Source: Myxococcota bacterium
Lineage (GTDB): Bacteria; Myxococcota_A; UBA9042; PHBI01; JBMYRH01
NCBI GenBank assembly: GCA_049602155.1
Contig: JBMYRH010000003.1
Span: 301,871 to 365,870, forward strand
Length of the DNA stretch: 64,000 bases
Reading direction: 5' to 3'
Every line of letters begins with the position of its first letter. Positions within the stretch are counted from its first letter, which is position 1. Of this stretch, positions 1 to 64,000 are shown piece after piece. The notes under the pieces were generated by a model. The model did not search any database. It saw nothing but the letters and a program-made list of their open reading frames with translations, and was not told where the DNA came from. Both the position numbers and the translations under genes were made by a program.

Positions 1-225
1 CCCGTCGACCTGATCTTTCATCAAGCTGATCAGAGGGGAGACCACCAAGGCGACCCCAGAGGCCTGGAGCGCAGGGAGCTGGAAGCACAGCGACTTCCCC
101 GCACCGGTGGGCATCACCGCCACAGTCGGTCGGCCACGGAGGATCGACTCGACCACGGGCCGCTGCCCAGGTCGGAAGTCGTCAAAGCCGAAGTGCTCAG
201 AGAGCGCGCTGCGCATAGCATCCAT
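1..225 (-). CDS. recQ: ATP-dependent DNA helicase, RecQ family, N-terminal fragment (gene continues beyond window start)
   Basis: Reverse translation of 225..1 is open: [80 protein letters not shown], Walker-[16 protein letters not shown] and [11 protein letters not shown] are the hallmark RecQ N-terminal motifs. It is missing from the ORF track because it is cut by the window edge. Confidence 0.8.
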
Positions 226-377
226 CTCCAGCAGCCATACCGCAGCCGATCCGCGCGAACAACCCACAGGTGAGGGCCGCCGATAAAGAGGGCCTCTGCG
301 CGCGATTCAACGCCGCCACCACCCGCGTTGATGGGGCGGAGTCTGGCGAGTACCGCCAGCCGTGATACAACCGTCCC

Positions 378-1898
378 ATGTCGCCACATGGTTCCGCTCT
401 CTTCGACCACCTGCACCGCGCCTTCCACCAAGAGGAGAGCCGGGCCTATCAGATGACCGAGCGGGTGGTGTGGGTCTTCATCGTGGCCTCCATCCTCCTT
501 TTTATCGTCGAGCTTCAGCTCCCGGAGTCCAACCCGACCCGCGCCACACTCCAAACCATCGATGGGTTCATGCTGCTCGGGTTTGTCCTTGAGCTCGTGC
601 TCAGGGTCGCGAGCTTTCATCCCCCTGAGCTGAACCTCTTCCACATGGGCCACGCCCGGCGCCTCCGTATCCACGTCACCGGTCGGCTTCGCTTCCTCCT
701 GCGCCCGCTGCAGCTGGCCGACTTGCTGACGGTGTTGGCGCTCGTCCCCGCCCTCCGAGGTCTCCGCGCCATTCGGCTTCTGAGGCTGCTCCGGAGCGGC
801 GGCATCTTCCGATACAGTCACCCCCTCCGTGGCATCTCACGAGCCTTCCAAGAGAACGTCCTGCTCTACGCGGTGGGCTTTGGGCTCTTGACGACAGCGA
901 CCATCGTCGGCGGCCTCTCCATCTACCTCGTCGAGGTCCGGGCGAACCCGGACATCGCCACCATCGGGGACGGCATCTGGTGGGCGATCGTCACCCTCAC
1001 GACGGTGGGCTTTGGCGACATCACCCCGGTCACGAGCCTCGGCCGTGTCGTCGGGGGCACGCTGATGGTGGCGGGGATGTTTACCCTCGCGCTCTTTGCG
1101 GGCATCGTCGGCAACACTCTGTTAAACGTCGTCCTAAGCATTCGAGAGGAGCAGGTTCGGATGAGCGGCTATTACGACCACGTAGTGATCTGCGGATATG
1201 ACTCACGCAGCCAGATGCTCCTCGACGCTATCGTGGAGGAGTTCGACACAAACGAACGCCAAGTCGTTATCTTCGCGCCGCGATCGCGCCCCCCCGAGGT
1301 GCCGCCACACTTCACCTGGATACAGGGCGACCCCACCAAGGAGAGCGAGCTCGACAAGGTCCGACTGACACACGCGCGATGTGCGCTCGTCGTGGGGTCA
1401 CGCGATGTGCCGCCGAGCGACGCGGACGCTCGCACTATTCTGACGGTCTTCACGGCGCGCTCTTACCTCAGTGAGCGGCCATTGGTCAGCGACCGAAAGA
1501 AGCCTGTTTATATCGTCACCGAGATCTTGGACGCCGAGAACGTCGACCACGCTCGCACGGCCGGCGCGGATGAGGTCATCGAGACCACGCGGCTTGGCTT
1601 CTCGCTCCTGGCCCACACCGTCGACCAGCCCGGGACTGCCGCGCTGGTCAGCCGAGTCGGCGTGAAGGGCTGGCAGAACATCTACGTCGGCGCCTTGCCA
1701 CAGGACGTGAACGTCCCAGCGACCTTCCAGACCGTCTCGGCGCAGGTCAAGAGCGCCACAGGGGCGCTCTTAATCGGAATCCGCCCACGTGACGGTGGCG
1801 ACATCCTCAACCCCCCGGACGACACTCAGGTCGTCCAAGGGAGCCAAGTCGTCTACCTCGCGAGTAAACCTGTGCTCGAAACGCGGGGAGACGAATGA
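378..1898 (+). CDS. Potassium channel with S4-like Arg-rich segment and C-terminal RCK/TrkA-N domain
   Basis: TLTTVGFGDITP K+ selectivity filter. Several TM helices and an Arg-periodic segment (LRGLRAIRLLRLLRSG). A Rossmann-like VVICGYDSRS region follows the pore. Divergent from recQ. Confidence 0.85.
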   Translation: MSPHGSALFDHLHRAFHQEESRAYQMTERVVWVFIVASILLFIVELQLPESNPTRATLQTIDGFMLLGFVLELVLRVASFHPPELNLFHMGHARRLRIHVTGRLRFLLRPLQLADLLTVLALVPALRGLRAIRLLRLLRSGGIFRYSHPLRGISRAFQENVLLYAVGFGLLTTATIVGGLSIYLVEVRANPDIATIGDGIWWAIVTLTTVGFGDITPVTSLGRVVGGTLMVAGMFTLALFAGIVGNTLLNVVLSIREEQVRMSGYYDHVVICGYDSRSQMLLDAIVEEFDTNERQVVIFAPRSRPPEVPPHFTWIQGDPTKESELDKVRLTHARCALVVGSRDVPPSDADARTILTVFTARSYLSERPLVSDRKKPVYIVTEILDAENVDHARTAGADEVIETTRLGFSLLAHTVDQPGTAALVSRVGVKGWQNIYVGALPQDVNVPATFQTVSAQVKSATGALLIGIRPRDGGDILNPPDDTQVVQGSQVVYLASKPVLETRGDE

Positions 1899-2656
1899 CA
1901 GAGAGCGCGCTCTACAACGGCGTCTTTTGGGGATGGCTCGGCATGTCGGCCGTCGTCTTCTGTCTCCTCTTCTTCGTGTCGGCGCCCTACGGGCGTATGG
2001 CGCGTCAAGGGTGGGGACCTCAGATCCCGACCCGCATGGCTTGGTTGGTGATGGAGCTCCCCGCGGTCGTGACCATCTTAGTCGTCTGGTACTTGGCCGG
2101 ATCGCCCACCGATCTCGGTGGCCTCTGCCTGCTCGGGATGTGGGAGGCGCACTACATCAACCGGACCTTCATCTACCCATTCCGCACACGCACCAAGGGC
2201 AAGCAGACCCCCCTGGTCATCGCGGTGATGGGGGGCACCACGAACGTCGGGGTCGGCTACTTGGTGGGCTACGGGATCTTCACCCTTGGGCCCCCTTTGG
2301 GCGCAGAGTGGCTCGCCGATCCGCGCTTCATCGTCGGCGCCACGATCTTCGGGCTCGGGATGCTCATCAACATCCAAAGCGACAACATCTTGCTCGGTCT
2401 GCGAAAAGAGGGCGACACGGGCTATCATATCCCTCGCGGTGGTGGGTATCGGTGGGTGTCCTGCCCCAACTACTTGGGGGAGATCCTCGAGTGGATTGGC
2501 TTCGCGATCGCCTCCTGGTCCCTCGGCGGCCTCGCCTTCGCGGTCTGGACCATGTCCAACCTCGTCCCGCGCGCACTCTCGAGTCACGGGTGGTATCATC
2601 GCACCTTCGACGACTACCCCGCAGAGCGTAAAGCCGTCCTCCCATTCCTACTGTGA
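1895..2656 (+). CDS. 3-oxo-5-alpha-steroid 4-dehydrogenase (steroid 5-alpha-reductase) family membrane protein
   Basis: Polytopic membrane protein with the family C-terminal signature YHIPRGGGYRWVSCPNYLGEILEWIGFAIASWS...HGWYHRTF. ATGA start/stop overlap with the channel gene. Confidence 0.8.
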   Translation: MTESALYNGVFWGWLGMSAVVFCLLFFVSAPYGRMARQGWGPQIPTRMAWLVMELPAVVTILVVWYLAGSPTDLGGLCLLGMWEAHYINRTFIYPFRTRTKGKQTPLVIAVMGGTTNVGVGYLVGYGIFTLGPPLGAEWLADPRFIVGATIFGLGMLINIQSDNILLGLRKEGDTGYHIPRGGGYRWVSCPNYLGEILEWIGFAIASWSLGGLAFAVWTMSNLVPRALSSHGWYHRTFDDYPAERKAVLPFLL

Positions 2657-2720
2657 GCTTGCGCCTGCTCCCCGTTGTGGGGTGACATGGCCCCCACAGC
2701 AACTCCGGCCCGAACCTCCC

Positions 2721-4181
2721 ATGTTTCAGATCGACCGCGCGCTGACCCTTACGATCGCCTTTCACCCGGACACCAGTCGGGTCGGTGAGCAGTGCATCCT
2801 GAGGCACGCCATGCAGGGCGAGCCCATCTCCCTCAACCGCAACGCGCCCAGCTTTGCGCAGCACGGCGACATGCCGATGCCCCTTGAGGACTCCCACATC
2901 AGCCGCTCGCCCGTGCTCCTGCGCTTAGAGGAAGAAGACCTCGTCATCGACCCAACGCAGACCAGCACCGAGGTCGTCCTGAACAGCGAGTGGCTCCGTG
3001 AGGAGACGCGAATCCCCCGATGGAAAGTCAACCGGGGCCTCACCTTAAAGCTCGCGGATCGCGTCATGATCTGTGTGCACTTCTCCCAGCCCGGGCGTGG
3101 GAACTCCGCCGCTCGTGGACTCATCGGCCACGGCGACGCCATCGACGAGGTCCGCGAGCTGATCGGGGACCTCGCGGCGGACGACGATCCCGCCCTGCTG
3201 GTCGGTGAATACGGGGTTGGGAAGCGCCGCGTCGCAAAAGCCATCCATGACGCCAGCAGCCGCGGTGGACGCGCCTTTGAGGTCCTCGATCTGGCGGCGA
3301 TCCCCCCTGAGCATGTCAAACAGGCCCTCCGCGGCGACGACGGCGTGCTCCTCCGAGCCGACGGAGGGACCCTCTTCATCGAGGGGCTGTCCGAGGTCGA
3401 TGACGACGTTCAGCGGATGTTCGTCACCCTCGTTCAGAAGGGCCACATGCTTGACGTCGCCGGTCAGGAGCGGGCCATCGACGTCCGCTTATTGGTGGGC
3501 TCCGGGCGAGAGCTCGAGCACGCCGTCGCCGAAGATCATCTGCGGAGTGAGTTCATCGCGCTCTTCGCCATGTCCCTCCACATCCCCCCCTTGCGGCATC
3601 GCATCGAGGACATCGCCCCGCTCTTCCTCCACTTCTTGAAGCAGTCCCTCCGCGAAAAGGGACAGGTGATGCTGCTACAAGATGGCGGACCAGGGCGCCC
3701 CCTGTGGCTGCCCCCAGACTTCGTGGGGCGTCTGCTCAGACATCAATGGCCGGGCAACGGCAACCAGCTCGCCGCGGTCGCCGATGCAGTCGCCGATACC
3801 TGCGGCCAAGGCTACACGGTGCGCGTCACCAAGGACGTCGAGCGCTACCTCGACGATGCCGCGACCTTTGACCACGGCCTCGGGCTCGGGATGCCAGCGA
3901 CGGGCCACGTGGCCCCCTCAGACATCACCGACCAGGACCTGCTGGGTGCCCTGAAGGCCTACCGCTGGAACGCCACTGCGACCGCGACGCACCTCGGCAC
4001 CTCCGTGCGCGCCGTGAACGACTTGATGGACGCCTCCCCGATGTTCAAGACCCCGGACCGCCTCTCCGAGGCTGCTATCCAGGGCGCTATGCGCCAATTC
4101 GGGGGCGACATCACCCTCGCCTCAGAGCAGCTCCAGGTCTCTATTCGCGGCCTTCAGCGCCGCCTCTGGAGCGGCGCTTAG
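2721..4181 (+). CDS. FHA-like / degenerate sigma54-interaction (AAA+) / Fis-type HTH transcriptional regulator
   Basis: Start taken at ATG 2721 because the track ORF from 2286 overlaps the previous gene. EBP-like core: LLVGEYGVGKRRVAKAIH (Walker A variant), GGTLFIEGLSEV (Walker B position), RLLVGSGRELE, FAMSLHIPPLRHRIEDIAPLFLHFL. HTH: ALKAYRWNATATATHLGTSVRAVNDLM. Confidence 0.65.
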   Translation: MFQIDRALTLTIAFHPDTSRVGEQCILRHAMQGEPISLNRNAPSFAQHGDMPMPLEDSHISRSPVLLRLEEEDLVIDPTQTSTEVVLNSEWLREETRIPRWKVNRGLTLKLADRVMICVHFSQPGRGNSAARGLIGHGDAIDEVRELIGDLAADDDPALLVGEYGVGKRRVAKAIHDASSRGGRAFEVLDLAAIPPEHVKQALRGDDGVLLRADGGTLFIEGLSEVDDDVQRMFVTLVQKGHMLDVAGQERAIDVRLLVGSGRELEHAVAEDHLRSEFIALFAMSLHIPPLRHRIEDIAPLFLHFLKQSLREKGQVMLLQDGGPGRPLWLPPDFVGRLLRHQWPGNGNQLAAVADAVADTCGQGYTVRVTKDVERYLDDAATFDHGLGLGMPATGHVAPSDITDQDLLGALKAYRWNATATATHLGTSVRAVNDLMDASPMFKTPDRLSEAAIQGAMRQFGGDITLASEQLQVSIRGLQRRLWSGA

Positions 4182-4186
4182 AGCGC

Positions 4187-4762
4187 TCAGCGCGACCTGA
4201 ACCAGTCGTCTTCCTCAGGGTCTGCCGGGCCGTAGCTCGCCTCGAGGGTGTGAAGGGCACCGTCGTGATGGAGTTGGCTGGAGTAGAGGTGAAAGCTCTC
4301 TACCAAGAAGGGCTCAGAGCGATAGAGCGCATGACCGGCTAGGAAGCGCTGGAGCCGCTGGATCGGTGCGCCATAAGGGAACCTGGCCACTGTCACGTGA
4401 GGGCTGAACTTGCGGCGCTCGGGCTGCACCCCCGCAGCGTTGACCACGCGGTCCACAGCGCGACGCAAGGGTTCGATGGGGTCGGTCGGCGTCACCCCGG
4501 CCCAGAGCACCTTGGGCTCCCCACGCGGAGGGAAATGCCCGAACCCCTGCAGGCGCAGCGTGAAGGGCTCGAAGTCGACCTCCGCGAGCCCCGCCTCGAT
4601 GTCGCGATAGACAAGGCCGTCCACCTCACCAATGAAGCGGAGCGTCAGGTGGTACTGTTCGGGGTCGTTCCAGCGGGCGCCGGGGAGCCCCACACAGATC
4701 CGCTCGAGGCTTTCTGTGACCTCCTCTGGCAGATCGATGGCGACGAAGAGTCGCTGGTTCAT
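4187..4762 (-). CDS. thpR: RNA 2',3'-cyclic phosphodiesterase (2H phosphoesterase, LigT/ThpR)
   Basis: Two HxT motifs at the canonical spacing (YHLTLRFIGE and PHVTVARF). About 190 aa, typical for the family. Confidence 0.85.
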   Translation of the reverse strand: MNQRLFVAIDLPEEVTESLERICVGLPGARWNDPEQYHLTLRFIGEVDGLVYRDIEAGLAEVDFEPFTLRLQGFGHFPPRGEPKVLWAGVTPTDPIEPLRRAVDRVVNAAGVQPERRKFSPHVTVARFPYGAPIQRLQRFLAGHALYRSEPFLVESFHLYSSQLHHDGALHTLEASYGPADPEEDDWFRSR

Positions 4763-4805
4763 GACGTCCCCTCTGCGTGGCCCTCAGACCTCGCAAGCTC
4801 TGGGC

Positions 4806-5765
4806 TCATCTGACAGACTCGTACCAAGCCACAGTCTCACGGATGCCCTCCACGAAGGGAATGCGCGCCTCCCACCCGAAGAGCGCCTTCGCCCGCGAGG
4901 TGTCCAAGCAACGGCGTGGTTGCCCATTCGGCTTGTCTGTCAACCACTTGAGTTCACCCTCAAACCCGGTCTCACGCTTGATGAGCTCGACCAGGTCCAG
5001 GATGGTGATCTCAGCCCCGGTGCCCAAGTTCACAGGCTCAGGCCCATTGAAGCGCTCCGTCGCGGTCAAGATCCCCTCCGCAGCGTCACGCGCGTGGAGG
5101 AACTCGCGGCTCGGGCTGCCGTCTCCCCAGACCTCTACGTGGTCCGCCTTCGCATCACGCGCCTCGAGGCACTTCCGGACGAGCGCCGGGATGACGTGCG
5201 AGGTCTCGAGATCGAAGTTGTCGTTGGGGCCGTAGAGGTTGACCGGCAACAAGTAGATCGCGTTAAGACCGTACTGCTGACGGTAGGCTTGCCCTTGAAC
5301 CAAGAGCGCCTTCTTGGCCACGCCATAAGGGGCGTTGGTCTCCTCAGGGTACCCATCCCAGAGGTTGTCCTCGAGGAAGGGCACGGGGGTAAACTTGGGG
5401 TACGCGCAGATGGTCCCGAGGGTGACGAACTTCTCGACCCCGTACTGCCGGGCCTGCTCCATGAGCTCGATGCCCATGATCATGTTGTCGTAGAAGAACT
5501 TCCCAGGGTTCACCCGGTTCGCGCCGATGCCCCCGACCACTGCGGCCATGTGGATGACGATGTCCGGGCGCGCGATGTCGAACATGCGCTGGATGGCGGC
5601 GCGATCTCTCAGGTCGAACTCGGCCGAGCGAGGCACAAAGACGTGCTCAGCCCCGCGTGCGCGCAAGCCCTCCTGGACGAAGCTCCCGAGGAATCCAGCG
5701 CCGCCAGTCACGACGATTCGGCGCGTCGAGAGATCGAGGCTCTCGGCTTGAGTCGACTCAGTCAT
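4806..5765 (-). CDS. fcl: GDP-L-fucose synthase (GDP-4-keto-6-deoxy-D-mannose epimerase/reductase)
   Basis: SDR Rossmann [19 protein letters not shown] catalytic YxxxK. Fcl-like [15 protein letters not shown]. Overlaps the gmd stop by 8 nt, the classic gmd-fcl pair. Confidence 0.9.
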
Positions 5766-6846
5766 CGTCTTGCTCTCCCACCTGAAATCCAGCTTCTCGT
5801 AGTGTCACGTCGCGGCGCACAAGCTCCAGGTCCGCGTCGACCATGATCTCAACGAGCTCCTTAAAGGTGACCTTCGGCTCCCAGCCAAAGACTTCTCGCG
5901 ACTTGGTCGGGTCGCCGAGCAAGAGCTCGACCTCCGTCGGTCGGAAGTAGCGCGGGTCGACCTCGATTAACAGCCGACCGTCAGGCGCATAGCCACGTTC
6001 GTCAGCCCCCTCGCCTTCCCAGCGCAGGGGTAGGCCCACGCGGTCAAAGGCGCGCTCACAGAACTCGCGCACCGTGTGCATCTCTCCAGTCGCGGCGACG
6101 TAATCGTCCGGGGTGTCTTGCTGCAAGATCTGCCACATGGCCTCGACGTACTCCGGCGCGTAACCCCAGTCGCGCTGAGCACTCAGGTTACCCAAGTACA
6201 GGCGCTCCTGGAGGCCCAACGAGATGCGCGCGGCAGCGTGGGTGATCTTGCGGGTCACAAAGGTGCGACCGCGGCGGGGGCTCTCGTGGTTGAAGAGGAT
6301 GCCGTTGCACGCAAAGAGCCCATAGGCCTCGCGGTAGTTCACGACGAGCCAGTACGCGTACATCTTGGCGACGGCGTAGGGGCTCCGCGGATAAAATGGT
6401 GTCGTCTCACGCTGTGGGGTCTCTTGAACCTTTCCAAACAGCTCGCTCGTCGAGGCTTGATAAAAGCGGGTGTCGACCCCGGTCTCTTTGATGGCGTCCA
6501 AAAGGCGCAACGTACCCAAGCCGTCCACCTGGGCGGTGTACTCGGGGACCTGAAACGAGACGGCGACGTGGCTCTGAGCGCCGAGGTTGTAGATCTCTGA
6601 GGGGGCGATCTTCTCCACCAGCCGTGAGAGGTTCGATGAGTCCGTCAGATCACCGTAGTGAAGCTTCAGTTGCTGATCGGGGACGTGGGGATCTTGGTAG
6701 ATGTGGTCCAACCTCGCCGTATTAAACGAGCTCGAGCGTCGAATGATCCCATGGACCTCGTACCCCTTGGCGAGCAAAAACTCCGCCAGGTACGACCCGT
6801 CTTGTCCTGTGATGCCTGTGATGAGCGCCGTCTTGCGGTCCGTCAC
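5758..6846 (-). CDS. gmd: GDP-mannose 4,6-dehydratase
   Basis: [55 protein letters not shown] and [12 protein letters not shown] are canonical Gmd motifs. Confidence 0.95.
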
Positions 6847-7299
6847 GTCTGTCCTCCCAGTCCTCAGGTCTTGGCTCCGACATCACGTCGGACCTTAGGC
6901 TCTCGGTTGTTCCATCCGATGGCTCTGATCAGCCCATCGGTCAGCCCACGCCGAGGTGGCGCCTCAATAGCAGGCGTGTGGGCGGGTCGCAACCATCCTG
7001 AGCGGGTGACGGACCTCGGAATCTCGACTCTGAACCTGGCGTCGCACAGCCTATCGAACTCAGATTGCCCGCGGCGCCCCCTCTGACCACATCGCACGTC
7101 GGCGGAGCGGCCTGCCACGCCATCGATGACGATCGGCGCGCAACCGAAACGCCGACTAAGCGCCCATCCTGTCCATGACGCTTGCAGCGGGCTCCCCGAG
7201 TAGTGAGACTCCCCCACCACAAGCTCACTGCCCGCTCCGCGACGACGGCGCTCCGGACGGCCCGCTAAGAGTGCACCTGGACCATGACGAGGAGCCCCC

Positions 7300-8145
7300 A
7301 TGTCATCCCCGCCTTCAGCCGCAACGCGTGAGCCTGGGCAGGAACGCCCCCTCTTTGACCACGTGCTCACCGATGAAGAACTCGCTTCATGGCGCCGTGA
7401 CCATCGCCTAGTGCTCCGGGGCGCCTGCGACGGAGACGCATTGGCGCACATCCGAACCTGGACCGACGAACTGGCGAGCTGGCCAGAGACCCCCGGAAAG
7501 TGGATGGCCTACTACGAGCGCCACGCTCAAGACGACACTCGGATGCTCTGCCGCATCGAGAATTTCATCCCGTACCACGCGGGATATAAGGACCTAATCC
7601 AGGGGCCAGCGTTGATGACCTTGCTCAGCGCTTTGATGGGCGAAGAGGCGGTCCTCTTTAAAGAGAAGATCAACTTCAAGCTCCCGGGTGGGGCGGGCTT
7701 CGCTCCCCACCAGGACGCCCCTGCCTTCGCCTCATTCGGCCACCGCTATCACATCACCATGATGGTCGCGATCGACGACGCGACCACGCAGAACGGCTGC
7801 CTCGAGTTCGCGCCACCCACCGGGGTCGGTGAGCTCCTGACCCCCGCGGCGGATGGCACCATCGACCCCGATGTCGTCGCCTCAATGCCGTGGGCGCCCC
7901 TTGAGACCAAGGCCGGTGACGTCGTCTTCTTCGACTCCTACATCCCCCATCGCTCCCCGGGGAACAGCAGCGACGCGGCACGGCGCGCCACCTATGTGAC
8001 CTACAATCGCTTGGCCGAAGGGGACGTTCGGACGGCCTATTTCGAGAAGAAGAGGGCGGCATTTCCCCCGGAGTGTGAGCGGGTCGAGGGGGTCGACTAC
8101 TCGCAGAGTGGTGGGACCTTCAACCTAGGGAACCCTATCCGCTGA
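7300..8145 (+). CDS. Phytanoyl-CoA dioxygenase (PhyH) family Fe(II)/2-oxoglutarate oxygenase
   Basis: HQDAPAF (HxD iron ligands) with distal YIPHRSPGNSS and RRATYVTY (2OG-binding Arg region), in PhyH-like order. Confidence 0.75.
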   Translation: MSSPPSAATREPGQERPLFDHVLTDEELASWRRDHRLVLRGACDGDALAHIRTWTDELASWPETPGKWMAYYERHAQDDTRMLCRIENFIPYHAGYKDLIQGPALMTLLSALMGEEAVLFKEKINFKLPGGAGFAPHQDAPAFASFGHRYHITMMVAIDDATTQNGCLEFAPPTGVGELLTPAADGTIDPDVVASMPWAPLETKAGDVVFFDSYIPHRSPGNSSDAARRATYVTYNRLAEGDVRTAYFEKKRAAFPPECERVEGVDYSQSGGTFNLGNPIR

Positions 8146-8149
8146 CGCA

Positions 8150-8168
8150 GGCCCGGCCCCCTCGGGCT
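8150..8168. terminator. Short GC hairpin between convergent genes (possible bidirectional terminator)
   Basis: gcccg-gccccct-cgggc (8151-8167) lies in the 22-nt gap between the PhyH stop and the FKBP stop. Weak: 5-bp stem and no U-tract. Confidence 0.3.
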
Positions 8169-8878
8169 CAACCCCCAATCACCTTCACGAGTTCCAAGTC
8201 AAAGACCAGCATGCCTGCGGGTCCCCCGGCTTGACCCTTATAGGCGAGGGCCTCTGGCACCCACACTCGGCGACGTTCACCAGCGACCATCCCCGAGAGG
8301 GCCTCTTGCCACCCGGGGATGACGCGGTCGAGGGGGAAGGCTGCCGGCCGCCCCCGCGCAATAGAGCTGTCGAATGCCCTCCCGTCGGTGGTCCATCCGC
8401 TGTAGTGCACCAAGACCCGGCTGCTGAGGTTGGGGCGCACGGTGCCTGTGCCGGTGGCTAACACCCGCCAAGCGAGGCCGCTCTCGGCCCTCTCGGCGGT
8501 CTTAGGCGGTGCGGCCACATCACTAGGGGCGTCAGGGAGCTTGGCTGTGTCGAGCCCACCCGCCATGCGCACGGCGCCTATCTCCGCCATGACTTGCTTG
8601 TAGGATAAAATCCGCCCATCGACCGTGTGACACTCTTTGCCTTGGCAGCGGGTGTAGCCGGGGGGTGGGTTGACCGGGTCAAAGACGACCTCTGGCCGTG
8701 CAGATTTGACCACCTCGCCCGCCCCAGCAGCAGCCCCTGTAACATCCTCAACAGCAGCCTGAGCGACGGCCGACGCTGTGGCCACCTCCGAGAGAGCGGC
8801 TGCCGGTGCCTCGAGGGGGGCCGGCGTACAGGCGATGATGGTGAGCGCCAGGACAGCGAGGTGCAGGCTAGAAGACAT
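8168..8878 (-). CDS. FKBP-type peptidyl-prolyl cis-trans isomerase, lipoprotein
   Basis: C-terminal FKBP domain VLVHYSGWTTDGRAFDSS...FPLDRVIPGWQEALSGMVAGERRRVWVP...LVFDLELVKV. Start placed at ATG 8878 (MSSSLHLAVLALTIIAC, lipobox). The track ORF extends to 9001. Confidence 0.85.
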   Translation of the reverse strand: MSSSLHLAVLALTIIACTPAPLEAPAAALSEVATASAVAQAAVEDVTGAAAGAGEVVKSARPEVVFDPVNPPPGYTRCQGKECHTVDGRILSYKQVMAEIGAVRMAGGLDTAKLPDAPSDVAAPPKTAERAESGLAWRVLATGTGTVRPNLSSRVLVHYSGWTTDGRAFDSSIARGRPAAFPLDRVIPGWQEALSGMVAGERRRVWVPEALAYKGQAGGPAGMLVFDLELVKVIGG

Positions 8879-8999
8879 CGTGGACCTCCAAAGCGACGCC
8901 GGTTCTAGCCCGGAGTCGCAGCGCGGTCCAGCCCTGCGCACAAACAGAACGCTAGGCATGACCTCCTGCGAACCGCTACCATCGAGCCCTGACAAGGGC

Positions 9000-10157
9000 A
9001 TGCCAGTGGACGAAGTAGGTCGACGGAAATTCTTGAAACGCGCTGCGGTGACCGCGGCTACCCTGAGCGGCTGTCATACGGCGGATGCCCGTGATCCAGG
9101 CGCTTCGGCCGCTCCCTCCCCTCCGATGCCCCCCAAGCAGGCGGACCCCGTGAACGTAACGACGCTCCCCCTCCGGATGCCTTGGCAGACCCAAGACCCC
9201 TTCCTCTTCTGTGTCCACCACCTGGACGCGTACCCGAAAGGCGACGCGCAGATGGGCCCAGTGGCATCGCTGGATGGGCGACAGATGGGCTCTGACTTCT
9301 CGGGTAAGGACGGCTGGTCGATGTATCATGGGCGCGTGGTGCCGGGCTTCCCCCGTCACCCCCACCGCGGCTTCGAGACGATCACGGTCACCCGCCAAGG
9401 CGTCATCGATCACTCTGACTCGCTGGGCGCGACCGCGCGCTACGGTGACGGTGATGTGCAGTGGATGACCGCCGGGGAGGGGATCGTCCACTCAGAGATG
9501 TTCCCCTTGTGCAAAGACAACGAAGATAACCCGACAGAACTCTTTCAGATCTGGATGAACCTGCCCGCGAAGAGCAAGTTCACGACGCCCTACTTCACGA
9601 TGTTCTGGAAAGACGCGGTGCCCGTGCACACGCTGAGCGACGCTGAGGGACGCCAGATCGTCGTCACGACCATCGCCGGGGTGCTCAACGGCGTCGCCCC
9701 ACCGAGCCCTCCACCAGAGTCATGGGCCTCTCAGACCTTAGCTGACACAGCCATCTGGACCATCGACATGGCCCCCGGGGCGACGTGGACCATCCCCCCG
9801 TCAGCCGAAGGGCTGACTCGGAGCCTCTACGTCTACCGCGGTGACACCCTTGATGTCGCCGGAACCCCCGTGACGCCCAACCACCGAGCCTCTGTGGACT
9901 CTCACCTAGCGGTCCCCCTGACGGCCGGCGCGGTGCCCTGTAAACTGTTGCTCTTGCAGGGGCGCCCCATCGGAGAACCGGTCGCCCAGCATGGCCCCTT
10001 CGTGATGAACACACGGGAGGAGATTCGGCAGGCATTTCAGGACTACCAGCGCACGGGCTTCGGGGGGTGGCCCTGGAAGCGAGATGACCCTGTGCACGAG
10101 AAGACGGAGGGGCGCTTTGCCCTTCACCCCGGTGGACGGCGCGAGACCCCCAGCTGA
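9000..10157 (+). CDS. Pirin family protein with twin-arginine (Tat) signal peptide
   Basis: Start at ATG 9000 gives MPVDEVGRRKFLKRAAVTAATLSGC (RRxFLK Tat motif). Pirin cupin motif HPHRGFETITVTRQGVIDHSDSLG...GDVQWMTAGEGIVHSEMF. Confidence 0.85.
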   Translation: MPVDEVGRRKFLKRAAVTAATLSGCHTADARDPGASAAPSPPMPPKQADPVNVTTLPLRMPWQTQDPFLFCVHHLDAYPKGDAQMGPVASLDGRQMGSDFSGKDGWSMYHGRVVPGFPRHPHRGFETITVTRQGVIDHSDSLGATARYGDGDVQWMTAGEGIVHSEMFPLCKDNEDNPTELFQIWMNLPAKSKFTTPYFTMFWKDAVPVHTLSDAEGRQIVVTTIAGVLNGVAPPSPPPESWASQTLADTAIWTIDMAPGATWTIPPSAEGLTRSLYVYRGDTLDVAGTPVTPNHRASVDSHLAVPLTAGAVPCKLLLLQGRPIGEPVAQHGPFVMNTREEIRQAFQDYQRTGFGGWPWKRDDPVHEKTEGRFALHPGGRRETPS

Positions 10158-10355
10158 AGCGCGGCGAGCAAAGGCGTAGGCACTGAAACCCCATAGCCTC
10201 CTAAAAGCAGCCACTCAGCACGTCGTTTCGGCCGAAACTCCGCGCGCACGCGTAGGAAATATGGTCGGGGTGCACGGAGACAAGAGACGGCGGGAGGCCT
10301 GCCGTGCTACATTCTTACAGGGCATTCCGTAAAGACTCTCGCAGACGGGTTACGC

Positions 10356-13300
10356 GTGGCGTGTAGGGCGTTAATATCGCTGATTTTCTGTGTTGGACTT
10401 CTGATTCCAACGCGAGCGGTCCATGCGATCAACGTCCCGGTGAGCGCCTTCCTAGATCCGGCCGCTTGGACAGGTAACGCGAACGTTCCGATTCAGCTCC
10501 CGGCGAGCGTGGTCAACGTGATGGACGCGGTGCGCATCACAGACTTCAGCAGCAAAGGCTCGCCTGGCGCTTACACCGAGCTCGGCTTGAGCTGGAAAGG
10601 GCAAATCAAGCTGCCCATCCCGCTCCTCGGAGCGGGGCTTTACCTCGGCAAACCCGACCTGAACGGACACGCCCTCGGGACCCCCGCCGCGGAGAGCTCT
10701 GGCGTCGATAACGGCATACGGATGCGGTACGAATACGAAGAGAAGGGGGAAGAGGCGGACGGGCCTAAAGTGCTGAAATTCAGCGGTACCGAGGTCGACG
10801 GTGTGGTCATGACCTTCGAGTTGCCGGGCGCAGGTACCGGTCTGCTCACCAGGGAGGACAATGGCCTCCCTGCAGCCATCGAGGTCGTCGCGACCGAGGA
10901 CAACCCCATCCAAGCGACCACGGAGGGGGACTTCTTCGTCCCGAACCTGACCCTGCCCCGCACTTTGGTCGGGAATTCAGGAGTGGTCATCTCCGCCACG
11001 AACGTCGCGATCGACATGCACACCACGATCAGCCCGGATGGCGTCGATAACGACGGCTCCTGGCGCGGCGTTTTCTTGGGCTCGGTCGTCATCGACTTGC
11101 CCGACAACCTCGGCGGCATCGACGGCATCGAGGCCGAGAACTTCATCATTGAAGACGGTGGCGTGACCGGGACCGTGGACGTCAACTTCGACGGGGGCGG
11201 CATGGACGTCGGCGGCGGAATGACCGCCTCGTTGAACCAAGTCTGCGTGGCCTTCACCATCGACCCAGTGACCGGGGAACAGAAGGTCGACCTCTGCGGG
11301 GTTGGCGGTCAGATGGACCTCCCGAGTGATTACTTCTCCTGTATGGAGGACCCAGACGCCACGCTCCCTGTCGATCTCGCCTACGATCAAGGGGTGTTCA
11401 CCGGCATGCTGGACACCGAAAACCTGCCGGCCAACTGCCGCGAGTTAAGCTTTGGCTCCGATGCCGGGGGGGCCTTGGTCCTTGGAGAGACCGAGACCGC
11501 GACCGTGAACTGCGCCAGCTATGACATCACGGCCGAGAAGACCGCGCGCTTTATCCGCGTCGACGTCGTCACGAGCCCCGAATTCGAGATCACCCTGAGC
11601 GGCTTTGACGCCAGCACCGTCCCCGGAGAGCAGAACGAGCCCAACCTGAACAGCAGCGCCCCCATCGGCGTCTTCAAGCCATCAGCTGACAAGCTCAAGC
11701 CTATCTTGGACGACGCCCAAGGCAAGCCCGTCGATGGCATCGTGATGCCGGAGACCGTGGTCATAGGTGCCGAAGGTGTCTGCATCGGTTGCGGTGCCGG
11801 TGAGGGACTCTCAATGCCTCCGATGGAGGTCGGCTCAAGCGGCGTCGAAGTCTGCGCGGACCAGGTGGGCCTCGACTTCCACGAGGGGCTTAACAAGGCC
11901 GAGGATACCGTGAACGCCGGTGATGATGAGTGGATGGGGCTCTATGCGGCGTCCCTTGAGGTCACTGTCCCCTTTAAGAAGCAAGATGGCTCAAGCCTGA
12001 CGTTCGGCGCGACCCACATGTCCATCGGGAGCGGCGGAGTCTCGGGCAACTTCGTGGTCAACGCTGGCATCGATCCAGTCACCTTCGGGGGCTATGACGT
12101 CTCGCTGAGCGCCATCCAGATGAGCTTCGTGCACAACACGCCGACAGGCTTCGGTGTCTACGGCGACCTCAACGTGCCCTTCTTCGACGAGACCCTCGGC
12201 ATCAGCTTCGTCCTAGACGGACAGGGCGGCTGGCTCGCTCAGATCAGCGCGAGCGGCAACGGCGTCGACCTCTCGAAGAACCTCGGTCCGCTTGAGCTTC
12301 GATTATTGGTCCAGCGCATCGCCTTTGGGTGTGAGGCAGGCGACTGCGTGATCGCGCTCGACGCGACGACCGGTATCGGCTCCCCGGTCTTCGACACGGG
12401 CGATATCAACCTCCAGAACCTTCAGATCACCAGCGACGGCGAGGTCAAGCTTGACGGTGGATGGATGCAGTTCCCCGATCCCCGCATCATTAAGATCGCC
12501 GGCTTCGAGTATGAGCTGACCAAGTTCGGATTTGGCACCCGCGATGGCGCGAGTCCCCAGGAGGCCAGGCGCTGGGTCGGCCTTGGCGGAAACTTCCAGC
12601 TGCAAGACGTTCTACCGGTGACAATCGACGTCAACGAGATGAGCTTAAGCTGGGAGTACCAGGACGCCAGCGAGAACCCAGTCGCGTTCGCCAACCCGAA
12701 GCTTGAGATCGCCGACATCAAGCTCGGCATGGAGATCCCCAACGTCCTGAGCCTCGACGGTACGTTGCGCTTCTGCGAGGCCGGCAAGGTCGGCTGTGGA
12801 GACGGCACGACGGCGCTGGGAAGCAAGTGGTTTGAGGCCGCCGTGGACGTCAGACTCAAGCAGCCCGCCATCGAGCTCAAGGGGCAGCTCATGGTGGGCA
12901 AGAACCCAGGCGGCGCGGGTCTCGACCCATTCACGTTCTGGTACGCCCAGATCGACGCACAGCTGCCGTCGGGTATCCCCGTGCCGGCGACCGGGGTCTC
13001 CATCTATGGGTTCTCAGGGGGCTTCGGCAAAAACGTTGCGCTTAACGTGACTGATGCATTCCCGCGTCAACTCGACCTCGCTAACCCGGTCTCTCCGACC
13101 AGTGGGACCTTCGTCTTCATGGCGGGGGTCACCCTCGGCTCGGGGCACGACAACGGCTTCGTCATCAACACCGACGTCAAGCTCTTCGTCCAGATCCCAG
13201 GGCCCGTCATCGTCTTCAACGGGCAGGCCTGGGTCGCGACCGAACGCAACAAGCGTAAACTCCCGCCCTTGTTGACCGTCGACATCATCTTCGACGGCAT

Positions 13301-16300
13301 CAACAAGGAGTTCATCTTCAGCCTCGCGGCCCGCTATCAAAGCGGCGAAGGCAAAGACAACGTCGAGGAAAACGGCAAGATCGTCGACGCCTCGGGCAAC
13401 ATGGAGGTCTTCCTCTCTCAGACCGACTGGCACGTCTACTTGGGGACCAAGGCCCACCCGATCTCCGCGAAGATCGCCAAGGACCTCCTGGCGATCAACG
13501 CCGAGGCCTACGTGATGTTCGGCACTCAAGTGCCTTTTGATGCTGGAATTATGCCCGGCTTCCTCGTCGGCGCCGGGATCCATATGCAGAATTCAGGCGA
13601 AGCCCTCGGGGGCCTCGTCGGCTACGAATTCGGGCTCTACGCCCACGGCGAAATGGGCCTCCAGATGCAGCCTAAGCATGTGTTCGTCGTGGCCGGGATC
13701 GGGGGCAACGCGCGGGTCTGGGTCGGCCCTCTGAGCCTGGGGCTCGCGATCGACGCTATGCTCCGCGGTGAGACCCCCACACCGATGCTGCTCGACGCGA
13801 ACTTGGCCGTCGCGATCGAGCTCCCTTGGCCTTTCAAGGACATCTCGTTTGAGGTCGGTCTGCACTGGGAGAAGCCGTCTGATCCACCCGAATTCCCCAA
13901 GCCGCTTAAGGAGATCGTGTTCGAGAGCGAGGCGACCGGCCGCACGGTGCGCGCCTTCCCAGAGGACGGCGGGACACCTGATGTATGCCCGACGGGCACC
14001 ATCACCGACGTCCCCTTCGACGCTATCACCCAGCTGACCTTCAACCGCCGAATGGACTGCCGGGACGGAAGCTCGGTCCGCCCCTGCCCCGCCGGCACCG
14101 AGTCTAACTCGTACTTCCAAGACGAGACCGCAGGACATTATATCGCCAACCAGTTCACCGGGTGGAGCGTGACTCAAGCGGGTGGGGCCGCCGCAGACTT
14201 AACCCTCGTCGGCGGTTGGGGCGGCGCACTGGGCGCACCCGAGAGCGTCGGCACGACCGCCCAACGCCGCTATGAGACCTTCTCATTCCGCCCGACACAC
14301 TTCGCCTTCGAGGAGTGCCCAGGAGAGTGGAGCAACGCGACTGATCCTGATCAGTGCACGACGACCACCGTCCCTAACGGCGAGTGTCGGGTGCTGAGCA
14401 AGACCGCCGCTTGTGTCCAAGGGGGTGCGGGGTGTCACGGTCGCCTTTACGGTCAGACCAACCTCGTCGGTGACAAGGACCAGTTCAAACACAGCTCCTC
14501 TGACGCCGCCCAACCTGGACCGGGCTGGGTCGCGAGCCCCGTCACGAACCGACCCGCAGACATGGACAGCCTGACACCGGAAGCACACCGCACATGGAAG
14601 CACACCGTCGACCTACCGCCGAACGCTTGCCTCGCCGAGGCCAAGCTGGTCCTGAAGTGGAAGCGCGTCGGCCAGCAGCTACAGTGCGCACCGTGCGCCA
14701 ACCTGCCGGGTTCGCCGAGTCGACCGACCGAGACCCTCTCATTTGCAAGCGCATCCAAGGGGCAGCGGGACTTCGACTTCTGTACCGAGGCCTTCACCGG
14801 GGCGATGTTTGGCGATTGCACTCCATCCGGCGACGGCTACATCGGCGCGCTGGAGGGCCAGGCGACCCTGGACCTGGCTGACTTCCCAGAGGTCCTCGAC
14901 ATGGTCGAAGACGGTCAGCTGACCGTCAGCATCGCTGGCAACACCGCCATCGATTTTGCCGAGCTCGTCGTCAGCTATCAGATGAGCAGCGGTGGACAAG
15001 CCGCCACCTTCACTGGGCGGTACAACTCCAATCACCAGTCAGCGATCTACTACGCCCTCGGTGACCAGCTCGTGACCTTGGGGCAGGGGCAGATGCTCTA
15101 CAACCCCCCCGAGTGCCTCGCGGCCGGCGCACAGGAGGACGTCTGCTGCACCGCGCCGCTGAACCCCATCGCCTGTGAGGGCCCCAACGGCGACTGGTTG
15201 GTGACCGGCTACCACGTGAACGCCGCGGGCGACCTCTTCCAGATGGGCATGGGTGATCCGGTTCCGACCAACCCCGTCGGGAGCTGCGCGACCCTCGACG
15301 ACGCGATGATCGCGCCTTGTCCATCGAACGACCAAGCGCTGTGCCCATCGCTCGGCTCGGGCCCAAAGACCTTCTGCACGCTCTATGACGGCACGGCGGT
15401 CGCCCCCTCAACCGTGACCACCACCCCGGACTGCAGCAACGACGACGGGACTGGGCCGGAGTACTTGCCAGGCGCCCCGTTCTGCCCCGCCACGACGTAC
15501 GAGCTGAACCTCGTGATGAACCAAGACACGACCCCTGTCGATGGCGGCAGCACGTCGTCATCGGGCCAAACCTGCACGGTCACCTACCAGATCGAGGACC
15601 CACCCGAGGCGCTCTCGCCTTACGTCGCTTGGACCTACCCCGCGGACGCCCAGCGCGTCGTCTACACCGCCAACGACCTGATGGTGCAGTTCAATTCAGG
15701 CGTCATCTGTGAGCTCTACAGCTGCTGCTCAGGGGCGCCACTTGCGATCGAGCTCCGGAGCGCTGACGCGGTGTTGCCCACTGACGTCACCCCGGGTCAG
15801 CTCTACAGCGTCGGGTGCAACGAGGTGTCTGATATCACTGCGCTCTTCGACGATCCCAACGACTGGGAGCCCGTCGGTCAACAAGACGACTTCCTCATCT
15901 TCACCCCAGGTGAGATGCGTGACCTCGGCGCGGATTCCAGCCACTGCGTGGCCGGGACTTGTGTCTGTGACCCGGGCTACAGCCCAACTGTCGACGGCGA
16001 CTGTGTCGACATCGACGAATGTGCCACCGCCAACGGCGGATGTGGCGACCCGGCGCTCTACAGCTGTACAAACACCCTGGGCAGCTTTGAGTGCGCTGAC
16101 GTGGATGACTGTCAACAGAGCAGTGTGTGCCTCGATCCAGCCGACTGCGTCTTGTCCAACGGGGGATGCCCAAAGAACACCACCTGTCACAACCAGGTCG
16201 GCGCGCCGCGGACCTGCAGCTGCGAGAACGGGTTCGAGCTGAACCCCTCGGGAGACTGCGTGCCTGTGACTGGCTGTGAGACCACCACATGCCCGACAGG

Positions 16301-17306
16301 GAGCTACTGCGTGACCCCAGCCCAGCCTTGCACTGCGACCGACTGCAGCGATCCTGCCCTCGGCTGCGTGACGATCAATGTGCCGTGCGAGATCGGCGAG
16401 TGCGTCTGCGCGCCAGGGTGGGCCACCAACAGCGAGGGCGGCTGTGACGACGTAGACGAGTGCGCGACAGGCAATGGTGGCTGCGGCGATCCGCTCTACT
16501 ACAGCTGCACCAACACCCCTGGGAGCGTCCTCTGCGCCGACATCGATGAGTGTGAGGTCAATCACGGCGGCTGCGACCCCGCCGCATGGTGCACCAACGT
16601 CGATGGGGCTGCGGCGACCTGCGCCTGTAAACCCGGCTACGATTCAGACGGGCTCGGCGGATGCGTCGTCAACGCCACGTGCGCAGGGGTGGTCTGCGGC
16701 GACACCGCACCGCCGAATGAGCACTTTACCCTCGCGGCGCTGGCGGCGAACACGAAGTACTTCATGGCGATGCCCAACCCCCTGGGGACCAGCTCAGACG
16801 CCCCCCTCCTTGAGACGAGCTTCGTCACCAGTCAGTTCGAGACCTTCACCGAAGCGCTAGAGAGCGCTCTCGCGGTCGCCTCTTCGGACAGCACGCACAT
16901 CACGCTGACCACCCCCGAGGCGCTAGACTGGCTGCACACCAGTGCGGTCCTGGACCCTGACGGGACCGAGAACACCGGCGACGAGATCGACCTGGACCGC
17001 CTCCGATTGTCCGAGGACACCGACTCCATCCACGTCTTCGAGTTGGCGAGCGCCTCCGCCGCAGCTGGAGGCACCCTCCGCCTGACTTACCACAGCCGCC
17101 CACACGGGCGCTGCACCTGCACCGATGACGTCGACTGCCCCGGGGAAGGACGCTGCATCAGCGGCGTTTGCCAGGCAGGCCACATCTGCGATGAGGACCT
17201 TGAGTGCCCTGCGTCAGGCACCTGTGATCTCAGCGGCCCGGTAGTTCGTCGAGGCGGCACGGTGATCTCCGAGGACGTCAACCTGGTGCTGGAGGACGAG
17301 CTATGA
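10356..17306 (+). CDS. Giant secreted protein A (2316 aa): beta-rich core plus C-terminal cbEGF-like/Cys-rich region
   Basis: GTG start followed by signal peptide ACRALISLIFCVGLLIPTRAVHA. Uninterrupted 6.95-kb ORF with high GC3. Core motifs are shared with protein E (29799-34322). cbEGF-like DIDECATANGGCGD..YSCTNT.GS..C modules lie near 15945-16680. Confidence 0.85.
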   Translation: MACRALISLIFCVGLLIPTRAVHAINVPVSAFLDPAAWTGNANVPIQLPASVVNVMDAVRITDFSSKGSPGAYTELGLSWKGQIKLPIPLLGAGLYLGKPDLNGHALGTPAAESSGVDNGIRMRYEYEEKGEEADGPKVLKFSGTEVDGVVMTFELPGAGTGLLTREDNGLPAAIEVVATEDNPIQATTEGDFFVPNLTLPRTLVGNSGVVISATNVAIDMHTTISPDGVDNDGSWRGVFLGSVVIDLPDNLGGIDGIEAENFIIEDGGVTGTVDVNFDGGGMDVGGGMTASLNQVCVAFTIDPVTGEQKVDLCGVGGQMDLPSDYFSCMEDPDATLPVDLAYDQGVFTGMLDTENLPANCRELSFGSDAGGALVLGETETATVNCASYDITAEKTARFIRVDVVTSPEFEITLSGFDASTVPGEQNEPNLNSSAPIGVFKPSADKLKPILDDAQGKPVDGIVMPETVVIGAEGVCIGCGAGEGLSMPPMEVGSSGVEVCADQVGLDFHEGLNKAEDTVNAGDDEWMGLYAASLEVTVPFKKQDGSSLTFGATHMSIGSGGVSGNFVVNAGIDPVTFGGYDVSLSAIQMSFVHNTPTGFGVYGDLNVPFFDETLGISFVLDGQGGWLAQISASGNGVDLSKNLGPLELRLLVQRIAFGCEAGDCVIALDATTGIGSPVFDTGDINLQNLQITSDGEVKLDGGWMQFPDPRIIKIAGFEYELTKFGFGTRDGASPQEARRWVGLGGNFQLQDVLPVTIDVNEMSLSWEYQDASENPVAFANPKLEIADIKLGMEIPNVLSLDGTLRFCEAGKVGCGDGTTALGSKWFEAAVDVRLKQPAIELKGQLMVGKNPGGAGLDPFTFWYAQIDAQLPSGIPVPATGVSIYGFSGGFGKNVALNVTDAFPRQLDLANPVSPTSGTFVFMAGVTLGSGHDNGFVINTDVKLFVQIPGPVIVFNGQAWVATERNKRKLPPLLTVDIIFDGINKEFIFSLAARYQSGEGKDNVEENGKIVDASGNMEVFLSQTDWHVYLGTKAHPISAKIAKDLLAINAEAYVMFGTQVPFDAGIMPGFLVGAGIHMQNSGEALGGLVGYEFGLYAHGEMGLQMQPKHVFVVAGIGGNARVWVGPLSLGLAIDAMLRGETPTPMLLDANLAVAIELPWPFKDISFEVGLHWEKPSDPPEFPKPLKEIVFESEATGRTVRAFPEDGGTPDVCPTGTITDVPFDAITQLTFNRRMDCRDGSSVRPCPAGTESNSYFQDETAGHYIANQFTGWSVTQAGGAAADLTLVGGWGGALGAPESVGTTAQRRYETFSFRPTHFAFEECPGEWSNATDPDQCTTTTVPNGECRVLSKTAACVQGGAGCHGRLYGQTNLVGDKDQFKHSSSDAAQPGPGWVASPVTNRPADMDSLTPEAHRTWKHTVDLPPNACLAEAKLVLKWKRVGQQLQCAPCANLPGSPSRPTETLSFASASKGQRDFDFCTEAFTGAMFGDCTPSGDGYIGALEGQATLDLADFPEVLDMVEDGQLTVSIAGNTAIDFAELVVSYQMSSGGQAATFTGRYNSNHQSAIYYALGDQLVTLGQGQMLYNPPECLAAGAQEDVCCTAPLNPIACEGPNGDWLVTGYHVNAAGDLFQMGMGDPVPTNPVGSCATLDDAMIAPCPSNDQALCPSLGSGPKTFCTLYDGTAVAPSTVTTTPDCSNDDGTGPEYLPGAPFCPATTYELNLVMNQDTTPVDGGSTSSSGQTCTVTYQIEDPPEALSPYVAWTYPADAQRVVYTANDLMVQFNSGVICELYSCCSGAPLAIELRSADAVLPTDVTPGQLYSVGCNEVSDITALFDDPNDWEPVGQQDDFLIFTPGEMRDLGADSSHCVAGTCVCDPGYSPTVDGDCVDIDECATANGGCGDPALYSCTNTLGSFECADVDDCQQSSVCLDPADCVLSNGGCPKNTTCHNQVGAPRTCSCENGFELNPSGDCVPVTGCETTTCPTGSYCVTPAQPCTATDCSDPALGCVTINVPCEIGECVCAPGWATNSEGGCDDVDECATGNGGCGDPLYYSCTNTPGSVLCADIDECEVNHGGCDPAAWCTNVDGAAATCACKPGYDSDGLGGCVVNATCAGVVCGDTAPPNEHFTLAALAANTKYFMAMPNPLGTSSDAPLLETSFVTSQFETFTEALESALAVASSDSTHITLTTPEALDWLHTSAVLDPDGTENTGDEIDLDRLRLSEDTDSIHVFELASASAAAGGTLRLTYHSRPHGRCTCTDDVDCPGEGRCISGVCQAGHICDEDLECPASGTCDLSGPVVRRGGTVISEDVNLVLEDEL

Positions 17307-20300
17307 TCCTCAGCTTCAAACCCACCTCTTGGCCCCTGCTCCTGCTCGTCACCGTGATGACGCTGTCAGGGCTCTTCGTCTTCTACGAGCGCCCCGCCGA
17401 GACGGCCCCAGACCTGAGCCAAGTCGTCCCGGAACCACAGACTCCACCGCTGGCCCTCGTCGGCGTGCGGGACATCGCTCCCCCAGGCGCCCCTGCCCAG
17501 GTCGCACCGCTGCCCCCGCTGCGACGCACCTACACCCCAGACTGCGGCGCCACCGCAGCGAGCACCCAGAACTTGGCGCCGCACAACCTGCTCCGTTGGG
17601 CCTTTGAGCCGGATCTCGGGTTCCCTACTGAGGGCTATGATCTCTACCGCTGTTGTGGCGTCGAAGCGGCACCGCCACCCGGCGATCCCGGCTGGACGAA
17701 GCTCAACAAAGACCGGATCCGCCCGCCGCAAACCCACGCCGAAGGGCAGGTCTTTGTCTCTGGCATCGGCCTGCTTCCGGACGGCACACGGAACGTGATC
17801 GGCCCACGCATCACCGCGACGGAGTGGACGACATACTGCAACGTACTCGAGCAAACCACGGGGCTTCCGAGCGACTGCCCACCGCCCCCGCCTCCTGGCG
17901 CGGTCGACCCGACGGCCCAGACCTTCGAGGTAAGCCAAGACCCGGCCAGCTTCCTGCTCCTCGCCTCGATGAAGCCCGAGATCGCGACACTGCTCGGCCT
18001 CTATTGGGTCGATGACAAGCTCGAGTCCCCAAGCTGTATCTACCGCGTCGTCGGCCATTGGAGTGGCGGCATCGCGCATGAGTCGGTCACCGGCCCCCTC
18101 ATCGAGGCCCCGCTCTCTCCCCCGAACGGCTTGGCGGCTGAGCAGACGCCTCAGCCCGGCAGCTTCTCCTGTGAGGCTTTAGGGGGACCGACGCAGGCTG
18201 CAGGGAATCCAAACGTCGCGATGAACCTGACCTGGAACCTCCCCGTGGTCCAGTCGATGGTGGCCGCCGCGGACAGCCCCATCATGTACAACGTCTGCCG
18301 CGAGGCGCCTGGGGACGGGAACCTAGTTCAGATCTCTCGCGCGACCTATGACGACGGCACCGGCCCTCAGCTGGTCGAGAGCCCGATGATCGTGCCCCGG
18401 GTCCCGAGCTTCGACGGGCAAGGCAACCCCCTGCTGACTCCCTCGGGGGACCCGCTGATGGTCCTGCCGGACGTCTTCTACACCGATCACCTCGACGATG
18501 ACCCTCTGGCGATCGGCGCTTACACTTACGCGATCACCGGCCTCGACATCTTTGGTCGAGAGAGCCTGCCATCCCCTCCGGTGCAGCTGCCGCTCATCGA
18601 CCCCATCGGCCCGCCAAGTCCAGTCAACGTCAAAGCTCAGACGGTGCAGCCGCCGACCTCGTTGACCGCTGACGTGGAGCTCTCCTTTGACTGGACGGCC
18701 ATGGAGGCCGAGGCCGCCCCAGACGCCGCGGCCTTCAAGGTCTTCCGGCGCGTCGACACCCCAGACCTGACGATGAACGGCCAATGCCCGATCATGCCTC
18801 AAGACGACCCCGCCAACTGGGAGCTTGTCGCGACCATCCCGGTCGGCGCCTATGCCCACCTGTACAACAGCTACAACCCCCTCCCTGTCGATGAGCAGCC
18901 AGCGCTGAACCCCGTCTTACCTGTGCAGCGCTACGCGCTAACCGACACCCTGACGCTCCCCGCCGGACCGCCAGTGCGTCACTTCTTCTACCGAGTGGTC
19001 GCCTACGACGCGCCGAGTCAGAACCCAGGGCCACCGTCTGGAGCGGTCAACGGTCACGTCGTCGATATGGCCCCCGCGGTCCCACCCGACGACGTGACCC
19101 CCATCTACTCCTATTCCGAGTGGGACAGCTCCGTGCAAGTCCACCTTTTGTGGTCAGCCGGCGCGACCACCGGTAGCGACCCGATGGGTTATAAAGTGAT
19201 GCGCAGCTTGCGGGCGCTGGCGTGTGCGACGAGCAGCCAGTGCCCCAAAGATTGCGATCAAGACGGCTGTGTCCCCACGCCATGTCACCCATCAGGCTTC
19301 TGTGGCGACGGCCCTGACCTCGGCCCGACAGGTCACCGACAGGAGGACCGAGAGGCGATGCTCACCAATGGTGTCGAGCCCTACAACGCCACGGGGAGCT
19401 TAGAGGTCCTAGGGAAACTCCGCGCCTTGGCGGTCCTCGGCAACCTCTTCTACAGGGATCCCGCCACGGGCGCGCGCGTGAACGTCGCGCCGTCCTGTGC
19501 CACCGGTGACCAGAGCGCGTGTTCGGCGGAGCTCGCTACAGCCATCGATGGACGCACCCAATATCACCAGGACACGATCCCCGCGGACGCCTCTGGGCAA
19601 GTCTTCTTCTACCGCGTCATGGCTGTGAGCCGCGCCGGACTCCAAGAGAGCGAGGACACGGTGGCGAGCACCGTCTCAGCGCCCTTCTCGATTCAAGCTC
19701 CCGACTTTATCGCCCCGACGCGCCCTGAGCTGGTGGGCGCCATCGCCGACGGGGTGACCGGCGGCGCCGTCTCGATTCAATGGGCGGTCGGCCCCGAGTC
19801 AGACACCCTCGTCGCCGGGGCAGGCTACACGGTCGAGCGCGCCGACGTCGGCTGGGCGCGCTGTGAGAATCAGCGTGCGGTCTGCTGCGAGCTCACCAGC
19901 GGCACCGGCTCTACGTTCCATTGGCTAGAGCGGGGCGCCTGCGCCAGCCAAGGTGGGCAGCGCTTGGACACCCCCGCCACCGTCCAGGTCTTCAAAGAGA
20001 TCACGAACACCGGGGTCATCTTGACCATCAACGATCCCGCTGACGCCGCTGCGACAAGCGAGGTCATCATCGCCAACGAGCTCGGCGGCTTCTGCGTCCC
20101 CGAGGTCCCGGTCTGCTGCGAGCTCCCCGCGAGCCCCTACCCTGACTACCTGATGAGTGACGCCGCGATGTGCAACACCCTCGGCGGAAGCCCGTGGAAG
20201 CCGCTCACTGTGGGCAACAGCGGGACCTATACCCTGGATGACCTCGCCCCCGGTCGCTGCTACCGGGTTGATGTGGTGCCCGCCGGGCTCAAGCCCGACC

Positions 20301-21001
20301 CAAGCCGGGTCATCCAAACCGCCTACTTGCTCGGTGGCGCCCCTGGGACCATCACGTGGCGGCCCCCTGGTGACCTCAACCAAGTGGCGCTCATCGTCCG
20401 ACATGACGCCCTGAGCACGGTCAACACCTCGACGCTTATTCGGCCGAATCCGACCCCCCAAGTCATCGATGGCTACGACGTGGTCACACTGAACCCTGGG
20501 GCGCCGGACGAGCGCCTAAGCCTGCGCGACACGCCCCCGATCGACGCCCACGACTACTGCTACGCCCTGAAGGTGAGTGACGCGGCAGGCAACACCTCGC
20601 CCTACTCCGTGCCGCTCGTGGGTCGCTCTGTGGACATGACGCCGCCGGCGCCGCCAACCAACCTGGCCGTTGCCCGGGACAGCGGTGTCGCTACGCTGTC
20701 TTGGGGACACGACGAATCCCCGGTGCGGGTCCGCGTGAAGCGCAGCACCGCAGGCCCCAACGGGCCCTGGGTCACCTTGGACAAGGCCGCGGTAGCCATC
20801 GAGGTCGGCGACGGCAGCATCACGGCGCTCCCGCCCGAGAACTTCGAGCACTGGATCGATGGCGCGGGCTATGGCTACAGGTACAGAGATATGAGTGCTG
20901 AGCTGGGGCGTGAGTATTGGTATCGCGTTCAGATCTACGACGCGACCGGCCTCAAGTCCGGGCGTGATGACGGCAAAGTACTCTTGGGGGCAAGCGACTG
21001 A
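17303..21001 (+). CDS. Membrane-anchored FN3-repeat protein B (1232 aa)
   Basis: ATGA overlap with the A stop. N-terminal TM WPLLLLVTVMTLSGLFVFY. FN3-like units (e.g. PPAPPTNLAVARDSGVATLSWGHDESPVRVRVKRS...YWYRVQIYD). N-terminal pattern resembles protein F. Confidence 0.8.
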   Translation: MILSFKPTSWPLLLLVTVMTLSGLFVFYERPAETAPDLSQVVPEPQTPPLALVGVRDIAPPGAPAQVAPLPPLRRTYTPDCGATAASTQNLAPHNLLRWAFEPDLGFPTEGYDLYRCCGVEAAPPPGDPGWTKLNKDRIRPPQTHAEGQVFVSGIGLLPDGTRNVIGPRITATEWTTYCNVLEQTTGLPSDCPPPPPPGAVDPTAQTFEVSQDPASFLLLASMKPEIATLLGLYWVDDKLESPSCIYRVVGHWSGGIAHESVTGPLIEAPLSPPNGLAAEQTPQPGSFSCEALGGPTQAAGNPNVAMNLTWNLPVVQSMVAAADSPIMYNVCREAPGDGNLVQISRATYDDGTGPQLVESPMIVPRVPSFDGQGNPLLTPSGDPLMVLPDVFYTDHLDDDPLAIGAYTYAITGLDIFGRESLPSPPVQLPLIDPIGPPSPVNVKAQTVQPPTSLTADVELSFDWTAMEAEAAPDAAAFKVFRRVDTPDLTMNGQCPIMPQDDPANWELVATIPVGAYAHLYNSYNPLPVDEQPALNPVLPVQRYALTDTLTLPAGPPVRHFFYRVVAYDAPSQNPGPPSGAVNGHVVDMAPAVPPDDVTPIYSYSEWDSSVQVHLLWSAGATTGSDPMGYKVMRSLRALACATSSQCPKDCDQDGCVPTPCHPSGFCGDGPDLGPTGHRQEDREAMLTNGVEPYNATGSLEVLGKLRALAVLGNLFYRDPATGARVNVAPSCATGDQSACSAELATAIDGRTQYHQDTIPADASGQVFFYRVMAVSRAGLQESEDTVASTVSAPFSIQAPDFIAPTRPELVGAIADGVTGGAVSIQWAVGPESDTLVAGAGYTVERADVGWARCENQRAVCCELTSGTGSTFHWLERGACASQGGQRLDTPATVQVFKEITNTGVILTINDPADAAATSEVIIANELGGFCVPEVPVCCELPASPYPDYLMSDAAMCNTLGGSPWKPLTVGNSGTYTLDDLAPGRCYRVDVVPAGLKPDPSRVIQTAYLLGGAPGTITWRPPGDLNQVALIVRHDALSTVNTSTLIRPNPTPQVIDGYDVVTLNPGAPDERLSLRDTPPIDAHDYCYALKVSDAAGNTSPYSVPLVGRSVDMTPPAPPTNLAVARDSGVATLSWGHDESPVRVRVKRSTAGPNGPWVTLDKAAVAIEVGDGSITALPPENFEHWIDGAGYGYRYRDMSAELGREYWYRVQIYDATGLKSGRDDGKVLLGASD

Positions 21002-24000
21002 TGACGCGCCTTAGCACCGCCCTCGGCACCCTGTTGCTCGCGCTCAGCCTCAGCTGGAGCGCGCAGGCCGCCGTCTCTAACGTCTGCCTCCCGCTCTACA
21101 GTTTCGAGTCCGGAGCCGCAGGCTGGTACTACATCGATCAAGCCGGTGTGAAACAGACCGACCTCTGGCGCAGCGGCGTCGGGATCGGCGGCTCAGGGGC
21201 CCTGAAGGTCCCGAGCGGCGTCACCGCGATTCACCACGACAACCCAAGCTCTCTGCCGGGCGCTCAGCTCTGCTTCCATGCTCGACCATCGAGCGGACCG
21301 CTCGGGCAAGCGGCGGCGATGTGGACCCAAGACAACCAGGACTTCGGCTGCAGCTCCGGCTGCTTTACCAGCCAATACCCGCCGCGACAGCCATGCCCCT
21401 CTAAAACGGGCGCGCTCAAGGTCAGCAAGGACAGCGGCCTGAGCGGTGCGTCAATGCCCGTATCGACCGGCTACCAGCTCTACCAATTCCCCGCGGGCCT
21501 CCATCAAGGGCCCGACTGCGTCATCCCCGCGGGCGCGACCATCGGAATCGAGCACCTGTCCCATGTCTATATCGACAACATCGGGGTGATGTTCACGAAG
21601 AAAGACTGCCTTGAGGAATGCGTCGACGGTGCCGGCTGTGACGATCAAGACCCGTGCACCCAAGACCAATGCGTCGGCGGCCAGTGCCTCAATACCCCTA
21701 TCGCCGGCTGCTGCGAGAACAAAGAGGACTGCGGTGACGGTGACCCATGCACCATCGACCAGTGCCTGTTCAACGGGACGTGTCATCATATCCCGCGGCC
21801 CTTTTGCTGCGAGGATGACGCCGAGTGCACCGACGACTCGCCGTGCACCATCGACACCTGCGAGAACCATCACTGCGTGAACCTGATGGGCTGTGATGAC
21901 GGTCTCGACTGCACCTCCGACGTCTGCAACCCGGACACAGGGGCCTGCGATTACGTGCCCAATAATGAGGGCTGCCCCGCACCTCAAGACCCATGCATGA
22001 CGGCGGTGTGCGTCCCGGGCGAGGGATGTCGTGAGGAGCCGATCAACTGCGACGACGGGCTTCCATGCACCGTCGACACGTGCGTAGCAGGCCAAGGCTG
22101 CACCCACGAGAGCACCTGCGACGATGACAACCCATGCACCGACGATCATTGTGACGAGCAGGGCCAGTGCACCTCGGCCCCTAACCAGGCCCCATGTGAC
22201 GACGACGACAGCTGCACCGGTGGCGACCAGGCCCCTTGCGAGGGGACGATCACGATCTCCACCCACGGGAAGTGCCTGTTCGGAACCGCCGACGGTTCAG
22301 TGGGGCAAAGCCTCAACACCCAGACCATCACCACCGGCGGCTGTGGCGAGGAGGCTAACTGGACGCTCACCCTGGAGCCTGGTGGTCAATACTCGATCTC
22401 ACGCACCTCACCATCAGGCGACGTCTACTGCCTCAGCGCTTCGGCGACGGGACCGTCACCGATGGTGGAGACGCCGTGTATGCCCTCGGGGGATTGGGCA
22501 GGGCCCGCCGGCACGGTCTGGAGTCAGCGCTGGGACTTGGAGGCCTTTGCGGACGTCTATCGCATCCAGCGAGATGTCGGCGCCGGGGCCGAGTGTGTGC
22601 AACAGACCAATAACGGCATCGGCCTCGAGGTCTGCCCAGAGCTGGTCACCGGGCTCGACAGCTGGACCATCCTTGGACCCGACGGTGAGCCCTGCAGTTA
22701 TCAGGATCAATGCGCCGATGGCGTCTGCGGCGGCGCCGACCTCAGCTTGGCGGGGGACGGCTGCGCTGACGCCATCCCACTGCCTGCCAACCTGGGCACG
22801 AGCCTCTACGAAGGGAGCCTGGCATGTATGGCCGACCAAGCGTCGATGCTCTGCGGCGGCGAGGGGAGCCCAGAGGCGCTCTACACGTTGACTCTCCACG
22901 ATCCGACGCTCGTGAGCGCGCGCGTCCTCTCAAGCCACGACACCGTCCTCTACATGGCCACCAGCTGCGAGCCTGACGACGTCCCCTGCGCAGATGACAC
23001 GGGCGTCGGCCAAGCCGAGATCCTTGAGCAGGTGCTTGAGCCAGGGGTCTGGTTCATCGCGGTCGACGGCGCGAGCGGTACCGAGAGCGGCGGCTACACC
23101 CTGGAGGTGACCCTGACTGCCGTCGATCCGACTCAGCCCTTGACCGTCGAGGTCAGCGGCGAGGGACACGTAAGTAGTGAGCCGGATGGGATCCTCTGCG
23201 GCGTCCTCTGTCACGCCGACTTCTTGGAGGGGAGCGTCGTCGAGCTGACCGCTCATGGCTTCGCCGGTGCGCCCTTTTTGGGGTGGAGCGGCGGTGGCTG
23301 CGATGACACCACTGACTCGTGCATTGTGGAGATGAGCGCCGCGCAGTCTGTCACTGCGCACTTTGGCGAGGTCCCCGACCCCGAGCTCACCATCACGGAC
23401 CAGCCACCACTGGTCACCGCCTCGGCTGAGGCCTCGATCGACTTCCAGACGAACTTCATCGATCCGCAATACACCTGTCAGGTCGACGAGGAAGAGCCCA
23501 CCAGCTGCACACCACCGTTGCTGCTCACCGGGCTCATCAAGGGCCAGCACGCGGTCACGGTGCGGGCCACCCGACCTGCCGATGGTGCGCAGGTCATCGA
23601 GACCGTGCTGTGGACCGTCGACATCAGCGCACCTGAGACCTCGATCGTGACCGCACCCGAGGTCATCACGTGGTCGAACTCAGCGATGATTGAATTCACC
23701 TCGAACGAGGCGCTGGTCACCTTCACTTGCCGTCACCAAGGCCCACAGGGGCCCGGCGGCTGGTTCCCCTGTGACTCACCGCTGATGCTCAACGAGCTTC
23801 AACCAGGCTGGCACACGGTGTCCGTCTACGCGACCGACAGCGCAGGGAACGCCGACCTGACCCCTGCTCACACGACCTGGCAGGCTCGGAACCTCAACAC
23901 GGTCATCCTGACCGGTCCGCCAGAGGAGAGCACCGCCCCAGATGCGGCGTTCACCTTCGGCGTCAATGATCCCCAAGCCACGCTCCTCTACAGCCTCAAC

Positions 24001-27000
24001 GGCGGTCCAACCACCGGAACAGGGCTGACGCTCACGCTGAGCGATTTGCCGCTCGGCGCGTACAGCTTAGCCGTCTGGAGTGAGCACGTCGTCGACGGAC
24101 AGCTGCTCGTCGACGAGACACCAGCCGAGTGGGCATGGGCCCAGATCGCCGAGGAGCCCACCTGTGGTGACGGCATCACCCAGGGTGAAGAGGCCTGCGA
24201 CGACGGCAACACGGACAATGGAGACGCGTGCTCTGCGGACTGCAAGATCAACTGCGACGTCGATGAGGACGGATATATCGCCACGGTCTGCGGCGGCGAC
24301 GACTGCAACGACAACGAGCCGCTGCTCCCATCGGCCCCCCCTCTGGGCGTGAGCGAGGCTGACCTGCGCTGGCTCACCGCTCCAGCCAATGACGTCAGCA
24401 GCGCGACGGACCTCACCGGAGAAGGGTTGGCGCTCGTCGACGTGACCCTTGAGCCCCAGAGCCCGGGCTCAGTCATCGCCTTTGCCCCCTTGGCGTCGAG
24501 CCATATGAGCGATATCGCCGGGACCGTTGCGCGCTTCGCGGTGACAGCCACGATGCCCCACGATGGTGAAGGCGTTCGGTTCCAGGGGCGTGAATACGTG
24601 CAAGACAGCGTCGATGCGCCGGCGCCCTACGCCCCTCGACTCGTCCTATCATGCACGTCCAACGTGGCGTGCAAGGTGAGCTGTCCCCCGGTCACGACGG
24701 TATTCGAGGCGGTCGCCGATGCCTACGCGCAGGCACACCTGAGCAGCGATGTAGTCGAGCCATTGGCGCCGGAAGCGGCCCCCGAGCAGCTCTTAGTCAC
24801 CGCGAGCCAGGCCGCCGAGGGCACGACGTCAGCCAAGACTTGGCTGGCATTCGATCTCCGGGGCTACAGCTGCGACGGCACGCTCTCTTCCGGCAAGCTG
24901 GAGTTATCGGTCCTCCAGTGGCCGGCCAACGACTTCAAGCTGTCGCTCTACGGATTGTCACCTGGCCCGGCATGTGTCGATTCCTGTGACAGCGACGATG
25001 ACGCGGCCACTCACCCCTTGTGTGGCGGTGACGACTGCGATGATGAGGACCCTGGGGTGAATCCTGCGGCAGGAGAGATCTGCGACGACGGCAAAGACAA
25101 CGACTGTAACCCCGAGACCCCGGACGTCTGCACCGACCCCTGTGACGTAGACGGCGACGGATACATCTCTGTCGAGTGCCAGGGTGGAGACGACTGCAAC
25201 GACAACAACGAGTTCATCAACCCAGGGGTTGAGGAGAGCTGCGACGACGGCAAAGACAACGACTGTGACCCCGAGACCCCGGACGTCTGCATCGACCCCT
25301 GTGATGTAGACGGCGACGGATACATCTCTGTCGAATGTGCCGACGGAAACGACTGCGACGACAACGACAAGCTCGTCCACCCTGAGGCGGAAGAGGTCTG
25401 CGACGACGACAAAGACAACGACTGCAACCCCGAGACCCCAGACCAGTGCGAAGACCCCTGTGATGTAGACGGCGACGGATACATCTCTGTCGAATGTGCC
25501 GACGGAAACGACTGCGACGACAACGACAAGCTCGTCCACCCTGAGGCAGAAGAGATCTGCGGCGACGATAAAGACAACGACTGCAACCCCGAGACCTCGG
25601 ACGAGTGCCAAGATCCCTGTGATGCAGACGGAGACGGATACATCTCTGTCGAGTGCGCCGACGGAAACGACTGCGACGATAACGACAAGCTCGTCCACCC
25701 TGAGGCAGGAGAGATCTGCGGCGACGATAAAGACAACGACTGCAACCCCGAGACCTCGGACGAGTGCCAAGATCCCTGTGATGCAGACGGCGACGGATAT
25801 GCCTCTGTCGAGTGTGCCGACGGAAACGACTGTGACGACAATGACAAGCTCGTCCACCCAGGCGCGGAAGAGATCTGCGGCGACGGCAAAGACAATGACT
25901 GCAGCGGCCAGGGCTCCAACCAATGTCAGCTCACCGGGTCCTACAAAGCCGACGGAGGCCACGCGACGCTCATCGGCGCCTACACCCGCGGCCGCGTCGG
26001 GATGGCCTTCACCCCCACCGGAGATCTGAACGGTGACACAGCACCAGACATCGCCCTAGGCGCCCCTGCCGACATCGGTGAAGGCGGCACCGGTAGAGCC
26101 TTCCTTGTCAGGGGCACTGCCGCAGGCGAGGTCACCCTCTTAGTCAACGCCGAGGAGGTCCTGGGTAGCATGACAGGGTTCCCAGGTGCGCTCTTTGGCT
26201 CCTCATTGACCGCCGGCGCCCTAGCACCTGAGGCCGCCATAACCCTCGCCGTGGGCTCGCCCATGCACGCCAATGGTGAGGGCGAGTCTGCCTGTAAATC
26301 AGGCCGCATCTCACTCTTTGACGGCCCCTTCAATGGCAACGCTGAGGCCATCCCATGGAGCAACGCGACCGCGTCGATCGTAGGCACGGACTACATCTCC
26401 AAGGGCGGCTGCTACGACGACAGTATCGGCGCCCACCTCGACGCCAGCGCTGATCTGAACGCCGATGGACGCGTCGACCTGTTGTCGAACTCACGCTGGC
26501 TACTAGGGGCCGATCAAACCAACGCTTATGGCTACTTTGGCCCGCTCAACGGCGCGGTGATTGAGCCATCGCTGTCCTTCAAAAACCTAGGCAACCTAGA
26601 GGGCAGCGTCTCGATCCCCACTCAGGTCGTTCACCTCGGCGACATCAACGCCGATGGCCACGCCGACCTCGGCATCTCGTACACCCGCGACAGCACGGTC
26701 AAAGTCGACGCCGGCGCGCTGTACATCTTCCATGGCCCCTTTGAGCCGGGAGCCAGCCTGTCGATAGAGAGCGCAGGTGGGAGCATCCGCGGCGCATCCA
26801 CCGGCTTACAATTCGGCCAAGTCGAAGGCGGCGCGATGTCGGTAGCCGACGTCACCGGCGATGGCGTGGCTGACCTGCTGGTGACCAACGCGCCGACCGG
26901 TGAAGCCATCGGTGCGTATGTATTCGCTGGCCCCATCCAAGAGCACATCACGACGGCTCAAGCGAGCGCGGTTTGGTCTGGAGAGGGCACGCAGCGACCG

Positions 27001-27330
27001 ACCATTATCACCTCTGCCGGTGACTTCAACGGTGACGGCTTCACTGACGTCGTGCTCGGTGCGCCCGGCGCCGCCACGGCCGGAGAAAATGGCGGTGCCG
27101 CCTACCTCTTCTACGGCCCCGTCTCGGGTAGCTTCTCCCTCAGTGCAGCTGATGTCACCTTCAACAGCGTTCAAGGACAAGCGCTCGTCGGTCACCGTGT
27201 CGGGAGTCCTGGTGACCTCAACGGGGACGGAAATGACGACCTCGTCATCACCGCGCCAGGCTTTGACCATGTTGGGGGCGCTGGGGTCGACACCGGGGCC
27301 GCCTACGTTTGGTTGGGCCAGGGCGAGTAG
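21001..27330 (+). CDS. Giant secreted mosaic Cys-rich / FG-GAP repeat protein C (2109 aa)
   Basis: TGATG overlap with the B stop. Signal peptide LLLALSLSWSAQA. Run of D..PCT.D.C modules (~21600-22250). Pre-peptidase-C-terminal-like and InlB-B-repeat-like segments. CGDGITQGEEACDDGNTDNGDACSADC. MopE-like DVDGDGY..VEC..G.DCDD.D...HP.A.E.C.D.KDNDC repeats. C-terminal FG-GAP-like DLNGDG..D repeats. Confidence 0.85.
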   Translation: MTRLSTALGTLLLALSLSWSAQAAVSNVCLPLYSFESGAAGWYYIDQAGVKQTDLWRSGVGIGGSGALKVPSGVTAIHHDNPSSLPGAQLCFHARPSSGPLGQAAAMWTQDNQDFGCSSGCFTSQYPPRQPCPSKTGALKVSKDSGLSGASMPVSTGYQLYQFPAGLHQGPDCVIPAGATIGIEHLSHVYIDNIGVMFTKKDCLEECVDGAGCDDQDPCTQDQCVGGQCLNTPIAGCCENKEDCGDGDPCTIDQCLFNGTCHHIPRPFCCEDDAECTDDSPCTIDTCENHHCVNLMGCDDGLDCTSDVCNPDTGACDYVPNNEGCPAPQDPCMTAVCVPGEGCREEPINCDDGLPCTVDTCVAGQGCTHESTCDDDNPCTDDHCDEQGQCTSAPNQAPCDDDDSCTGGDQAPCEGTITISTHGKCLFGTADGSVGQSLNTQTITTGGCGEEANWTLTLEPGGQYSISRTSPSGDVYCLSASATGPSPMVETPCMPSGDWAGPAGTVWSQRWDLEAFADVYRIQRDVGAGAECVQQTNNGIGLEVCPELVTGLDSWTILGPDGEPCSYQDQCADGVCGGADLSLAGDGCADAIPLPANLGTSLYEGSLACMADQASMLCGGEGSPEALYTLTLHDPTLVSARVLSSHDTVLYMATSCEPDDVPCADDTGVGQAEILEQVLEPGVWFIAVDGASGTESGGYTLEVTLTAVDPTQPLTVEVSGEGHVSSEPDGILCGVLCHADFLEGSVVELTAHGFAGAPFLGWSGGGCDDTTDSCIVEMSAAQSVTAHFGEVPDPELTITDQPPLVTASAEASIDFQTNFIDPQYTCQVDEEEPTSCTPPLLLTGLIKGQHAVTVRATRPADGAQVIETVLWTVDISAPETSIVTAPEVITWSNSAMIEFTSNEALVTFTCRHQGPQGPGGWFPCDSPLMLNELQPGWHTVSVYATDSAGNADLTPAHTTWQARNLNTVILTGPPEESTAPDAAFTFGVNDPQATLLYSLNGGPTTGTGLTLTLSDLPLGAYSLAVWSEHVVDGQLLVDETPAEWAWAQIAEEPTCGDGITQGEEACDDGNTDNGDACSADCKINCDVDEDGYIATVCGGDDCNDNEPLLPSAPPLGVSEADLRWLTAPANDVSSATDLTGEGLALVDVTLEPQSPGSVIAFAPLASSHMSDIAGTVARFAVTATMPHDGEGVRFQGREYVQDSVDAPAPYAPRLVLSCTSNVACKVSCPPVTTVFEAVADAYAQAHLSSDVVEPLAPEAAPEQLLVTASQAAEGTTSAKTWLAFDLRGYSCDGTLSSGKLELSVLQWPANDFKLSLYGLSPGPACVDSCDSDDDAATHPLCGGDDCDDEDPGVNPAAGEICDDGKDNDCNPETPDVCTDPCDVDGDGYISVECQGGDDCNDNNEFINPGVEESCDDGKDNDCDPETPDVCIDPCDVDGDGYISVECADGNDCDDNDKLVHPEAEEVCDDDKDNDCNPETPDQCEDPCDVDGDGYISVECADGNDCDDNDKLVHPEAEEICGDDKDNDCNPETSDECQDPCDADGDGYISVECADGNDCDDNDKLVHPEAGEICGDDKDNDCNPETSDECQDPCDADGDGYASVECADGNDCDDNDKLVHPGAEEICGDGKDNDCSGQGSNQCQLTGSYKADGGHATLIGAYTRGRVGMAFTPTGDLNGDTAPDIALGAPADIGEGGTGRAFLVRGTAAGEVTLLVNAEEVLGSMTGFPGALFGSSLTAGALAPEAAITLAVGSPMHANGEGESACKSGRISLFDGPFNGNAEAIPWSNATASIVGTDYISKGGCYDDSIGAHLDASADLNADGRVDLLSNSRWLLGADQTNAYGYFGPLNGAVIEPSLSFKNLGNLEGSVSIPTQVVHLGDINADGHADLGISYTRDSTVKVDAGALYIFHGPFEPGASLSIESAGGSIRGASTGLQFGQVEGGAMSVADVTGDGVADLLVTNAPTGEAIGAYVFAGPIQEHITTAQASAVWSGEGTQRPTIITSAGDFNGDGFTDVVLGAPGAATAGENGGAAYLFYGPVSGSFSLSAADVTFNSVQGQALVGHRVGSPGDLNGDGNDDLVITAPGFDHVGGAGVDTGAAYVWLGQGE
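25141..25935 (+). repeat. Five tandem 159-bp (53-aa) coding repeats inside gene C
   Basis: Units start at 25141, 25300, 25459, 25618 and 25777, each CD(V/A)DGDGY(I/A)SVEC..G.DC.DN....(H/N)P......C.D.KDNDC. The first ~90 nt of the copies at 25300 and 25459 are identical by eye. Confidence 0.9.
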
Positions 27331-27334
27331 CCGG

Positions 27335-27361
27335 CGAAGGCCTAGCATGCGCTGGCCTTCG
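27335..27361 (+). terminator. Hairpin downstream of gene C
   Basis: cgaaggcc (27335-42) pairs with ggccttcg (27354-61), an 8-bp perfect stem, 5 nt after the TAG stop. No clear U-tract. Confidence 0.45.
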
Positions 27362-27397
27362 GCCTAGGCGCTGCAGAAATCTCCCCGTGAAAGAGGA

Positions 27398-27428
27398 GGC
27401 AGGAGCGACCGACCAAGGGGTCGCTGCC
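27398..27428 (-). terminator. Hairpin plus pyrimidine-rich tail downstream of gene F
   Basis: On the - strand, ggcagcgacc..loop..ggtcgc(tcc)tgcc is followed by tcctctttc. It lies ~80 nt after the F stop. Confidence 0.5.
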
Positions 27429-27505
27429 GAGTGCTCACCGGGTGCGTGGCCCACTGATCACGACGTGGCGTAGCCTGCAGCACCCGTGCGCGGTTCGAAG
27501 GCGAC

Positions 27506-29791
27506 TCAGGCCTTTCGACGCCACCACCACGTGCCGGCCCCCAAGAGCAAGAAGAGGCCGACCACAGCCCAAAGGAGCCATGGCGTCTCCGGCTCAGGGT
27601 CCTCAGGGGGTACATCAGCCTTAGGCGGCGCCTCGGTCACAGGCTTGGTCGCAAGGACCACGTGGGAGACCGTGGCCGCTGGACCGTTGAGCCCATGGAT
27701 GGTCGTCCCTTTGACCTCGAACTCCCATGAACCTGGAGAGTCGACGTCGGTCTGAATCCACAGGGGCGGCGCGGTCCCCTTGACTGTGCCGGCGTCTCGC
27801 CAATCCTCACCTGGCGGTTTAACCCTCACGGTGTACACGTGGGTCAGGCCATCGGTGATCCGTGCCCAGAAGACACGCAGACGCTGGAGCGCGGGCTCAC
27901 TGCGGACCTTGAGCTTAGTCGGCTTGACCGGTAGGCCAGCGCCCGCAGGCATCCGGTAGCTCCAGTCTTTGCCAAGATAGGAGCGGAGGCCCCCTTCGCT
28001 GACCGCCTGCACGTTGTAGCGGTGCTCAGATCCCCGTTCCAGGCGCTCAGTCTCCCACATGCGGGCGTCCGGCCCCAAAAGCGGCGAGGCGGTCACGGCC
28101 TTGCCGTTGATGTAGAGCTGGAACCCAGTGACGTTCTCAAGGGTGGGGAAGCGCCAGTGGAGGCGTAGACGGCGGCCCGAATCGATGAGCTCGAAGCGCT
28201 CGAAGACGACGTTCGGGAGGTACTTCCCTGGGGTGTCGATCTTGACCTCCGAGGGGGGGCTCTCGATGCTGGCCTTAGAGATCGCGGTGACACGGAACGT
28301 GTAAGGGCGCGCCTCCACCGTCCCGATTGGGTAACGATAAATGGGGGCGCTGAGAGGCTCGATGCCCGCCTGCCTCACGACCTCACCAGGGTGACTCTCA
28401 TCAGAGTCGATGAGCCATTGATGAGTCACCGTGTCATCCGCAGCGGGCGCTGCCCAGGTCAAGACCGCGAAGCGCTTGCCTTCCTGGACCTCGATGGTCG
28501 CCTTGAGATCTTGAGGAGCCGGTGGCTCTCGAAGGTCGCTGATGAGGACCGGAACGATCTTGGAGCTGTACGGCATGCGATCGCTCTTGCGGAGCGCGAC
28601 GACCTTGTAGCTGTAGGTATTACCAACAATCTTCTCGCTGGTATCCAAGGTGTGGCGCGTCGTCGGCGAGAGGTCGGCGCGGATTGCTTTGAAGGCCTCT
28701 CGGGCCCCCTCACGCCGATGGAGCTCGAAACCTTGGATGTACTTCTCGTGCGCCATATCGAATTCCCAGTTCACCGCGAGGTCGCCGTTTTGAAGCTGCT
28801 TAGCCTCTGTGAGGACCGGGGCCTCCAAGGGCAACACACGCGCCTCCTGCTCACGCACCGTCTCTGGATCGTAATCAGTGCTCGTCGTCCTCCTGTCTCT
28901 CGCTACGAAGCTCCGAGTGGTGACGTGGTACGTGTAGGGTGCCTCCTGATCAGCGAGGTGGTCGTAGAAGGAGCACTCAAGCATATCGCCGACGCGCTCA
29001 ATCACAGGGTGTCCGAGTTCTACGACCTCCTTATCACCCCCAGGGCCGATCACGTCGCGGCTGACCCCAAAGGGGCGCAAGTCGAGCTCGTCGTAGAGCG
29101 ACGCTGGGAAGCTCCACGTAAGCCGAACACCGGTTGGATGCACGGTGGCGAAGTTCGGAGTGACGGCGAGGCGAGGATCGTCATTGGGTACGTAGAGGTC
29201 ATGAAAGGTCCCTATTGGCTCCGCGGACCGCACCCCGGAGGCTGAGACCTCGAAGAAGCCATAGAGTTGCCCTGCTTGGGTGAGCGGCCGTGCGCGCGTG
29301 GTCCCGAACCCAAACACCCAGACGGCGTTCTCTTCGTGGAGGAGGTTTGCACGGACGGCGTTGATCATCTCTTCACCGCTGATCGTTGTGAGGAAGGCAA
29401 GGAAGGCGGCGTCGTCGTCGAAATTGATGGTCCCGTTAGCCAAGCGGGACATCAGATCCGCCCTCAGCAGGCTCTGTGCGACATCTTCGTAGTGTACGTC
29501 AGACCACACACGCTCCGTCGAGATCGAGGGCTTGATGGGCTTGAGCGTCGTCCTCACCCACGGTCCGCTCCTCACACCAGCGCCGTCACAGGGGGCTCGG
29601 AGGATATCGATCGCTGCAACATCAGCTGGCCACGCTTCGACCGGCACCCAGAGCAAGCGCACCTCCGCAGGCGCGCTGTCACCGTGGACCTCTAACCAGC
29701 TCGCGAGGCTGCTGGTCGAAAGGAGACACATCATCACAAGGGCTGATGCGCAGTGACATGCGAGTGTCATGATGCGCGCCGTAAACATCAT
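27506..29791 (-). CDS. FN3-repeat surface protein F (761 aa) with C-terminal PEP-like/TM/basic tail
   Basis: Starts 7 nt after the E stop. N-terminal signal-like hydrophobic segment. FN3-like units (PPAPQDLKATIEVQEGKRFAVLTWAAP...). C-terminus DPEPETPWLLWAVVGLFLLLGAGTWWWRRKA. Confidence 0.8.
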   Translation of the reverse strand: MMFTARIMTLACHCASALVMMCLLSTSSLASWLEVHGDSAPAEVRLLWVPVEAWPADVAAIDILRAPCDGAGVRSGPWVRTTLKPIKPSISTERVWSDVHYEDVAQSLLRADLMSRLANGTINFDDDAAFLAFLTTISGEEMINAVRANLLHEENAVWVFGFGTTRARPLTQAGQLYGFFEVSASGVRSAEPIGTFHDLYVPNDDPRLAVTPNFATVHPTGVRLTWSFPASLYDELDLRPFGVSRDVIGPGGDKEVVELGHPVIERVGDMLECSFYDHLADQEAPYTYHVTTRSFVARDRRTTSTDYDPETVREQEARVLPLEAPVLTEAKQLQNGDLAVNWEFDMAHEKYIQGFELHRREGAREAFKAIRADLSPTTRHTLDTSEKIVGNTYSYKVVALRKSDRMPYSSKIVPVLISDLREPPAPQDLKATIEVQEGKRFAVLTWAAPAADDTVTHQWLIDSDESHPGEVVRQAGIEPLSAPIYRYPIGTVEARPYTFRVTAISKASIESPPSEVKIDTPGKYLPNVVFERFELIDSGRRLRLHWRFPTLENVTGFQLYINGKAVTASPLLGPDARMWETERLERGSEHRYNVQAVSEGGLRSYLGKDWSYRMPAGAGLPVKPTKLKVRSEPALQRLRVFWARITDGLTHVYTVRVKPPGEDWRDAGTVKGTAPPLWIQTDVDSPGSWEFEVKGTTIHGLNGPAATVSHVVLATKPVTEAPPKADVPPEDPEPETPWLLWAVVGLFLLLGAGTWWWRRKA

Positions 29792-29798
29792 GCGCCGC

Positions 29799-32700
29799 CT
29801 AGAATGTGTGACTGAAGGAGTGGTTGACGTTCACCCCAAAGCTAGTAACGAAATAAGCTGAACCAGCGACCCTCAGGCGGTTGGTGGAGGTCTGGCTCGC
29901 CTGGAAGCTCGCGCTCGCGGAGACCGAGAGGTAACTGAAGCAGCTTGAGCAGCCAAAGGGGCAGGGCCACTTGACCTTGACGTTGCCGTTAAACGAGGCA
30001 TGGACACCAAAGCTGCCACCACTCATCCCGTCGTTATCAAAATTCGCCCCGAGGCTCCCGCCGATAGACATCCCGATACCGCCGCCGGCACCTAGGCCGA
30101 GAGAGTTCGAGGTCGCTTGGGCGGTCGAGCAGGTGGCCGAGTTGAATCCGCTCGGGTACCTGAAGGTGACCGACCCACCCACTTCGATTGATCCGCTGAT
30201 GTGCCCGTTGAACGAGTTCTCAAGGACCGCAGGGTTCGTCGAGACCTGAGAGCTAAAGTTGAAGGTCCCTTGAACCTCAAGGAAGCCCCAAAAGAGGTTG
30301 GCGACGATCGGCGTCGGGGTCTCCACAGACCACCCACCCTCATCGGACTCATAGAGCACGGTGCCGTTCAACTCAAAGAACCAGGGGTCACCGCGGGGTA
30401 TCTCAACGTTGGTTGAGATACCCCCAGCCATTGAGTCGCCGCCCAGCTCGTAGTTGTTGATAAAGACCGTGCCGCTGATCCAGGGGTCGACCTGCGGGAT
30501 CGAGATGCCCGCTGCACCGGAGAGCAACGTTGGACCACTGCCAAACTGGACTTGGACATAGAGGTCGAAGCCGATAATCCCGGCCGGATCGCCGAGGCCG
30601 ATGCCCAAGCCGACGATGTAGTTCCCGAGAGATGGGTAGCCGGGTGCAGCGAGCGTCTCACCACTGCCGCCTCCCCCCCCAAAGGGCAAACAGACCTGGC
30701 CAGGGTCTGGTGGGCAGCCCGCGATGCCGTCCATCCCATAGTTGTAGCCTCCCGCGGCCGCGAACTTCTTCACGAAGGGGAGCGGGAGCCCCGCCGCGAC
30801 GATCTGAAGGTAGATGAACGTGAAGGGACTCGAACCGCTGAGCGCCGTGCCAACATCGATCGATGCGCCCACCGTCACCAGGCCGGCGATGCTCAGGTTG
30901 TTGATATAGCCAGTGAAGCGCGAGGTGGTCCCGTTATCTTCGTATGAGGCCTGGAAGGTCCCCGTGAGCGGCGCTTGCGTGAGCGCCCCAGTGATCTTCT
31001 GAATCGAGATCAGGCCAGCGTCATTGCACTTGAAATTGATGATCGTGAACTGACCAAGCGGCGGGATCACCAGCTTGGCCGAGAACGTCAACTCGCTGCC
31101 TGCGGTGATATAGCTCGCGTTGGTCACCGAGAGCTCGAAGCCCTGGAACCCCGTCGTAAACGAGGCCATGGAGAATTCGCTTATCCCTAGCCCAGTCGCC
31201 CCTGGAAGGTCCTCAAGCTTGACCACGACCCCCTCGATGGCGGTGTCAAAGTCGGGGTGTTGGGCCGAGGCCGTACCCACGAGCGAGATGAGGTCAAAGT
31301 CGTAGCTGAAGACCCCGGTGAGGCTCAGGTTACTGATCTCCATCCCCACCACTTCAATTGTGCTCGCGCCCGTCGCGCAGCATGAGCAGCCGAGGCCCAA
31401 GCCCAAGCCCACAGTCACTTGGGTCGGGGCGAAGTCCAAGACCAAGTCTATGCTGCCGTCGAGCCCTGCGAAGCCAGAGGTTGAGAGCGCACCGCCCCCT
31501 GAGAGGAAGTCCAGTTGACTGTTGGCGATGTTGTAGTTGAAGCCCACGGAGAGGTCGCAGATCTGCGCCGTGACCCCGAAGGTCGTGAACGTAATCGGCG
31601 CCGCTTGGACAAGGGTCGCCTCCAGCACCCCTGTTGGCTGCAGCACACCGGTCGCTGAGGCGAGCACGTCGGTGCCCCTGACGAGATCGATGTGGATCCC
31701 CTCGATCCCACCGAAATTCCAGTTCCCCGTCCAATCTGTATCGCCACCGAACGCGAAGCTGAAGGTCCCGTAAAGCCCGTGACGTAAAATCGCGTTGGTG
31801 CCCAGGTTGGCGTCCGCTGTGGTCGCGACCTCGAAGTCGACGATACCTGAAAGCTGCCCTTGATTATTCAACGCCAAGGTGACCTCGGTCACCTTGCCCT
31901 CGACGACCCCGAAGGTCCCCACAGCCTGCTCACCTTCCCAGGTCACGACCGCGGACGCGAATTCCTGCGAACCACCGCTGCCGGCCACTGGCGCCTGCTC
32001 TTTCCAAGCCAGGGTCACTTGGCTCAAATCCATCGTCTTGACGAAGAGCGTCTCGGTTTTGATCTCCAGGCTCGGTGGCACGTACTCGTAGCTGCACAAG
32101 CCCTGGTCGTCTTGCCCCGTAAACGCGACGCCACCAGAGGTCCAGTCAACGCTGAACGGCACCAGAGTCGAGTTGCTGATAGCGAAGGCCGATGGCGTCA
32201 GGAGGTCAAGACAGGACTCAAAGCCAGCGACGGGATCGTTGATGTCATCGCTGCCTTGGCAGTCCCCCGGGCACATCGAAGGGTTCTCGTTGATCTCGCA
32301 GACCCCATTGCCGCATTCACTGTCAATCGCCGGGCAGTTGGCGTTGCAGCTGTTGTCTGCGAGGGCGATACAGTCCTCTGTCCAGTTGCCGGTGCAGCAC
32401 GCGGAGTCGATGGCGCATACGCAGGCCGCGATGCCCTCCGTCTCGCAGCCTGGGCTACCATTCTCTGTGCAGCAGCCCCCCTCGTAGTCGGCGGGGCCGG
32501 AGTTGCTGCCCCCTTGCAAGACGGTGTTGGCAGAGGCGGCGCAGGTCGCGCCGTTTGTGTAGCCAAACTGAAGCACAATTTCCTGGAACTCCACGGGCGC
32601 CGTCGTAGCCCCGTCCAGGCCCGCGCGGAGGAAGACTTGTGAAGGGACCACCTCGCCCGCGGCCAGGTCCCACTGGTATGGGAGCGTGATTGGGCCGGTG

Positions 32701-34322
32701 CAGTCGGGGTTCAAGAAGACCTCAACGTTGCCTTGACCGAGTTGGAGCGTGGCCGTCCCTTGGCAGATCGCGCTCGGAGGCGGGATGTCGAGGCTGAGGT
32801 TGACCGCTGTGAGCAGGTCACCGGAGCCGCACGCCGATGCTGAGGTGTCGCCGAAGGACACCTCTCCGGTGCACGAGGAGATCTCAAGGTTGCAACCCGG
32901 TGGAGAAGAGGTGACCCGGATCCAGCTCTCGTGGACGTCCGTCTGAGCTGCGAAGTCCGTGACGGTCACGACGACCTTGTACTCTCCTTCGGGGAAGCTC
33001 GCCGTGTCGATTGCACCCTCCGTCTCCTCCTCTTCGTCTCTCCAGGTCTCGGGCAGGCAGTCGGCGTCGGGGCGCGCTCGGAGGTTCGCGAGGTTGTAGA
33101 CGTGCGGGGAGGTCTTCGTGACCGGCGGCTCGAAGGGGTTGTAGAGCAGATCGCTCCCGATATCGGATTCTCCAGAGCCATCGAGCCGTGCGTTCGCTTC
33201 CGCCAAGCAGTAGGGCCCGGCCTGATAGGGGGTCGCGAGCATCGGGTGGATGTAGTCGCTCACCGTGGGCGATGGCGGGGGCGCAAGGGGATCGAGGCCA
33301 AAGATCTCGACGTCGATCTGCTTGATCGCCCTCGTCGGATCTGCTGCCGCATCAACCGCCTCGCATGTGACCACCGGCGGGGCGGTCTCCGTCCCTCCGT
33401 CCGCGTCACAGCGCGGCGGACCCACGTCGCGAACGCCGACGGTAATGTCGAAGAGGGCCGGATCTCCAGGGACGCTCGCCGTCGGCACGACGACCGCGGG
33501 CACCGAGGTCCCGCCAATGTTGACCGTCTGGATCCCAAGGGCGTTGTTACCGCTCATGCTGCCGTGAGCATACATGGTGACCTGGGTGATCTGGGGCGGC
33601 GTTGTATCCCCATCCAGCGCCTGAACCGGGGCGCTCTGAGGCGCCAACCCGAGGTTCAGGTAGATCATCGGGTCGAGGTAGTATCCCTTAGGATCGAGGA
33701 CAGTGATGGTGATGCGCCCTCGAGGGCCCAGCGAGGCCGCGCCGATCCCTCGGGGTTTGCCCAGCACGTCGCCCATACGCACCACGTAGGCCTCGGGCTC
33801 CTCTTGGCTGTACTTGATGAACTTCTCTGAGAAGATCTGCGCGTCGCCTACCTCGGCCTCCGATGGGTTCAGCGGGTCATCGGCCTCCTCCGCCAAGTAG
33901 AGGGCCTTGACCGCCTTTCGGACCTCACTGGCCTGCAACCCGCCGATGAGCACGTATTGAGGGACGGCTTTGACCTCCTCAATCTCGTTGATTTGGTCCT
34001 TTTTAGGCTTCAGTGTCACCCGCACAGTGCCGTAGCCCTGGGCTTGGTCGCACCACACACCGGGGGGGCACCACTCCATGATGCCGTCCACTGGCGAGGA
34101 GATCGGGATCTCCTTCGAGATCCACATGCGCACGCCGGTGCTCATGTGGACCTGCTCATCGTCGTCTTCGTACAGCTGGCCGAAGTAACGCTCTAGGTAG
34201 AATCCGCCGTTGGCGTTCAGGTCAAAGGCAGTGGGGACCAAGAAGGGCTTCTTGCAGCCGGCCGCAAAGAGGCCAAGGGCTGCGACGATCAGGAGTGCTG
34301 CGACGAGGCGAATACGGGTCAT
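29799..34322 (-). CDS. Giant lipoprotein E (~1507 aa), beta-rich, paralogous core to protein A
   Basis: ATG 34322 forms an ATGA overlap with the D stop; the track lists a GTG at 34331. It gives MTRIRLVAALLIVAALGLFAAGC (lipobox). Gly/Ser/Thr/Val-rich repeats. Ends ...VTSFGVNVNHSFSHTF. Confidence 0.85.
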   Translation of the reverse strand: MTRIRLVAALLIVAALGLFAAGCKKPFLVPTAFDLNANGGFYLERYFGQLYEDDDEQVHMSTGVRMWISKEIPISSPVDGIMEWCPPGVWCDQAQGYGTVRVTLKPKKDQINEIEEVKAVPQYVLIGGLQASEVRKAVKALYLAEEADDPLNPSEAEVGDAQIFSEKFIKYSQEEPEAYVVRMGDVLGKPRGIGAASLGPRGRITITVLDPKGYYLDPMIYLNLGLAPQSAPVQALDGDTTPPQITQVTMYAHGSMSGNNALGIQTVNIGGTSVPAVVVPTASVPGDPALFDITVGVRDVGPPRCDADGGTETAPPVVTCEAVDAAADPTRAIKQIDVEIFGLDPLAPPPSPTVSDYIHPMLATPYQAGPYCLAEANARLDGSGESDIGSDLLYNPFEPPVTKTSPHVYNLANLRARPDADCLPETWRDEEEETEGAIDTASFPEGEYKVVVTVTDFAAQTDVHESWIRVTSSPPGCNLEISSCTGEVSFGDTSASACGSGDLLTAVNLSLDIPPPSAICQGTATLQLGQGNVEVFLNPDCTGPITLPYQWDLAAGEVVPSQVFLRAGLDGATTAPVEFQEIVLQFGYTNGATCAASANTVLQGGSNSGPADYEGGCCTENGSPGCETEGIAACVCAIDSACCTGNWTEDCIALADNSCNANCPAIDSECGNGVCEINENPSMCPGDCQGSDDINDPVAGFESCLDLLTPSAFAISNSTLVPFSVDWTSGGVAFTGQDDQGLCSYEYVPPSLEIKTETLFVKTMDLSQVTLAWKEQAPVAGSGGSQEFASAVVTWEGEQAVGTFGVVEGKVTEVTLALNNQGQLSGIVDFEVATTADANLGTNAILRHGLYGTFSFAFGGDTDWTGNWNFGGIEGIHIDLVRGTDVLASATGVLQPTGVLEATLVQAAPITFTTFGVTAQICDLSVGFNYNIANSQLDFLSGGGALSTSGFAGLDGSIDLVLDFAPTQVTVGLGLGLGCSCCATGASTIEVVGMEISNLSLTGVFSYDFDLISLVGTASAQHPDFDTAIEGVVVKLEDLPGATGLGISEFSMASFTTGFQGFELSVTNASYITAGSELTFSAKLVIPPLGQFTIINFKCNDAGLISIQKITGALTQAPLTGTFQASYEDNGTTSRFTGYINNLSIAGLVTVGASIDVGTALSGSSPFTFIYLQIVAAGLPLPFVKKFAAAGGYNYGMDGIAGCPPDPGQVCLPFGGGGGSGETLAAPGYPSLGNYIVGLGIGLGDPAGIIGFDLYVQVQFGSGPTLLSGAAGISIPQVDPWISGTVFINNYELGGDSMAGGISTNVEIPRGDPWFFELNGTVLYESDEGGWSVETPTPIVANLFWGFLEVQGTFNFSSQVSTNPAVLENSFNGHISGSIEVGGSVTFRYPSGFNSATCSTAQATSNSLGLGAGGGIGMSIGGSLGANFDNDGMSGGSFGVHASFNGNVKVKWPCPFGCSSCFSYLSVSASASFQASQTSTNRLRVAGSAYFVTSFGVNVNHSFSHTF

Positions 34323-37300
34323 TGTAGACACCCCCCAGGCGGGCCTTCATCGAACTGAGGCGCGCAGAAATCGCACACATCATCGCAGCAGTCACCAAAG
34401 TCAAAGCAGCCAGGATCGCAAGCACAATTGCCAGCGTATCCGCCGCACTGCCCTGCGCAAGAGCCGTCGATTACGCAGACCCCATTGGGGCTGCACTGCT
34501 CGCCGTCACCGCACAACCCACAGGTGCCGCCACAACCATCAGGCCCGCAGGCGCTGTCCGGCGCGCAGCTGGGTTCACACACCGGGCACTGCCCGTTGGT
34601 ACACTGTCCACCGTCAGCGCAGGTCCCACAAGAGCCCCCGCAGCCATTGGGTCCACACTGCTTACCGTCGCAGTCAGGCTCACACCCCCCCGCGCACCCG
34701 TTGGGCGGCGCCTCCAAGAAGAGGTCTCCGCATGCGTCACAGATGTCATCGCAGCAGTTCCCAAGGGCGAAGCAGAAAGCGTCGCAGGCGCAGGTCTGAG
34801 CGCTCGCGCCGCAGAGCCCCCCGCAGGAGTCAGCCGCCAAGCACTCTCCAAAGGGTGAGCAATCCTGCCCAGCCTCGCACGCGCCACAGCTGCCACCACA
34901 GCCATCATCGCCGCAGGCCTTGTCCGCGCAGTCGGGGACACACGCACCGCACACGCCAGCATGACAGACCGCGCCATCGGCACAGGACCCGCACGTTCCC
35001 CCGCAGCCATCCGAACCACAGCCCTTGCCGTCGCAGTCGGGGACACACGCTCCACAGAGCCCCTGAGCGGCGAGCCCTGGGCAAGCATCGCAAGCGTCGT
35101 CACAACAGTCACCAGTCTCAAAACACTCACCGTCGCAGAAGCAGCCACCGGGCGCAGCGCCACCACAGTAGCCGGCGCAGCTCGTCGCGTTCGTACACTG
35201 ACCGGATGGCCCGCACGCCTCCCCGTCGGCGCACACACCGCAGGTGCCTCCGCAGCCATCCGGACCACAGCTCACGCCCTCGCAGGCCGGTTGGCAGACC
35301 TCACATTGCCCAGCCGCTGTGCAATTTTCACCCTCCGCGCAGGTCCCACAGGTCTCCGCGCAACCGTCCGATCCGCACACCTTGCCTTCGCAGCTCGGCT
35401 CACACAGCCCGCAGGCGACCTGACCGGGCAGACTCAAGATGGGACCACAGGTCTCACACACGTCGGCGCAACAATCGCCGTTATCGAAGCAGCTGGAGTC
35501 GCAATAGCACTGACCCGGCGAACCGGAGCATTGCCCAGCGCAGGAAGCCGGGTCGGTGCACGCACCGAGCAAACAGTAGAGCCCATCATCACAGGCGCCG
35601 CAGCTCCCTCCACATCCATCAGAGCCACACGCTTTGCCCTCGCAGACGGGCGTGCAGAGGACGCAAGCCCCTGCGGCACAATAGTCGCCGACCTCACACT
35701 CCCCGCACTGACCGCCGCAGCCATCTGGGCCGCAGGCCTTACCCTCACACGAGGGGACGCACGGCGCACACGCACCCTCATCGTCACACACCTCACCAGC
35801 GTCGCAGGAGCCACACGCGCCACCACACCCATCGGGGCCGCAGAGCTTACCGTCGCAGCTCGGCTCGCACGGCGCGCAGCCCTCCGGCGCGGGGCCATCA
35901 AAGGCCCCTGAGCATGCATCGCAGAAGTCCGCACAGCAGTCCCCAAAGAGGACGCAATCCGCGTCGCACACGCAGTCACCGCCGACGTCACCGCAGCGGT
36001 CCACACACGAGCCCGACGAGACACATTGGAGGGAGAGCCCGCACACCTCACCTTCACCGCACGCACCGCAGCTGCCTCCGCAGCCATCTGGGCCGCAGGA
36101 GGCGCCTTCGCACGAGGGCACACACACGGTGCACGCCCCGTCATCGCAGGTCTGGCCCTCGGCGCAGTCGCCGCAGCTCCCGCCACAGCCGTCATCACCG
36201 CACACCGCGGCACCACAGTCCGGGACACAGGGTTGCCCGCAACCAACAGGCGTCGGCTCGGGGTAGACATCGACACACACGTCGCAGAGGTCGTCACAGC
36301 AGTCGCCCGTGATTTGACACGTGATCGAGCACGAGCAGCCGCCAGCGTCCAAGGAGCCGCACTTTCCAACGCAGGAGCCCGAAGCCATGCAGAGCCCATC
36401 CGCGGTGCAGAGGACCCCTTCGGCACACGCGCCACAGGTTCCGCCGCAGCCGTCGTCTCCGCATGCTTTGCCGTCGCAGCTCGGCTCGCATGCATCGCAC
36501 TTGTCCCCCGACACAGAGCACTGTTGGCCTGCCGGGCAGAGGCCGCAGAGCGTCCCGCAGCCATCATCACCGCACACTTTCCCGTCGCAAGCCGGTTGGC
36601 AGAGCGTGCAGCTCACTGGCGCATCATCTCCGCACACCGGGCAGACATCCGGACAGCACGTGCCCTTAGTCGCGCAGTCTGGGTCGCAGTCGCAGAGGGC
36701 CCCTAAGGTCCCACAGCGGTTCACGCATGAGGAGGGATTCACGCACTGCCCCTCAAGGTCGCAATAGGTCGAGTCGTCACAGGCGCCGCAGCTGCCGCCG
36801 CACCCGTCGTCACCACAGGTCTTGCCGTCGCAGCTCGCGACGCAACCTTCGCAGGCAAAGGCCGGCGAACAGGTGGTGCCCTCCGCGCACTCGCCACAGG
36901 TGCCGCCGCACCCATCGTCACCGCACGCCTTATCCGCACAGTCGGGCGTGCAATCGCAGCCAGCGATCACCACGCCGACGCAACCATCTGGCGTGCAGGC
37001 ATCGTCTGAGGTGCACGGGTCATCATCGTCGCAGGTGCTCCCGGCCTCGGCCGAGACCTCGGCACACGCTCCGTCCGCGCAGATGGCCACCATGCACGGC
37101 CCGGAGAGCTCAAAGTCGACGCACTCCTCATCAGAGACGCACCCACTCACGTCGAGGGCCGATGCATCTCCGGTCGCATCGGTCGTATCGAGCGCCGGGC
37201 CAACGTCGGCGTCTTCTGCGTCGGATGGGGCGTCGGGGACATCAGGCTCTGGCGCGACATCCTCAGCGTCCTCGGGGGGCGTCACCACATCGGCAGTGTC

Positions 37301-37564
37301 ATCAACCGGGGGCACGTCCGTGGTGTCTTCAGGGGGGGCGACGACGGCGTCATTGACGTCAAGCTCCGGGACAAGCGCGTCAGAGGCGTCAGCCTCTGGC
37401 GTGATGTCCGCCGACACAGCGGTGTCCTCAGGTGCCTCGGTGTCCGTCGGCAGTGGCGAGTCCTCGGGACCACACGCAGCTAGACAGGCGCAAAGAAGCA
37501 CCATCCGGAAGGTCACCGAGCGCTCCAAACAGGAGACACGCCTTTGATCGTCAATTGCCCGCAT
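34319..37564 (-). CDS. Hyper-Cys-rich repeat lipoprotein D (1081 aa)
   Basis: Lipoprotein signal MVLLCACLAACG; an alternative start at ATG 37504 is possible. Acidic Pro/Asp/Glu linker. By my count, 15 C..C.GK.CG.DGCGG.CG.C modules are interleaved with 7 SC.G.CG....C.CD..C...GDCC.D.C..C modules. Confidence 0.85.
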   Translation of the reverse strand: MRAIDDQRRVSCLERSVTFRMVLLCACLAACGPEDSPLPTDTEAPEDTAVSADITPEADASDALVPELDVNDAVVAPPEDTTDVPPVDDTADVVTPPEDAEDVAPEPDVPDAPSDAEDADVGPALDTTDATGDASALDVSGCVSDEECVDFELSGPCMVAICADGACAEVSAEAGSTCDDDDPCTSDDACTPDGCVGVVIAGCDCTPDCADKACGDDGCGGTCGECAEGTTCSPAFACEGCVASCDGKTCGDDGCGGSCGACDDSTYCDLEGQCVNPSSCVNRCGTLGALCDCDPDCATKGTCCPDVCPVCGDDAPVSCTLCQPACDGKVCGDDGCGTLCGLCPAGQQCSVSGDKCDACEPSCDGKACGDDGCGGTCGACAEGVLCTADGLCMASGSCVGKCGSLDAGGCSCSITCQITGDCCDDLCDVCVDVYPEPTPVGCGQPCVPDCGAAVCGDDGCGGSCGDCAEGQTCDDGACTVCVPSCEGASCGPDGCGGSCGACGEGEVCGLSLQCVSSGSCVDRCGDVGGDCVCDADCVLFGDCCADFCDACSGAFDGPAPEGCAPCEPSCDGKLCGPDGCGGACGSCDAGEVCDDEGACAPCVPSCEGKACGPDGCGGQCGECEVGDYCAAGACVLCTPVCEGKACGSDGCGGSCGACDDGLYCLLGACTDPASCAGQCSGSPGQCYCDSSCFDNGDCCADVCETCGPILSLPGQVACGLCEPSCEGKVCGSDGCAETCGTCAEGENCTAAGQCEVCQPACEGVSCGPDGCGGTCGVCADGEACGPSGQCTNATSCAGYCGGAAPGGCFCDGECFETGDCCDDACDACPGLAAQGLCGACVPDCDGKGCGSDGCGGTCGSCADGAVCHAGVCGACVPDCADKACGDDGCGGSCGACEAGQDCSPFGECLAADSCGGLCGASAQTCACDAFCFALGNCCDDICDACGDLFLEAPPNGCAGGCEPDCDGKQCGPNGCGGSCGTCADGGQCTNGQCPVCEPSCAPDSACGPDGCGGTCGLCGDGEQCSPNGVCVIDGSCAGQCGGYAGNCACDPGCFDFGDCCDDVCDFCAPQFDEGPPGGCLQ

Positions 37565-37728
37565 CCCCTTGAGGCTAGAGGGTCGAGAGACAGACGGTCA
37601 AGCAACGAGGGGCCCCTCTGAGACCTGAGATCTGGGGCCCCGCCATACCCAACGTACAAACGCGAACCGGATGACCTCAAAAACTCAATACTTTCAAATT
37701 GTTGCAACCCTGCGAGTCACATCTTCAC

Positions 37729-37748
37729 GGCGCGCGAGTCGGCGCGCC
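37729..37748 (-). terminator. GC hairpin between the CRTAC1-like gene and gene D
   Basis: ggcgcgc-gagtcg-gcgcgcc (7-bp stem) ~130 nt downstream of the 37878 stop, immediately before an AT-rich stretch (37660-37715) that probably carries the promoter of D. No U-tract. Confidence 0.3.
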
Positions 37749-37877
37749 TCTAGAGAGAAATCCTGAAACCGTTCAGAGCGACCTGTGAGCCCGTGCCTGC
37801 TCATCACCACGATGCGATCAGAGTCCGGGCTCAAAGTCGTCCGCGGACCGGACACCGATTCACGTGTCACAGGCGTG

Positions 37878-39995
37878 TCAGAGCCATGTAATTCGTGGTT
37901 TTATCGTGACCGGGACGCCGTCAATATGCGCCTCCACCACTGTCTCGCCGGGGACGCCGGGTGGAGGGATCTCCCAGCGCATTCCCCCACCATCAGGGAC
38001 GCCAGGTCCAGCGAGCTCTCCCACGCCATGGATGATGGTCAGGCTGAGCGACGCGTCAGAGCGGACCGAGCCATCTGGGGCACGGGCCGTAATCGCCACA
38101 AACGCCGACGCGGTGCCGTCAGATGGCAGCCGCCGAGACCAAGGGCTGACCTCGACCGTCCTCGGCTCGGTCACCGTGTGAACACGCCCAGCCTCGAGCT
38201 CAGCGATGACGTGGACCAAGCCGGAGGGCCAGGTAATCTCGACCTCTGACGCGACCTCTGCGGCGCCCAGCCCCACGAAGATGAGCGGTTGCGAGGTGCC
38301 GTAGGGGCTCCCGATATGCCCCATCACGTGGAGCTGTTGGGGGTCTCCTGGGCGCGGTCGCACGCGCACCAGGGCGCCCAAGCCCAGGGTGTTACTGGTC
38401 GTACCCCGGAGCCGAAGAGCGAGGCCATATCCTTCGGACTCAATGGCGTTTCGATAGACCCGTGGAAACTCCCCTAGGCCCCCTACGCCGAGGTCCGGCA
38501 GCCCGTCACCATCGAGGTCCCCAACCGTCAGGGCGCGCCACTCTCCAAGCGCCGACAAGCCGAGGCGCTCGGTGACGTCTGCGAAGCGCATCTGGCCGCC
38601 ATTCCAGTGCGCGCTGACATGCTGAGGTCCGACTTCGACGCGCAGCTTATCTCCCCCGGGGTTCGGGTCAGCGCCGTGACTGTAGACGAGGTCCACCCGA
38701 CCATCTCTGTCGAGGTCAAGCGCGGCAGCGCCCCAGGGGATCATGTAGCCATCCGGGGCCAAAGGGTTCGGAGGCAAGAGCAGCCCATCGGTGCCGATGC
38801 CGGTCCAGGTCGTGATGTCGGTGAGGGGATACGCCACCTCGGCCCTCAAGACGACATGATACGCGTCGGTCGTGATGGTCACGTCGAGGTCTCCATCTCC
38901 GTCGAGATCTGCAACAGACCCGCCCATCGGAGAGGAGAGCGAGAGATCGAGCGTGGGGGTCTCTCCCGCGGCGTCTACAGCCTCAAAGCGCGGCCTCGCT
39001 TGGTCATCCAAGCCGATCTCTCGGTAAAACACGTGGCTACGGCCCCCGCAGGCGCTCACCGCGGCGAAGGACATGAGGAGGCGCTCGTCACCGACTGGGG
39101 CGACGAGGGAGGCACACACGTTGGCATGGTTCACCGTCTCGATGAGCTCCGAGTGCGCCTTGTAGTGACGCCGCCCCGTCGCGAGGACCACGGCGAGCTC
39201 CGGGCAAGTCACGCTGCAACAGTCCACGGGCTGCCCGATGAGGTCGACCAGACCGTCGCGGTCGATATCGGCGAGTCCGAGCGCCTTCCACCCGATCAAT
39301 TCTGCCCCACCGGCCTGCTCCAACGTCAGGCTGTGGGCGATCGGCTCTCCTCCCCAGTGGACCGTGCTCGGGCCTTGGGTCAGCAGATCATCGCGGCCAT
39401 CGCCGTCGAGGTCGACGACCGCCAAGATATGACCAACCGGCAAGGGGATGGTCGCGTCTTCGACCAAGGAGTCGGTCAACGGATCGTGGCGAAGCGCGAG
39501 GCTCGTGACCGTCTCCCATGCACCCTCGCTGTCCGGCACACCCCGACGGTCACTCGACACGATGACCTCTTGAGCGCCGTCTCCATCGAGGTCCCCAAAG
39601 AGTGCCGTCGTAGGGCTCGGGATATCCCCGCCGTCTCCCGGGAAGAGCGGAAAGGGTGGCGACGACTCGAAGGTCGTCTTCAGGGACACAAACCCACCGG
39701 TGAAGCTCTCCGGGGGCTCAGGGACAGGCGGCAAATCGCCCGGGGGCCGCGGGTGAACCCCCCCGAGGTACTCGGACACCGCGCTGTCGTGCACCTCGGT
39801 CACGGGAGGCTCCCCACCCGCGTCGCCAGCGTCACCGCGTGGGGACGGCAACGGATCTGCAGCGTCAGCCAGAGAGACCGACACGTCGACATACGATGCA
39901 GCGTCAGGTTCGGCCGAGCAGCCAGCGATGAGGATGAACCCAAGCGCAAGGCAGCGCAGGCCGCGGGAGTTCGTTGTCGTCCGTCGATGCCTCAC
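37878..39995 (-). CDS. FG-GAP/VCBS-repeat lipoprotein with ASPIC/UnbV-like C-terminal domain (CRTAC1 family)
   Basis: Lipobox LGFILIAGC. Repeated DLDGDG..D(L/V) FG-GAP/VCBS motifs. C-terminal ...GLGAAEVASEVEITWPSGLVHV... is typical of UnbV_ASPIC. Confidence 0.8.
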   Translation of the reverse strand: MRHRRTTTNSRGLRCLALGFILIAGCSAEPDAASYVDVSVSLADAADPLPSPRGDAGDAGGEPPVTEVHDSAVSEYLGGVHPRPPGDLPPVPEPPESFTGGFVSLKTTFESSPPFPLFPGDGGDIPSPTTALFGDLDGDGAQEVIVSSDRRGVPDSEGAWETVTSLALRHDPLTDSLVEDATIPLPVGHILAVVDLDGDGRDDLLTQGPSTVHWGGEPIAHSLTLEQAGGAELIGWKALGLADIDRDGLVDLIGQPVDCCSVTCPELAVVLATGRRHYKAHSELIETVNHANVCASLVAPVGDERLLMSFAAVSACGGRSHVFYREIGLDDQARPRFEAVDAAGETPTLDLSLSSPMGGSVADLDGDGDLDVTITTDAYHVVLRAEVAYPLTDITTWTGIGTDGLLLPPNPLAPDGYMIPWGAAALDLDRDGRVDLVYSHGADPNPGGDKLRVEVGPQHVSAHWNGGQMRFADVTERLGLSALGEWRALTVGDLDGDGLPDLGVGGLGEFPRVYRNAIESEGYGLALRLRGTTSNTLGLGALVRVRPRPGDPQQLHVMGHIGSPYGTSQPLIFVGLGAAEVASEVEITWPSGLVHVIAELEAGRVHTVTEPRTVEVSPWSRRLPSDGTASAFVAITARAPDGSVRSDASLSLTIIHGVGELAGPGVPDGGGMRWEIPPPGVPGETVVEAHIDGVPVTIKPRITWL

Positions 39996-40094
39996 CCGAT
40001 CACTGTACCGGCCCTCTCAGGGGCGAGCCAGGCAGAAGGGGTGTGGCGCACGCGAAAGCCTGCCCCGGCTGTCCGAGCGCTGGGGCGCAGCTGT

Positions 40095-41183
40095 TCACGG
40101 CCCCAAGCGCACCCGAGTGGCCACTTCACGGAGCAAGAGGGGCTCGACATCCTCTTGGCTCCGCACCCACGCGAGGTGCTCGGCGACGACCCGACGGAAC
40201 ACCTTGCCCCCAGAGAGCTGAGGTTCGGCGTGAATGGCGAGGGTCGCGAGGCCCCCTAGAGCACGGACCCACTCGCACTTCTCTCGCCAGAGCGAGGCGA
40301 TCGCGCCGCGACCATGCAAGGTGAAGCGCAATGAAGAGTCCATCGGGAGGGTGATCGGGATCACAACGCCACCATGTAGACCGTAAGGCCGGACAGTCGT
40401 GACGCCGCGCGCGACCTCAAGGTCGGCGTCACAGACGCTTGAGTCATACGCGAAGTGTTGAGCGACAGCGGTCAGCGTGCGCGGGGAGCGCAAGAGCGAG
40501 GGTGAGCGAAACCCCACGCCATCAAAGGGCATGATACTCTCACGGGCGGCCATCAACCGGGCGTGAAGGGCCTCTGGTTCGAGGGTCGTCAGGCGGTTAT
40601 CGTGTCGGACATCGTGGCTGCCGATCTCGTGCCCCCGCGCGACCAGCTCATGGCCGATCTCCGGGGTCCCCTCCAAGACCTCTCCCACGACAAAGAATGT
40701 GGCGCGCATGCCCGCCTCTTCCACCGTATCTGCGACCTTGAGGGCCCGGCGCCACCCCGCGCCAGAGTCGACATCACAGGTCACGGCGAAGCCCCAGCTC
40801 GCCCCTCGCCATTGCAGGACCGGGGGGTCGCCGCGGAGCGCACGCAAGACATCTAAGGCGGGCGCCACTGGCCAACTGGGGTCTTGGCGATTGCGAAGCA
40901 TACGCTGTGGTGTGAACACCGCGACAGCCCCGAGGCCGCGCAAGACCCAAGGCAATCGGTCATAGGCGAAGGGCAACCTTTGAGTGACCGACCGCATCTC
41001 CTGAGCCCAGCGTTCGTCCTCGAGTCGCGCGATCGCGCTGGCGAGGTCAAAGCCAAACGTCGGCGTATCAGGCCCCTCGATGACGCAGGCCTCTTCACCA
41101 GGCTCGATCGGGATCAGCACGGCGCGCTCACCCAGCCATGCTGGCCGCAGACTGGGGGGCAGCGAGAGCTCTAACCAGGCCAA
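40095..41183 (-). CDS. Polysaccharide deacetylase (NodB/ArnD-like) family protein
   Basis: ATFFVVGEVLEGTPEIGHELVARGHEIGSHDVRHD (NodB-type motifs). The start lies 1 nt after the stop of the upstream SDR-GT2 gene. Confidence 0.8.
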   Translation of the reverse strand: MAWLELSLPPSLRPAWLGERAVLIPIEPGEEACVIEGPDTPTFGFDLASAIARLEDERWAQEMRSVTQRLPFAYDRLPWVLRGLGAVAVFTPQRMLRNRQDPSWPVAPALDVLRALRGDPPVLQWRGASWGFAVTCDVDSGAGWRRALKVADTVEEAGMRATFFVVGEVLEGTPEIGHELVARGHEIGSHDVRHDNRLTTLEPEALHARLMAARESIMPFDGVGFRSPSLLRSPRTLTAVAQHFAYDSSVCDADLEVARGVTTVRPYGLHGGVVIPITLPMDSSLRFTLHGRGAIASLWREKCEWVRALGGLATLAIHAEPQLSGGKVFRRVVAEHLAWVRSQEDVEPLLLREVATRVRLGP

Positions 41184-41184
41184 C

Positions 41185-43050
41185 TCAGCGCTCCGTCGTG
41201 CCAGGCGGCTTGAGCCGTCGCACCTTGCCCGGGAGGCTCAGGAGCTCCATCGCCGTGTGGGTCACGTTGCGTAACGTCACATGGGTCTCCTCGCCCCACG
41301 TGCGAGGTAAATGCTCCACGGGGAGCTCGGTCATGCGCGCCCCGAGGGCCGCGAGCTTCACGAGGACCTCCGCGTCCGCGCTGAACCCTGGGGTCTCAAT
41401 CGTGACCTGGCTCAAGAGCCTCCTTCGGTAGAGCTTCACCCAGTTGATGTCGGTCAACGTCACGCCGTGAGAGGCGCGCATATAGCGGTTGAAGATGCCA
41501 GACGCCCAGCGCCGATCCCAGGTCTCCTTCCGGCCCTGCCGAACACCGCCTATCACGTCCGCTGTATCGCGCACTGCGAGGTAGCGCGCCAGATCCCGGA
41601 TATCGAACTGGTTGTCTCCAGGGACGAGCGCGACCCAGTCATACTGAGCGATGAGGAACCCAGACTTCTGCGCCGCCCCATAACCGAGGTTGAACGGATG
41701 ATGCACCGCTCGGACACGATCATCTTCTCGACACAGGCGGTCGATGATCTCGCGCGTCCCATCGTGGCTCCCATCGTTGACGACGATCACCTCCATGGCG
41801 CGCGTGAACGTGGGGACATGGCGCAAGCAATCACGCACCATGCGCTCGATATTTCCGGCCTCGTTGTACGCAGGCACGACGATTGAGATCGTGGCATCCT
41901 CTGAGAGCGCGCCCGCGTCGGAGAGCCCCCCACCTCGGACGATCCCCGACTGGCGCAGTCCCCCGAGCGCGTCCTGCGACGACTCTTCAGCCGGTCCTTT
42001 CGCCTTCAGCCACGCGACCGCCTCAGCGAGCCCCTCCTCAAAGCCGACCTCAGCGGACCAGCCTAGGGACTGCATGGCAGAGCAATCCCCCACGAGGTGT
42101 CGGATATCGAGGGCCCGATAAGCCCCCTGGAGATCAGGCATCAACTCCGGGTGGCCAAGGTGCTCTGCGACGCGCTGAGCGACGTCACCGATCGCCGTAC
42201 CGACCCCGGTCCCGACGTTGAACGCGCGCCCCGCGGCGTCTGGGTGCTCCAGCGCGACCACCGTCGCTGCGGCGGCATCCCGAACATGGAGAAAATCACG
42301 GGTCTGGGCCCCGTCCTCAAAGACCATCGGCGCGAGCCCGTGCTGAATCCGGTTGGCGAAGATCGCGATGACGCCGGTGTATGGGTTCGAAGGCGACTGC
42401 CTCGGGCCGTAGGTCAGGAAGTAGCGAAGCGCGACGACCTCTAAGCCATCGGTGCGGCCAAAGCTGAGGGCCAGCTGCTCTTGGTCGAGCTTAGAGATGC
42501 AGTATGGGTTGGGGGGATCCGGTCGCTTGCCCTCGCCTGTCGGCACCGGGGTCATCGTCTCACCATCTGGGCCGAGCGGCTCCCATTGACCGGCCTCCAG
42601 CTGTGCGACAGGGCGCAGATCGCCGTCGACGATCTCCCCCGCAGCGGTCTGATAGCGCCCTTCCCCGTAGATCCCGACCGATGATGCGATCACGAGGCGA
42701 CGCAAGGGCGTTGAGCGGCTACGGATCGCCTCCAGTAACGTCGCCGTGCCCACCGTGTTCGCGCGGAAATAATGCCCGATATCCGGCGTGAACCCGACAG
42801 TGGCCGCCAAGTGAATCACGGCGTCGACCCCATCCAAAGCGGCCTCAATGGTCGGCCGATGCCCCACATCACCGTGGATGAACTCCGCCTCTTCAGGCAC
42901 CCAATCCGGGACGCGTCCATCGAGGTGTGTCGGCGCCCGTAAGGCGTCCAGAATGCGCACGCGGTGGCCCTTGGCCAGCAGCGCGTCGACTGTATGCGAG
43001 CCTATGAGCCCCGCACCCCCCGTGACCAGAACCCGCTCAGTCATGCTCAA
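41185..43050 (-). CDS. Fusion protein: NAD-dependent sugar epimerase/dehydratase (SDR) + family-2 glycosyltransferase
   Basis: N-terminal VLVTGGAGLIGSHTVDALLAKGHRVRILD and NPYCISK (YxxxK). C-terminal ISIVVPAYNEAGNIERMV...VIVVNDGSHDGTREIIDRL...ALVPGDNQFD (GT2, polyprenyl-phosphate glycosyltransferase-like). Confidence 0.85.
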   Translation of the reverse strand: MSMTERVLVTGGAGLIGSHTVDALLAKGHRVRILDALRAPTHLDGRVPDWVPEEAEFIHGDVGHRPTIEAALDGVDAVIHLAATVGFTPDIGHYFRANTVGTATLLEAIRSRSTPLRRLVIASSVGIYGEGRYQTAAGEIVDGDLRPVAQLEAGQWEPLGPDGETMTPVPTGEGKRPDPPNPYCISKLDQEQLALSFGRTDGLEVVALRYFLTYGPRQSPSNPYTGVIAIFANRIQHGLAPMVFEDGAQTRDFLHVRDAAAATVVALEHPDAAGRAFNVGTGVGTAIGDVAQRVAEHLGHPELMPDLQGAYRALDIRHLVGDCSAMQSLGWSAEVGFEEGLAEAVAWLKAKGPAEESSQDALGGLRQSGIVRGGGLSDAGALSEDATISIVVPAYNEAGNIERMVRDCLRHVPTFTRAMEVIVVNDGSHDGTREIIDRLCREDDRVRAVHHPFNLGYGAAQKSGFLIAQYDWVALVPGDNQFDIRDLARYLAVRDTADVIGGVRQGRKETWDRRWASGIFNRYMRASHGVTLTDINWVKLYRRRLLSQVTIETPGFSADAEVLVKLAALGARMTELPVEHLPRTWGEETHVTLRNVTHTAMELLSLPGKVRRLKPPGTTER

Positions 43051-43145
43051 ACCCTACCACAGATGCCCCCGTCGACGCTTCAGGGTAGCGCGAGACCCAA
43101 ACGTCGGGCAGGCTTCGTCGCGCCCCTGACCTCTGGAGAGGCCCC

Positions 43146-43856
43146 ATGGACCTGCACCCCGACGACCCAAGGCTCCCCGTTCAAGCGCTCTTTGATCGAT
43201 GGGCAGACAATGGCCGCGCCGAGGGCATGGAGGAGGGCCACACCCCGACGGCGAGAGAGGCCTTCGAGCGCCTGCACCTCACCCCCGGTGACTCCTACCT
43301 CGATATCGGGTGCGGCAACGGCTACTCGGTGCGCTGGGCTGCACAATTAGACCCGAGCATCCGCGCGACGGGCCTCGATCTCAGCCCGCAGATGGTCGCG
43401 CGCGCCCGGGAGCAGTCATCCAAGCACCCCAACACGCGCTTTATCCACGCCCCCTTTCCCCTCCCGATGCTCCGCGATGGCGCATTCAACGCGATCTTCT
43501 CGATGGAGGTCTTCTACTACCTCCCAGACCTCAGCGTAGGGCTCCGAGAGGTCGCGCGGCTCCTCGCGCCCGGCGGACGGTTCGTCTGCATCATCGACTT
43601 CTATGAGGAGAACACCGCCAGCCACAGTTGGCCCGAAGACGTCGGCGTTCAGATGAACCTCATGCCTGAGAGCATGTGGCGGGCAGCGATGACCTACGCC
43701 GGCCTTGAGGTCCTTGAACAGACCCGCCTTCGTCACCCACTCCCGGAGGGCGAAGCCCCCAGCTGGAAGCAAACCGAGGGGAGCCTGATGACCCTCGCGC
43801 GGAGGCGCCCCACAGCGCCGCCGACTCAAAGTGACGAGCTACCTGAGAGCGCCTGA
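43146..43856 (+). CDS. Class I SAM-dependent methyltransferase
   Basis: Motif I YLDIGCGNGYSVRWAA, plus post-I GLDLSPQMV and LAPGGRFV. Confidence 0.85.
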   Translation: MDLHPDDPRLPVQALFDRWADNGRAEGMEEGHTPTAREAFERLHLTPGDSYLDIGCGNGYSVRWAAQLDPSIRATGLDLSPQMVARAREQSSKHPNTRFIHAPFPLPMLRDGAFNAIFSMEVFYYLPDLSVGLREVARLLAPGGRFVCIIDFYEENTASHSWPEDVGVQMNLMPESMWRAAMTYAGLEVLEQTRLRHPLPEGEAPSWKQTEGSLMTLARRRPTAPPTQSDELPESA

Positions 43857-43857
43857 G

Positions 43858-46800
43858 CTAGGGGATCTCGCCGTCGAGGCAGTCGCCCCCGTCCCAAAGC
43901 AGCTCATCACAGGCAAACACCGCATCGCAGCTGTTGTCGCCGTACCACGTGTTTGGTGTGCAACCGCCGAAGCAATTGGCCGTCTGATCCTGTGCGCAGG
44001 TGCCATTCGAGGGGCAATCGCCGTCATCCCAAGAGAGCTCGATGCACTGAAACTGAATGTCGCACCATGAATCGCCCAGCCACCCAGCCGGCCGACACAC
44101 CTGCTTGCAGTCTTTGATTTGCCCCTCTGGGCAGCAGTCACCACCGTCCCACTCGCCGTCTTCGCAGGCGAAGGTGGGATCACACAGGCCGTCACCCATC
44201 GAGGCCTCGGCGCAGACCCCTTCGCAGTTCGTCGCTTGACCCTCTGGGCATGGGATCGGGCAGTCGCCAGCGTCCCAATTAAGGGCCTCGCAGGCGAAGG
44301 CTGGATCGCAGAAGCCGTTGCCCAGGCCTACGAACTTGCAGACGCCAGCGCAGTCTTTGATCTGCCCCATCGGGCAGCAATCTCCCCCGTCCCAAGAGTT
44401 CTGCCAGCACGCCAGGACAGACTGGCAGGTGCCGTCACCCAACCACGCTTCAGGTTGGCAAGTCCCATCACAGCCCTTGACCGTCCCATCACCGCAACAG
44501 TCGCCACCATCCCAGTCCGTCTCCGCGCAGTTCATCGAGCTGCTGCAAGACCCGTTGCCGAGCTCAGAGGCCGCTGTGCAGATGCCCTGGCAGCTCTTCA
44601 CGTAGCCATCGGGGCAACAGTCGAAGTTGTCGTAGCTCATCGTCACGCATTGCAGCTCCGGCTGGCAGATCCCGTCACCGAGAAGCGCCTGATCGATGCA
44701 GTTAAAGTCGCAGTCCACGATCTCTCCTGGCGCGCACTCCACGATCGGTGAACAGTCTCCGGCGTCCCAAGCGAGCGCTTCGCACTGGAGCTGCGGCTGG
44801 CAGAGGCCGTCCCCAAGCCACCAACTCCAGGAGCACGTCCCATCGCAGTCCGTGATCTCGAAGGCTGTACAGCAGTCGCCACCGTCCCACGCGTGAGAGA
44901 GGCAACGGAGCGCCTCGTCACACTGACCATCTCCCACCGACGATGAAGGCTGGCAGCCGCCTACGCAGTCCGCGACCTCTCCGGGCGGGCAGACGACGAG
45001 GGCCTCGCAGTCGCCAGAGTCCCACCCAAAGGTCTCGCATTGAAACTCGGGATCACAGAAACCATCACCCAACCAAGTCGGCCAAGCGCAACCACCGTCG
45101 CATGTCTTGATCTCCCCTGTCGGGCAGCAATCCAGCCCATCCCAACCCGTATCTAAGCAGGCCAAAGTAGCTTGGCAGGTGCCATCGCCCAGCCACGTCG
45201 CCGGGAGGCAGCCCCCGACGCAATCGGCCACCTCATCTTCTGCGCACTCAGCGACGACGGGGCAATCGCCCTCATCCCAATTCGTCGCCGAGCAGGCCAG
45301 GGACTGGTCGCAGGTGCCGTCGCCGAGCCAGCTGAGCCATACGCAGCCGCCCTGGCAGTTGGCGACCTGAAGGTCGGTGCAGCAATCGCCGCCGTCCCAG
45401 ACCGTCTCCTCGCATTGCAGGGGTGCGTCACAGATCCCGTTGCCGAGCGCCGATGAGGCGACACAGCCCCCCAAGCAGTCTGGGGTCTCCCCATTGGGGC
45501 ACACCACCACAGGCTCACAGTCACCGCCATCCCAGCCCGTCAACTCGCAGGCGAGCACGGGATCACAGAGGCCATCGCCGAACCAGGTCTCAAAAGAGCA
45601 CTCTCCGAGACAATCGGGGGCTTTACCGGTCGGGCAGCAGTCTTCACCATCCCAATCGGTCTCCTCACACCTCAAGCTCTCGTCGCACACCCCGTCACCC
45701 AGCGATGATGCAGGCTGGCACCCTCCCAAACAGTCAGGAGTTTCTCCGAGGCCGCACTCGACCACCGGCGCGCAGTCGCCATTGTCCCACCCCAGCTCCT
45801 CGCACGCGAAGACATCGTCGCAGCTGCCGTTGCCCAACCAGCCAGCCCATGAGCACGCCCCAAGGCAGTTCGGTGTGAGGCCGTCCGCGCACTGCGTCGG
45901 GGCGCAATCACCGCCGTCCCAGCTGGTCGCTTCACAGTCCAGTTCAAAGTCGCAGAAGCCGTTGCCGTAGACCTCGGCGGGCAGGCAGGTCGCCGCACAG
46001 CTGGGCGTCTGACCGGGAGGACAGAAGACGCCTGGGCAATCCCCGCCATCCCAGTTCAATGCATCACACGCGAAGGGCTCATCACACTCACCGTCACCGT
46101 ACCAACTTTGCCAACTGCACGTCTCCATGCAGTCGAGCTGTTGCCCGTCTGGGCACACAGGCGCGTCGATACAATCGCCCTCGTCAAAGCCCTGGGCTTC
46201 ACAGTTGAGCGCCTCATCACACTGACCATCCCCAAGGGCGGCCACAGCGGTGCATCCACCGAGGCAATCCAAGACCTCTGTGGCCGGGGCGCACACTGGA
46301 CCAGGAGGCTGACAGTCCCCGTTATCCCAGTCGGTCGCCTCGCAATCGAAGAGCGGGTCACAAAAACCGTCCCCCAACCAGTTCTCCTGCGTACACCCGT
46401 CTGCACAGTTCGGAGCTTGCCCGATCGGGCAGCCAATCACGCCGCAATCCCCGCCATCGAGGCCAAAGGGGATGCAATCAAAATTGCTGTCACAGACGCC
46501 GTCACCCACCTTCGCGAGGTCCCCACACACCCCTGTGCAGTCGTAGAGGAAGCCCACGGGGCAGTCACCGGCGATGCAATCGCCGCCATCCTCTTGGTAA
46601 GCGGGACAGTTAAACGCGTCATCACAGCTGCCGTTACCGATTAACCCCTCTGGCAGGCACTCCCCCACGCAGCTCGGGACTTCCCCAGGGGGGCAGCAGT
46701 CACCTGAATCATAGCCGCTTTCTTTACAGTTCAGCTCGGGGTGACATTCGCCATCACCATTGAGCACTGCGGCGATGCACTCCCCTTCGCAGTCCAGGAT

Positions 46801-48033
46801 CTGCCCCGGCAAGCACTCCCCGGTGACGCAGTCGCTGCCGTCGTAGTCCCAAAGCCCGCAGTTCAACGACGCGTCGCATTGACCATCGCCGAGCGCCCCC
46901 TCCGGTGTGCAGCCGTCGAGACAATCCACCAGGTCACCATCCGGGCATGGGTCAACGACACAGTCACCGCCATCCCAGTTGAAGGCCTCGCAGTTCAGCG
47001 CTTCGTCACACGTGCCGTCGTTCACGAGCGCCGCCAATACACAGCTGCCGTCACAGGCCAAGAGCTCGGCGGGCGCGCACGCCGAGCAGTCGCCTCCATC
47101 AAAGCTGAGCTCTGGGCAGTTTAATGCGGGGTCGCAAACCCCGTCTCCGTAGGACAGCGAGGGCGTGCATCCGCCAATGCAGTCAGACATCTCGTTCATG
47201 GGGCACCCTGCCGCGCATAGCCCATCTGCACCACAGGTGGTGCCGACGCCGCAGGTCCCGCAGCTGCCGCCACATCCATCGTCGCCGCACGCTTTGTCGT
47301 CACATTGCGGTGTGCAGGCTGTGGGATCGACACAGACCCCGTCTTCAGAGCACATGAACCCCACGCCACAGACACCACAGCTGCCACCGCACCCGTCGTC
47401 ACCGCACGCTTTATTCGCGCAGTCCGGGGTGCACACCGAGGGGTCAACGCACTGCCCCTCTAGAGAACAGGTCAGCCCGATGCCGCACACCCCGCAGCTG
47501 ACGCCGCACCCATTATCACCACACTCGCGGGTGTCACAGACACCACAACAAGGGTCATCGGCCGGTGGCGTGTGGATACAGCCGTCAGTGCCACAGGTGT
47601 CCACGGTGCAGGCATCGCCGTCGTCACAATTCTTTGCAAAGCCGCCAACGCACACGCCTCCTTGGCATGCCTCTCCGTCCAAACACGGCGCGCTATCACA
47701 AGGCGAACCGTCCTCTGCAAAGGCAACCTCGCAGACCCCAAGGGTGCACACGACCTGCTCACATGTCCCCGCGATCAGCCCCGCGCAGTCGGCGTCTTCT
47801 TGGCACTCCGGCTCTGCTGCTTGGTCGAGGGTGTCCCCGGGCGTCGCCGTGCTGCCCGCGTCTGCGCGCGCGACCTCGCTGGTCTGAGTCCAACCGGGCT
47901 GCGGAGCGGGCGGCACGCTGCTCGTGGTGTCACCAGACAGGTCACCACCGGTGCACGCGCTCGCGAAGAGCGCGGCCGCCATCAAGAAGAAGGTAAGACA
48001 AGCGCGACGGATGAGATCCCCCTGGGTGATCAA
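43858..48033 (-). CDS. Giant Cys-rich lipoprotein with 26 tandem LNR (Lin-12/Notch repeat)-like modules
   Basis: The stop is firm; the start is uncertain. The track ORF reaches 48291, but 48034-48291 is low-GC and not protein-like. TTG 48033 gives (M)ITQGDLIRRACLTFFLMAAALFASAC; ATG 47982 is also possible. N-terminal region has CG.(D/N)GCG.SCG.C modules, followed by the LNR-like array. Confidence 0.8.
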   Translation of the reverse strand: MITQGDLIRRACLTFFLMAAALFASACTGGDLSGDTTSSVPPAPQPGWTQTSEVARADAGSTATPGDTLDQAAEPECQEDADCAGLIAGTCEQVVCTLGVCEVAFAEDGSPCDSAPCLDGEACQGGVCVGGFAKNCDDGDACTVDTCGTDGCIHTPPADDPCCGVCDTRECGDNGCGVSCGVCGIGLTCSLEGQCVDPSVCTPDCANKACGDDGCGGSCGVCGVGFMCSEDGVCVDPTACTPQCDDKACGDDGCGGSCGTCGVGTTCGADGLCAAGCPMNEMSDCIGGCTPSLSYGDGVCDPALNCPELSFDGGDCSACAPAELLACDGSCVLAALVNDGTCDEALNCEAFNWDGGDCVVDPCPDGDLVDCLDGCTPEGALGDGQCDASLNCGLWDYDGSDCVTGECLPGQILDCEGECIAAVLNGDGECHPELNCKESGYDSGDCCPPGEVPSCVGECLPEGLIGNGSCDDAFNCPAYQEDGGDCIAGDCPVGFLYDCTGVCGDLAKVGDGVCDSNFDCIPFGLDGGDCGVIGCPIGQAPNCADGCTQENWLGDGFCDPLFDCEATDWDNGDCQPPGPVCAPATEVLDCLGGCTAVAALGDGQCDEALNCEAQGFDEGDCIDAPVCPDGQQLDCMETCSWQSWYGDGECDEPFACDALNWDGGDCPGVFCPPGQTPSCAATCLPAEVYGNGFCDFELDCEATSWDGGDCAPTQCADGLTPNCLGACSWAGWLGNGSCDDVFACEELGWDNGDCAPVVECGLGETPDCLGGCQPASSLGDGVCDESLRCEETDWDGEDCCPTGKAPDCLGECSFETWFGDGLCDPVLACELTGWDGGDCEPVVVCPNGETPDCLGGCVASSALGNGICDAPLQCEETVWDGGDCCTDLQVANCQGGCVWLSWLGDGTCDQSLACSATNWDEGDCPVVAECAEDEVADCVGGCLPATWLGDGTCQATLACLDTGWDGLDCCPTGEIKTCDGGCAWPTWLGDGFCDPEFQCETFGWDSGDCEALVVCPPGEVADCVGGCQPSSSVGDGQCDEALRCLSHAWDGGDCCTAFEITDCDGTCSWSWWLGDGLCQPQLQCEALAWDAGDCSPIVECAPGEIVDCDFNCIDQALLGDGICQPELQCVTMSYDNFDCCPDGYVKSCQGICTAASELGNGSCSSSMNCAETDWDGGDCCGDGTVKGCDGTCQPEAWLGDGTCQSVLACWQNSWDGGDCCPMGQIKDCAGVCKFVGLGNGFCDPAFACEALNWDAGDCPIPCPEGQATNCEGVCAEASMGDGLCDPTFACEDGEWDGGDCCPEGQIKDCKQVCRPAGWLGDSWCDIQFQCIELSWDDGDCPSNGTCAQDQTANCFGGCTPNTWYGDNSCDAVFACDELLWDGGDCLDGEIP
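43879..47205 (-). repeat. Array of 26 tandem ~40-47-aa coding repeats (LNR-like)
   Basis: Each unit has the form C(P).G....C.G.C......G(D/N)G.C(D)....C.....(W/Y/F)D.GDC, e.g. CLGGCTAVAALGDGQCDEALNCEAQGFDEGDC. Counted from the translation (residues 363-1471 of the track ORF). Confidence 0.9.
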
Positions 48034-48319
48034 GGGCGCTCGAACGTCTCTCAACGCCAGCTCAAGCCGGCAGTGAAATGATGGTGCCCTCTTAGCCGGA
48101 TACGACAGAGCGACGGGTAGAATCAAGTCTCGGTCCAAACCGAGGCCATCAAAGGGGTCGGTAAAACCTCCCCAATGCGGCGGCTCAAGGTCACCAAGTG
48201 AAAGGCTCGACTGGACAAACCCACGACAACGAGCGACACTTAAGTGATTAGAATTATAACCAAATCGCGACAAAGCCGAACCAAGGGACACACAGATAAG
48301 GACTCAGAGGCTGCTCTTT

Positions 48320-49036
48320 GTGGGGCTCCTCAGCACATCGCTCCTCGCCTGTGGTGGCGAAGGGACCGCTGACAACGACGCGTCGCTTCAAGACGTCACG
48401 GCGTCGACCGACGCATCGAGCGAAGACACCCAAGCCCCAAGTGATGTCGTGACAGAGGGCGACGCGGCCCAGGCTCACGACGCTCAGGCCGAAGACGACA
48501 CAGAGCAACCCGAGGAGTCCGGGTGCCGAAGCGCCGACGATTGCCCGTTAGACAGTAACTTTGAGAGCTACTGCGCGACCCCTTATGACGACACTCATGT
48601 CTGTGGCATCCCTGCTGCTTACCCTGATTACCCCTGCGAAGAGCTCTGCCCAGGTGTGGGTGGGCCATTCGACGGGGAATTCCCCGGGGGCAGCGAGTGT
48701 CACGCGGTCATGTCGAATTGCTCGGCCAATGGAATCGGGGGTTACTGCGCAGATCCTTCGGAGGACGCGGTCTTCAACACGCCATGCGGAGGCTCCGAAC
48801 CCGGGGACGAGTTGACCTGGAACGAGGAGGGCGTCCGTGTGCCGCAGAGCTGTGAGGATGGCTACGCGTGTCACGCGGTCCAGAGCTGTGAGCCCAGCGC
48901 AGCGCATAGCGACCTGCACGGCTGCGCATTCGCGCTCTGCGAGGCCGACTCAGACTGTGAGGAGGGGCTCTTTTGCGTCAACGGTCAATGCATCGACACC
49001 TTGGGGACGTGCGCACTGAATACGCCTAGTCCCTAA
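48320..49036 (+). CDS. Cys-rich hypothetical lipoprotein
   Basis: GTG start. GLLSTSLLACGG lipobox, acidic linker, then 20+ Cys. Divergent from the LNR gene. Confidence 0.55.
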   Translation: MGLLSTSLLACGGEGTADNDASLQDVTASTDASSEDTQAPSDVVTEGDAAQAHDAQAEDDTEQPEESGCRSADDCPLDSNFESYCATPYDDTHVCGIPAAYPDYPCEELCPGVGGPFDGEFPGGSECHAVMSNCSANGIGGYCADPSEDAVFNTPCGGSEPGDELTWNEEGVRVPQSCEDGYACHAVQSCEPSAAHSDLHGCAFALCEADSDCEEGLFCVNGQCIDTLGTCALNTPSP

Positions 49037-49136
49037 CGCCCGCAGTCAATGGGGCTATCGGCCCTTCGCCCTCAGCCCTTGCTCTAGAGCAGCACAGTGC
49101 TAATCTCCCGAGCGTCGCACACCCGGGAGGCGAAAG

Positions 49137-50546
49137 ATGGACACTAAGCGCGCACGTAAGCTCATCGAAGACGTCTGGGAGAGCTCCATCATACCGACCT
49201 TGGTCGAGTACGTTCGGATCCCAAATAAGTCCCCTGCATTCGACGCCCAATGGGCCGAGCACGGCTACATGGACGAGGCCATCACCTTGGCTGAGAACTG
49301 GGTGCGTGAACACGCGCCAAGTGACGCATCGATTGAGGTCGTCCGCTTGCCTGGGCGCACGCCGGTCCTGCTCGTCGATGTCCCGGGTACGGCACCCGGC
49401 AACGTGCTGCTCTACGGTCACTTGGACAAGCAGCCCGAGATGATCGGCTGGGATGCGGACCTCGGGCCCTGGGATCCGGTCTTGCGCGACGGCAAGCTCT
49501 ACGGACGAGGTGGCGCCGATGATGGCTACGCGGTCTTCGCGTCGCTCACGGCCATCAACGTCCTGCGCGACCAAGACATCCCTCATGCCCGGGCGCTCAT
49601 CCTCATCGAGACCTGCGAGGAGAGCGGGTCCTTTGACCTGCCCTATTATATCGACCACCTCACCGAGAAGATCGGCACCCCTGAGCTTGTGATCTGCCTC
49701 GACAGCGGCGCAGGCAACTACGAGCAGCTCTGGATGACGACGTCGCTTCGCGGGATGATCGGCGGCACCCTTAAGGTCGATGTCCTCAAAGAGGGCGTCC
49801 ACAGCGGCGACGCCAGCGGCGTAGTTGCGTCGAGCTTCCGCGTGGCGCGAGAGCTCCTCGATCGCATCGAGGACTCTAAGACCGGCGTGATGCACATCGC
49901 CGCCTGTAACGCTGAGATCCCTCAGCAGCGGGTCGAGCAAGCCAAGGCCGCCGCGGAGTGCCTAGGGGGCGTCATCTCAGACCGCTTCCCGTGGGTCGAG
50001 GGCATGGGCCCTGTCACCGAAGACCGGGCGGAGCTGGTCCTGAACCGCACCTGGCGCCCGACCCTCTCGGTCACCGGCGTCGCTGGGCTCCCATCTCTGC
50101 AAGACGCCGGCAGCGTGCTGCGCCCCGGCACATCACTCAAGCTCAGCTTCCGACTGCCGCCGACCGTGGACGCGACGGTCGCCTACGCGGCGGTCAAAGA
50201 GGAGCTCGAGCGAGAGAGCCCCTACGGCGCTCAAGTGAGCTTTGAAGGCTCTGGCGAGTCAGGCTGGCACGCCCCAATCTTGAGCCCCTGGCTCGAAGAC
50301 GCGCTCAACGGCGCCTCGATGTCCTGGTTTGGGCGACCATCGATGCAGATGGGCGAAGGCGGGACCATCCCCTTTATGGGCATGCTTGGAGAGAAGTTCC
50401 CCGAGGCTCAGTTCGTCATCACAGGTGTCCTCGGGCCGGGCTCAAACGCCCACGGCCCAAACGAATTCCTGCACCTCGGCATGGCGAAAAACCTGACCGG
50501 CTGTATGGCACACGTGATGGCAATTCACGCCAAGCGCAGCCTCTGA
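49137..50546 (+). CDS. M20 family metallopeptidase (dipeptidase-like)
   Basis: LLYGHLDKQPE, GRGGADDGYAVFASLTAI and IETCEESGS metal-ligand motifs of M20/M25/M40 enzymes. Confidence 0.9.
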   Translation: MDTKRARKLIEDVWESSIIPTLVEYVRIPNKSPAFDAQWAEHGYMDEAITLAENWVREHAPSDASIEVVRLPGRTPVLLVDVPGTAPGNVLLYGHLDKQPEMIGWDADLGPWDPVLRDGKLYGRGGADDGYAVFASLTAINVLRDQDIPHARALILIETCEESGSFDLPYYIDHLTEKIGTPELVICLDSGAGNYEQLWMTTSLRGMIGGTLKVDVLKEGVHSGDASGVVASSFRVARELLDRIEDSKTGVMHIAACNAEIPQQRVEQAKAAAECLGGVISDRFPWVEGMGPVTEDRAELVLNRTWRPTLSVTGVAGLPSLQDAGSVLRPGTSLKLSFRLPPTVDATVAYAAVKEELERESPYGAQVSFEGSGESGWHAPILSPWLEDALNGASMSWFGRPSMQMGEGGTIPFMGMLGEKFPEAQFVITGVLGPGSNAHGPNEFLHLGMAKNLTGCMAHVMAIHAKRSL

Positions 50547-50654
50547 TCTGGTTATTCTCTTAAGGATCTTCGCCCAGCATCCGTAGGAGAGGGTGGAGTT
50601 CTCGCCCGGCACGAGTGTTGCGCGGGTCGGGGCGCACGCCGCGCCTGCGGGGAC

Positions 50655-50740
50655 TCCATCCACGATAACGGCAAACCAGTCGCGAGGCTGGGACGCAAAA
50701 CCAAGGGTCTCTTTGAGACAGCCTGGCTACCGAAGGAGAA
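50655..50740 (+). promoter_or_regulatory. c-di-GMP-I (GEMM-I) riboswitch-like aptamer, copy 1
   Basis: cacgataacGGCAAACCagtcGCGAggctGGGACGCAAAACCaagggtctctttgagacagcctggctACCGAagg. It matches the remembered GEMM-I/Vc2 core GGCAAACC-stem-GNRA-stem-GGGACGCAAAGCC-hairpin-ACCGA. CCAGTC/GGCTGG forms a 6-bp stem capped by GCGA, and GTCTC/GAGAC forms the second hairpin. Confidence 0.75.
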
Positions 50741-50972
50741 TGTCGAGAAAGGTGGACTTTCGTCTAGCAGGCCGGCCTCAGCACCCGTCCTTTGACGCCC
50801 GCTCCCTCTGAGGGGGGCGGCGCGTCAAGCCCCGACGACGACACCTAAGCAACCTCAGATGGCGCCCTCGCAGGGGAGCGCCTCGTCTATCTGACCCATT
50901 CGCGAGCATCCACGCCCCCGTGATGCCACGTCGCCGATGTCCCGCATCGGTCGAAACGTACAGGAGTGCCCT

Positions 50973-51173
50973 ATGAAGACCGTCGTGCTCTGTCTCCTCA
51001 CTTTAGCCCTGATAAGTGCCATGCACCACTTTGATATCAGGGACCTAAACCGGCCCTCGGGGCTCTCAACCTCCCTCGAACAAGGCGGTAAAAACGGTCA
51101 CATCGAGGGACACATGCACCAAGGCGCCGTGCAACCCATTCAGCGTGTCACCTCCGAGAGGAGGCAAGGCTAA
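50973..51173 (+). CDS. Small secreted His-rich peptide (66 aa), hypothetical
   Basis: AGGAG lies 6 nt upstream of ATG 50973. Signal-peptide-like MKTVVLCLLTLALISA. It is followed 7 nt later by a perfect 8-bp hairpin. The track ORF begins at 50937. Confidence 0.5.
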   Translation: MKTVVLCLLTLALISAMHHFDIRDLNRPSGLSTSLEQGGKNGHIEGHMHQGAVQPIQRVTSERRQG

Positions 51174-51179
51174 CCCAAC

Positions 51180-51198
51180 CACCGCGATCCTCGCGGTG
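51180..51198 (+). terminator. Perfect 8-bp hairpin after the small ORF
   Basis: caccgcga-tcc-tcgcggtg directly after TAA 51171-73. No U-tract. Confidence 0.45.
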
Positions 51199-51200
51199 AC

Positions 51201-51285
51201 ATCATCCCGAAATGGCAAACCAGTCGCGAGGCTGGGACGCAAAACCAAGGGTCTCTCTGAGACAGCCTAGCTACCGAAGGAACAT
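51201..51285 (+). promoter_or_regulatory. c-di-GMP-I (GEMM-I) riboswitch-like aptamer, copy 2
   Basis: The ~68-nt core is nearly identical to copy 1 (ggcaaaccagtcgcgaggctgggacgcaaaaccaagggtctctCtgagacagcctAgctaccgaagga). The two internal substitutions fall in the hairpin loop and in a predicted mismatch position. The 3' end gaagga doubles as an SD-like element 7 nt before ATG 51289. Confidence 0.75.
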
Positions 51286-51558
51286 CCCATGAAGACGCAT
51301 CAAAAGCCGCGGCCCGCGCCGCAACACATTCGCCCCCATGAGCGTCTGACGGCCGCCACGCCTGATGACCGAATCACCACGTACCGAAGCGACAGAGGAT
51401 CTCATGCCAGACAACGTCTTTATCCAGCTCCCCCTCGTCATCCAAGACCTCTACTCCAGCGTCAATGACCTCCCCGTAGGTCCGCTGAACAACGAAAGGC
51501 CGCGCACAAACGCCCAGAGCACAAAAGACGATCAGGACACCGGCGCAGTCGGGCAACG

Positions 51559-52818
51559 CTAAGGGGCTGGTGGTTCGGCAACCAAACGGGCGCCGATCGC
51601 CATCCAAGGTGGCGGTGTCTCCGGCGCCGCCAACCTACGGCTGTTTCGGCATAAGAGCGCCATAAACGGGCGCTGACAGGCCCCCCCGCGAACGACTCGG
51701 GTGACGGGGGTGCGCGCGTCGTCGCGCGGGGGGCCTGCCGGGTCAATCACCTCAGGCGCGGTCATCCCGTAGGCCTCTGCCAAGTGGTAATCCGCAGTCC
51801 ACTCCGGACAGTTACCCACCATGTCGTAGAGCCCATACCCGTTGGGCGCATACGAGGCGACTGGGACCGGGGCGGGGCGGTCAAAATTGCACCGGGAGCC
51901 ATCGATCGGGGCGTCCCCCCACGGAAAAGGCGCCCCCTCGATGCCCCCTCGTGCGGCGCGTTCCCACTCAGCCTCGGTCGGTAACCGGTAGCGCCACCCA
52001 TCTCGACCTTCTAATACAGCGCATAAGCGCACGACATCGGCGATGCTGAGCCCGGTCTGGGGTAACGCGCCGACATAGGCGTCAAGGGGGGGAGCGTCGG
52101 GCGCAGAGACAGAGGCCCACAGCGCCCGCGTCACCGGCCAGGCGGCCATCCAATAGTCCTCTGTCAGCGTGACACAACGCAGCGGCAACTCACTCGCCTT
52201 TTGCGCAGGGCTGCCACCCATGGTGAAGGTGCCCGCGGGCACCTTGCGAAAGGGGAGCCCGGAGGGGGACCACGCCACCGAGGGGTCGGCCTTGAGGCGC
52301 TGCAAATGAGCAGCGCGCTCTGGGCGTAAGGCCGCCTCGGCCCCTTCGGCCTGCCTAGGCAACCCGCTCAGGTCTGGGTGAGCAGGCAAGAAGACTGGGC
52401 GCTGCCGATGCCAAGCGATGCGATGACGGATCGGGTGGTTAGGGTGCCCGTCGAGGAGGTCCTCCCAGGTCCGCCAAGCGCCTGCATGATCGCCAGCCCG
52501 ATAGGCGTCGAGCCCTTCGTGATACGCCACCATCCCGGGATCAGGCCTGTCCGCATCAGGCACCTCCGCCGCGTACTCTGGGTGGGCAAAGAGTGCGCCA
52601 CGCAGTGCAGCGAGGATCTCTTCGACGGCGCTCCCGCTGCGGAACCTCCCAGCGATCTCGCCTTGTGGTGTCAGGATGAGGCAATCAGGGGGAGCCGCAG
52701 CGGCGCGGCTGGAGTCTAAGCTCGAGTTGACCAAGGCTCGCCCCACGGGATCCACCCCGCAGCCCTCAAGCGCCATGCTGATCCTCACCGGCACAAAGGC
52801 TTTGGCGATCAGGCGCAC
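51559..52818 (-). CDS. Formylglycine-generating enzyme (FGE/SUMF1) family protein; reading frame probably continues upstream to 53010 through an in-frame TGA
   Basis: C-terminal FGE-sulfatase motifs GTFTMGGSP, RLPTEAEWERAARGG, NGYGLYDMVGNCPEWTADY and VVRGGA. The track ORF starts at GTG 52818. The same frame is open from ATG 53010 except for TGA 52869-52867. Confidence 0.8.
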   Translation of the reverse strand: MRLIAKAFVPVRISMALEGCGVDPVGRALVNSSLDSSRAAAAPPDCLILTPQGEIAGRFRSGSAVEEILAALRGALFAHPEYAAEVPDADRPDPGMVAYHEGLDAYRAGDHAGAWRTWEDLLDGHPNHPIRHRIAWHRQRPVFLPAHPDLSGLPRQAEGAEAALRPERAAHLQRLKADPSVAWSPSGLPFRKVPAGTFTMGGSPAQKASELPLRCVTLTEDYWMAAWPVTRALWASVSAPDAPPLDAYVGALPQTGLSIADVVRLCAVLEGRDGWRYRLPTEAEWERAARGGIEGAPFPWGDAPIDGSRCNFDRPAPVPVASYAPNGYGLYDMVGNCPEWTADYHLAEAYGMTAPEVIDPAGPPRDDARTPVTRVVRGGACQRPFMALLCRNSRRLAAPETPPPWMAIGARLVAEPPAP

Positions 52819-53042
52819 GATCTCAGGTTCAGAGAAGCCGACGGCCCTCTGGTACTGTGCGGCGGGTCACAAGTCGTCCGCGCTCCCTATGCCCTGTCCG
52901 CACGGGTGTAAGAGCACCATACGGCGATCTCGCTGGGCCACTTCGAGCCCGTCAGAGATCGCCTCGAGCCACACGATATCCCGAAGTTCCTCATTCATCT
53001 CGCCCACCATAACGCGAGAGGCTTGTCAGGTGTCAGCGGACA

Positions 53043-53555
53043 GTGAAGAGTGGGGTCGTGTTTGCACGACGCCTCAGCCTCTTCATCCTCCTCGCCGCGA
53101 ACCTCGCCGGCTGCGAAACCAAGTCACCGTGTGCGCTCACCGGAACTTGGGAGGTCGAGCGCCTCGCTTGTACAGGTCACCCTGAAGCCCGCCCCGACCA
53201 CGTCAAAGCGAGCTACACCTTCGACGGCGCGGGGGGCACGACCAGGTGGGAGCTCCCCGGGTGCACCGTCGAGGCCCAGTTTGAACTCACCCTCCAAGGC
53301 ACCCAAGTGATCTTGCGAGAGCACCAACACACCTGTGAAGCCACAGCGGTCGCGGATGGTGAGGCAGCCACCCCCTGCTGCACCTCATCTGCAGTGGACA
53401 TGACGCTGAATTATCGATGCCAGCCCGGCTCAGAGGGCGTGGACTGGATCGCGACCCTGGCAACGGACGGTGAGACAGGGCCTTGGGCCAACCGGGGCGC
53501 CTGGCGTGGCTGCCCCACAGGCTCCCTCGGGATGATGCGCCTCGTCACCCACTGA
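53043..53555 (+). CDS. Hypothetical lipoprotein
   Basis: GTG start. LFILLAANLAGC lipobox. No recognisable family. Confidence 0.5.
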   Translation: MKSGVVFARRLSLFILLAANLAGCETKSPCALTGTWEVERLACTGHPEARPDHVKASYTFDGAGGTTRWELPGCTVEAQFELTLQGTQVILREHQHTCEATAVADGEAATPCCTSSAVDMTLNYRCQPGSEGVDWIATLATDGETGPWANRGAWRGCPTGSLGMMRLVTH

Positions 53556-53620
53556 GCTGCCCGGCCTCGACGTCGCGACGCGCGCAAGGTACACCCGATC
53601 CCTGACCGACGGAGGGCACG

Positions 53621-54877
53621 ATGAACGGCACCTTGGACATGGCATCAATTCGAGCGCAGTACCCTGCCTTTAAGCGCACCCAAGGTGGCCAACCCGTGGT
53701 CTTCTTTGATGGCCCCGCCGGGAGCCAAGTTCCGCAACGGGTCATCGACGCCTCGAGCCACGCCTTGGGCTACGTGAACGCCAACACCCACGGAGAGTTC
53801 GTCACCGCGCTTGAGAGTGACGCCATGCTGGCCAAAGCGCACCAGGCCATGGCCGATTTGATCGGCGCAGATGACCCGAACCTCGTCGCCTTCGGCCCCA
53901 ACATGACGACGCTCACCTTGGGGCTCAGTCGAGCGCTCGGGCGCACCTGGGGGCCCGGTGACGAGATCGTCGTGACGCGCCTGGATCATGACGCCAACGT
54001 CTGGCCCTGGGCCCTCGCCGCGAAGGACGCGGGGGCAACGCTTCGGTACATCGAGATCGATCAAGAGGACTGTACGCTGGATATGGACAGCGCTCGGTCC
54101 GTCATTGGACCCAAGACCAAGCACGTCGCCGTGGGCGCCGCCTCGAACGCGGTGGGGACGATCAACCCGCTGCGTGAGGTCGCGGACTTGGCTCACGCGG
54201 TCGGCGCGACCTTCTTCGTCGACGCGGTCCACTACGCACCCCACGGGCTCATCGATGTCGACGCCTGGGGCTGCGACTTCCTTGCTTGCTCGGCCTACAA
54301 GTTCTTCGGCCCGCACGTCGGCGTACTTTGGGGCCGGCGTGAGTGGATGACGACCCTAGACGCTTACCGCGTGCGCCCGGCGGGTAACAACACACCCGAT
54401 CGCTGGATGACCGGGACTCAGAACCACGAGGGGATCGCGGGGGCGCTCGAGGCGGTCGAGTACCTCGCCGACCTAGGCCGCGAGGCCAGTGAAGACCCGA
54501 ACCTGGAGCGTCGCGACGCCCTGAAGGCCGCCTTCGATGTCATCGAGCGCCACGAATCCGAGCTGTGCCAACGCATGATCGGCGGACTTCAAGCCCTGGA
54601 TGGCGTGCGTGTCCTCGGCATCACAGACCCCTCAAAAGCAGCTCAACGCTGCCCCACGATCTCGATCGTGCACGACGCACACACACCCATGGCCATCGCC
54701 CGGCACCTCGCCGGCGATGGCATCTTTGTCTGGGAAGGGCACTTCTACGCTGTGGAGCTGAGCCAGACCTTGGGCTTGGAGCCCAACGGGATGGTCCGCA
54801 TCGGCCTGCTGCACTACAACACCGCCGGCGAAGTCGATCGGCTGATCGAGTCACTGCAGCGCCTGGTCAAAAGGTGA
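53621..54877 (+). CDS. Class V aminotransferase / cysteine desulfurase-like PLP enzyme
   Basis: IRAQYPAF...FFDGPAGSQVPQRVIDA N-terminus. TRLDHDANVWPW. SAYKFFGPHVGVLWG (PLP-Lys). Confidence 0.85.
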   Translation: MNGTLDMASIRAQYPAFKRTQGGQPVVFFDGPAGSQVPQRVIDASSHALGYVNANTHGEFVTALESDAMLAKAHQAMADLIGADDPNLVAFGPNMTTLTLGLSRALGRTWGPGDEIVVTRLDHDANVWPWALAAKDAGATLRYIEIDQEDCTLDMDSARSVIGPKTKHVAVGAASNAVGTINPLREVADLAHAVGATFFVDAVHYAPHGLIDVDAWGCDFLACSAYKFFGPHVGVLWGRREWMTTLDAYRVRPAGNNTPDRWMTGTQNHEGIAGALEAVEYLADLGREASEDPNLERRDALKAAFDVIERHESELCQRMIGGLQALDGVRVLGITDPSKAAQRCPTISIVHDAHTPMAIARHLAGDGIFVWEGHFYAVELSQTLGLEPNGMVRIGLLHYNTAGEVDRLIESLQRLVKR

Positions 54878-54880
54878 GCG

Positions 54881-55540
54881 TCACGTCGGGCGGCTGATCT
54901 TCAAGACGATCGCGACGAAGACACCGGCGACGAAGCCACCGATATGCGCCCACCAGGCCACGCCAGCCTCGCTGAGGCTCATGAACTGATAACCGAACCA
55001 GAGGCTCAACATGAGCAAGGCTGGGACCCTGATCCGCGTGATGAGGATGAAGATGAAGAGGAGCACGTGGACCTTGGCGCCGGGGTAGAGCACGGCGTAG
55101 GCCCCCAAGACCCCGGCGATCGCCCCTGAGGCACCCACCATCGGGACGCTCGGATCTCCGCCAAAGATGAACTGAGCGGCGGCGGCTACCCATCCCCAGG
55201 CGAGGTAAATCCCGAGGAATCGCAGGTGGCCAAGTCGGTCCTCAACGTTGTCCCCGAAGATCCACAGGAACCACATATTCCCGATCAGGTGCATCCAGCC
55301 CCCGTGCATGAACATGTGCGTCACCAGCGTGAAGGGGAGCGGCAAAAGCTCGACCCCTTGAGGCACCTCGCCTCCGATCAGGCGCGATGGCAGGAAGCCC
55401 GCGGCGTAGACCAACTCCACCAACGCCTGATCGGGCAGTGAGATCTCGTAAAGGAAGACCAGTGCGTTGATCAGGATGAGGGTCACGGTCACTACGGGGC
55501 GCTGCTGGTTCGGGTTGTCATCGTAAAGAGGGAGCAGCAT
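54881..55540 (-). CDS. Rhomboid family intramembrane serine protease
   Basis: HMFMHGGWMHLIGNMWFLWIFG and GASGAIAGVLGAY (GxSG catalytic Ser), AHIGGFVAG (catalytic His), polytopic. Confidence 0.9.
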   Translation of the reverse strand: MLLPLYDDNPNQQRPVVTVTLILINALVFLYEISLPDQALVELVYAAGFLPSRLIGGEVPQGVELLPLPFTLVTHMFMHGGWMHLIGNMWFLWIFGDNVEDRLGHLRFLGIYLAWGWVAAAAQFIFGGDPSVPMVGASGAIAGVLGAYAVLYPGAKVHVLLFIFILITRIRVPALLMLSLWFGYQFMSLSEAGVAWWAHIGGFVAGVFVAIVLKISRPT

Positions 55541-55610
55541 CGGTGGCCTTTTTGCGGGGTCCGGTCCCCGAAGATAGCATCGATCCTATGATCTCGAAGG
55601 ACACAGCGCC

Positions 55611-56396
55611 ATGAGGACGATCGCCGCGATCCAAGCACGCCTTGGATCGACACGGCTCCCCCAGAAAGTACTCGCTGACCTGAACGGCCTCCCTATGGTC
55701 CTTCAGATCGCGCGGAGGCTCGCAGCGTCTGCCGCGATTGACGACGTCGTCCTGGCGACGACGACCCACGCCTCAGACGACGCGCTCGCCGACGCCGTGA
55801 GTGCCCATGGGCTTGAGGTTCATCGCGGCGCAGTAGACGACCTGGTGGAGCGCCTCTACGGCGCCGTAGTGGCCTCCGAAGCTGACGTGCTCGTCCGTGT
55901 CTGGGGAGACTGTCCGTGCGTCGATCCCGGGGTCGTGACGCGCGCCGTGGAGACCCTCATCGAAGGCGACCACCTCTTCGTCTCGACCATGCGACCACCA
56001 GGACGCACGCTCCCGCTCGGCCTCGACATCGAGGTCTACCGAGGGGACTGCCTCGCGGCCATCCTCAAGGGCAGCGCGGACCCTTTCTATCGGGAATTTC
56101 CTGTTGAATTCGTCAACCGAGAGGTCGAGGGCAGCCGAGTCGGCGGCATTCGGCACCACACAGACGTCTCGGACCTGCAGATCACCGTCGACTACCCTGA
56201 AGACCTCACCTTCGCCCGGGCTGCGTTCGCCGCCCTCGATCGCCCCGATGACATCTTCACTGTCGATGAGCTCGTCGCGTGGATGACGAGCGACGCTGGT
56301 CGCGCTGCCCTCCCTGAAGGGCTGGCCCGCAACGCCGACTATTTGACCAAGAAGGCGGCCCACCAGGGCCCACCACAAGGAGTGACGTCTTCATGA
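55611..56396 (+). CDS. SpsF/NeuA-like sugar cytidylyltransferase family protein
   Basis: N-terminal IAAIQARLGSTRLPQKVLADLNGLPMV signature. First gene of a + strand operon. Confidence 0.75.
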   Translation: MRTIAAIQARLGSTRLPQKVLADLNGLPMVLQIARRLAASAAIDDVVLATTTHASDDALADAVSAHGLEVHRGAVDDLVERLYGAVVASEADVLVRVWGDCPCVDPGVVTRAVETLIEGDHLFVSTMRPPGRTLPLGLDIEVYRGDCLAAILKGSADPFYREFPVEFVNREVEGSRVGGIRHHTDVSDLQITVDYPEDLTFARAAFAALDRPDDIFTVDELVAWMTSDAGRAALPEGLARNADYLTKKAAHQGPPQGVTSS

Positions 56397-56992
56397 GCGA
56401 GACCATCCCTTTCCTCGACGGCAACCTCACCTTGCTACGCGGCCTCACCGAAGAGGACCTCGACGGCCCCATGTCTCAATGGTCCAACGACCGAGAGGTG
56501 ACGCGCATGCTCTATCGTGGCGCCTTCCCAGAGACCCGCGCGACCGCCGCCGCCGCGATGGCTGCCGTCGCTGCGAACCCGAGAGAGGTCGAACTCGCGA
56601 TCGAAGACAAGGCGTCGGGCAAGCATATCGGGATCGCAGGCATCCACTCGATGAACCCGATCGCGCACTCCGCAGAATTCCGAATCCTCATCGGAGAAAA
56701 GGGCTTCTGGAACGGCGGCTACGGTACCGAGGTCACGCAGCTGATGGTGGCCTACGGCTTCGAGGTCCTGAACATGCACAAAGTGTGGCTCGGGGTGACC
56801 GCCGATAACGTTGGCGCCGTGCGCTGCTACGAGAAGGTCGGCTTCGTCAAAGAGGGCGTCCTGCGCGCAGAGACCTATCGCAACAGCCGCTACTACGACG
56901 CCGTGCGTATGAGCATCCTCCGTCCCGAATACGACCAACTGCGAGACAAATGGGCGATCGCCGACAAACTCCAGACGCAATTCCCGCGGTAG
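56393..56992 (+). CDS. GNAT family N-acetyltransferase (RimJ/RimL-like)
   Basis: ATGA overlap with the upstream gene. WNGGYGTEVTQLMVAYGFEVLNMHKVWLGVTADNVGAVRCYEKVGFVKEG. Confidence 0.8.
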   Translation: MSETIPFLDGNLTLLRGLTEEDLDGPMSQWSNDREVTRMLYRGAFPETRATAAAAMAAVAANPREVELAIEDKASGKHIGIAGIHSMNPIAHSAEFRILIGEKGFWNGGYGTEVTQLMVAYGFEVLNMHKVWLGVTADNVGAVRCYEKVGFVKEGVLRAETYRNSRYYDAVRMSILRPEYDQLRDKWAIADKLQTQFPR

Positions 56993-57993
56993 CCATCTTC
57001 GGCTGCGGCCGAATCGGGAGCGCGCTCGATGAATCAGGGTCAGCCCACGTGTTGACGCACGCGGCGGCGTGCGCACAACACCCCCGCCTGCGACTGGCGG
57101 CCCTCTGTGACGCAGATCCAGAGCGCCTGAGGGAGGCTGGCCGAGCGCGTCATGTCTCCGCGCTCTATACCGACGCCGATGCGCTCCTCGAGGGTACCCC
57201 CATCGACGTGGCGGTGATCGCGACACCGACCCATCTCCGCACCCCAGTGGTTCAGAGCGCACTCGACGCTGGGGTCCGCACCTTCGTCATAGAGAAGCCA
57301 CTGGCATCAAGCCTCGAGGAGGCCGAGCACCTCGCTCAGCTGCTTCGAGCCCACGACGCCACGGTCTCAGTGAACTACCTTCGACGCTACGCTGCGGGCC
57401 TGATCGACGCCCGAGAGCGGCTCGTTCGCGGTGATCTGGGTGCGCCCCAGGTGGCGCGGGTGCTCTACGGCAAAGGCCTGAGCAACAATGGCTCTCACGC
57501 CATCGATCTCATGCGGTGGTGGCTTGGAGAGCCGTCACAGGTCACGGCGCTCGGTCATGTCTCTGATGGGCGTGATGACGACACGACCCTGCACGCCCAC
57601 TACACGCTCCGCACCAACGGAGGCGCCCTCCCCGTGACCCTCCAGGGCTGCGATCACCGAGCCATCTCGCTCTTCGAACTCGACGTGCTCTGCGCGCACG
57701 GACGGCTGCGGCTCACAGACCGCGGCGATCAGGTTCGAATCAGCACTGTCACCGAGGACCCGGCCTTCCCTGGTTACTCCGCCCTGGGGGCCGAGATCGT
57801 CACCTTAGGCGGCGTCAGTGACGCTCTCGCGGGGCTGTGGGACGACCTCGTAGCGGTGCTCAGCGGTCAGCGCGACGCGCCGCGTTGCACCCTGGAAGAT
57901 GGGCTCGCTGCCCTGCGCATCGTTGAAAGCACACGCCTGGCCTCGCGACGTGGCGAGGTCACACAGATCCCTGACCCCAGCATGACGAGGTGA
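56950..57993 (+). CDS. Gfo/Idh/MocA family oxidoreductase
   Basis: N-terminal Rossmann VAIFGCGRIGS and EKPLASSLEEAEHL motif. The 43-nt overlap with the GNAT gene makes the exact start uncertain. Confidence 0.8.
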   Translation: MGDRRQTPDAIPAVAIFGCGRIGSALDESGSAHVLTHAAACAQHPRLRLAALCDADPERLREAGRARHVSALYTDADALLEGTPIDVAVIATPTHLRTPVVQSALDAGVRTFVIEKPLASSLEEAEHLAQLLRAHDATVSVNYLRRYAAGLIDARERLVRGDLGAPQVARVLYGKGLSNNGSHAIDLMRWWLGEPSQVTALGHVSDGRDDDTTLHAHYTLRTNGGALPVTLQGCDHRAISLFELDVLCAHGRLRLTDRGDQVRISTVTEDPAFPGYSALGAEIVTLGGVSDALAGLWDDLVAVLSGQRDAPRCTLEDGLAALRIVESTRLASRRGEVTQIPDPSMTR

Positions 57994-57997
57994 GCCG

Positions 57998-59365
57998 ATG
58001 AGCACACCAGCGATCCTAGGCGGCGAGCCAGTACGCCACACCCCCTTCTTGCCTCGCACCACGATGGGGGAGCCCGAGAAGCGAGCCGCCATGGAGGTCC
58101 TGGACTCGGACGTCCTCAGCGCGTTCCTCGGTTCCTCAGGTAAATTCTTCCTCGGGGGCGCAAAGGTCAGAGCCTTCGAGGACGCGTGGCGCACACGCTA
58201 CGGCTTCAAGCACTGCGTGACCGTCAACTCCTGGACGACGGGCCTGATGGTCGCGTTTGGCGCAGTAGGCGTAGAGCCTGGAGACGAGGTGATCTGCCCG
58301 CCTTACACCATGAGCGCCAGCGCCACAGCGGCGATGTTCTACGGTGGTGTCCCCGTCTTCGCGGACGTCGAGGCCTCCACGTTGTGCCTCGACCCTGCCG
58401 ACTTCGAGGCGAAGATCACGCCCCGCACCAAAGCAGTCGTCGTCGTCCACCTCCTCGGACGGCCAGCCTCGATGGACCCCATCTGCGAGATCGCCAAACG
58501 CCACGGGATCGCGGTGGTCGAGGATGCTGCCCAAGCTCCCGGGGTCTTTTACCGTGGGCGCCCGGTCGGCACCATCGGGGACGTCGGCGGCTTCAGCCTC
58601 AACTTCCATAAGCACATCCACTGCGGAGAGGGCGGGGTCATCGTCACCGATGACGACGCCATCGCCCGGGCCTGCCAGCTGATCCGAAACCACGGCGAGA
58701 ACGCGGTCACCGAAGAGGAACTTGAGGCCTTGGTGAACCCCATCGGCGCCAATTATCGCCTCACCGAACTTCAAGCGGCCATTGGGCTGGCTCAGCTCGG
58801 GCGCCTCGAGGGCTACCTCACGACACGGCAGGCGCTGGCCCAGCACCTCACAGAGCGGCTCGGGGACCGGCCTGGGCTGACCCTCCAATCCGTCGAGCCT
58901 GGGAGCACACACGCCTACTACGTGTTCCCGATACGATACGACGCTGCGGTCATCGGGCTGTCTCGGTCGATGTTCGTTCGAGCCGTCTGCGCCGAATTGC
59001 CCACGCCGGAGGGCTTCGAGTCACTCCCATTGGCGGCCGGCTACGTGAAGCCGCTCTACCTAAACCCGGTCTATCAAAGACGCCGCGCACTAGGGCGCGG
59101 AGGCTATCCCTGGGCCTTCAACCCCGAGGTCACCTACGACTACAGCGAGGGGCTGTGCCCGGTCGCCGAGCGGATGTACGCCGAAGAGCTGCTGCTCTCT
59201 CCCTTGGTCCGAGAGCCGCACACCATCAAGGACATGGACGACTTCGCGGACGCGATAGAGAAGGTCCTGGACCACGCCGACGCCATCCGCCAAGGGGCCT
59301 CGCACCTCGACGATGGCCAGGTCGTCACCCCAGTGGACGCAGCGAATGCCACCAACACCACCTGA
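57998..59365 (+). CDS. DegT/DnrJ/EryC1/StrS family sugar aminotransferase
   Basis: ILGGEPV start, VVEDAAQAPG, SLNFHKHIHCGEGG (PLP-Lys), NYRLTELQAAIGLAQL. Confidence 0.9.
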   Translation: MSTPAILGGEPVRHTPFLPRTTMGEPEKRAAMEVLDSDVLSAFLGSSGKFFLGGAKVRAFEDAWRTRYGFKHCVTVNSWTTGLMVAFGAVGVEPGDEVICPPYTMSASATAAMFYGGVPVFADVEASTLCLDPADFEAKITPRTKAVVVVHLLGRPASMDPICEIAKRHGIAVVEDAAQAPGVFYRGRPVGTIGDVGGFSLNFHKHIHCGEGGVIVTDDDAIARACQLIRNHGENAVTEEELEALVNPIGANYRLTELQAAIGLAQLGRLEGYLTTRQALAQHLTERLGDRPGLTLQSVEPGSTHAYYVFPIRYDAAVIGLSRSMFVRAVCAELPTPEGFESLPLAAGYVKPLYLNPVYQRRRALGRGGYPWAFNPEVTYDYSEGLCPVAERMYAEELLLSPLVREPHTIKDMDDFADAIEKVLDHADAIRQGASHLDDGQVVTPVDAANATNTT

Positions 59366-60398
59366 GACCACGGGCCCCATCGCGTTCCTCGCGCGCCAAG
59401 CCGGGACCGCCGCGGCCTTCACGCCCCTCATCGACGCCCTTGAGGCCTCGGGGGACACCCCGCTCGTCATGGCCCTCGGCGACGCCCAGAGGAGCTGGGG
59501 AGCGCGTGCCTCACTGAGCCACGCGGCGTTCTCGGGGCTTGAGGGAGAGCTGGCCGCGCAAGCGCTCCCCTCCCTCTTGATCACCGGCACCTCCGCCGAG
59601 GTGGACGATGACGCGCGGAGCTGGCGGTGGGCGCGCCAAGCCGGTGTCCCGACTGTCGCCTTCGTCGACAGCTGGGTGAACTACGCGATGCGCTTCACTG
59701 CGTCTCACGGGGGCTGGGTCGACCCGCTCCCCGATGTGATCGCTGTGATCGATGAAGCCTCGCGGGAGCGCATGCGGCGCCTAGGCCTGCCTGACGGGCG
59801 CCTGCGTGTCCTGGGGAGCCCCGCGTTCGATGCACTAATGAGCCAAAGGAGCCCAAGCCCGTCGCAAGACGGCGGGGTCGAGCTGCTCTTCGCCAGCCAG
59901 CCCCTCGCGGGACGAGGGTTGGCGGCATCATGGAACGAGCATGCCGCGCTGGATCTGCTCATCGACACCCTCAAATCCATGGTCTTCGAGCTCCCCGTGA
60001 CGTTGGTGCTTCGCCGACACCCCGCCGAGCCCGAGGGGCTCTTCTCACCACGCCTCGAGGGCGCTCAATCACCTGACTTGCGGCTCCGTATAGACGACCG
60101 CCCGGACCGAATTGCCTCGGTGGCGGCAGCCCACGTGGTCGTGAGCGTCGTGTCGATGTTGCAGGTGGAGGCCCAGTGGCTAGGGCGCCCAGCGCTTTCC
60201 ATTCAGCCGGGTGATCCCGCTCCGGCGGACCTCTTGGACCTCCATCACGTCCCTGTAGCGACGGATAAGGTGACGGTCAAAGCCGCCCTTGAGCGCCTCT
60301 TGAGCGAGCGCTGGAGCGCGCCAAGTTCGCCACCTCTAGCGACCCCTCAATGGTTAGATTTCATCTCACAAATGTGCCGGTACGACCGGCGAGAATAG
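59346..60398 (+). CDS. Hypothetical protein, possibly a GT-B-fold sugar-processing enzyme
   Basis: Start chosen at ATG 59346, overlapping the DegT stop; the track gives 59313. The two-lobed alpha/beta pattern and operon context suggest a glycosyltransferase or hydrolase-like role. No diagnostic motif was recognised. Confidence 0.45.
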   Translation: MPPTPPETTGPIAFLARQAGTAAAFTPLIDALEASGDTPLVMALGDAQRSWGARASLSHAAFSGLEGELAAQALPSLLITGTSAEVDDDARSWRWARQAGVPTVAFVDSWVNYAMRFTASHGGWVDPLPDVIAVIDEASRERMRRLGLPDGRLRVLGSPAFDALMSQRSPSPSQDGGVELLFASQPLAGRGLAASWNEHAALDLLIDTLKSMVFELPVTLVLRRHPAEPEGLFSPRLEGAQSPDLRLRIDDRPDRIASVAAAHVVVSVVSMLQVEAQWLGRPALSIQPGDPAPADLLDLHHVPVATDKVTVKAALERLLSERWSAPSSPPLATPQWLDFISQMCRYDRRE

Positions 60399-60457
60399 TC
60401 CCCCCTGTCGGGTAGCAGGTGCACCCGACGATCTGATGTGCATAATGGGCGCCAATC

Positions 60458-61363
60458 ATGACAGGCAATTCACAAGACACAGTGGCTGAATCCCTTGAGA
60501 AGAGCGGGGATTGGGCGGGGCTCGCAGAGCACCTCCGTGAGCGGATGATGTCCGGCGACCCCGGGTACCATGACCTGGCAAATCGCCTGGCCGTCCTACT
60601 TGAAACCCAGCTGAGTCAGCCCGATGAAGCGGGCGACGTCCTTGAGTGGTTGCTCGATAAGGCCCCGGGCGACAACGACGTGCGCCACGCGCTGGAGCGG
60701 CTGCGAAGCGAGACGCAAAACTGGAGCGGGCTCGTCGCCGCCTACCGGCGCGGCCTGGACCTGGCCGAAGGGGCCCCTGAGAAGACGGCTATCCTGGAGA
60801 AGATCCTCCGCGTCCAACGTGACGGACAGGGTGATATCCAAGGTCAACGCGCGACCTGTGTTGAGACCTTGTCACTCCAACCAGACTGCGAATGGGCTTG
60901 GTCAGCCATCGCAGAGAGTCACGCCGCCGACGAGAGCTGGTGGGAGCTGGTCAAAGAGCTGGCCCAAGCGGCGATGAATGCTGGGGACAAGAGCGGCCCG
61001 ATCACCTTCCGCATCGCGACCGTGATGGACGAACATCTGGGTCAGGTCGACAAAGCCATCGCCCTCTATGAAGCGGCGCTCGGCGCGGGCGCAGAGCCCT
61101 TGCCTTGCCTAGATGCCCTCGAGGCGCTCTACGCCGAGAGCGAGAATTGGGCTCAGCTGATCGAGACTTACACGCGCCTCATACCGTACGCGGCCGATGC
61201 AGAGGAGCGCGCGACCCTGCAGCGCAATAGCGCCATGGTGCTCTCCGACGGGCTCAAAGATATTCAAGGCGCCATCGCCCTCTATGACGCGATCCTCGAA
61301 GAAAACCCAGAAGATAAAGAGGCGTTTCAAGCCATGATGGCGCTTCAAAAGCGCACAGGCTGA
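60458..61363 (+). CDS. TPR-like helical repeat protein
   Basis: Repeated A/L/Y-periodic helices, e.g. KAIALYEAALGAG and GAIALYDAILEENPEDKEAFQAMMAL. Confidence 0.6.
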   Translation: MTGNSQDTVAESLEKSGDWAGLAEHLRERMMSGDPGYHDLANRLAVLLETQLSQPDEAGDVLEWLLDKAPGDNDVRHALERLRSETQNWSGLVAAYRRGLDLAEGAPEKTAILEKILRVQRDGQGDIQGQRATCVETLSLQPDCEWAWSAIAESHAADESWWELVKELAQAAMNAGDKSGPITFRIATVMDEHLGQVDKAIALYEAALGAGAEPLPCLDALEALYAESENWAQLIETYTRLIPYAADAEERATLQRNSAMVLSDGLKDIQGAIALYDAILEENPEDKEAFQAMMALQKRTG

Positions 61364-61412
61364 GCGCGGCTTGCCCCTTGTCCTCTGCCCCAGAACGGGC
61401 TAACTGGCGGAC

Positions 61413-62723
61413 ATGATCACCGTCCTCCGTGCCGGCGCAGGCCGAGCCAACATCTCCCCAGCCAAGGGGACCTACCTCGCGGGCTATGGGCACCCGTTCC
61501 GAACCTCTAAGGCTGTTCGGGACCCCCTCTCTGTAACCGTCCTCATGCTCGATGATGGCGCCACACAGCTCGCGCTGGTCACCTTAGATGCCCTGAGCGT
61601 CCACGAGGACATCGTCGTCCGCCTGAGGGAGGTCGTCCACCACGCGACGAAGGTGCCCATCGCGCACGTGATGATCGCGTGCTCTCACAGCCACTGCTCC
61701 CCCGTCCTCTCCTCGCTTGAGGACAGCTCAAAGCGCCAACGAGACCATATTGAGATGACCATCACCCGCCTCGGTGAGGCGGCGCGCGACGCAGCGGCAC
61801 ACATGGCGCCTGTGACACTCCAGGTCGGGCGCGGTGAGAACACGATCGCGGTCAACCGCCGTGAGACCAACGCAAAGGGCGAGACCGTCATCGGCGTCGT
61901 CCCCGACGGCACCATCGATCCCGACCTCCTCGTCCTCCAGCTTCGTGACTCAGACGGAGGCGTCAAAGCCACCGTGGTCAACCTCGCGTGCCACCCGACC
62001 TGCTTAAGCCCGAAACATAGGGTCGCCACAGCGGCTTGGCCTGGGCAAATGCGCGCGGTCGTCGAGGCCGAGACCAAGGCCCCTGTCCTCTTTATGCAAG
62101 GTGCGACCGGGGACCTGAACCCTGACGCCTCTTGGGGCAAAGCCGAGATCGAGGCCATGGTGCGGCTCGGCAACACCGTCGGCGAAGCCACCCTGAGCGT
62201 CCTTGAGCGCATGGACGACGTCACCGGGGTGCCTTTGGCGGCAGCTCGGGTAGAGGTCCCCATCCCGATCGCCACTGAGCGAGGCCCAAAGGGCGAGCCG
62301 CTGGACCACCTTGACGGCCTGCGGAAGAAGATCCCCCTGCCACGCTTCGCCATTCGATGGCTCCTCAACCGCTGCTATCCTTGGCAGTCGAGGCAGACCA
62401 TGACCCCCGACGGCACCTCTGCGGTCCCGATGGAGGCCCAGGTGCTTCGGTTGGGCGAGGTCGCGCTCATCGGGTGGGCTGCTGAGGTCTTTCATGGGCT
62501 CGCGGTCGCCATGAAGGCGCAGTCACCGGCGACCGTCACGCTCTTCGCCGGATACTCAAACGGGATGATTGGCTACCTGCCGACCGCCGAGGAGCACGCG
62601 CGCGGCGGCTACGAGGTCGATGTCTCCCCCTATTTCTATCGCCTTGGGGGGCCACTGGACCCGAGCGCTGGCGAACGCGCATCCAAGCAGTCACACGAAC
62701 TTCTCGCGCGGCTCTTCTCATAG
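61413..62723 (+). CDS. Neutral/alkaline ceramidase N-terminal-domain-like hydrolase
   Basis: N-terminal GAGRANISPAKGTYLAGYGH (family pattern G.A..DITPP.G..M.GY) and later CSHSHCSP and GYSNGMIGYLPT. Confidence 0.65.
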   Translation: MITVLRAGAGRANISPAKGTYLAGYGHPFRTSKAVRDPLSVTVLMLDDGATQLALVTLDALSVHEDIVVRLREVVHHATKVPIAHVMIACSHSHCSPVLSSLEDSSKRQRDHIEMTITRLGEAARDAAAHMAPVTLQVGRGENTIAVNRRETNAKGETVIGVVPDGTIDPDLLVLQLRDSDGGVKATVVNLACHPTCLSPKHRVATAAWPGQMRAVVEAETKAPVLFMQGATGDLNPDASWGKAEIEAMVRLGNTVGEATLSVLERMDDVTGVPLAAARVEVPIPIATERGPKGEPLDHLDGLRKKIPLPRFAIRWLLNRCYPWQSRQTMTPDGTSAVPMEAQVLRLGEVALIGWAAEVFHGLAVAMKAQSPATVTLFAGYSNGMIGYLPTAEEHARGGYEVDVSPYFYRLGGPLDPSAGERASKQSHELLARLFS

Positions 62724-62787
62724 AGTGAGAGGCCTTGCTCACACGAGGGTGACCCATTAAGGTCTCGCGACTTTCAGGGAGAGCGCG

Positions 62788-63363
62788 ATGTGTGTGCGTG
62801 GAAATGCCTTGGGTACGCTAGCGATCCTAGCGATGCTCATGGGATGTCAAAGCGAGACCGTGGGGTACTACCCGGACTCCGAGATGACCATTGGTAAAGA
62901 TGTGGCCACCTCCGGTGACACGACGAGCGGTAACAATGGCCCCACAGGCGACGTCACCGGCGCACCAGACGGCGGCGCCGACGAGGCCCCGCTGCTCACC
63001 GGCCCGGCCTGCGCTGCGGATGACGAGTGCGCCTCGGAGACCTGCATCACCACCGAGTTCCTCGAGAGCTTAGGGGCCACCGGGATCGACATCCCGGGCG
63101 GCCTGTGCAGCAAACTCTTGTGCAGCTCCGACGATGACTGCGGACCCCAAGCCACGTGCATTGACGGGGCCCCCTTTGGCGCCGATGGCTTTCAAATCTG
63201 CCTGTCGACCTGTGAAGGGTTGATGGACTGCCGGTGGGAAGAGTCCTGGGGCTGCATCGCGCCGCTGAGCGATTCACCAGAACTCTCGGTCTGCCTGCCC
63301 GACAACGTCATCGTGTCACTGGAATGCGAGCAATCGGGCACCTGTGAGGAGGACTCACCGTGA
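62788..63363 (+). CDS. Cys-rich hypothetical lipoprotein
   Basis: LAILAMLMGC lipobox, Gly/Asp/Thr linker, then CAADDEC...C.S.DDDC style Cys-rich domain. Confidence 0.55.
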   Translation: MCVRGNALGTLAILAMLMGCQSETVGYYPDSEMTIGKDVATSGDTTSGNNGPTGDVTGAPDGGADEAPLLTGPACAADDECASETCITTEFLESLGATGIDIPGGLCSKLLCSSDDDCGPQATCIDGAPFGADGFQICLSTCEGLMDCRWEESWGCIAPLSDSPELSVCLPDNVIVSLECEQSGTCEEDSP

Positions 63364-63365
63364 AG

Positions 63366-64000
63366 ATGAACACCCTGCTCTGCCTCCCGCTGGCGCTCCT
63401 TATCAGCGCTGATGTGTGGGCTCAAGAGGCCGCGACGAGGGCACCCGACGCTGAGCGAACGGCCACAGAGGCGCCGGCAGAGGCCGTGCCTGATGCGCCG
63501 CCGTCAGACAGCGAAGCGCCCGCCGCCACGGAGCCTGCCTCCGAGATCCCGATCGCAGCGCCGGCAGAGACCGCCCCAGCGGCCCCCGCAGCTGAAGAGG
63601 ACGAGGGCGGCTGGAACCCCCTCGAGATCCAGCCTAATGATGGATGGTACGTGCGCCTGCTCAAGAGTGAGATCAAGCGTGTCGGGGACAAAGACCTCTT
63701 CGGCAACTCCGCTCAGCTGCCCCGTGGCTACCTGTCGATCAAGTACGACTGGACGACCACCAAGGCCGGCAGCCGCTTTGACTCCGCCGGCAACCTCGGG
63801 CCGGTGATGTCACCCATCAGCTTCGAAGAGAACGGCAACAAAATCATCAACGTCGACCTCGGGATGAGCGGCGAGGGCGGTGGCCACGGGTTCATGGTCT
63901 CCTACGGCATCATCGACCCCCTGGACTGGTTCCTAGAGCTCCCCTTCACTTACATGAACCTGAGCCTCAACCCCGTGGTCGCTGAGATCGATGAAGAGGG
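63366..64000 (+). CDS. Secreted hypothetical protein, 5' fragment (continues beyond window end)
   Basis: Frame is open from ATG 63366 to the window end, so it is not in the track. Signal peptide MNTLLCLPLALLISADVWAQ, a Pro/Ala/Glu linker, then a beta-strand-like region (YLSIKYDWTTTKAGSRFDSAGN...). The start abuts the upstream stop. Confidence 0.55.
   Translation, partial: MNTLLCLPLALLISADVWAQEAATRAPDAERTATEAPAEAVPDAPPSDSEAPAATEPASEIPIAAPAETAPAAPAAEEDEGGWNPLEIQPNDGWYVRLLKSEIKRVGDKDLFGNSAQLPRGYLSIKYDWTTTKAGSRFDSAGNLGPVMSPISFEENGNKIINVDLGMSGEGGGHGFMVSYGIIDPLDWFLELPFTYMNLSLNPVVAEIDEE

What the first reader, a model, noticed from the sequence alone, without database searches (positions are those of the whole stretch)
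50655..51468. Two near-identical c-di-GMP-I (GEMM-I) riboswitch-like aptamers in series, each preceding a tiny ORF
A ~68-nt core occurs twice, 546 nt apart. It carries GGCAAACC, a 6-bp stem capped by the GNRA loop GCGA, GGGACGCAAAACC, a GTCTC/GAGAC hairpin and ACCGAAGG. As I recall it, this matches the GEMM-I/Vc2 consensus in order and spacing. The position equivalent to Vc2 G20 (the G before GCAAACC) is G in both copies, which suggests c-di-GMP rather than 3'3'-cGAMP selectivity. The two internal substitutions between the copies lie in a loop and in a predicted mismatch position, so the structure is preserved. Copy 1 is followed after ~230 nt of hairpin-rich leader by a 66-aa signal-peptide-bearing His-rich ORF (50973-51173) with a good SD and a trailing hairpin. 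In copy 2 the 3' strand (gaagga) is itself the SD-like element for ATG 51289. Downstream coding is unclear. The 51289 frame has high GC3 only for its first ~30 codons, after which the 51365/51404 frame looks more coding-like. A frameshifted or very small gene is possible. The products would be c-di-GMP-controlled micro-proteins of unknown function.
Basis: partly seen in the sequence, partly recalled or inferred. Interest (0 to 1): 0.65.

Follow-up and report, generated by a model that had tools for sequence, protein, structure and literature searches.

The report
Two c-di-GMP riboswitches controlling micro-protein genes
One highly expressed ~0.95-kb transcript of an uncultured marine bacterium carries two near-identical c-di-GMP-sensing RNA switches, each ahead of its own conserved tiny protein gene; this is a well-supported but fairly ordinary new example of a very common riboswitch class.

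Summary
A 71-nt repeat (50667-50737 and 51211-51281) has 3 differences and lies 544 nt apart. Both copies pass Rfam gathering thresholds (71.5 and 64.5 bits). The best model is RF03167, the 'c-di-GMP-I-GGC' variant. However, both copies carry the canonical contact nucleotides G20, A47 and C92. The RF03167 call follows the short, receptor-less P2 arm, not an altered binding pocket, so c-di-GMP is the expected ligand.

Syntenic metagenome relatives settle the gene models:
- ORF1 (50973-51173, 66 aa) has a signal peptide and its own SD. It is conserved and under purifying selection.
- The real second gene is a 52-aa ORF (51404-51562) with its own SD and metagenomic homologues.
- The ORF at 51289 starts just after aptamer 2, and its SD lies inside P1. 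Its SD and ATG are conserved and its frame stays open, but its amino-acid sequence is not constrained. It looks like a leader ORF.

About 190 nt around aptamer 1 is 90-97% invariant. In four marine metatranscriptomes, this unit is the only part of a 10-kb stretch with real RNA coverage. The mechanism of aptamer 1 and the direction of either switch remain unresolved.

Verdict: a new member of a known kind, of moderate interest.

The parts
50610..50660 (+). 5' leader of the transcript. The RNA 5' end maps to 50610/50611. The segment is almost invariant among relatives and contains GCCGCGCCUGC (50638-50648), which is complementary to a downstream box.
   Evidence: Two metatranscriptomes from different studies have contigs starting at 50610/50611, one of them joined directly to an Illumina adapter. 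In 50603-50660, 97% of columns are invariant in 4 lineages, against 62% just upstream and 45% in ORF1. The pairing is predicted only.
50661..50735 (+). Aptamer 1, c-di-GMP-I clan. G20 = 50670, A47 = 50697, C92 = 50730. The candidate interhelical pair is C50694/G50721. The P1a stem 50676-50681/50686-50691 is capped by GCGA. The P2 arm is a short hairpin, 50699-50728. P1 is UCC-A-CG (50659-50664) paired with CG-AA-GGA (50731-50737).
   Evidence: Rfam RF03167, 71.5 bits, E 6e-15, full-length model match. 93% of columns are invariant. 91.7% of cells pair in the helices tested; P1 was not tested.
50736..50793 (+). Invariant post-aptamer segment. It includes the box GCAGGCCGGCCUCAGC (about 50768-50787). 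The box can pair either with the 5' leader or with the 3' half of aptamer P1a (GCGAGGCUGG, 50682-50691). The ATG at 50741 is not a conserved start.
   Evidence: 90% of columns are invariant. The alternative pairings come from RNAalifold and constrained folding, with no covariation because nothing varies. The ATG is lost in L209 and L202 and is followed at once by a stop in L211.
50794..50827 (+). Hairpin H1, a 13-14 bp G+C-rich stem with no U tract after it. It may be an attenuator or stability element of riboswitch 1.
   Evidence: The stem is kept in 5 lineages with compensatory changes (columns 201/231 and 211/220). The terminator scan finds no + strand terminator here.
50928..50959 (+). Hairpin H2, directly upstream of the ORF1 SD (AGGAG, 50962-50966).
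   Evidence: RNAalifold pairs at columns 343-368, with two sequences changed on both sides at 346/365.
50973..51173 (+). ORF1, a 66-aa micro-protein. It has an N-terminal Sec-type signal peptide (MKTVVLCLLTLALISA|M...), judged by eye, and belongs to no known family.
   Evidence: Present at 62-66 aa in five lineages, with in-frame indels only. There is a third-codon-position excess (6/6/19 for window vs L211) and dN/dS is 0.26-0.59. No Pfam or NCBIfam hit. Perfect-match metatranscriptome reads cover 50874-51024 and 51066-51216.
51180..51198 (+). Hairpin H3 (CACCGCGA/UCGCGGUG), between the ORF1 stop and aptamer 2.
   Evidence: Conserved, with a compensatory C-G to U-A change in two lineages (columns 30/44).
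51205..51279 (+). Aptamer 2, c-di-GMP-I clan. G20 = 51214, A47 = 51241, C92 = 51274. There is a C.A mismatch at 51246/51269. P1 is UCC-C-CG (51203-51208) paired with CG-AA-GGA (51275-51281).
   Evidence: Rfam RF03167, 64.5 bits, E 6e-13. Orthologues in relatives score 54-57 bits on RF01051 or 63-69 bits on RF03167. 89% of columns are invariant.
51276..51291 (+). SD GAAGGA (51276-51281), which overlaps the 3' strand of P1, followed by a 7-nt spacer and the ATG at 51289.
   Evidence: CCGAAGGA...CCCAUG is conserved in all five lineages. At least five related aptamers in marine metatranscriptomes are likewise followed by an ATG within about 12 nt (loose ends).
51289..51468 (+). ORF A, a 59-codon leader ORF. 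It runs over the ORF2 SD and ATG and stops 65 nt inside ORF2, in a different reading frame from ORF2.
   Evidence: Open for 59-61 codons in all lineages. It shows no third-position bias (5/1/2) and dN/dS is about 1 for the closest pair. The chance of it staying open is only 0.02-0.07 in shuffles.
51394..51562 (+). ORF2 with its own SD (AGAGGA, 51394-51399) and ATG at 51404. It encodes a 52-aa micro-protein with a conserved N-terminal part (MPDNVFIQLPLVIQDLYSSVNDLPVGP) and a variable hydrophilic tail.
   Evidence: All 6 natural substitutions in 51365-51521 fall on third codon positions of this frame. Homologues P0002-P0006 exist, most of them 51-52 aa. dN/dS is 0.18-0.47. The AlphaFold2 model is poor (pLDDT 57).
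51559..52818 (-). Convergent gene for an FGE-sulfatase-domain protein. Its stop overlaps the ORF2 stop by 4 nt. The ORF2 pairing is conserved, and the gene could be an antisense target of read-through.
   Evidence: Pfam PF03781, E 3.8e-31. The same convergent 4-nt overlap is seen in L204 and L209, and also in the distant L213-L215, which have no riboswitch.

Best explanation
A single RNA of about 0.95 kb, with its 5' end at about 50610, carries two independent c-di-GMP-I (GEMM-I) riboswitches. Both have the canonical G20/A47/C92 pocket and a short, receptor-less P2 arm. Each governs its own micro-protein gene.

Switch 2 (51205-51279) is most likely translational. The 3' strand of its P1 helix contains GGA of the SD GAAGGA, which lies 7 nt before the ATG at 51289. 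When c-di-GMP stabilises P1, ribosome loading on the 59-codon leader ORF should therefore drop. On this reading the switch is an OFF switch; this is an inference.

Ribosomes on the leader ORF run across the SD and ATG of the 52-aa ORF2. ORF2 output would therefore be tied to leader translation, but the sign of that coupling is unknown.

Switch 1 (50661-50735) sits inside a block of about 190 nt of invariant RNA and lies 237 nt upstream of ORF1. It probably acts on transcript elongation or stability through alternative pairing of the invariant box at 50768-50787. That box can pair either with the 5' leader or with aptamer helix P1a. The conserved hairpin H1 may also take part. These steps are inferred.

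What is shown: the aptamer class and pocket nucleotides, conservation and coding status of ORF1 and ORF2, the SD-in-P1 geometry, and in-situ transcription.

What is inferred: ligand binding, the direction of regulation, the coupling between ORF A and ORF2, and the mechanism of switch 1.
For: Aptamer class:
- Two full-length covariance-model hits lie above the gathering score.
- G20, A47 and C92 are read directly from the sequence. These are the Vc2 residues that contact c-di-GMP according to PMC4744006.

Why the RF03167 label is not decisive:
- Aptamers chosen only for having GACGCAAAACC (A47) also score best on RF03167. They come from Pelobacter, Geobacteraceae, Planctomyces, Bdellovibrionales, Gemmatimonas and a Firmicute.
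- Orthologues of aptamer 2 flip to RF01051.
- PMC9943018 notes that these models recognise the same sequences.

Genes:
- The order M20 peptidase, aptamer, ORF1, aptamer, ORF2, convergent FGE gene is kept in L204, L209 and L211, among others.
- ORF1 and ORF2 show third-position excess and dN/dS below 0.6.
- ORF2 homologues exist.

SD and ATG next to aptamer 2:
- They are invariant in five lineages.
- Related aptamers in metatranscriptomes are followed at once by an SD and ATG.

RNA-level constraint:
- The 5' leader is 97% invariant, aptamer 1 is 93% and the post-aptamer segment is 90%. ORF1 is 45%.

Expression:
- Within 46000-56000, real coverage in four metatranscriptomes is confined to 50610-51521.
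- One 902-nt RNA contig of a relative spans both aptamers.
Against: - There are no ligand-binding or reporter data.
- The subfamily shows almost no covariation, because the sequences are too similar. Structural support therefore rests on the Rfam model.
- H1 has no U tract and no + strand terminator is predicted. RNA contigs read through H1. A classical attenuator for switch 1 is thus unsupported.
- The proposed alternative pairings involve invariant nucleotides and cannot be tested by covariation.
- ORF A shows no amino-acid constraint, and its open frame is only weakly non-random, p 0.02-0.07.
- P1 covers only 3 nt of the SD, so the OFF direction is a guess. For comparison, Vc2 is reported as an OFF switch (abstract of bioRxiv 10.1101/617340).
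- Logan contigs give no strand information and no quantitative 3' ends.
Confidence: 0.62

Rival explanations
1. The aptamers belong to the c-di-GMP-I-GGC variant class (RF03167). That class was proposed to have altered specificity, so the aptamers would sense a signalling molecule other than c-di-GMP.
For: RF03167 is the top-scoring Rfam model for both copies, at 71.5 and 64.5 bits against a gathering score of 59.
Against: The only core position where the RF03167 consensus (GACGCGAAg) differs from the RF01051 consensus (GACGCAAAg) is the A47 equivalent. Both window copies have A there, at 50697 and 51241. Many A47 aptamers from unrelated phyla also score best on RF03167. Orthologous copies flip to RF01051. 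I could not read the original variant paper. Reading 'GGC' as positions 20/47/92 is therefore inferred from the two model consensus sequences.
Confidence: 0.07
2. The main product is a stable, abundant, non-coding riboswitch RNA made of the 5' leader plus aptamer 1. It would act as a c-di-GMP sink or sRNA, like the merRNA of Bdellovibrio, and the downstream ORFs would be secondary.
For: Contigs covering 50610-50699 have the highest depths in two metatranscriptomes, 19.7 and 92, against 3-31 downstream. About 190 nt around aptamer 1 is invariant well beyond the aptamer. ORF1 lies 237 nt further on, and no clear expression platform is seen. There is a precedent in PMC3627812.
Against: The invariant segment is shared by co-occurring strains and is partly repeated, so contig depth sums over several templates and is not quantitative. 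ORF1 and ORF2 are under purifying selection with conserved SDs. RNA contigs continue through ORF1, aptamer 2 and ORF2.
Confidence: 0.15
3. The regulated target is the convergent FGE-sulfatase-domain gene. Riboswitch-controlled read-through past ORF2 would produce antisense RNA, or transcriptional interference, against its 3' end.
For: The ORF2 and FGE-gene stops overlap by 4 nt, and this tail-to-tail arrangement is conserved even in a distant lineage. No + strand terminator is predicted after ORF2. Contig L211 continues about 100 nt past 51600. A survey found that c-di-GMP riboswitches have the strongest tendency towards antisense arrangements (PMC9943018).
Against: The ORF2/FGE overlap also exists where there is no riboswitch, so it does not depend on one. 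RNA contigs in four runs stop being alignable at 51521 and run on only 22-42 nt further. No RNA coverage is seen over the FGE gene. It is unknown whether L211 derives from RNA or DNA.
Confidence: 0.1
4. The two aptamers act together as one cooperative or 'digital' tandem riboswitch on a single output, as in the Bc3-5 triple tandem of Bacillus thuringiensis.
For: Both aptamers lie on one transcript. Tandem c-di-GMP-I arrangements are the most common tandems known, with 347 doublets reported (PMC9481103).
Against: The aptamers are separated by 469 nt, which contain a conserved, independently translated ORF and two hairpins. Each aptamer has its own downstream start site. Contigs L207 and L208 carry a single aptamer with ORF2, so the second unit can stand alone if those contigs are real.
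Confidence: 0.05

Closest known systems
c-di-GMP-I (GEMM-I) riboswitch, e.g. Vc2 of Vibrio cholerae (Rfam RF01051)
   Same: The core sequence order is the same: GGCAAACC, a stem capped by a GNRA loop, GGGACGCAAA, the P2 arm, then ACCGAA. The ligand contacts G20, A47 and C92 are present, as are the nucleotides of the interhelical C-G pair. P1 is closed by the 3' CCGAAGG strand.
   Different: The P2 arm is a short 5-bp-capped hairpin without the CUAAG/UAUG tetraloop receptor. The tetraloop is GCGA rather than GAAA. From my own knowledge of the original GEMM description, this is the 'type 2' GEMM layout. Because of this, RF03167 outscores RF01051. There is an A.C mismatch at the base of P2 in both copies and an extra C.A mismatch in copy 2.
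c-di-GMP-I-GGC variant (Rfam RF03167)
   Same: It is the best-scoring model, has the same length (80 model positions, full-length match) and has the same receptor-less P2.
   Different: The consensus G at the A47-equivalent position is A in both copies, so the binding-site signature is the canonical one.
Tandem c-di-GMP-I riboswitches (Bc3-5 of Bacillus thuringiensis, PMC4759541; 347 doublets in PMC9481103)
   Same: There are several c-di-GMP-I aptamers of near-identical sequence on one transcript.
   Different: Known tandems sit side by side in one 5' UTR and act on one gene. Here the aptamers are 544 nt apart, a translated ORF lies between them, and each precedes its own gene.
Riboswitch clusters separated by ORFs in Desulfobacca acetoxidans (PMC9481103)
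   Same: Highly similar c-di-GMP-I aptamers recur within a short region and are separated by ORFs.
   Different: Those clusters combine AdoCbl and cyclic-dinucleotide switches and have intrinsic terminators. Here only c-di-GMP-type aptamers are present, there are no canonical terminators, and the genes are micro-proteins.
merRNA, the massively expressed c-di-GMP riboswitch RNA of Bdellovibrio bacteriovorus (PMC3627812)
   Same: It is a c-di-GMP riboswitch RNA that is much more abundant than its neighbouring genes, in a predatory/deltaproteobacterial-type lineage.
   Different: From the paper's abstract and my own knowledge, merRNA is described as acting without a regulated downstream gene. Here, conserved ORFs with SDs follow both aptamers.
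c-AMP-GMP (GEMM-Ib) riboswitches of Geobacter
   Same: The fold and length are the same, and they occur in deltaproteobacterial-type hosts.
   Different: Those carry A at position 20. Both copies here carry G, at 50670 and 51214.

Membership tests
c-di-GMP-I / GEMM-I riboswitch clan (CL00126) | The covariance-model score is at or above a curated gathering score over the full model. | tested here: met
   RF03167 scores 71.5 and 64.5 bits against a gathering score of 59, matching model positions 1-80 of 80. In gathering mode, two further same-clan hits were suppressed as lower-scoring. The RF01051-only score could not be displayed.
c-di-GMP-I / GEMM-I riboswitch clan (CL00126) | G at the Vc2 G20 position (Hoogsteen contact to one guanine of the ligand). 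| tested here: met
   G50670 and G51214, by alignment to the model. The role of this residue is described in PMC4744006 and PMC5888326.
c-di-GMP-I / GEMM-I riboswitch clan (CL00126) | A at the Vc2 A47 position (a ligand-contacting residue). | tested here: met
   A50697 and A51241.
c-di-GMP-I / GEMM-I riboswitch clan (CL00126) | C at the Vc2 C92 position (Watson-Crick pair with the second guanine). | tested here: met
   The unpaired C50730 and C51274, just before the P1 3' strand.
c-di-GMP-I / GEMM-I riboswitch clan (CL00126) | The interhelical C-G pair between the two arms (C44-G83 in Vc2). | tested here: inconclusive
   The expected nucleotides are present: C50694 in GGGAC and G50721 in GACAGCC, and likewise in copy 2. 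The tertiary pair itself cannot be tested from sequence.
c-di-GMP-I / GEMM-I riboswitch clan (CL00126) | A GNRA tetraloop on the first arm docking into a tetraloop receptor in the second arm (the type 1 layout, as in Vc2). | tested here: not met
   A GNRA loop (GCGA) is present. The CUAAG...UAUG receptor seen in the RF01051 consensus is absent, and P2 is a short hairpin. This feature is not universal in the class.
c-di-GMP-I / GEMM-I riboswitch clan (CL00126) | Selective binding of c-di-GMP with a ligand-dependent structural change. | not testable with these tools
   This needs in-line probing, ITC or reporter assays.
c-di-GMP-I-GGC variant (RF03167) | G instead of A at the A47-equivalent pocket position. 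This meaning of the name is inferred by comparing the two model consensus sequences. | tested here: not met
   The model consensus is GACGCGAAg, while both copies read GACGCAAAA. The RF01051 consensus is GACGCAAAg.
c-AMP-GMP riboswitch (GEMM-Ib) | A at position 20. | tested here: not met
   G in both copies.
Cooperative tandem riboswitch (adjacent aptamers, one regulated gene) | The aptamers are adjacent in one 5' UTR, with no gene between them. | tested here: not met
   469 nt separate the aptamers. This stretch holds ORF1, which is under purifying selection and has its own SD.
merRNA-like stand-alone riboswitch RNA | No regulated ORF lies downstream of the aptamer. | tested here: not met
   Conserved ORFs with SDs follow both aptamers. 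Whether a short stable species accumulates was not testable with assembled contigs.

The most novel reading that the evidence does not exclude
The invariant block of about 190 nt (50610-50793: 5' leader, aptamer 1 and the downstream box) may be more than an aptamer with a simple expression platform. It could be a larger c-di-GMP-responsive RNA domain that acts without a terminator or SD sequestration, for example through Rho, RNase or a long-range helix, or by accumulating as a stable c-di-GMP-binding RNA.

In addition, switch 2 may use translation of an overlapping, sequence-unconstrained leader ORF to gate a micro-protein gene. That gene's conserved partner is an FGE-like enzyme.
Probability: 0.15. 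Interest if true: 0.6.

Novelty: new member of a known kind. Interest (0 to 1): 0.4.

Why it matters
c-di-GMP-I riboswitches are numerous and tandem copies are common, so the class itself is not new. Three things are useful here.

- The finding is a caution for annotation. Rfam's 'GGC variant' label is assigned here, and to many other aptamers, on the basis of architecture even though the pocket is canonical. Variant counts taken from best-model calls will therefore be inflated.

- Two new micro-protein families come under second-messenger control in an uncultured marine lineage that is probably Myxococcota. One is a secreted peptide of 62-66 aa. The other is a 52-aa protein whose gene is conserved tail-to-tail with an FGE-like gene. 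Their transcript is the most visible RNA of the locus in situ.

- The locus offers a compact natural test case for control through a leader ORF that overlaps the regulated gene. It also offers a riboswitch whose invariant flanks extend about 60 nt on either side of the aptamer.

Tried and rejected
**RF01051 score.** I tried to obtain the RF01051-only score. Clan competition hides it in both gathering and E-value modes. I therefore calibrated with other loci instead.

**Source paper.** The paper that defined the GGC variant is not held in the library.

**Homology and family searches.**
- ORF1 has no word-sharing homologue and no exact gene call on record.
- ORF1, ORF2 and ORF A have no Pfam or NCBIfam family.
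- The profile search added only one distant ORF2 homologue.
- The AlphaFold2 model of ORF2 is unusable (pLDDT 57, no secondary structure), so I ran no fold search.

**Search for the lineage in reference genomes.**
- The subfamily DNA pattern gave 0 hits.
- The ORF2 peptide patterns gave 0 confirmed hits.
- The FGE-like protein gave one 34%-identical hit in a Myxococcota MAG.
- The lineage is absent from the GTDB representative genomes.
- The exact-match metagenome scan gave one contig.

**Readings I rejected.**
- A frameshifted gene after aptamer 2. I rejected this because ORF2 has its own conserved SD and ATG and its homologues are 51-52 aa.
- The ATG at 50741 as a start. The SD spacing is 1 nt, the ATG is lost in two lineages, and in L211 it is followed directly by a stop.
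- H1 or H3 as canonical intrinsic terminators. They have no U tract.
- A long-range pairing between aptamer 2's P2 strand and the ORF2 SD. RNAalifold proposed it, but changes in L205 and L209 break it without compensation.
- The sigma-54-like GGCACG-N4-TTGC motif at 50608-50621 as the promoter. RNA 5' ends at 50610/11 lie inside it, and the spacing is off by one in L202.

**Covariation.** The test within the subfamily is uninformative because the sequences are too similar.
Full report
**1. The observation**

A gap-free direct repeat of 71 nt lies at 50667-50737 and 51211-51281. It is 96% identical, with a start-to-start spacing of 544 nt.

A scan of the whole window against Rfam 15 returns exactly two matches. 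They lie at 50661-50735 (71.5 bits, E 6e-15) and 51205-51279 (64.5 bits, E 6e-13). Each covers all 80 positions of RF03167, 'c-di-GMP-I-GGC', whose gathering score is 59. Two further hits to families of the same clan also reached their gathering scores but were suppressed as lower-scoring. The feature is real and far beyond chance.

The copies differ at three positions:
- 50669 C / 51213 U, the base before G20.
- 50713 U / 51257 C, in the hairpin loop.
- 50725 G / 51269 A. This turns a C-G pair of the second arm into a C.A mismatch in copy 2. It fits copy 2's lower score.

**2. Which class, and which ligand**

The residues of the Vibrio cholerae Vc2 aptamer that contact c-di-GMP are G20, A47 and C92 (PMC4744006, PMC5888326). 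Aligned to the model, the window has G50670/G51214, A50697/A51241 and C50730/C51274 at these positions.

The RF03167 and RF01051 consensus sequences differ in the conserved core at only one place. RF03167 reads GACGC-G-AAg and RF01051 reads GACGC-A-AAg. I therefore read 'GGC' as G20/G47/C92. The paper that defined the variant is not held, so this is an inference. Both window copies have A at that position, which is the canonical pocket.

The reason RF03167 wins is visible in the models. RF01051 includes a long second arm with the CUAAG/UAUG tetraloop receptor. RF03167 has a short hairpin, like the window.

As a calibration, I fetched aptamers selected only for containing GGGACGCAAAACC. Eight of the eleven tested score best on RF03167, at 67-77 bits. 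They come from Pelobacter, Geobacteraceae, Desulfuromonadales, Planctomyces, Bdellovibrionales, Myxococcota, Gemmatimonas and a Firmicute. Orthologues of aptamer 2 in close relatives flip to RF01051, at 54-57 bits. [quoted passage not shown]

I conclude that these are c-di-GMP-I aptamers of the receptor-less layout with a canonical pocket. G20 argues against cGAMP specificity. Binding itself is untested.

**3. Relatives and gene models**

The organism is an uncultured marine bacterium.
- The locus is found in seawater, marine and estuary metagenomes.
- No GTDB representative genome carries the subfamily.
- The nearest hits of two flanking genes include Myxococcota.
- Nearby genes encode giant EGF/MopE/FG-GAP surface proteins and polysaccharide-modifying enzymes.

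Through homologues of the second small ORF, I recovered syntenic contigs L204, L205/L206, L209, L210, L211 and L212. An exact-pattern scan added the more distant L202.

The gene order is conserved:
1. M20 peptidase
2. aptamer 1
3. a 62-66-aa ORF
4. a hairpin
5. aptamer 2
6. an ATG directly after the aptamer
7. a 52-aa ORF
8. a convergent FGE-sulfatase-domain gene

*ORF1 (50973-51173).* It has a conserved AGGAG SD and a hydrophobic N-terminus that looks like a Sec signal peptide by eye. Its indels are all in frame. Third codon positions change most (6/6/19 for window vs L211), and dN/dS is 0.26-0.59.

*ORF2 (51404-51562).* It has a conserved A(G/A)AGGA SD.
- All six natural substitutions seen between 51365 and 51521 in metatranscriptome variants fall on third positions of its frame.
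- dN/dS is 0.18-0.47.
- The first 27 residues are nearly invariant and the tail is variable.
- A profile search of 1.8 billion proteins adds only one more distant homologue, P0006.
- In that lineage the gene is again convergent with an FGE-domain gene, with the same 4-nt overlap. No riboswitch is found there even at E = 1. The ORF2/FGE pair is therefore older than its riboswitch control.

Neither micro-protein matches Pfam or NCBIfam. The ORF2 structure model is uninformative.

*The ORF at 51289 ('ORF A').*
- Its SD and ATG are invariant in five lineages, and it stays open for 59-61 codons in all of them. It always ends 63-65 nt inside ORF2.
- It shows no third-position bias (5/1/2), and dN/dS is about 1 for the closest pair.
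- Shuffling gives only p = 0.02-0.07 for the frame staying open.
- I read it as a leader ORF rather than a protein gene. No frameshift is needed.

**4. Transcription in situ**

Four metatranscriptomes were laid on 46000-56000. The only substantial matches lie between 50610 and 51521. The flanking genes have none. That pattern argues for RNA rather than contaminating DNA.

- Perfect-match reads cover 50874-51024, 51066-51216 and 51166-51393.
- Contigs in two runs from different studies begin at 50610 and 50611. One is fused directly to an Illumina adapter, which indicates a defined RNA 5' end.
- A 902-nt RNA contig of a relative carries both aptamers.
- Variant contigs in four studies run from aptamer 2 to about the ORF2 stop.

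Many other contigs match only the aptamer and then continue into an SD plus ATG within about 12 nt (loose ends). In this community, the subfamily is therefore typically followed at once by a start codon.

**5. Mechanism**

*Switch 2.* P1 pairs UCC-C-CG (51203-51208) with CG-AA-GGA (51275-51281). The GGA of the SD GAAGGA is therefore inside P1, 7 nt before the ATG at 51289. Both strands are invariant. The simplest reading is translational control of ORF A, with ligand-stabilised P1 reducing initiation. Ribosomes on ORF A cross the SD and ATG of ORF2, so ORF2 output should depend on ORF A translation. Whether the effect is positive (unfolding) or negative (occlusion) is unknown.

*Switch 1.* The same GAAGGAG follows the aptamer, but the ATG at 50741 is 1 nt from the SD and is not conserved. 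ORF1 starts 237 nt downstream of the aptamer.

The flanks are strikingly conserved. The percentage of invariant columns is as follows:

| Segment | Invariant columns |
|---|---|
| just upstream of the 5' end (50540-50602) | 62% |
| 50603-50660 (5' leader) | 97% |
| aptamer 1 | 93% |
| 50736-50793 (post-aptamer) | 90% |
| ORF1 | 45% |

Folding suggests that the box GCAGGCCGGCCUCAGC (about 50768-50787) can pair in two mutually exclusive ways. One partner is the 5' leader (GCCGCGCCUGC). The other is the 3' half of aptamer helix P1a (GCGAGGCUGG). A G+C-rich hairpin, H1 (50794-50827), follows. It keeps its stem through compensatory changes but has no U tract.

I infer control of elongation or RNA stability, but none of this is demonstrated. 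RNA contigs do read through H1.

**6. Comparison with known systems**

Tandem c-di-GMP-I arrangements are the most frequent tandems known, with 347 doublets and 12 triplets reported (PMC9481103). The Bacillus thuringiensis triple tandem has been characterised (PMC4759541).

The present case differs in that the aptamers are separated by a translated gene and each has its own output. It resembles the ORF-separated clusters described in Desulfobacca acetoxidans. The abundance of the aptamer RNA recalls the merRNA of Bdellovibrio (PMC3627812), but here conserved ORFs follow both aptamers.

**7. Verdict**

Both the observation and the core interpretation are supported. This is a new member of a known class. 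It adds a useful annotation caveat (RF03167 versus RF01051), two new micro-protein families as riboswitch-controlled genes, an overlapping leader-ORF arrangement, and an unusually extended invariant RNA around aptamer 1. Interest is moderate, at 0.4.

Noticed in passing
L207:105-321 and L208:88-304 (equivalent to window 50540-50738 joined to 51180-51300): Two metagenome contigs from different samples carry a single chimeric aptamer. Its 5' side resembles aptamer 1 and its 3' side resembles aptamer 2. It is followed directly by ORF A/ORF2, and ORF1 is missing. This is either a natural deletion by recombination between the 71-nt repeats or an assembly collapse of the repeat.
   Followed up: partly
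L204:4700-4790 (between the ORF1 stop and aptamer 2): An extra stretch of about 84 nt repeats the end of ORF1 plus hairpin H3 and contains a truncated aptamer copy (ATCCCGAAATGGCAAACCAGCCGCGAGGCTGGGGCGCAAGGCTAA...). It appears to be a local duplication whose junction lies inside the aptamer.
   Followed up: no
window 50608-50621: GGCACG-AGTG-TTGC matches the sigma-54 -24/-12 consensus (GG-N10-GC) and lies inside the invariant leader. However, RNA 5' ends map to 50610/11, within the motif, and L202 has a 1-nt shorter spacing. This remains unexplained.
   Followed up: partly
L202:55-135: Aptamer 1 of the most distant relative reads ...GGUCGUAUCAAGGAG on its 3' side instead of ...GGCUACCGAAGGAG, so the C92-equivalent region is altered. 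It scores only 51 bits, and on RF01051. It could be a pocket variant or a decaying copy.
   Followed up: no
L204:4795-4869, L205:606-680, L209:2122-2196, L210:283-357: Orthologues of aptamer 2 read GCAACGCC instead of GCAAAACC after the A47 position. In L204 and L205 they also read GGGGCGC instead of GGGACGC. These are changes in normally conserved core nucleotides, yet the aptamers still exceed the RF01051 gathering score.
   Followed up: no
window 51559-51562; L213:4153-4156: The 52-aa gene and the FGE-sulfatase-domain gene are convergent, and their stop codons overlap by 4 nt. This is conserved even in a distant lineage without any riboswitch, which suggests a functional link between the micro-protein and the FGE-like protein.
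   Followed up: partly
metatranscriptome contigs matching window 50661-50740 and 51204-51300 (runs X25-X27): Many distinct related c-di-GMP-I aptamers appear in marine metatranscriptomes at contig depths up to about 50-90. Each continues into different downstream sequence with an SD and ATG within about 12 nt. This implies a large expressed family of such switches in this community.
   Followed up: partly
window 10356-27330 (+), 37878-39995 (-) and 43858-48291 (-): There is a run of giant proteins with EGF, Cu-binding_MopE and FG-GAP repeats. There is also a 1477-aa Cys-rich repeat protein (GDGxCD...DGGDC units) with no Pfam hit at 1e-8. Together these look like a cell-surface or adhesin-rich neighbourhood.
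   Followed up: partly
window 50434-50464 and 51498-51528: A 31-nt direct repeat with 81% identity lies in the 3' end of the M20 peptidase gene and in the ORF2 tail. It is probably a chance match.
   Followed up: no

What the first reader, a model, noticed from the sequence alone, without database searches (positions are those of the whole stretch)
52830..53010. In-frame TGA at the active-site Cys position of a thioredoxin-like domain fused to an FGE-family protein: selenocysteine candidate or pseudogene
On the - strand the FGE-family ORF (GTG 52818) is preceded in the same frame by an open stretch from ATG 53010. That stretch is interrupted only by TGA at 52869-52867. Read through, the N-terminus is MVGEMNEELRDIVWLEAISDGLEVAQRDRRMVLLHPCGQGIGSADDL[TGA]PAAQYQRAVGFSEPEIVRLIAKAFVPVRISMA...PPDCLILTPQGEIAGRF..VEEILAALRGA. 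This matches the Thioredoxin_7/DUF255 layout (W...eAl..A....kpvLv.f...WC..C......vFsdpEva.lln.nFV.vkvd). In the template ...C..C.....(8)F.dPEv, the TGA aligns exactly with the first Cys of the CxxC motif, 11 residues before the conserved Phe. A stop codon at a redox-active Cys position of a thioredoxin fold is the classic signature of a bacterial selenoprotein. Fifteen nt downstream there is a hairpin, CAGAG-G-GCC-GUC-GGC-UU-CUCUG (52851-52830). Its small G/U-containing apical loop is compatible with a bacterial SECIS, but not diagnostic. The resulting motif U-P-A-A lacks a resolving Cys and is atypical. A class V aminotransferase (cysteine desulfurase/selenocysteine-lyase superfamily) lies 0.8 kb away at 53621-54877, which is context only.
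Basis: partly seen in the sequence, partly recalled or inferred. Interest (0 to 1): 0.65.

Follow-up and report, generated by a model that had tools for sequence, protein, structure and literature searches.

The report
New selenoprotein fused to FGE domain
The in-frame TGA is almost certainly a selenocysteine codon, not a broken gene, and it marks a small family of thioredoxin-fold selenoproteins from uncultured bacteria (here fused to an FGE-like domain) that I could not find in the current catalogues.

Summary
On the - strand, one frame runs from ATG 53010 to TAG 51559 and is interrupted only by TGA 52869-52867.

The TGA is not an error or a pseudogene:
- Contigs of four independent metagenome runs are identical at the site.
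- Eight orthologues (61-90% identity) carry TGA at the same column.
- So do five more distant relatives (23-38% identity over the N-terminal domain), including a secreted subfamily without the FGE domain.
- dN/dS is far below 1 on both sides of the TGA.
- TGA ends 18 of 24 other genes in the window, so the recoding is site-specific.

Six codons 15-32 nt after the TGA show no synonymous change. A relative's hairpin contains the apical 10-mer of the E. coli fdhF SECIS.

Profile searches place the TGA on the first Cys of the CxxC motif of Thioredoxin_7/DUF255-type domains. One Cys-form and one Gly-form homologue exist.

The family is absent from the 2022 and 2026 selenoprotein catalogues and from NCBIfam.

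Not testable here: the selA/B/C/D genes (the source is a seawater metagenome contig) and selenium incorporation. The biochemical function is inferred only.

The parts
51559..53010 (-). Complete selenoprotein gene: ATG 53010-53008, Sec codon 48, 483 codons, stop TAG 51561-51559. Gene callers report only the part from GTG 52818 or from ATG 52776 (M79).
   Evidence: Database entries P0001-P0006 all start at M79. The upstream frame is conserved in all orthologues. dN/dS is 0.15-0.45 upstream of the TGA and 0.00-0.16 between the TGA and M79.
52867..52869 (-). UGA read as selenocysteine (U48). It is always preceded by TTG (Leu) here, or TGG (Trp) in distant relatives, and always followed by CCN (Pro), giving a UGA-C context.
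   Evidence: TGA is at this column in 8 orthologues and in L009, L010/L011, L012, L014 and L021. Contigs of 4 runs are identical here. TGA is the ordinary stop of 18 of 24 genes in the window.
52830..52851 (-). SECIS-like hairpin: lower stem CAGAGG/UCUCUG, bulged U (52836), upper stem GCC/GGC, apical loop GUC (52842-52840). There are 24 nt between the UGA and the loop.
   Evidence: RNAalifold gives -10.3 kcal/mol. Codons +6 to +11 (CAG AGG GCC GTC GGC TTC) have one codon each in 8 sequences, whereas 32 of 35 other invariant degenerate codons vary. This is the gene-wide minimum of synonymous diversity, 0.00-0.07 against a mean of 0.54. There is no Rfam match.
52573..52971 (-). N-terminal thioredoxin-fold domain (residues about 14-146), a remote Thioredoxin_7/DUF255 type. 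U48 lies at the N-terminus of helix alpha1, and the cis-Pro-type loop is A-P-P-D-C110.
   Evidence: AF2 topology: b1 31-37, a1 50-57, a 62-71, b2 72-78, a 88-96, b3 110-113, b4 119-123, a 129-142 (pLDDT is below 50 for residues 39-58).
52366..52548 (-). Central helical, TPR-like linker (residues about 155-215) containing the conserved HP-x-RHR motif (P193 and R197 invariant in A4).
   Evidence: AF2 helices 158-171, 175-188 and 195-202. Invariant A178, P193 and R197 in the 19-sequence alignment. Relatives give weak TPR hits: tol_pal_ybgF and PEP_TPR_lipo.
51580..52242 (-). C-terminal FGE-sulfatase-fold domain (residues 257-477). C445 aligns with human FGE Cys336. The second Cys (C454) lies 4 residues further along than Cys341.
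   Evidence: Pfam PF03781, 108.4 bits. Foldseek top hits are human, T. curvata and S. coelicolor FGE, E about 1e-15 to 1e-13.

Best explanation
What it is. This is a genuine selenoprotein gene. The UGA at 52869-52867 is decoded as selenocysteine by the standard bacterial route. In that route, SelB-GTP carrying Sec-tRNA(Sec) is held on the mRNA hairpin at 52851-52830, just downstream of the UGA, and competes with release factor 2 at a weak UGA-C stop.

The product. It is a 483-residue cytoplasmic protein with no signal peptide and three parts:
- a thioredoxin-fold domain, with Sec48 at the position of the nucleophilic Cys of CxxC (motif L-U-P-A-A, no resolving Cys);
- a TPR-like helical linker;
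- an FGE-fold domain.

Likely function (inferred). The selenol acts as a single-residue redox or ligand centre. It most likely cycles through a selenenylsulfide with an external thiol. It would act on, or for, whatever the TPR and FGE-like parts bind.

Shown versus inferred. Shown in silico: the recoded, conserved UGA; coding constraint on both flanks; RNA-level constraint on the hairpin; the fold assignment and the position of U. Inferred: SelB dependence, selenium content, and the biochemical role.
For: - TGA at one column in 8 orthologues (61-90% identity) and in 5 more distant lineages (23-38% identity over the N-terminal domain, A3), two of them from a secreted subfamily without the FGE domain.
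- In an exhaustive phmmer search of 1.84 billion representatives, almost all relatives start within about 20 residues after the U column. This is the footprint of gene callers stopping at the TGA. The N-terminal halves that end in ...DGGW also exist as separate database entries.
- dN/dS is far below 1 on both sides of the TGA.
- GC by codon position in the 47 upstream codons is coding-like: 0.72, 0.36, 0.74.
- Four independent runs give identical sequence at the site.
- TGA is the normal stop of 18 of 24 genes in the window.
- Synonymous sites are frozen exactly over the hairpin, which is the gene-wide minimum.
- Each distant relative has its own hairpin at the same place. The L021 hairpin contains GCAGGUCUGC, the apical stem and GGUC loop of the E. 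coli fdhF SECIS.
- U aligns with the first Cys of CPYC in 2LST when X stands in for U. C instead of X adds about 6 bits to the DUF255 and Thioredoxin_7 scores.
- A Cys-form homologue exists: P0030, with ...AGW-C-PAGAHTRAVGFS.
Against: - No selA, selB, selD or tRNA-Sec was seen. There is none in the 64-kb window or in 16 related loci.
- The generic bSECIS criteria are non-specific here, with a 66% background pass rate. The window hairpin is invariant among its orthologues, so it shows no covariation.
- Only one Cys-form was found, and it is a 104-aa read-level fragment whose DNA I could not see. One homologue has Gly at the column.
- The window protein's N-domain has no Pfam thioredoxin hit, and relatives stay just under Pfam's cut-off.
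- The AF2 model has low confidence (pLDDT below 50) for residues 39-58, which include U48.
- No conserved partner Cys and no conserved gene neighbourhood point to a function.
Confidence: 0.85

Rival explanations
1. SECIS-independent stop-codon read-through. The conserved UGA-C is decoded at low efficiency by a near-cognate tRNA (Trp, Cys, Arg or Gly). The conserved RNA element acts as a read-through stimulator or regulatory pause, not as a SelB site.
For: - The Sec machinery is unverified.
- UGA followed by C is the leakiest stop context in E. coli (established knowledge).
- One homologue has Gly (GGG) at the column.
- The preceding residue is Trp in most relatives.
Against: - The codon sits on the catalytic Cys column of a thioredoxin fold, and a Cys-form homologue exists.
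- The L021 hairpin carries the SelB-binding apical 10-mer of fdhF.
- A residue that could be Trp, Cys or Gly could simply be encoded by a sense codon. Yet 13 lineages keep TGA.
Confidence: 0.07
2. Two separate genes. A 47-residue peptide ends at the TGA, and an independent FGE-family protein starts downstream at GTG 52818 or ATG 52776, as the databases annotate it.
For: - All database entries are annotated this way.
- In the window, a GAGGA sequence lies 7 nt before ATG 52776.
- S78-M79 are encoded by AGC ATG without variation.
Against: - The 30 codons between the TGA and M79 are the best conserved part of the protein, with dN/dS 0.00-0.16.
- No start codon is conserved in that stretch: GTG at +17 is present in 5 of 8 orthologues, and the Shine-Dalgarno-like GAGGA is absent from L002 and L003.
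- The split would cut a thioredoxin fold between strand b1 and helix a1.
- Distant relatives are cut by gene callers at different downstream codons but share the same TGA.
Confidence: 0.04
3. Pseudogene, sequencing error or assembly error at the TGA.
For: A single in-frame stop in a metagenome contig is most often one of these.
Against: - The sequence is identical in contigs of 4 independent runs.
- The same TGA is present in 13 lineages.
- Both flanks are under purifying selection.
Confidence: 0.01
4. Genome-wide reassignment of UGA (genetic code 4 or 25).
For: The Gly-form homologue would fit code 25.
Against: - TGA terminates 18 of 24 confident genes in the window, at ends supported by Pfam matches.
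- The window is 64% G+C, unlike the lineages known to use code 4 or 25 (established knowledge).
Confidence: 0.01

Closest known systems
Trx7/PDZ domain-containing selenoprotein (NF041199; Thioredoxin_7, motif CxxU), listed in PMC9312934 and PMC13188914
   Same: It is a predicted bacterial selenoprotein whose Sec lies in the redox motif of a Thioredoxin_7-type fold, and it is known mainly from marine metagenomes.
   Different: There, Sec is the second position of the motif (CxxU) and the partner domain is PDZ. Here, Sec is the first position (U-P-A-A), there is no second redox residue, and the partners are TPR plus an FGE fold. No NCBIfam selenoprotein model matched.
Glutathione-peroxidase-like and peroxiredoxin-like selenoproteins (UxxT, TxxU)
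   Same: They have a thioredoxin fold with a single Sec at the N-terminus of helix alpha1 and no CxxC partner. A mechanism through an oxidised selenium species resolved by an external thiol is the natural analogy.
   Different: There is no sequence similarity to PF00255 or PF00578. The GPx catalytic Gln/Trp/Asn residues and the Prx PxxxT motif were not seen. The family's own invariant residues are R30, P49, R55, S60, F72, D87 and R91.
Formylglycine-generating enzyme (SUMF1/FGE; PDB 1y1e, 5nxl, 2q17)
   Same: The C-terminal domain has the FGE fold (Foldseek E about 1e-15; Pfam 108 bits). C445 aligns with the copper ligand Cys336.
   Different: The second Cys is displaced by 4 residues. The Cys pair is missing in relatives such as P0012 and P0013. 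No known FGE carries an N-terminal thioredoxin-fold or Sec domain. No sulfatase was seen among the window genes scanned.
E. coli fdhF SECIS
   Same: It is a hairpin just downstream of a UGA-C, with a small apical loop beginning with G-U or G-G-U and one bulged U. The relative L021 shares the 10-mer GCAGGUCUGC.
   Different: In the window element the loop is GUC (3 nt), the bulged U is on the 3' side, and the hairpin starts 15 nt after the UGA rather than 11 nt.
DsbA-like protein form 2 selenoprotein (PF01323, motif DxxUP; PMC13188914 Table 1)
   Same: The short motif D-x-x-U-P is the same as D-D-(W/L)-U-P here.
   Different: That family is defined by the DSBA domain PF01323. None of five N-domains of this family hit PF01323 at E up to 10. 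I could not retrieve its representative sequence for a direct comparison.

Membership tests
Bacterial SelB/SECIS-dependent selenoprotein gene | In-frame UGA conserved among orthologues, with coding conservation on both sides | tested here: met
   Thirteen lineages carry TGA at one column. dN/dS is 0.15-0.45 upstream and 0.00-0.16 downstream.
Bacterial SelB/SECIS-dependent selenoprotein gene | [quoted passage not shown] | tested here: met
   The loop is GUC, 24 nt from the UGA, at -10.3 to -13.1 kcal/mol. However, 66% of random in-frame codons also pass, so this feature alone carries little weight.
Bacterial SelB/SECIS-dependent selenoprotein gene | Selection on the RNA element itself | tested here: met
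   There is no synonymous variation in 6 consecutive codons in 8 sequences. This is the gene-wide minimum among 144 windows. No covariation is possible within the invariant core. Relatives have different hairpins at the same place.
Bacterial SelB/SECIS-dependent selenoprotein gene | Cys-containing homologues with Cys aligned to the UGA | tested here: met
One Gly form also exists, L015. The Cys support is thin.
Bacterial SelB/SECIS-dependent selenoprotein gene | selA, selB, selC (tRNA-Sec) and selD in the same genome | not testable with these tools
   There are none in the window or in 16 related loci. The source is a seawater metagenome contig. One genome-collection scan found no relative, and the other was lost to my mis-framed pattern.
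Bacterial SelB/SECIS-dependent selenoprotein gene | Selenium in the protein | not testable with these tools
   This needs 75Se labelling or mass spectrometry.
Thioredoxin_7 (PF13899) / Thioredox_DsbH DUF255 (PF03190) | Score at or above Pfam's gathering cut-off (27 bits) | tested here: not met
   The window N-domain has no hit at E up to 10. Relatives score 26.6 and 25.8 bits with C at the U position, and 20.7 and 20.5 bits with X. This is a remote relative, not a member by Pfam's rule.
Thioredoxin_7 (PF13899) / Thioredox_DsbH DUF255 (PF03190) | Thioredoxin fold with the redox residue at the N-terminus of helix alpha1 | tested here: met
   The AF2 model gives the thioredoxin-fold order of strands and helices (b1 31-37, a1 50-57, b2 72-78, b3 110-113, b4 119-123, closing helix 129-142), with U48 just before helix 50-57 (low confidence around U48). 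In the profile alignment to 2LST CPYC, X aligns with Cys and P49 with Pro.
Thioredoxin_7 (PF13899) / Thioredox_DsbH DUF255 (PF03190) | CxxC pair | tested here: not met
   The motif is U-P-(A/G)-(A/G/S). C37 and C110 of the window protein are not conserved in distant relatives.
FGE-sulfatase domain superfamily (PF03781) | Pfam score above cut-off, and FGE fold | tested here: met
   108.4 bits against a cut-off of 23.3. Foldseek E is about 1e-15 to human FGE.
Catalytic formylglycine-generating enzyme | Copper-binding Cys pair equivalent to human Cys336/Cys341 | tested here: inconclusive
   C445 aligns with Cys336, but C454 lies 4 residues beyond the Cys341 position. The pair is invariant in the 6 full-length orthologues but absent in relatives P0012 and P0013.
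UGA-reassigned genetic code (tables 4, 25) | UGA not used as a stop | tested here: not met
   TGA ends 18 of 24 genes in the window.

The most novel reading that the evidence does not exclude
This is a Sec-dominated family. Among the relatives I could inspect at the Sec column there was one Cys form and one Gly form, whereas nearly all known selenoproteins have far more abundant Cys homologues (PMC13188914). In this reading, a lone selenol on a thioredoxin fold is the working partner of an FGE-fold domain. It might deliver or reduce copper, or resolve an oxidised Cys or selenium intermediate. That would be a selenium-dependent branch of FGE-superfamily chemistry. The secreted TPR-only subfamily would use the same selenol module on other clients.
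Probability: 0.2. Interest if true: 0.75.

Novelty: new member of a known kind. Interest (0 to 1): 0.62.

Why it matters
Annotation. Gene callers split every member of this family at the TGA. All database entries I saw are N-terminally truncated 'sulfatase modifying factor' proteins or orphan peptides of 79-85 residues. The redox domain, and hence the real architecture, is invisible in current annotation.

Catalogues. The family is absent from the 2022 list of 87 selenoprotein families and the 2026 list of 119. It is also absent from NCBIfam release 20. The likely reason is that the usual discovery strategy needs abundant Cys homologues, which this family lacks.

Biology. This is the first selenoprotein I could find that is linked to the FGE/EgtB/PvdO fold. 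It gives a concrete handle on the unknown function of the many non-FGE members of that superfamily: a single essential selenol next to a TPR adaptor.

Ecology. It also marks the host lineages, which are uncultured marine, estuarine and soil bacteria, as likely selenocysteine users.

Tried and rejected
- Pfam on the read-through window protein found only the FGE domain, with no thioredoxin hit.
- Rfam, at both gathering and permissive thresholds, found no SECIS family at the site.
- The genome-contig scan with the N-domain alignment found no relative. One of its two peptide patterns used my Cys substitution at the TGA, so it could not match.
- The second genome-contig scan was wasted. My IUPAC pattern had 14 Ns instead of 13 and was out of frame, and its 5 hits are chance matches. 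As a result, the host taxon and its sel genes could not be examined.
- A single-sequence AF2 run was useless, with pLDDT 45.
- The second AF2 model is good overall (pLDDT 78.8) but has no alignment depth, and low confidence, over residues 1-58.
- The Foldseek ranking is dominated by the FGE domain, so it says nothing about the N-domain.
- A generic bSECIS scan was rejected as evidence after the control showed that 66% of random codons pass.
- A scan of the window for other TGA-interrupted coding frames found only one antisense artefact at 57537. With the thresholds I used it also failed to recover the known site, so it was not sensitive.
- No tRNA-Sec was found in any locus.
- The DNA for the Cys-form P0030 is not on record.
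- Gene neighbourhood gave no functional lead, because it is not conserved beyond the close orthologues.
- I did not attempt a hand-made structural alignment of the divergent hairpins for covariation counts, because fitting it to the structure would bias the result.

Full report
**1. The observation**

On the - strand, the ORF listing gives the FGE-family ORF 51559..52818 (GTG start, 419 aa) and a 47-codon ORF 52867..53010 in the same frame. Translating 51559-53070 shows one frame open from ATG 53010 to TAG 51559, interrupted only by TGA 52869-52867. The hairpin CAGAGG-GCC-[GUC]-GGC-U-UCUCUG lies at 52851-52830, 15 nt after the TGA. Pfam sees only FGE-sulfatase in the read-through protein (residues 257-477, 108.4 bits) and no thioredoxin family.

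**2. Not an error and not a pseudogene**

The window comes from a seawater metagenome. Twenty runs, labelled as seawater, marine and estuary metagenomes or unlabelled, hold part or all of the stretch. Contigs of four of those runs show no difference over 52700-53060.

The protein database holds six close relatives, all annotated as about 405-413-residue proteins starting at M79. In their contigs the gene order is the same as in the window. In every one of them the upstream frame is open, conserved at the protein level, and interrupted by a stop at the same column. A metagenome scan added two more. All eight distinct sequences (61-90% protein identity) have TGA there.

dN/dS values are:

| Segment | dN/dS |
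|---|---|
| 47 codons upstream of the TGA | 0.15-0.45 |
| 30 codons between the TGA and M79 | 0.00-0.16 |
| Next 65 codons | 0.07-0.21 |

No start codon is conserved between the TGA and M79. For example, the GTG at 52818 is present in only 5 of 8 sequences. TGA is the ordinary stop of 18 of 24 confident genes in the window. So the code is standard and the recoding is local.

**3. A wider family with the same TGA**

I ran an exhaustive phmmer search of residues 49-250 against 1.84 billion representative proteins. It found 24 proteins. Nearly all of them begin within about 20 residues after the Sec column, which is what gene callers produce when they meet an in-frame TGA.

I fetched the DNA for five such relatives, which are 23-38% identical to the window protein over the N-terminal domain (alignment A3):
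- Three have the same three-domain architecture: L009, L010/L011 and L012.
- Two belong to a secreted subfamily with a signal peptide, the thioredoxin-like domain and TPR repeats, but no FGE domain: L014 and L021.

All carry TGA at exactly the same column, in the motif (D/G)(D/G)(W/L)-U-P.

A profile search also returned the orphan N-terminal halves that end in ...DGGW, and many C-terminal halves that start at MLRAGPFSDE.

Only two relatives do not have TGA:
- L015 has GGG (Gly) at the column.
- P0030, a 104-residue peptide from a soil run, has Cys...AGW-C-PAGAHTRAVGFS. Its DNA is not on record.

**4. The RNA element**

In the eight orthologues, invariant residues with degenerate codons normally use 2-4 different codons. 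The exception is codons +6 to +11 after the TGA (CAG AGG GCC GTC GGC TTC), plus the first two bases of +12. These are identical in all eight and include the rare Arg codon AGG.

Over the whole gene in six full-length orthologues, mean pairwise synonymous difference at informative columns is 0.54. The windows covering QYQRAVGFS score 0.00-0.07, the lowest of 144 windows. The next lowest anywhere else is 0.23.

These codons are the hairpin. RNAalifold gives -10.3 kcal/mol for CAGAGGGCC[GUC]GGC.U.UCUCUG. It fits the published bacterial SECIS model (from PMC13188914):
- 16-37 nt between the UGA and the loop;
- MFE at or below -7.5 kcal/mol.

My control shows that fit is weak evidence. With the same criteria, 239 of 360 random in-frame codons of these GC-rich genes pass. 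So the frozen synonymous sites carry the argument, not the existence of a hairpin.

The distant relatives have different hairpins at the same place:
- L012: GGUCACUC[GUG]GAGUGACC
- L009: CGAGAGC[CGUGA]GCU.A.CUCG
- L021: CAGGGCA[GGUC]UGCUCUG

The L021 hairpin contains the 10-mer GCAGGUCUGC. That is the apical stem and GGUC loop of the E. coli fdhF SECIS. I confirmed my recollection of the fdhF sequence against 5,419 E. coli genomes. Rfam has no match at the site.

**5. Where the Sec sits**

With U written as C, the N-domains of two relatives hit Pfam:
- Thioredox_DsbH/DUF255: E 6.7e-6, 26.6 bits.
- Thioredoxin_7: E 1.1e-5, 25.8 bits.

With X instead of C, the same hits remain at 20.7 and 20.5 bits. 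The loss of about 6 bits shows that the U column is matched to a conserved Cys column of those profiles.

A family profile built with X at the Sec position finds only Thioredoxin_7- and DUF255-type structures in the PDB (2kuc, 2lst, 3ira), apart from one low-complexity artefact. In the 2LST alignment, X pairs with the first Cys and P49 with the Pro of C-P-Y-C.

An AlphaFold model built with 18 database relatives has pLDDT 78.8 and pTM 0.79. Its N-terminal domain has strands at 31-37, 72-78, 110-113 and 119-123. Its helices are at 50-57, 62-71, 88-96 and 129-142. U48 lies just before helix 50-57. This is the thioredoxin-fold order. Confidence around U48 is low because the database relatives lack that part.

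So is the remark that there is no resolving Cys. The motif is U-P-(A/G)-(A/G/S), and C37 and C110 of the window protein are not conserved in distant relatives. The family's invariant residues are R30, P49, R55, S60, F72, D87 and R91.

**6. The rest of the protein and its context**

The C-terminal domain has the FGE fold (Foldseek E about 1e-15 to human FGE). C445 aligns with the copper ligand Cys336, while the second Cys lies four residues beyond the Cys341 position. That pair is invariant in the close orthologues but missing in relatives such as P0012 and P0013. So a canonical FGE activity is doubtful.

The middle part is helical and TPR-like.

The neighbouring class V aminotransferase is a TIGR01976 cysteine desulfurase-like protein. 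It is syntenic only in the close orthologues, and distant relatives have unrelated neighbours.

There is no tRNA and no sel gene in the window or in 16 related loci.

**7. Mechanism**

The best-supported reading is SelB/SECIS-dependent insertion of selenocysteine at a weak UGA-C stop. This gives a 483-residue cytoplasmic protein. Its thioredoxin-fold domain carries a lone selenol at the nucleophile position.

By analogy with single-Sec thioredoxin-fold enzymes (the GPx and Prx types), I infer that it cycles through an oxidised selenium species or a selenenylsulfide resolved by an external thiol. It would serve whatever client the TPR and FGE-like parts bind. This functional part is inference only.

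The rivals are near-cognate read-through, two separate genes, a pseudogene, and a reassigned code. They are weighed in their own sections. Only the first cannot be excluded computationally.

**8. Comparison and novelty**

The 2022 catalogue (87 families) and the 2026 catalogue (119 families) list no selenoprotein with an FGE/sulfatase-modifying domain or this architecture. Full-text searches linking selenocysteine with FGE or SUMF1 found nothing relevant. No NCBIfam selenoprotein model matches.

The closest listed families are:
- the Trx7/PDZ selenoprotein, which has motif CxxU with Sec at the other position;
- a DsbA-like family with motif DxxUP, defined by PF01323, which these proteins do not hit.

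The 2026 review notes that nearly all selenoproteins have far more abundant Cys homologues. Here the Sec form dominates, which probably explains why Cys/Sec-pair searches missed it.

I therefore class it as a new family within a known kind of system.

**9. Limits**

- The host taxon and its Sec machinery were not examined. One genome scan found no relative, and the other was wasted by my own framing error in the pattern.
- There is no experimental evidence for selenium.
- The Cys-form rests on one fragment.
- The function is unknown beyond the inference above.

Noticed in passing
window 50661-50735 and 51205-51279 (+): Two c-di-GMP-I-GGC riboswitch aptamers score above Rfam's gathering score (71.5 and 64.5 bits against 59). 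Each lies ahead of a small + strand ORF (50937-51173, 78 aa; 51365-51562, 65 aa). The second ORF converges on the 3' end of the selenoprotein gene. Small genes (52 and 66 aa) sit at the same place in L001 and L003.
   Followed up: no
window 53043-53555 (+): A 170-aa ORF lies between the selenoprotein gene and the cysteine desulfurase-like gene. It has a lipoprotein-like N-terminus (…LAANLAGC…) and no Pfam or NCBIfam match. It is conserved in synteny in L001, L003 and L004.
   Followed up: partly
window 53621-54877 (+): The class V aminotransferase is a full-length match to TIGR01976, 'cysteine desulfurase-like protein' (VC1184 family), at 478.6 bits against a cut-off of 352. It matches the selenocysteine lyase SclA model only weakly (101.7 bits against a cut-off of 525).
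   Followed up: partly
L015 121-1200 (protein P0020): This is the only full-length annotated member of the secreted subfamily. It has GGG (Gly) where all others have TGA...HGNW-G-PESEVLRAGPFSD. A Sec-to-Gly replacement, rather than Sec-to-Cys, is unusual.
   Followed up: partly
L021 around 6649-6700: The hairpin after the TGA of this relative (CAGGGCAGGUCUGCUCUG) contains GCAGGUCUGC. That 10-mer is identical to the apical part of the E. coli fdhF SECIS.
   Followed up: yes
window 10356-27330 (+) and 37878-39995 (-): Very large ORFs (2316, 1232 and 2109 aa) carry EGF, Cu-binding_MopE and FG-GAP repeats, and another ORF is FG-GAP/ASPIC. The contig of the relative L010 also encodes a MopE-repeat protein and a Ser/Thr kinase. 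From my own knowledge, this repertoire is common in marine Myxococcota, but the taxon was not determined.
   Followed up: no
window 52776-52790 (-): S78-M79 are encoded by AGC ATG without variation in all eight orthologues. In the window only, a GAGGA sequence lies 7 nt upstream of this ATG. An internal start that would make a Sec-less isoform cannot be excluded.
   Followed up: partly
L009 3148-5016: Next to the relative's selenoprotein gene lies a 622-aa Cytochrome_C554-family gene. That Pfam family also contains known selenoproteins (ExtKL type, PMC13188914 Table 1). I did not check it for an in-frame TGA.
   Followed up: no
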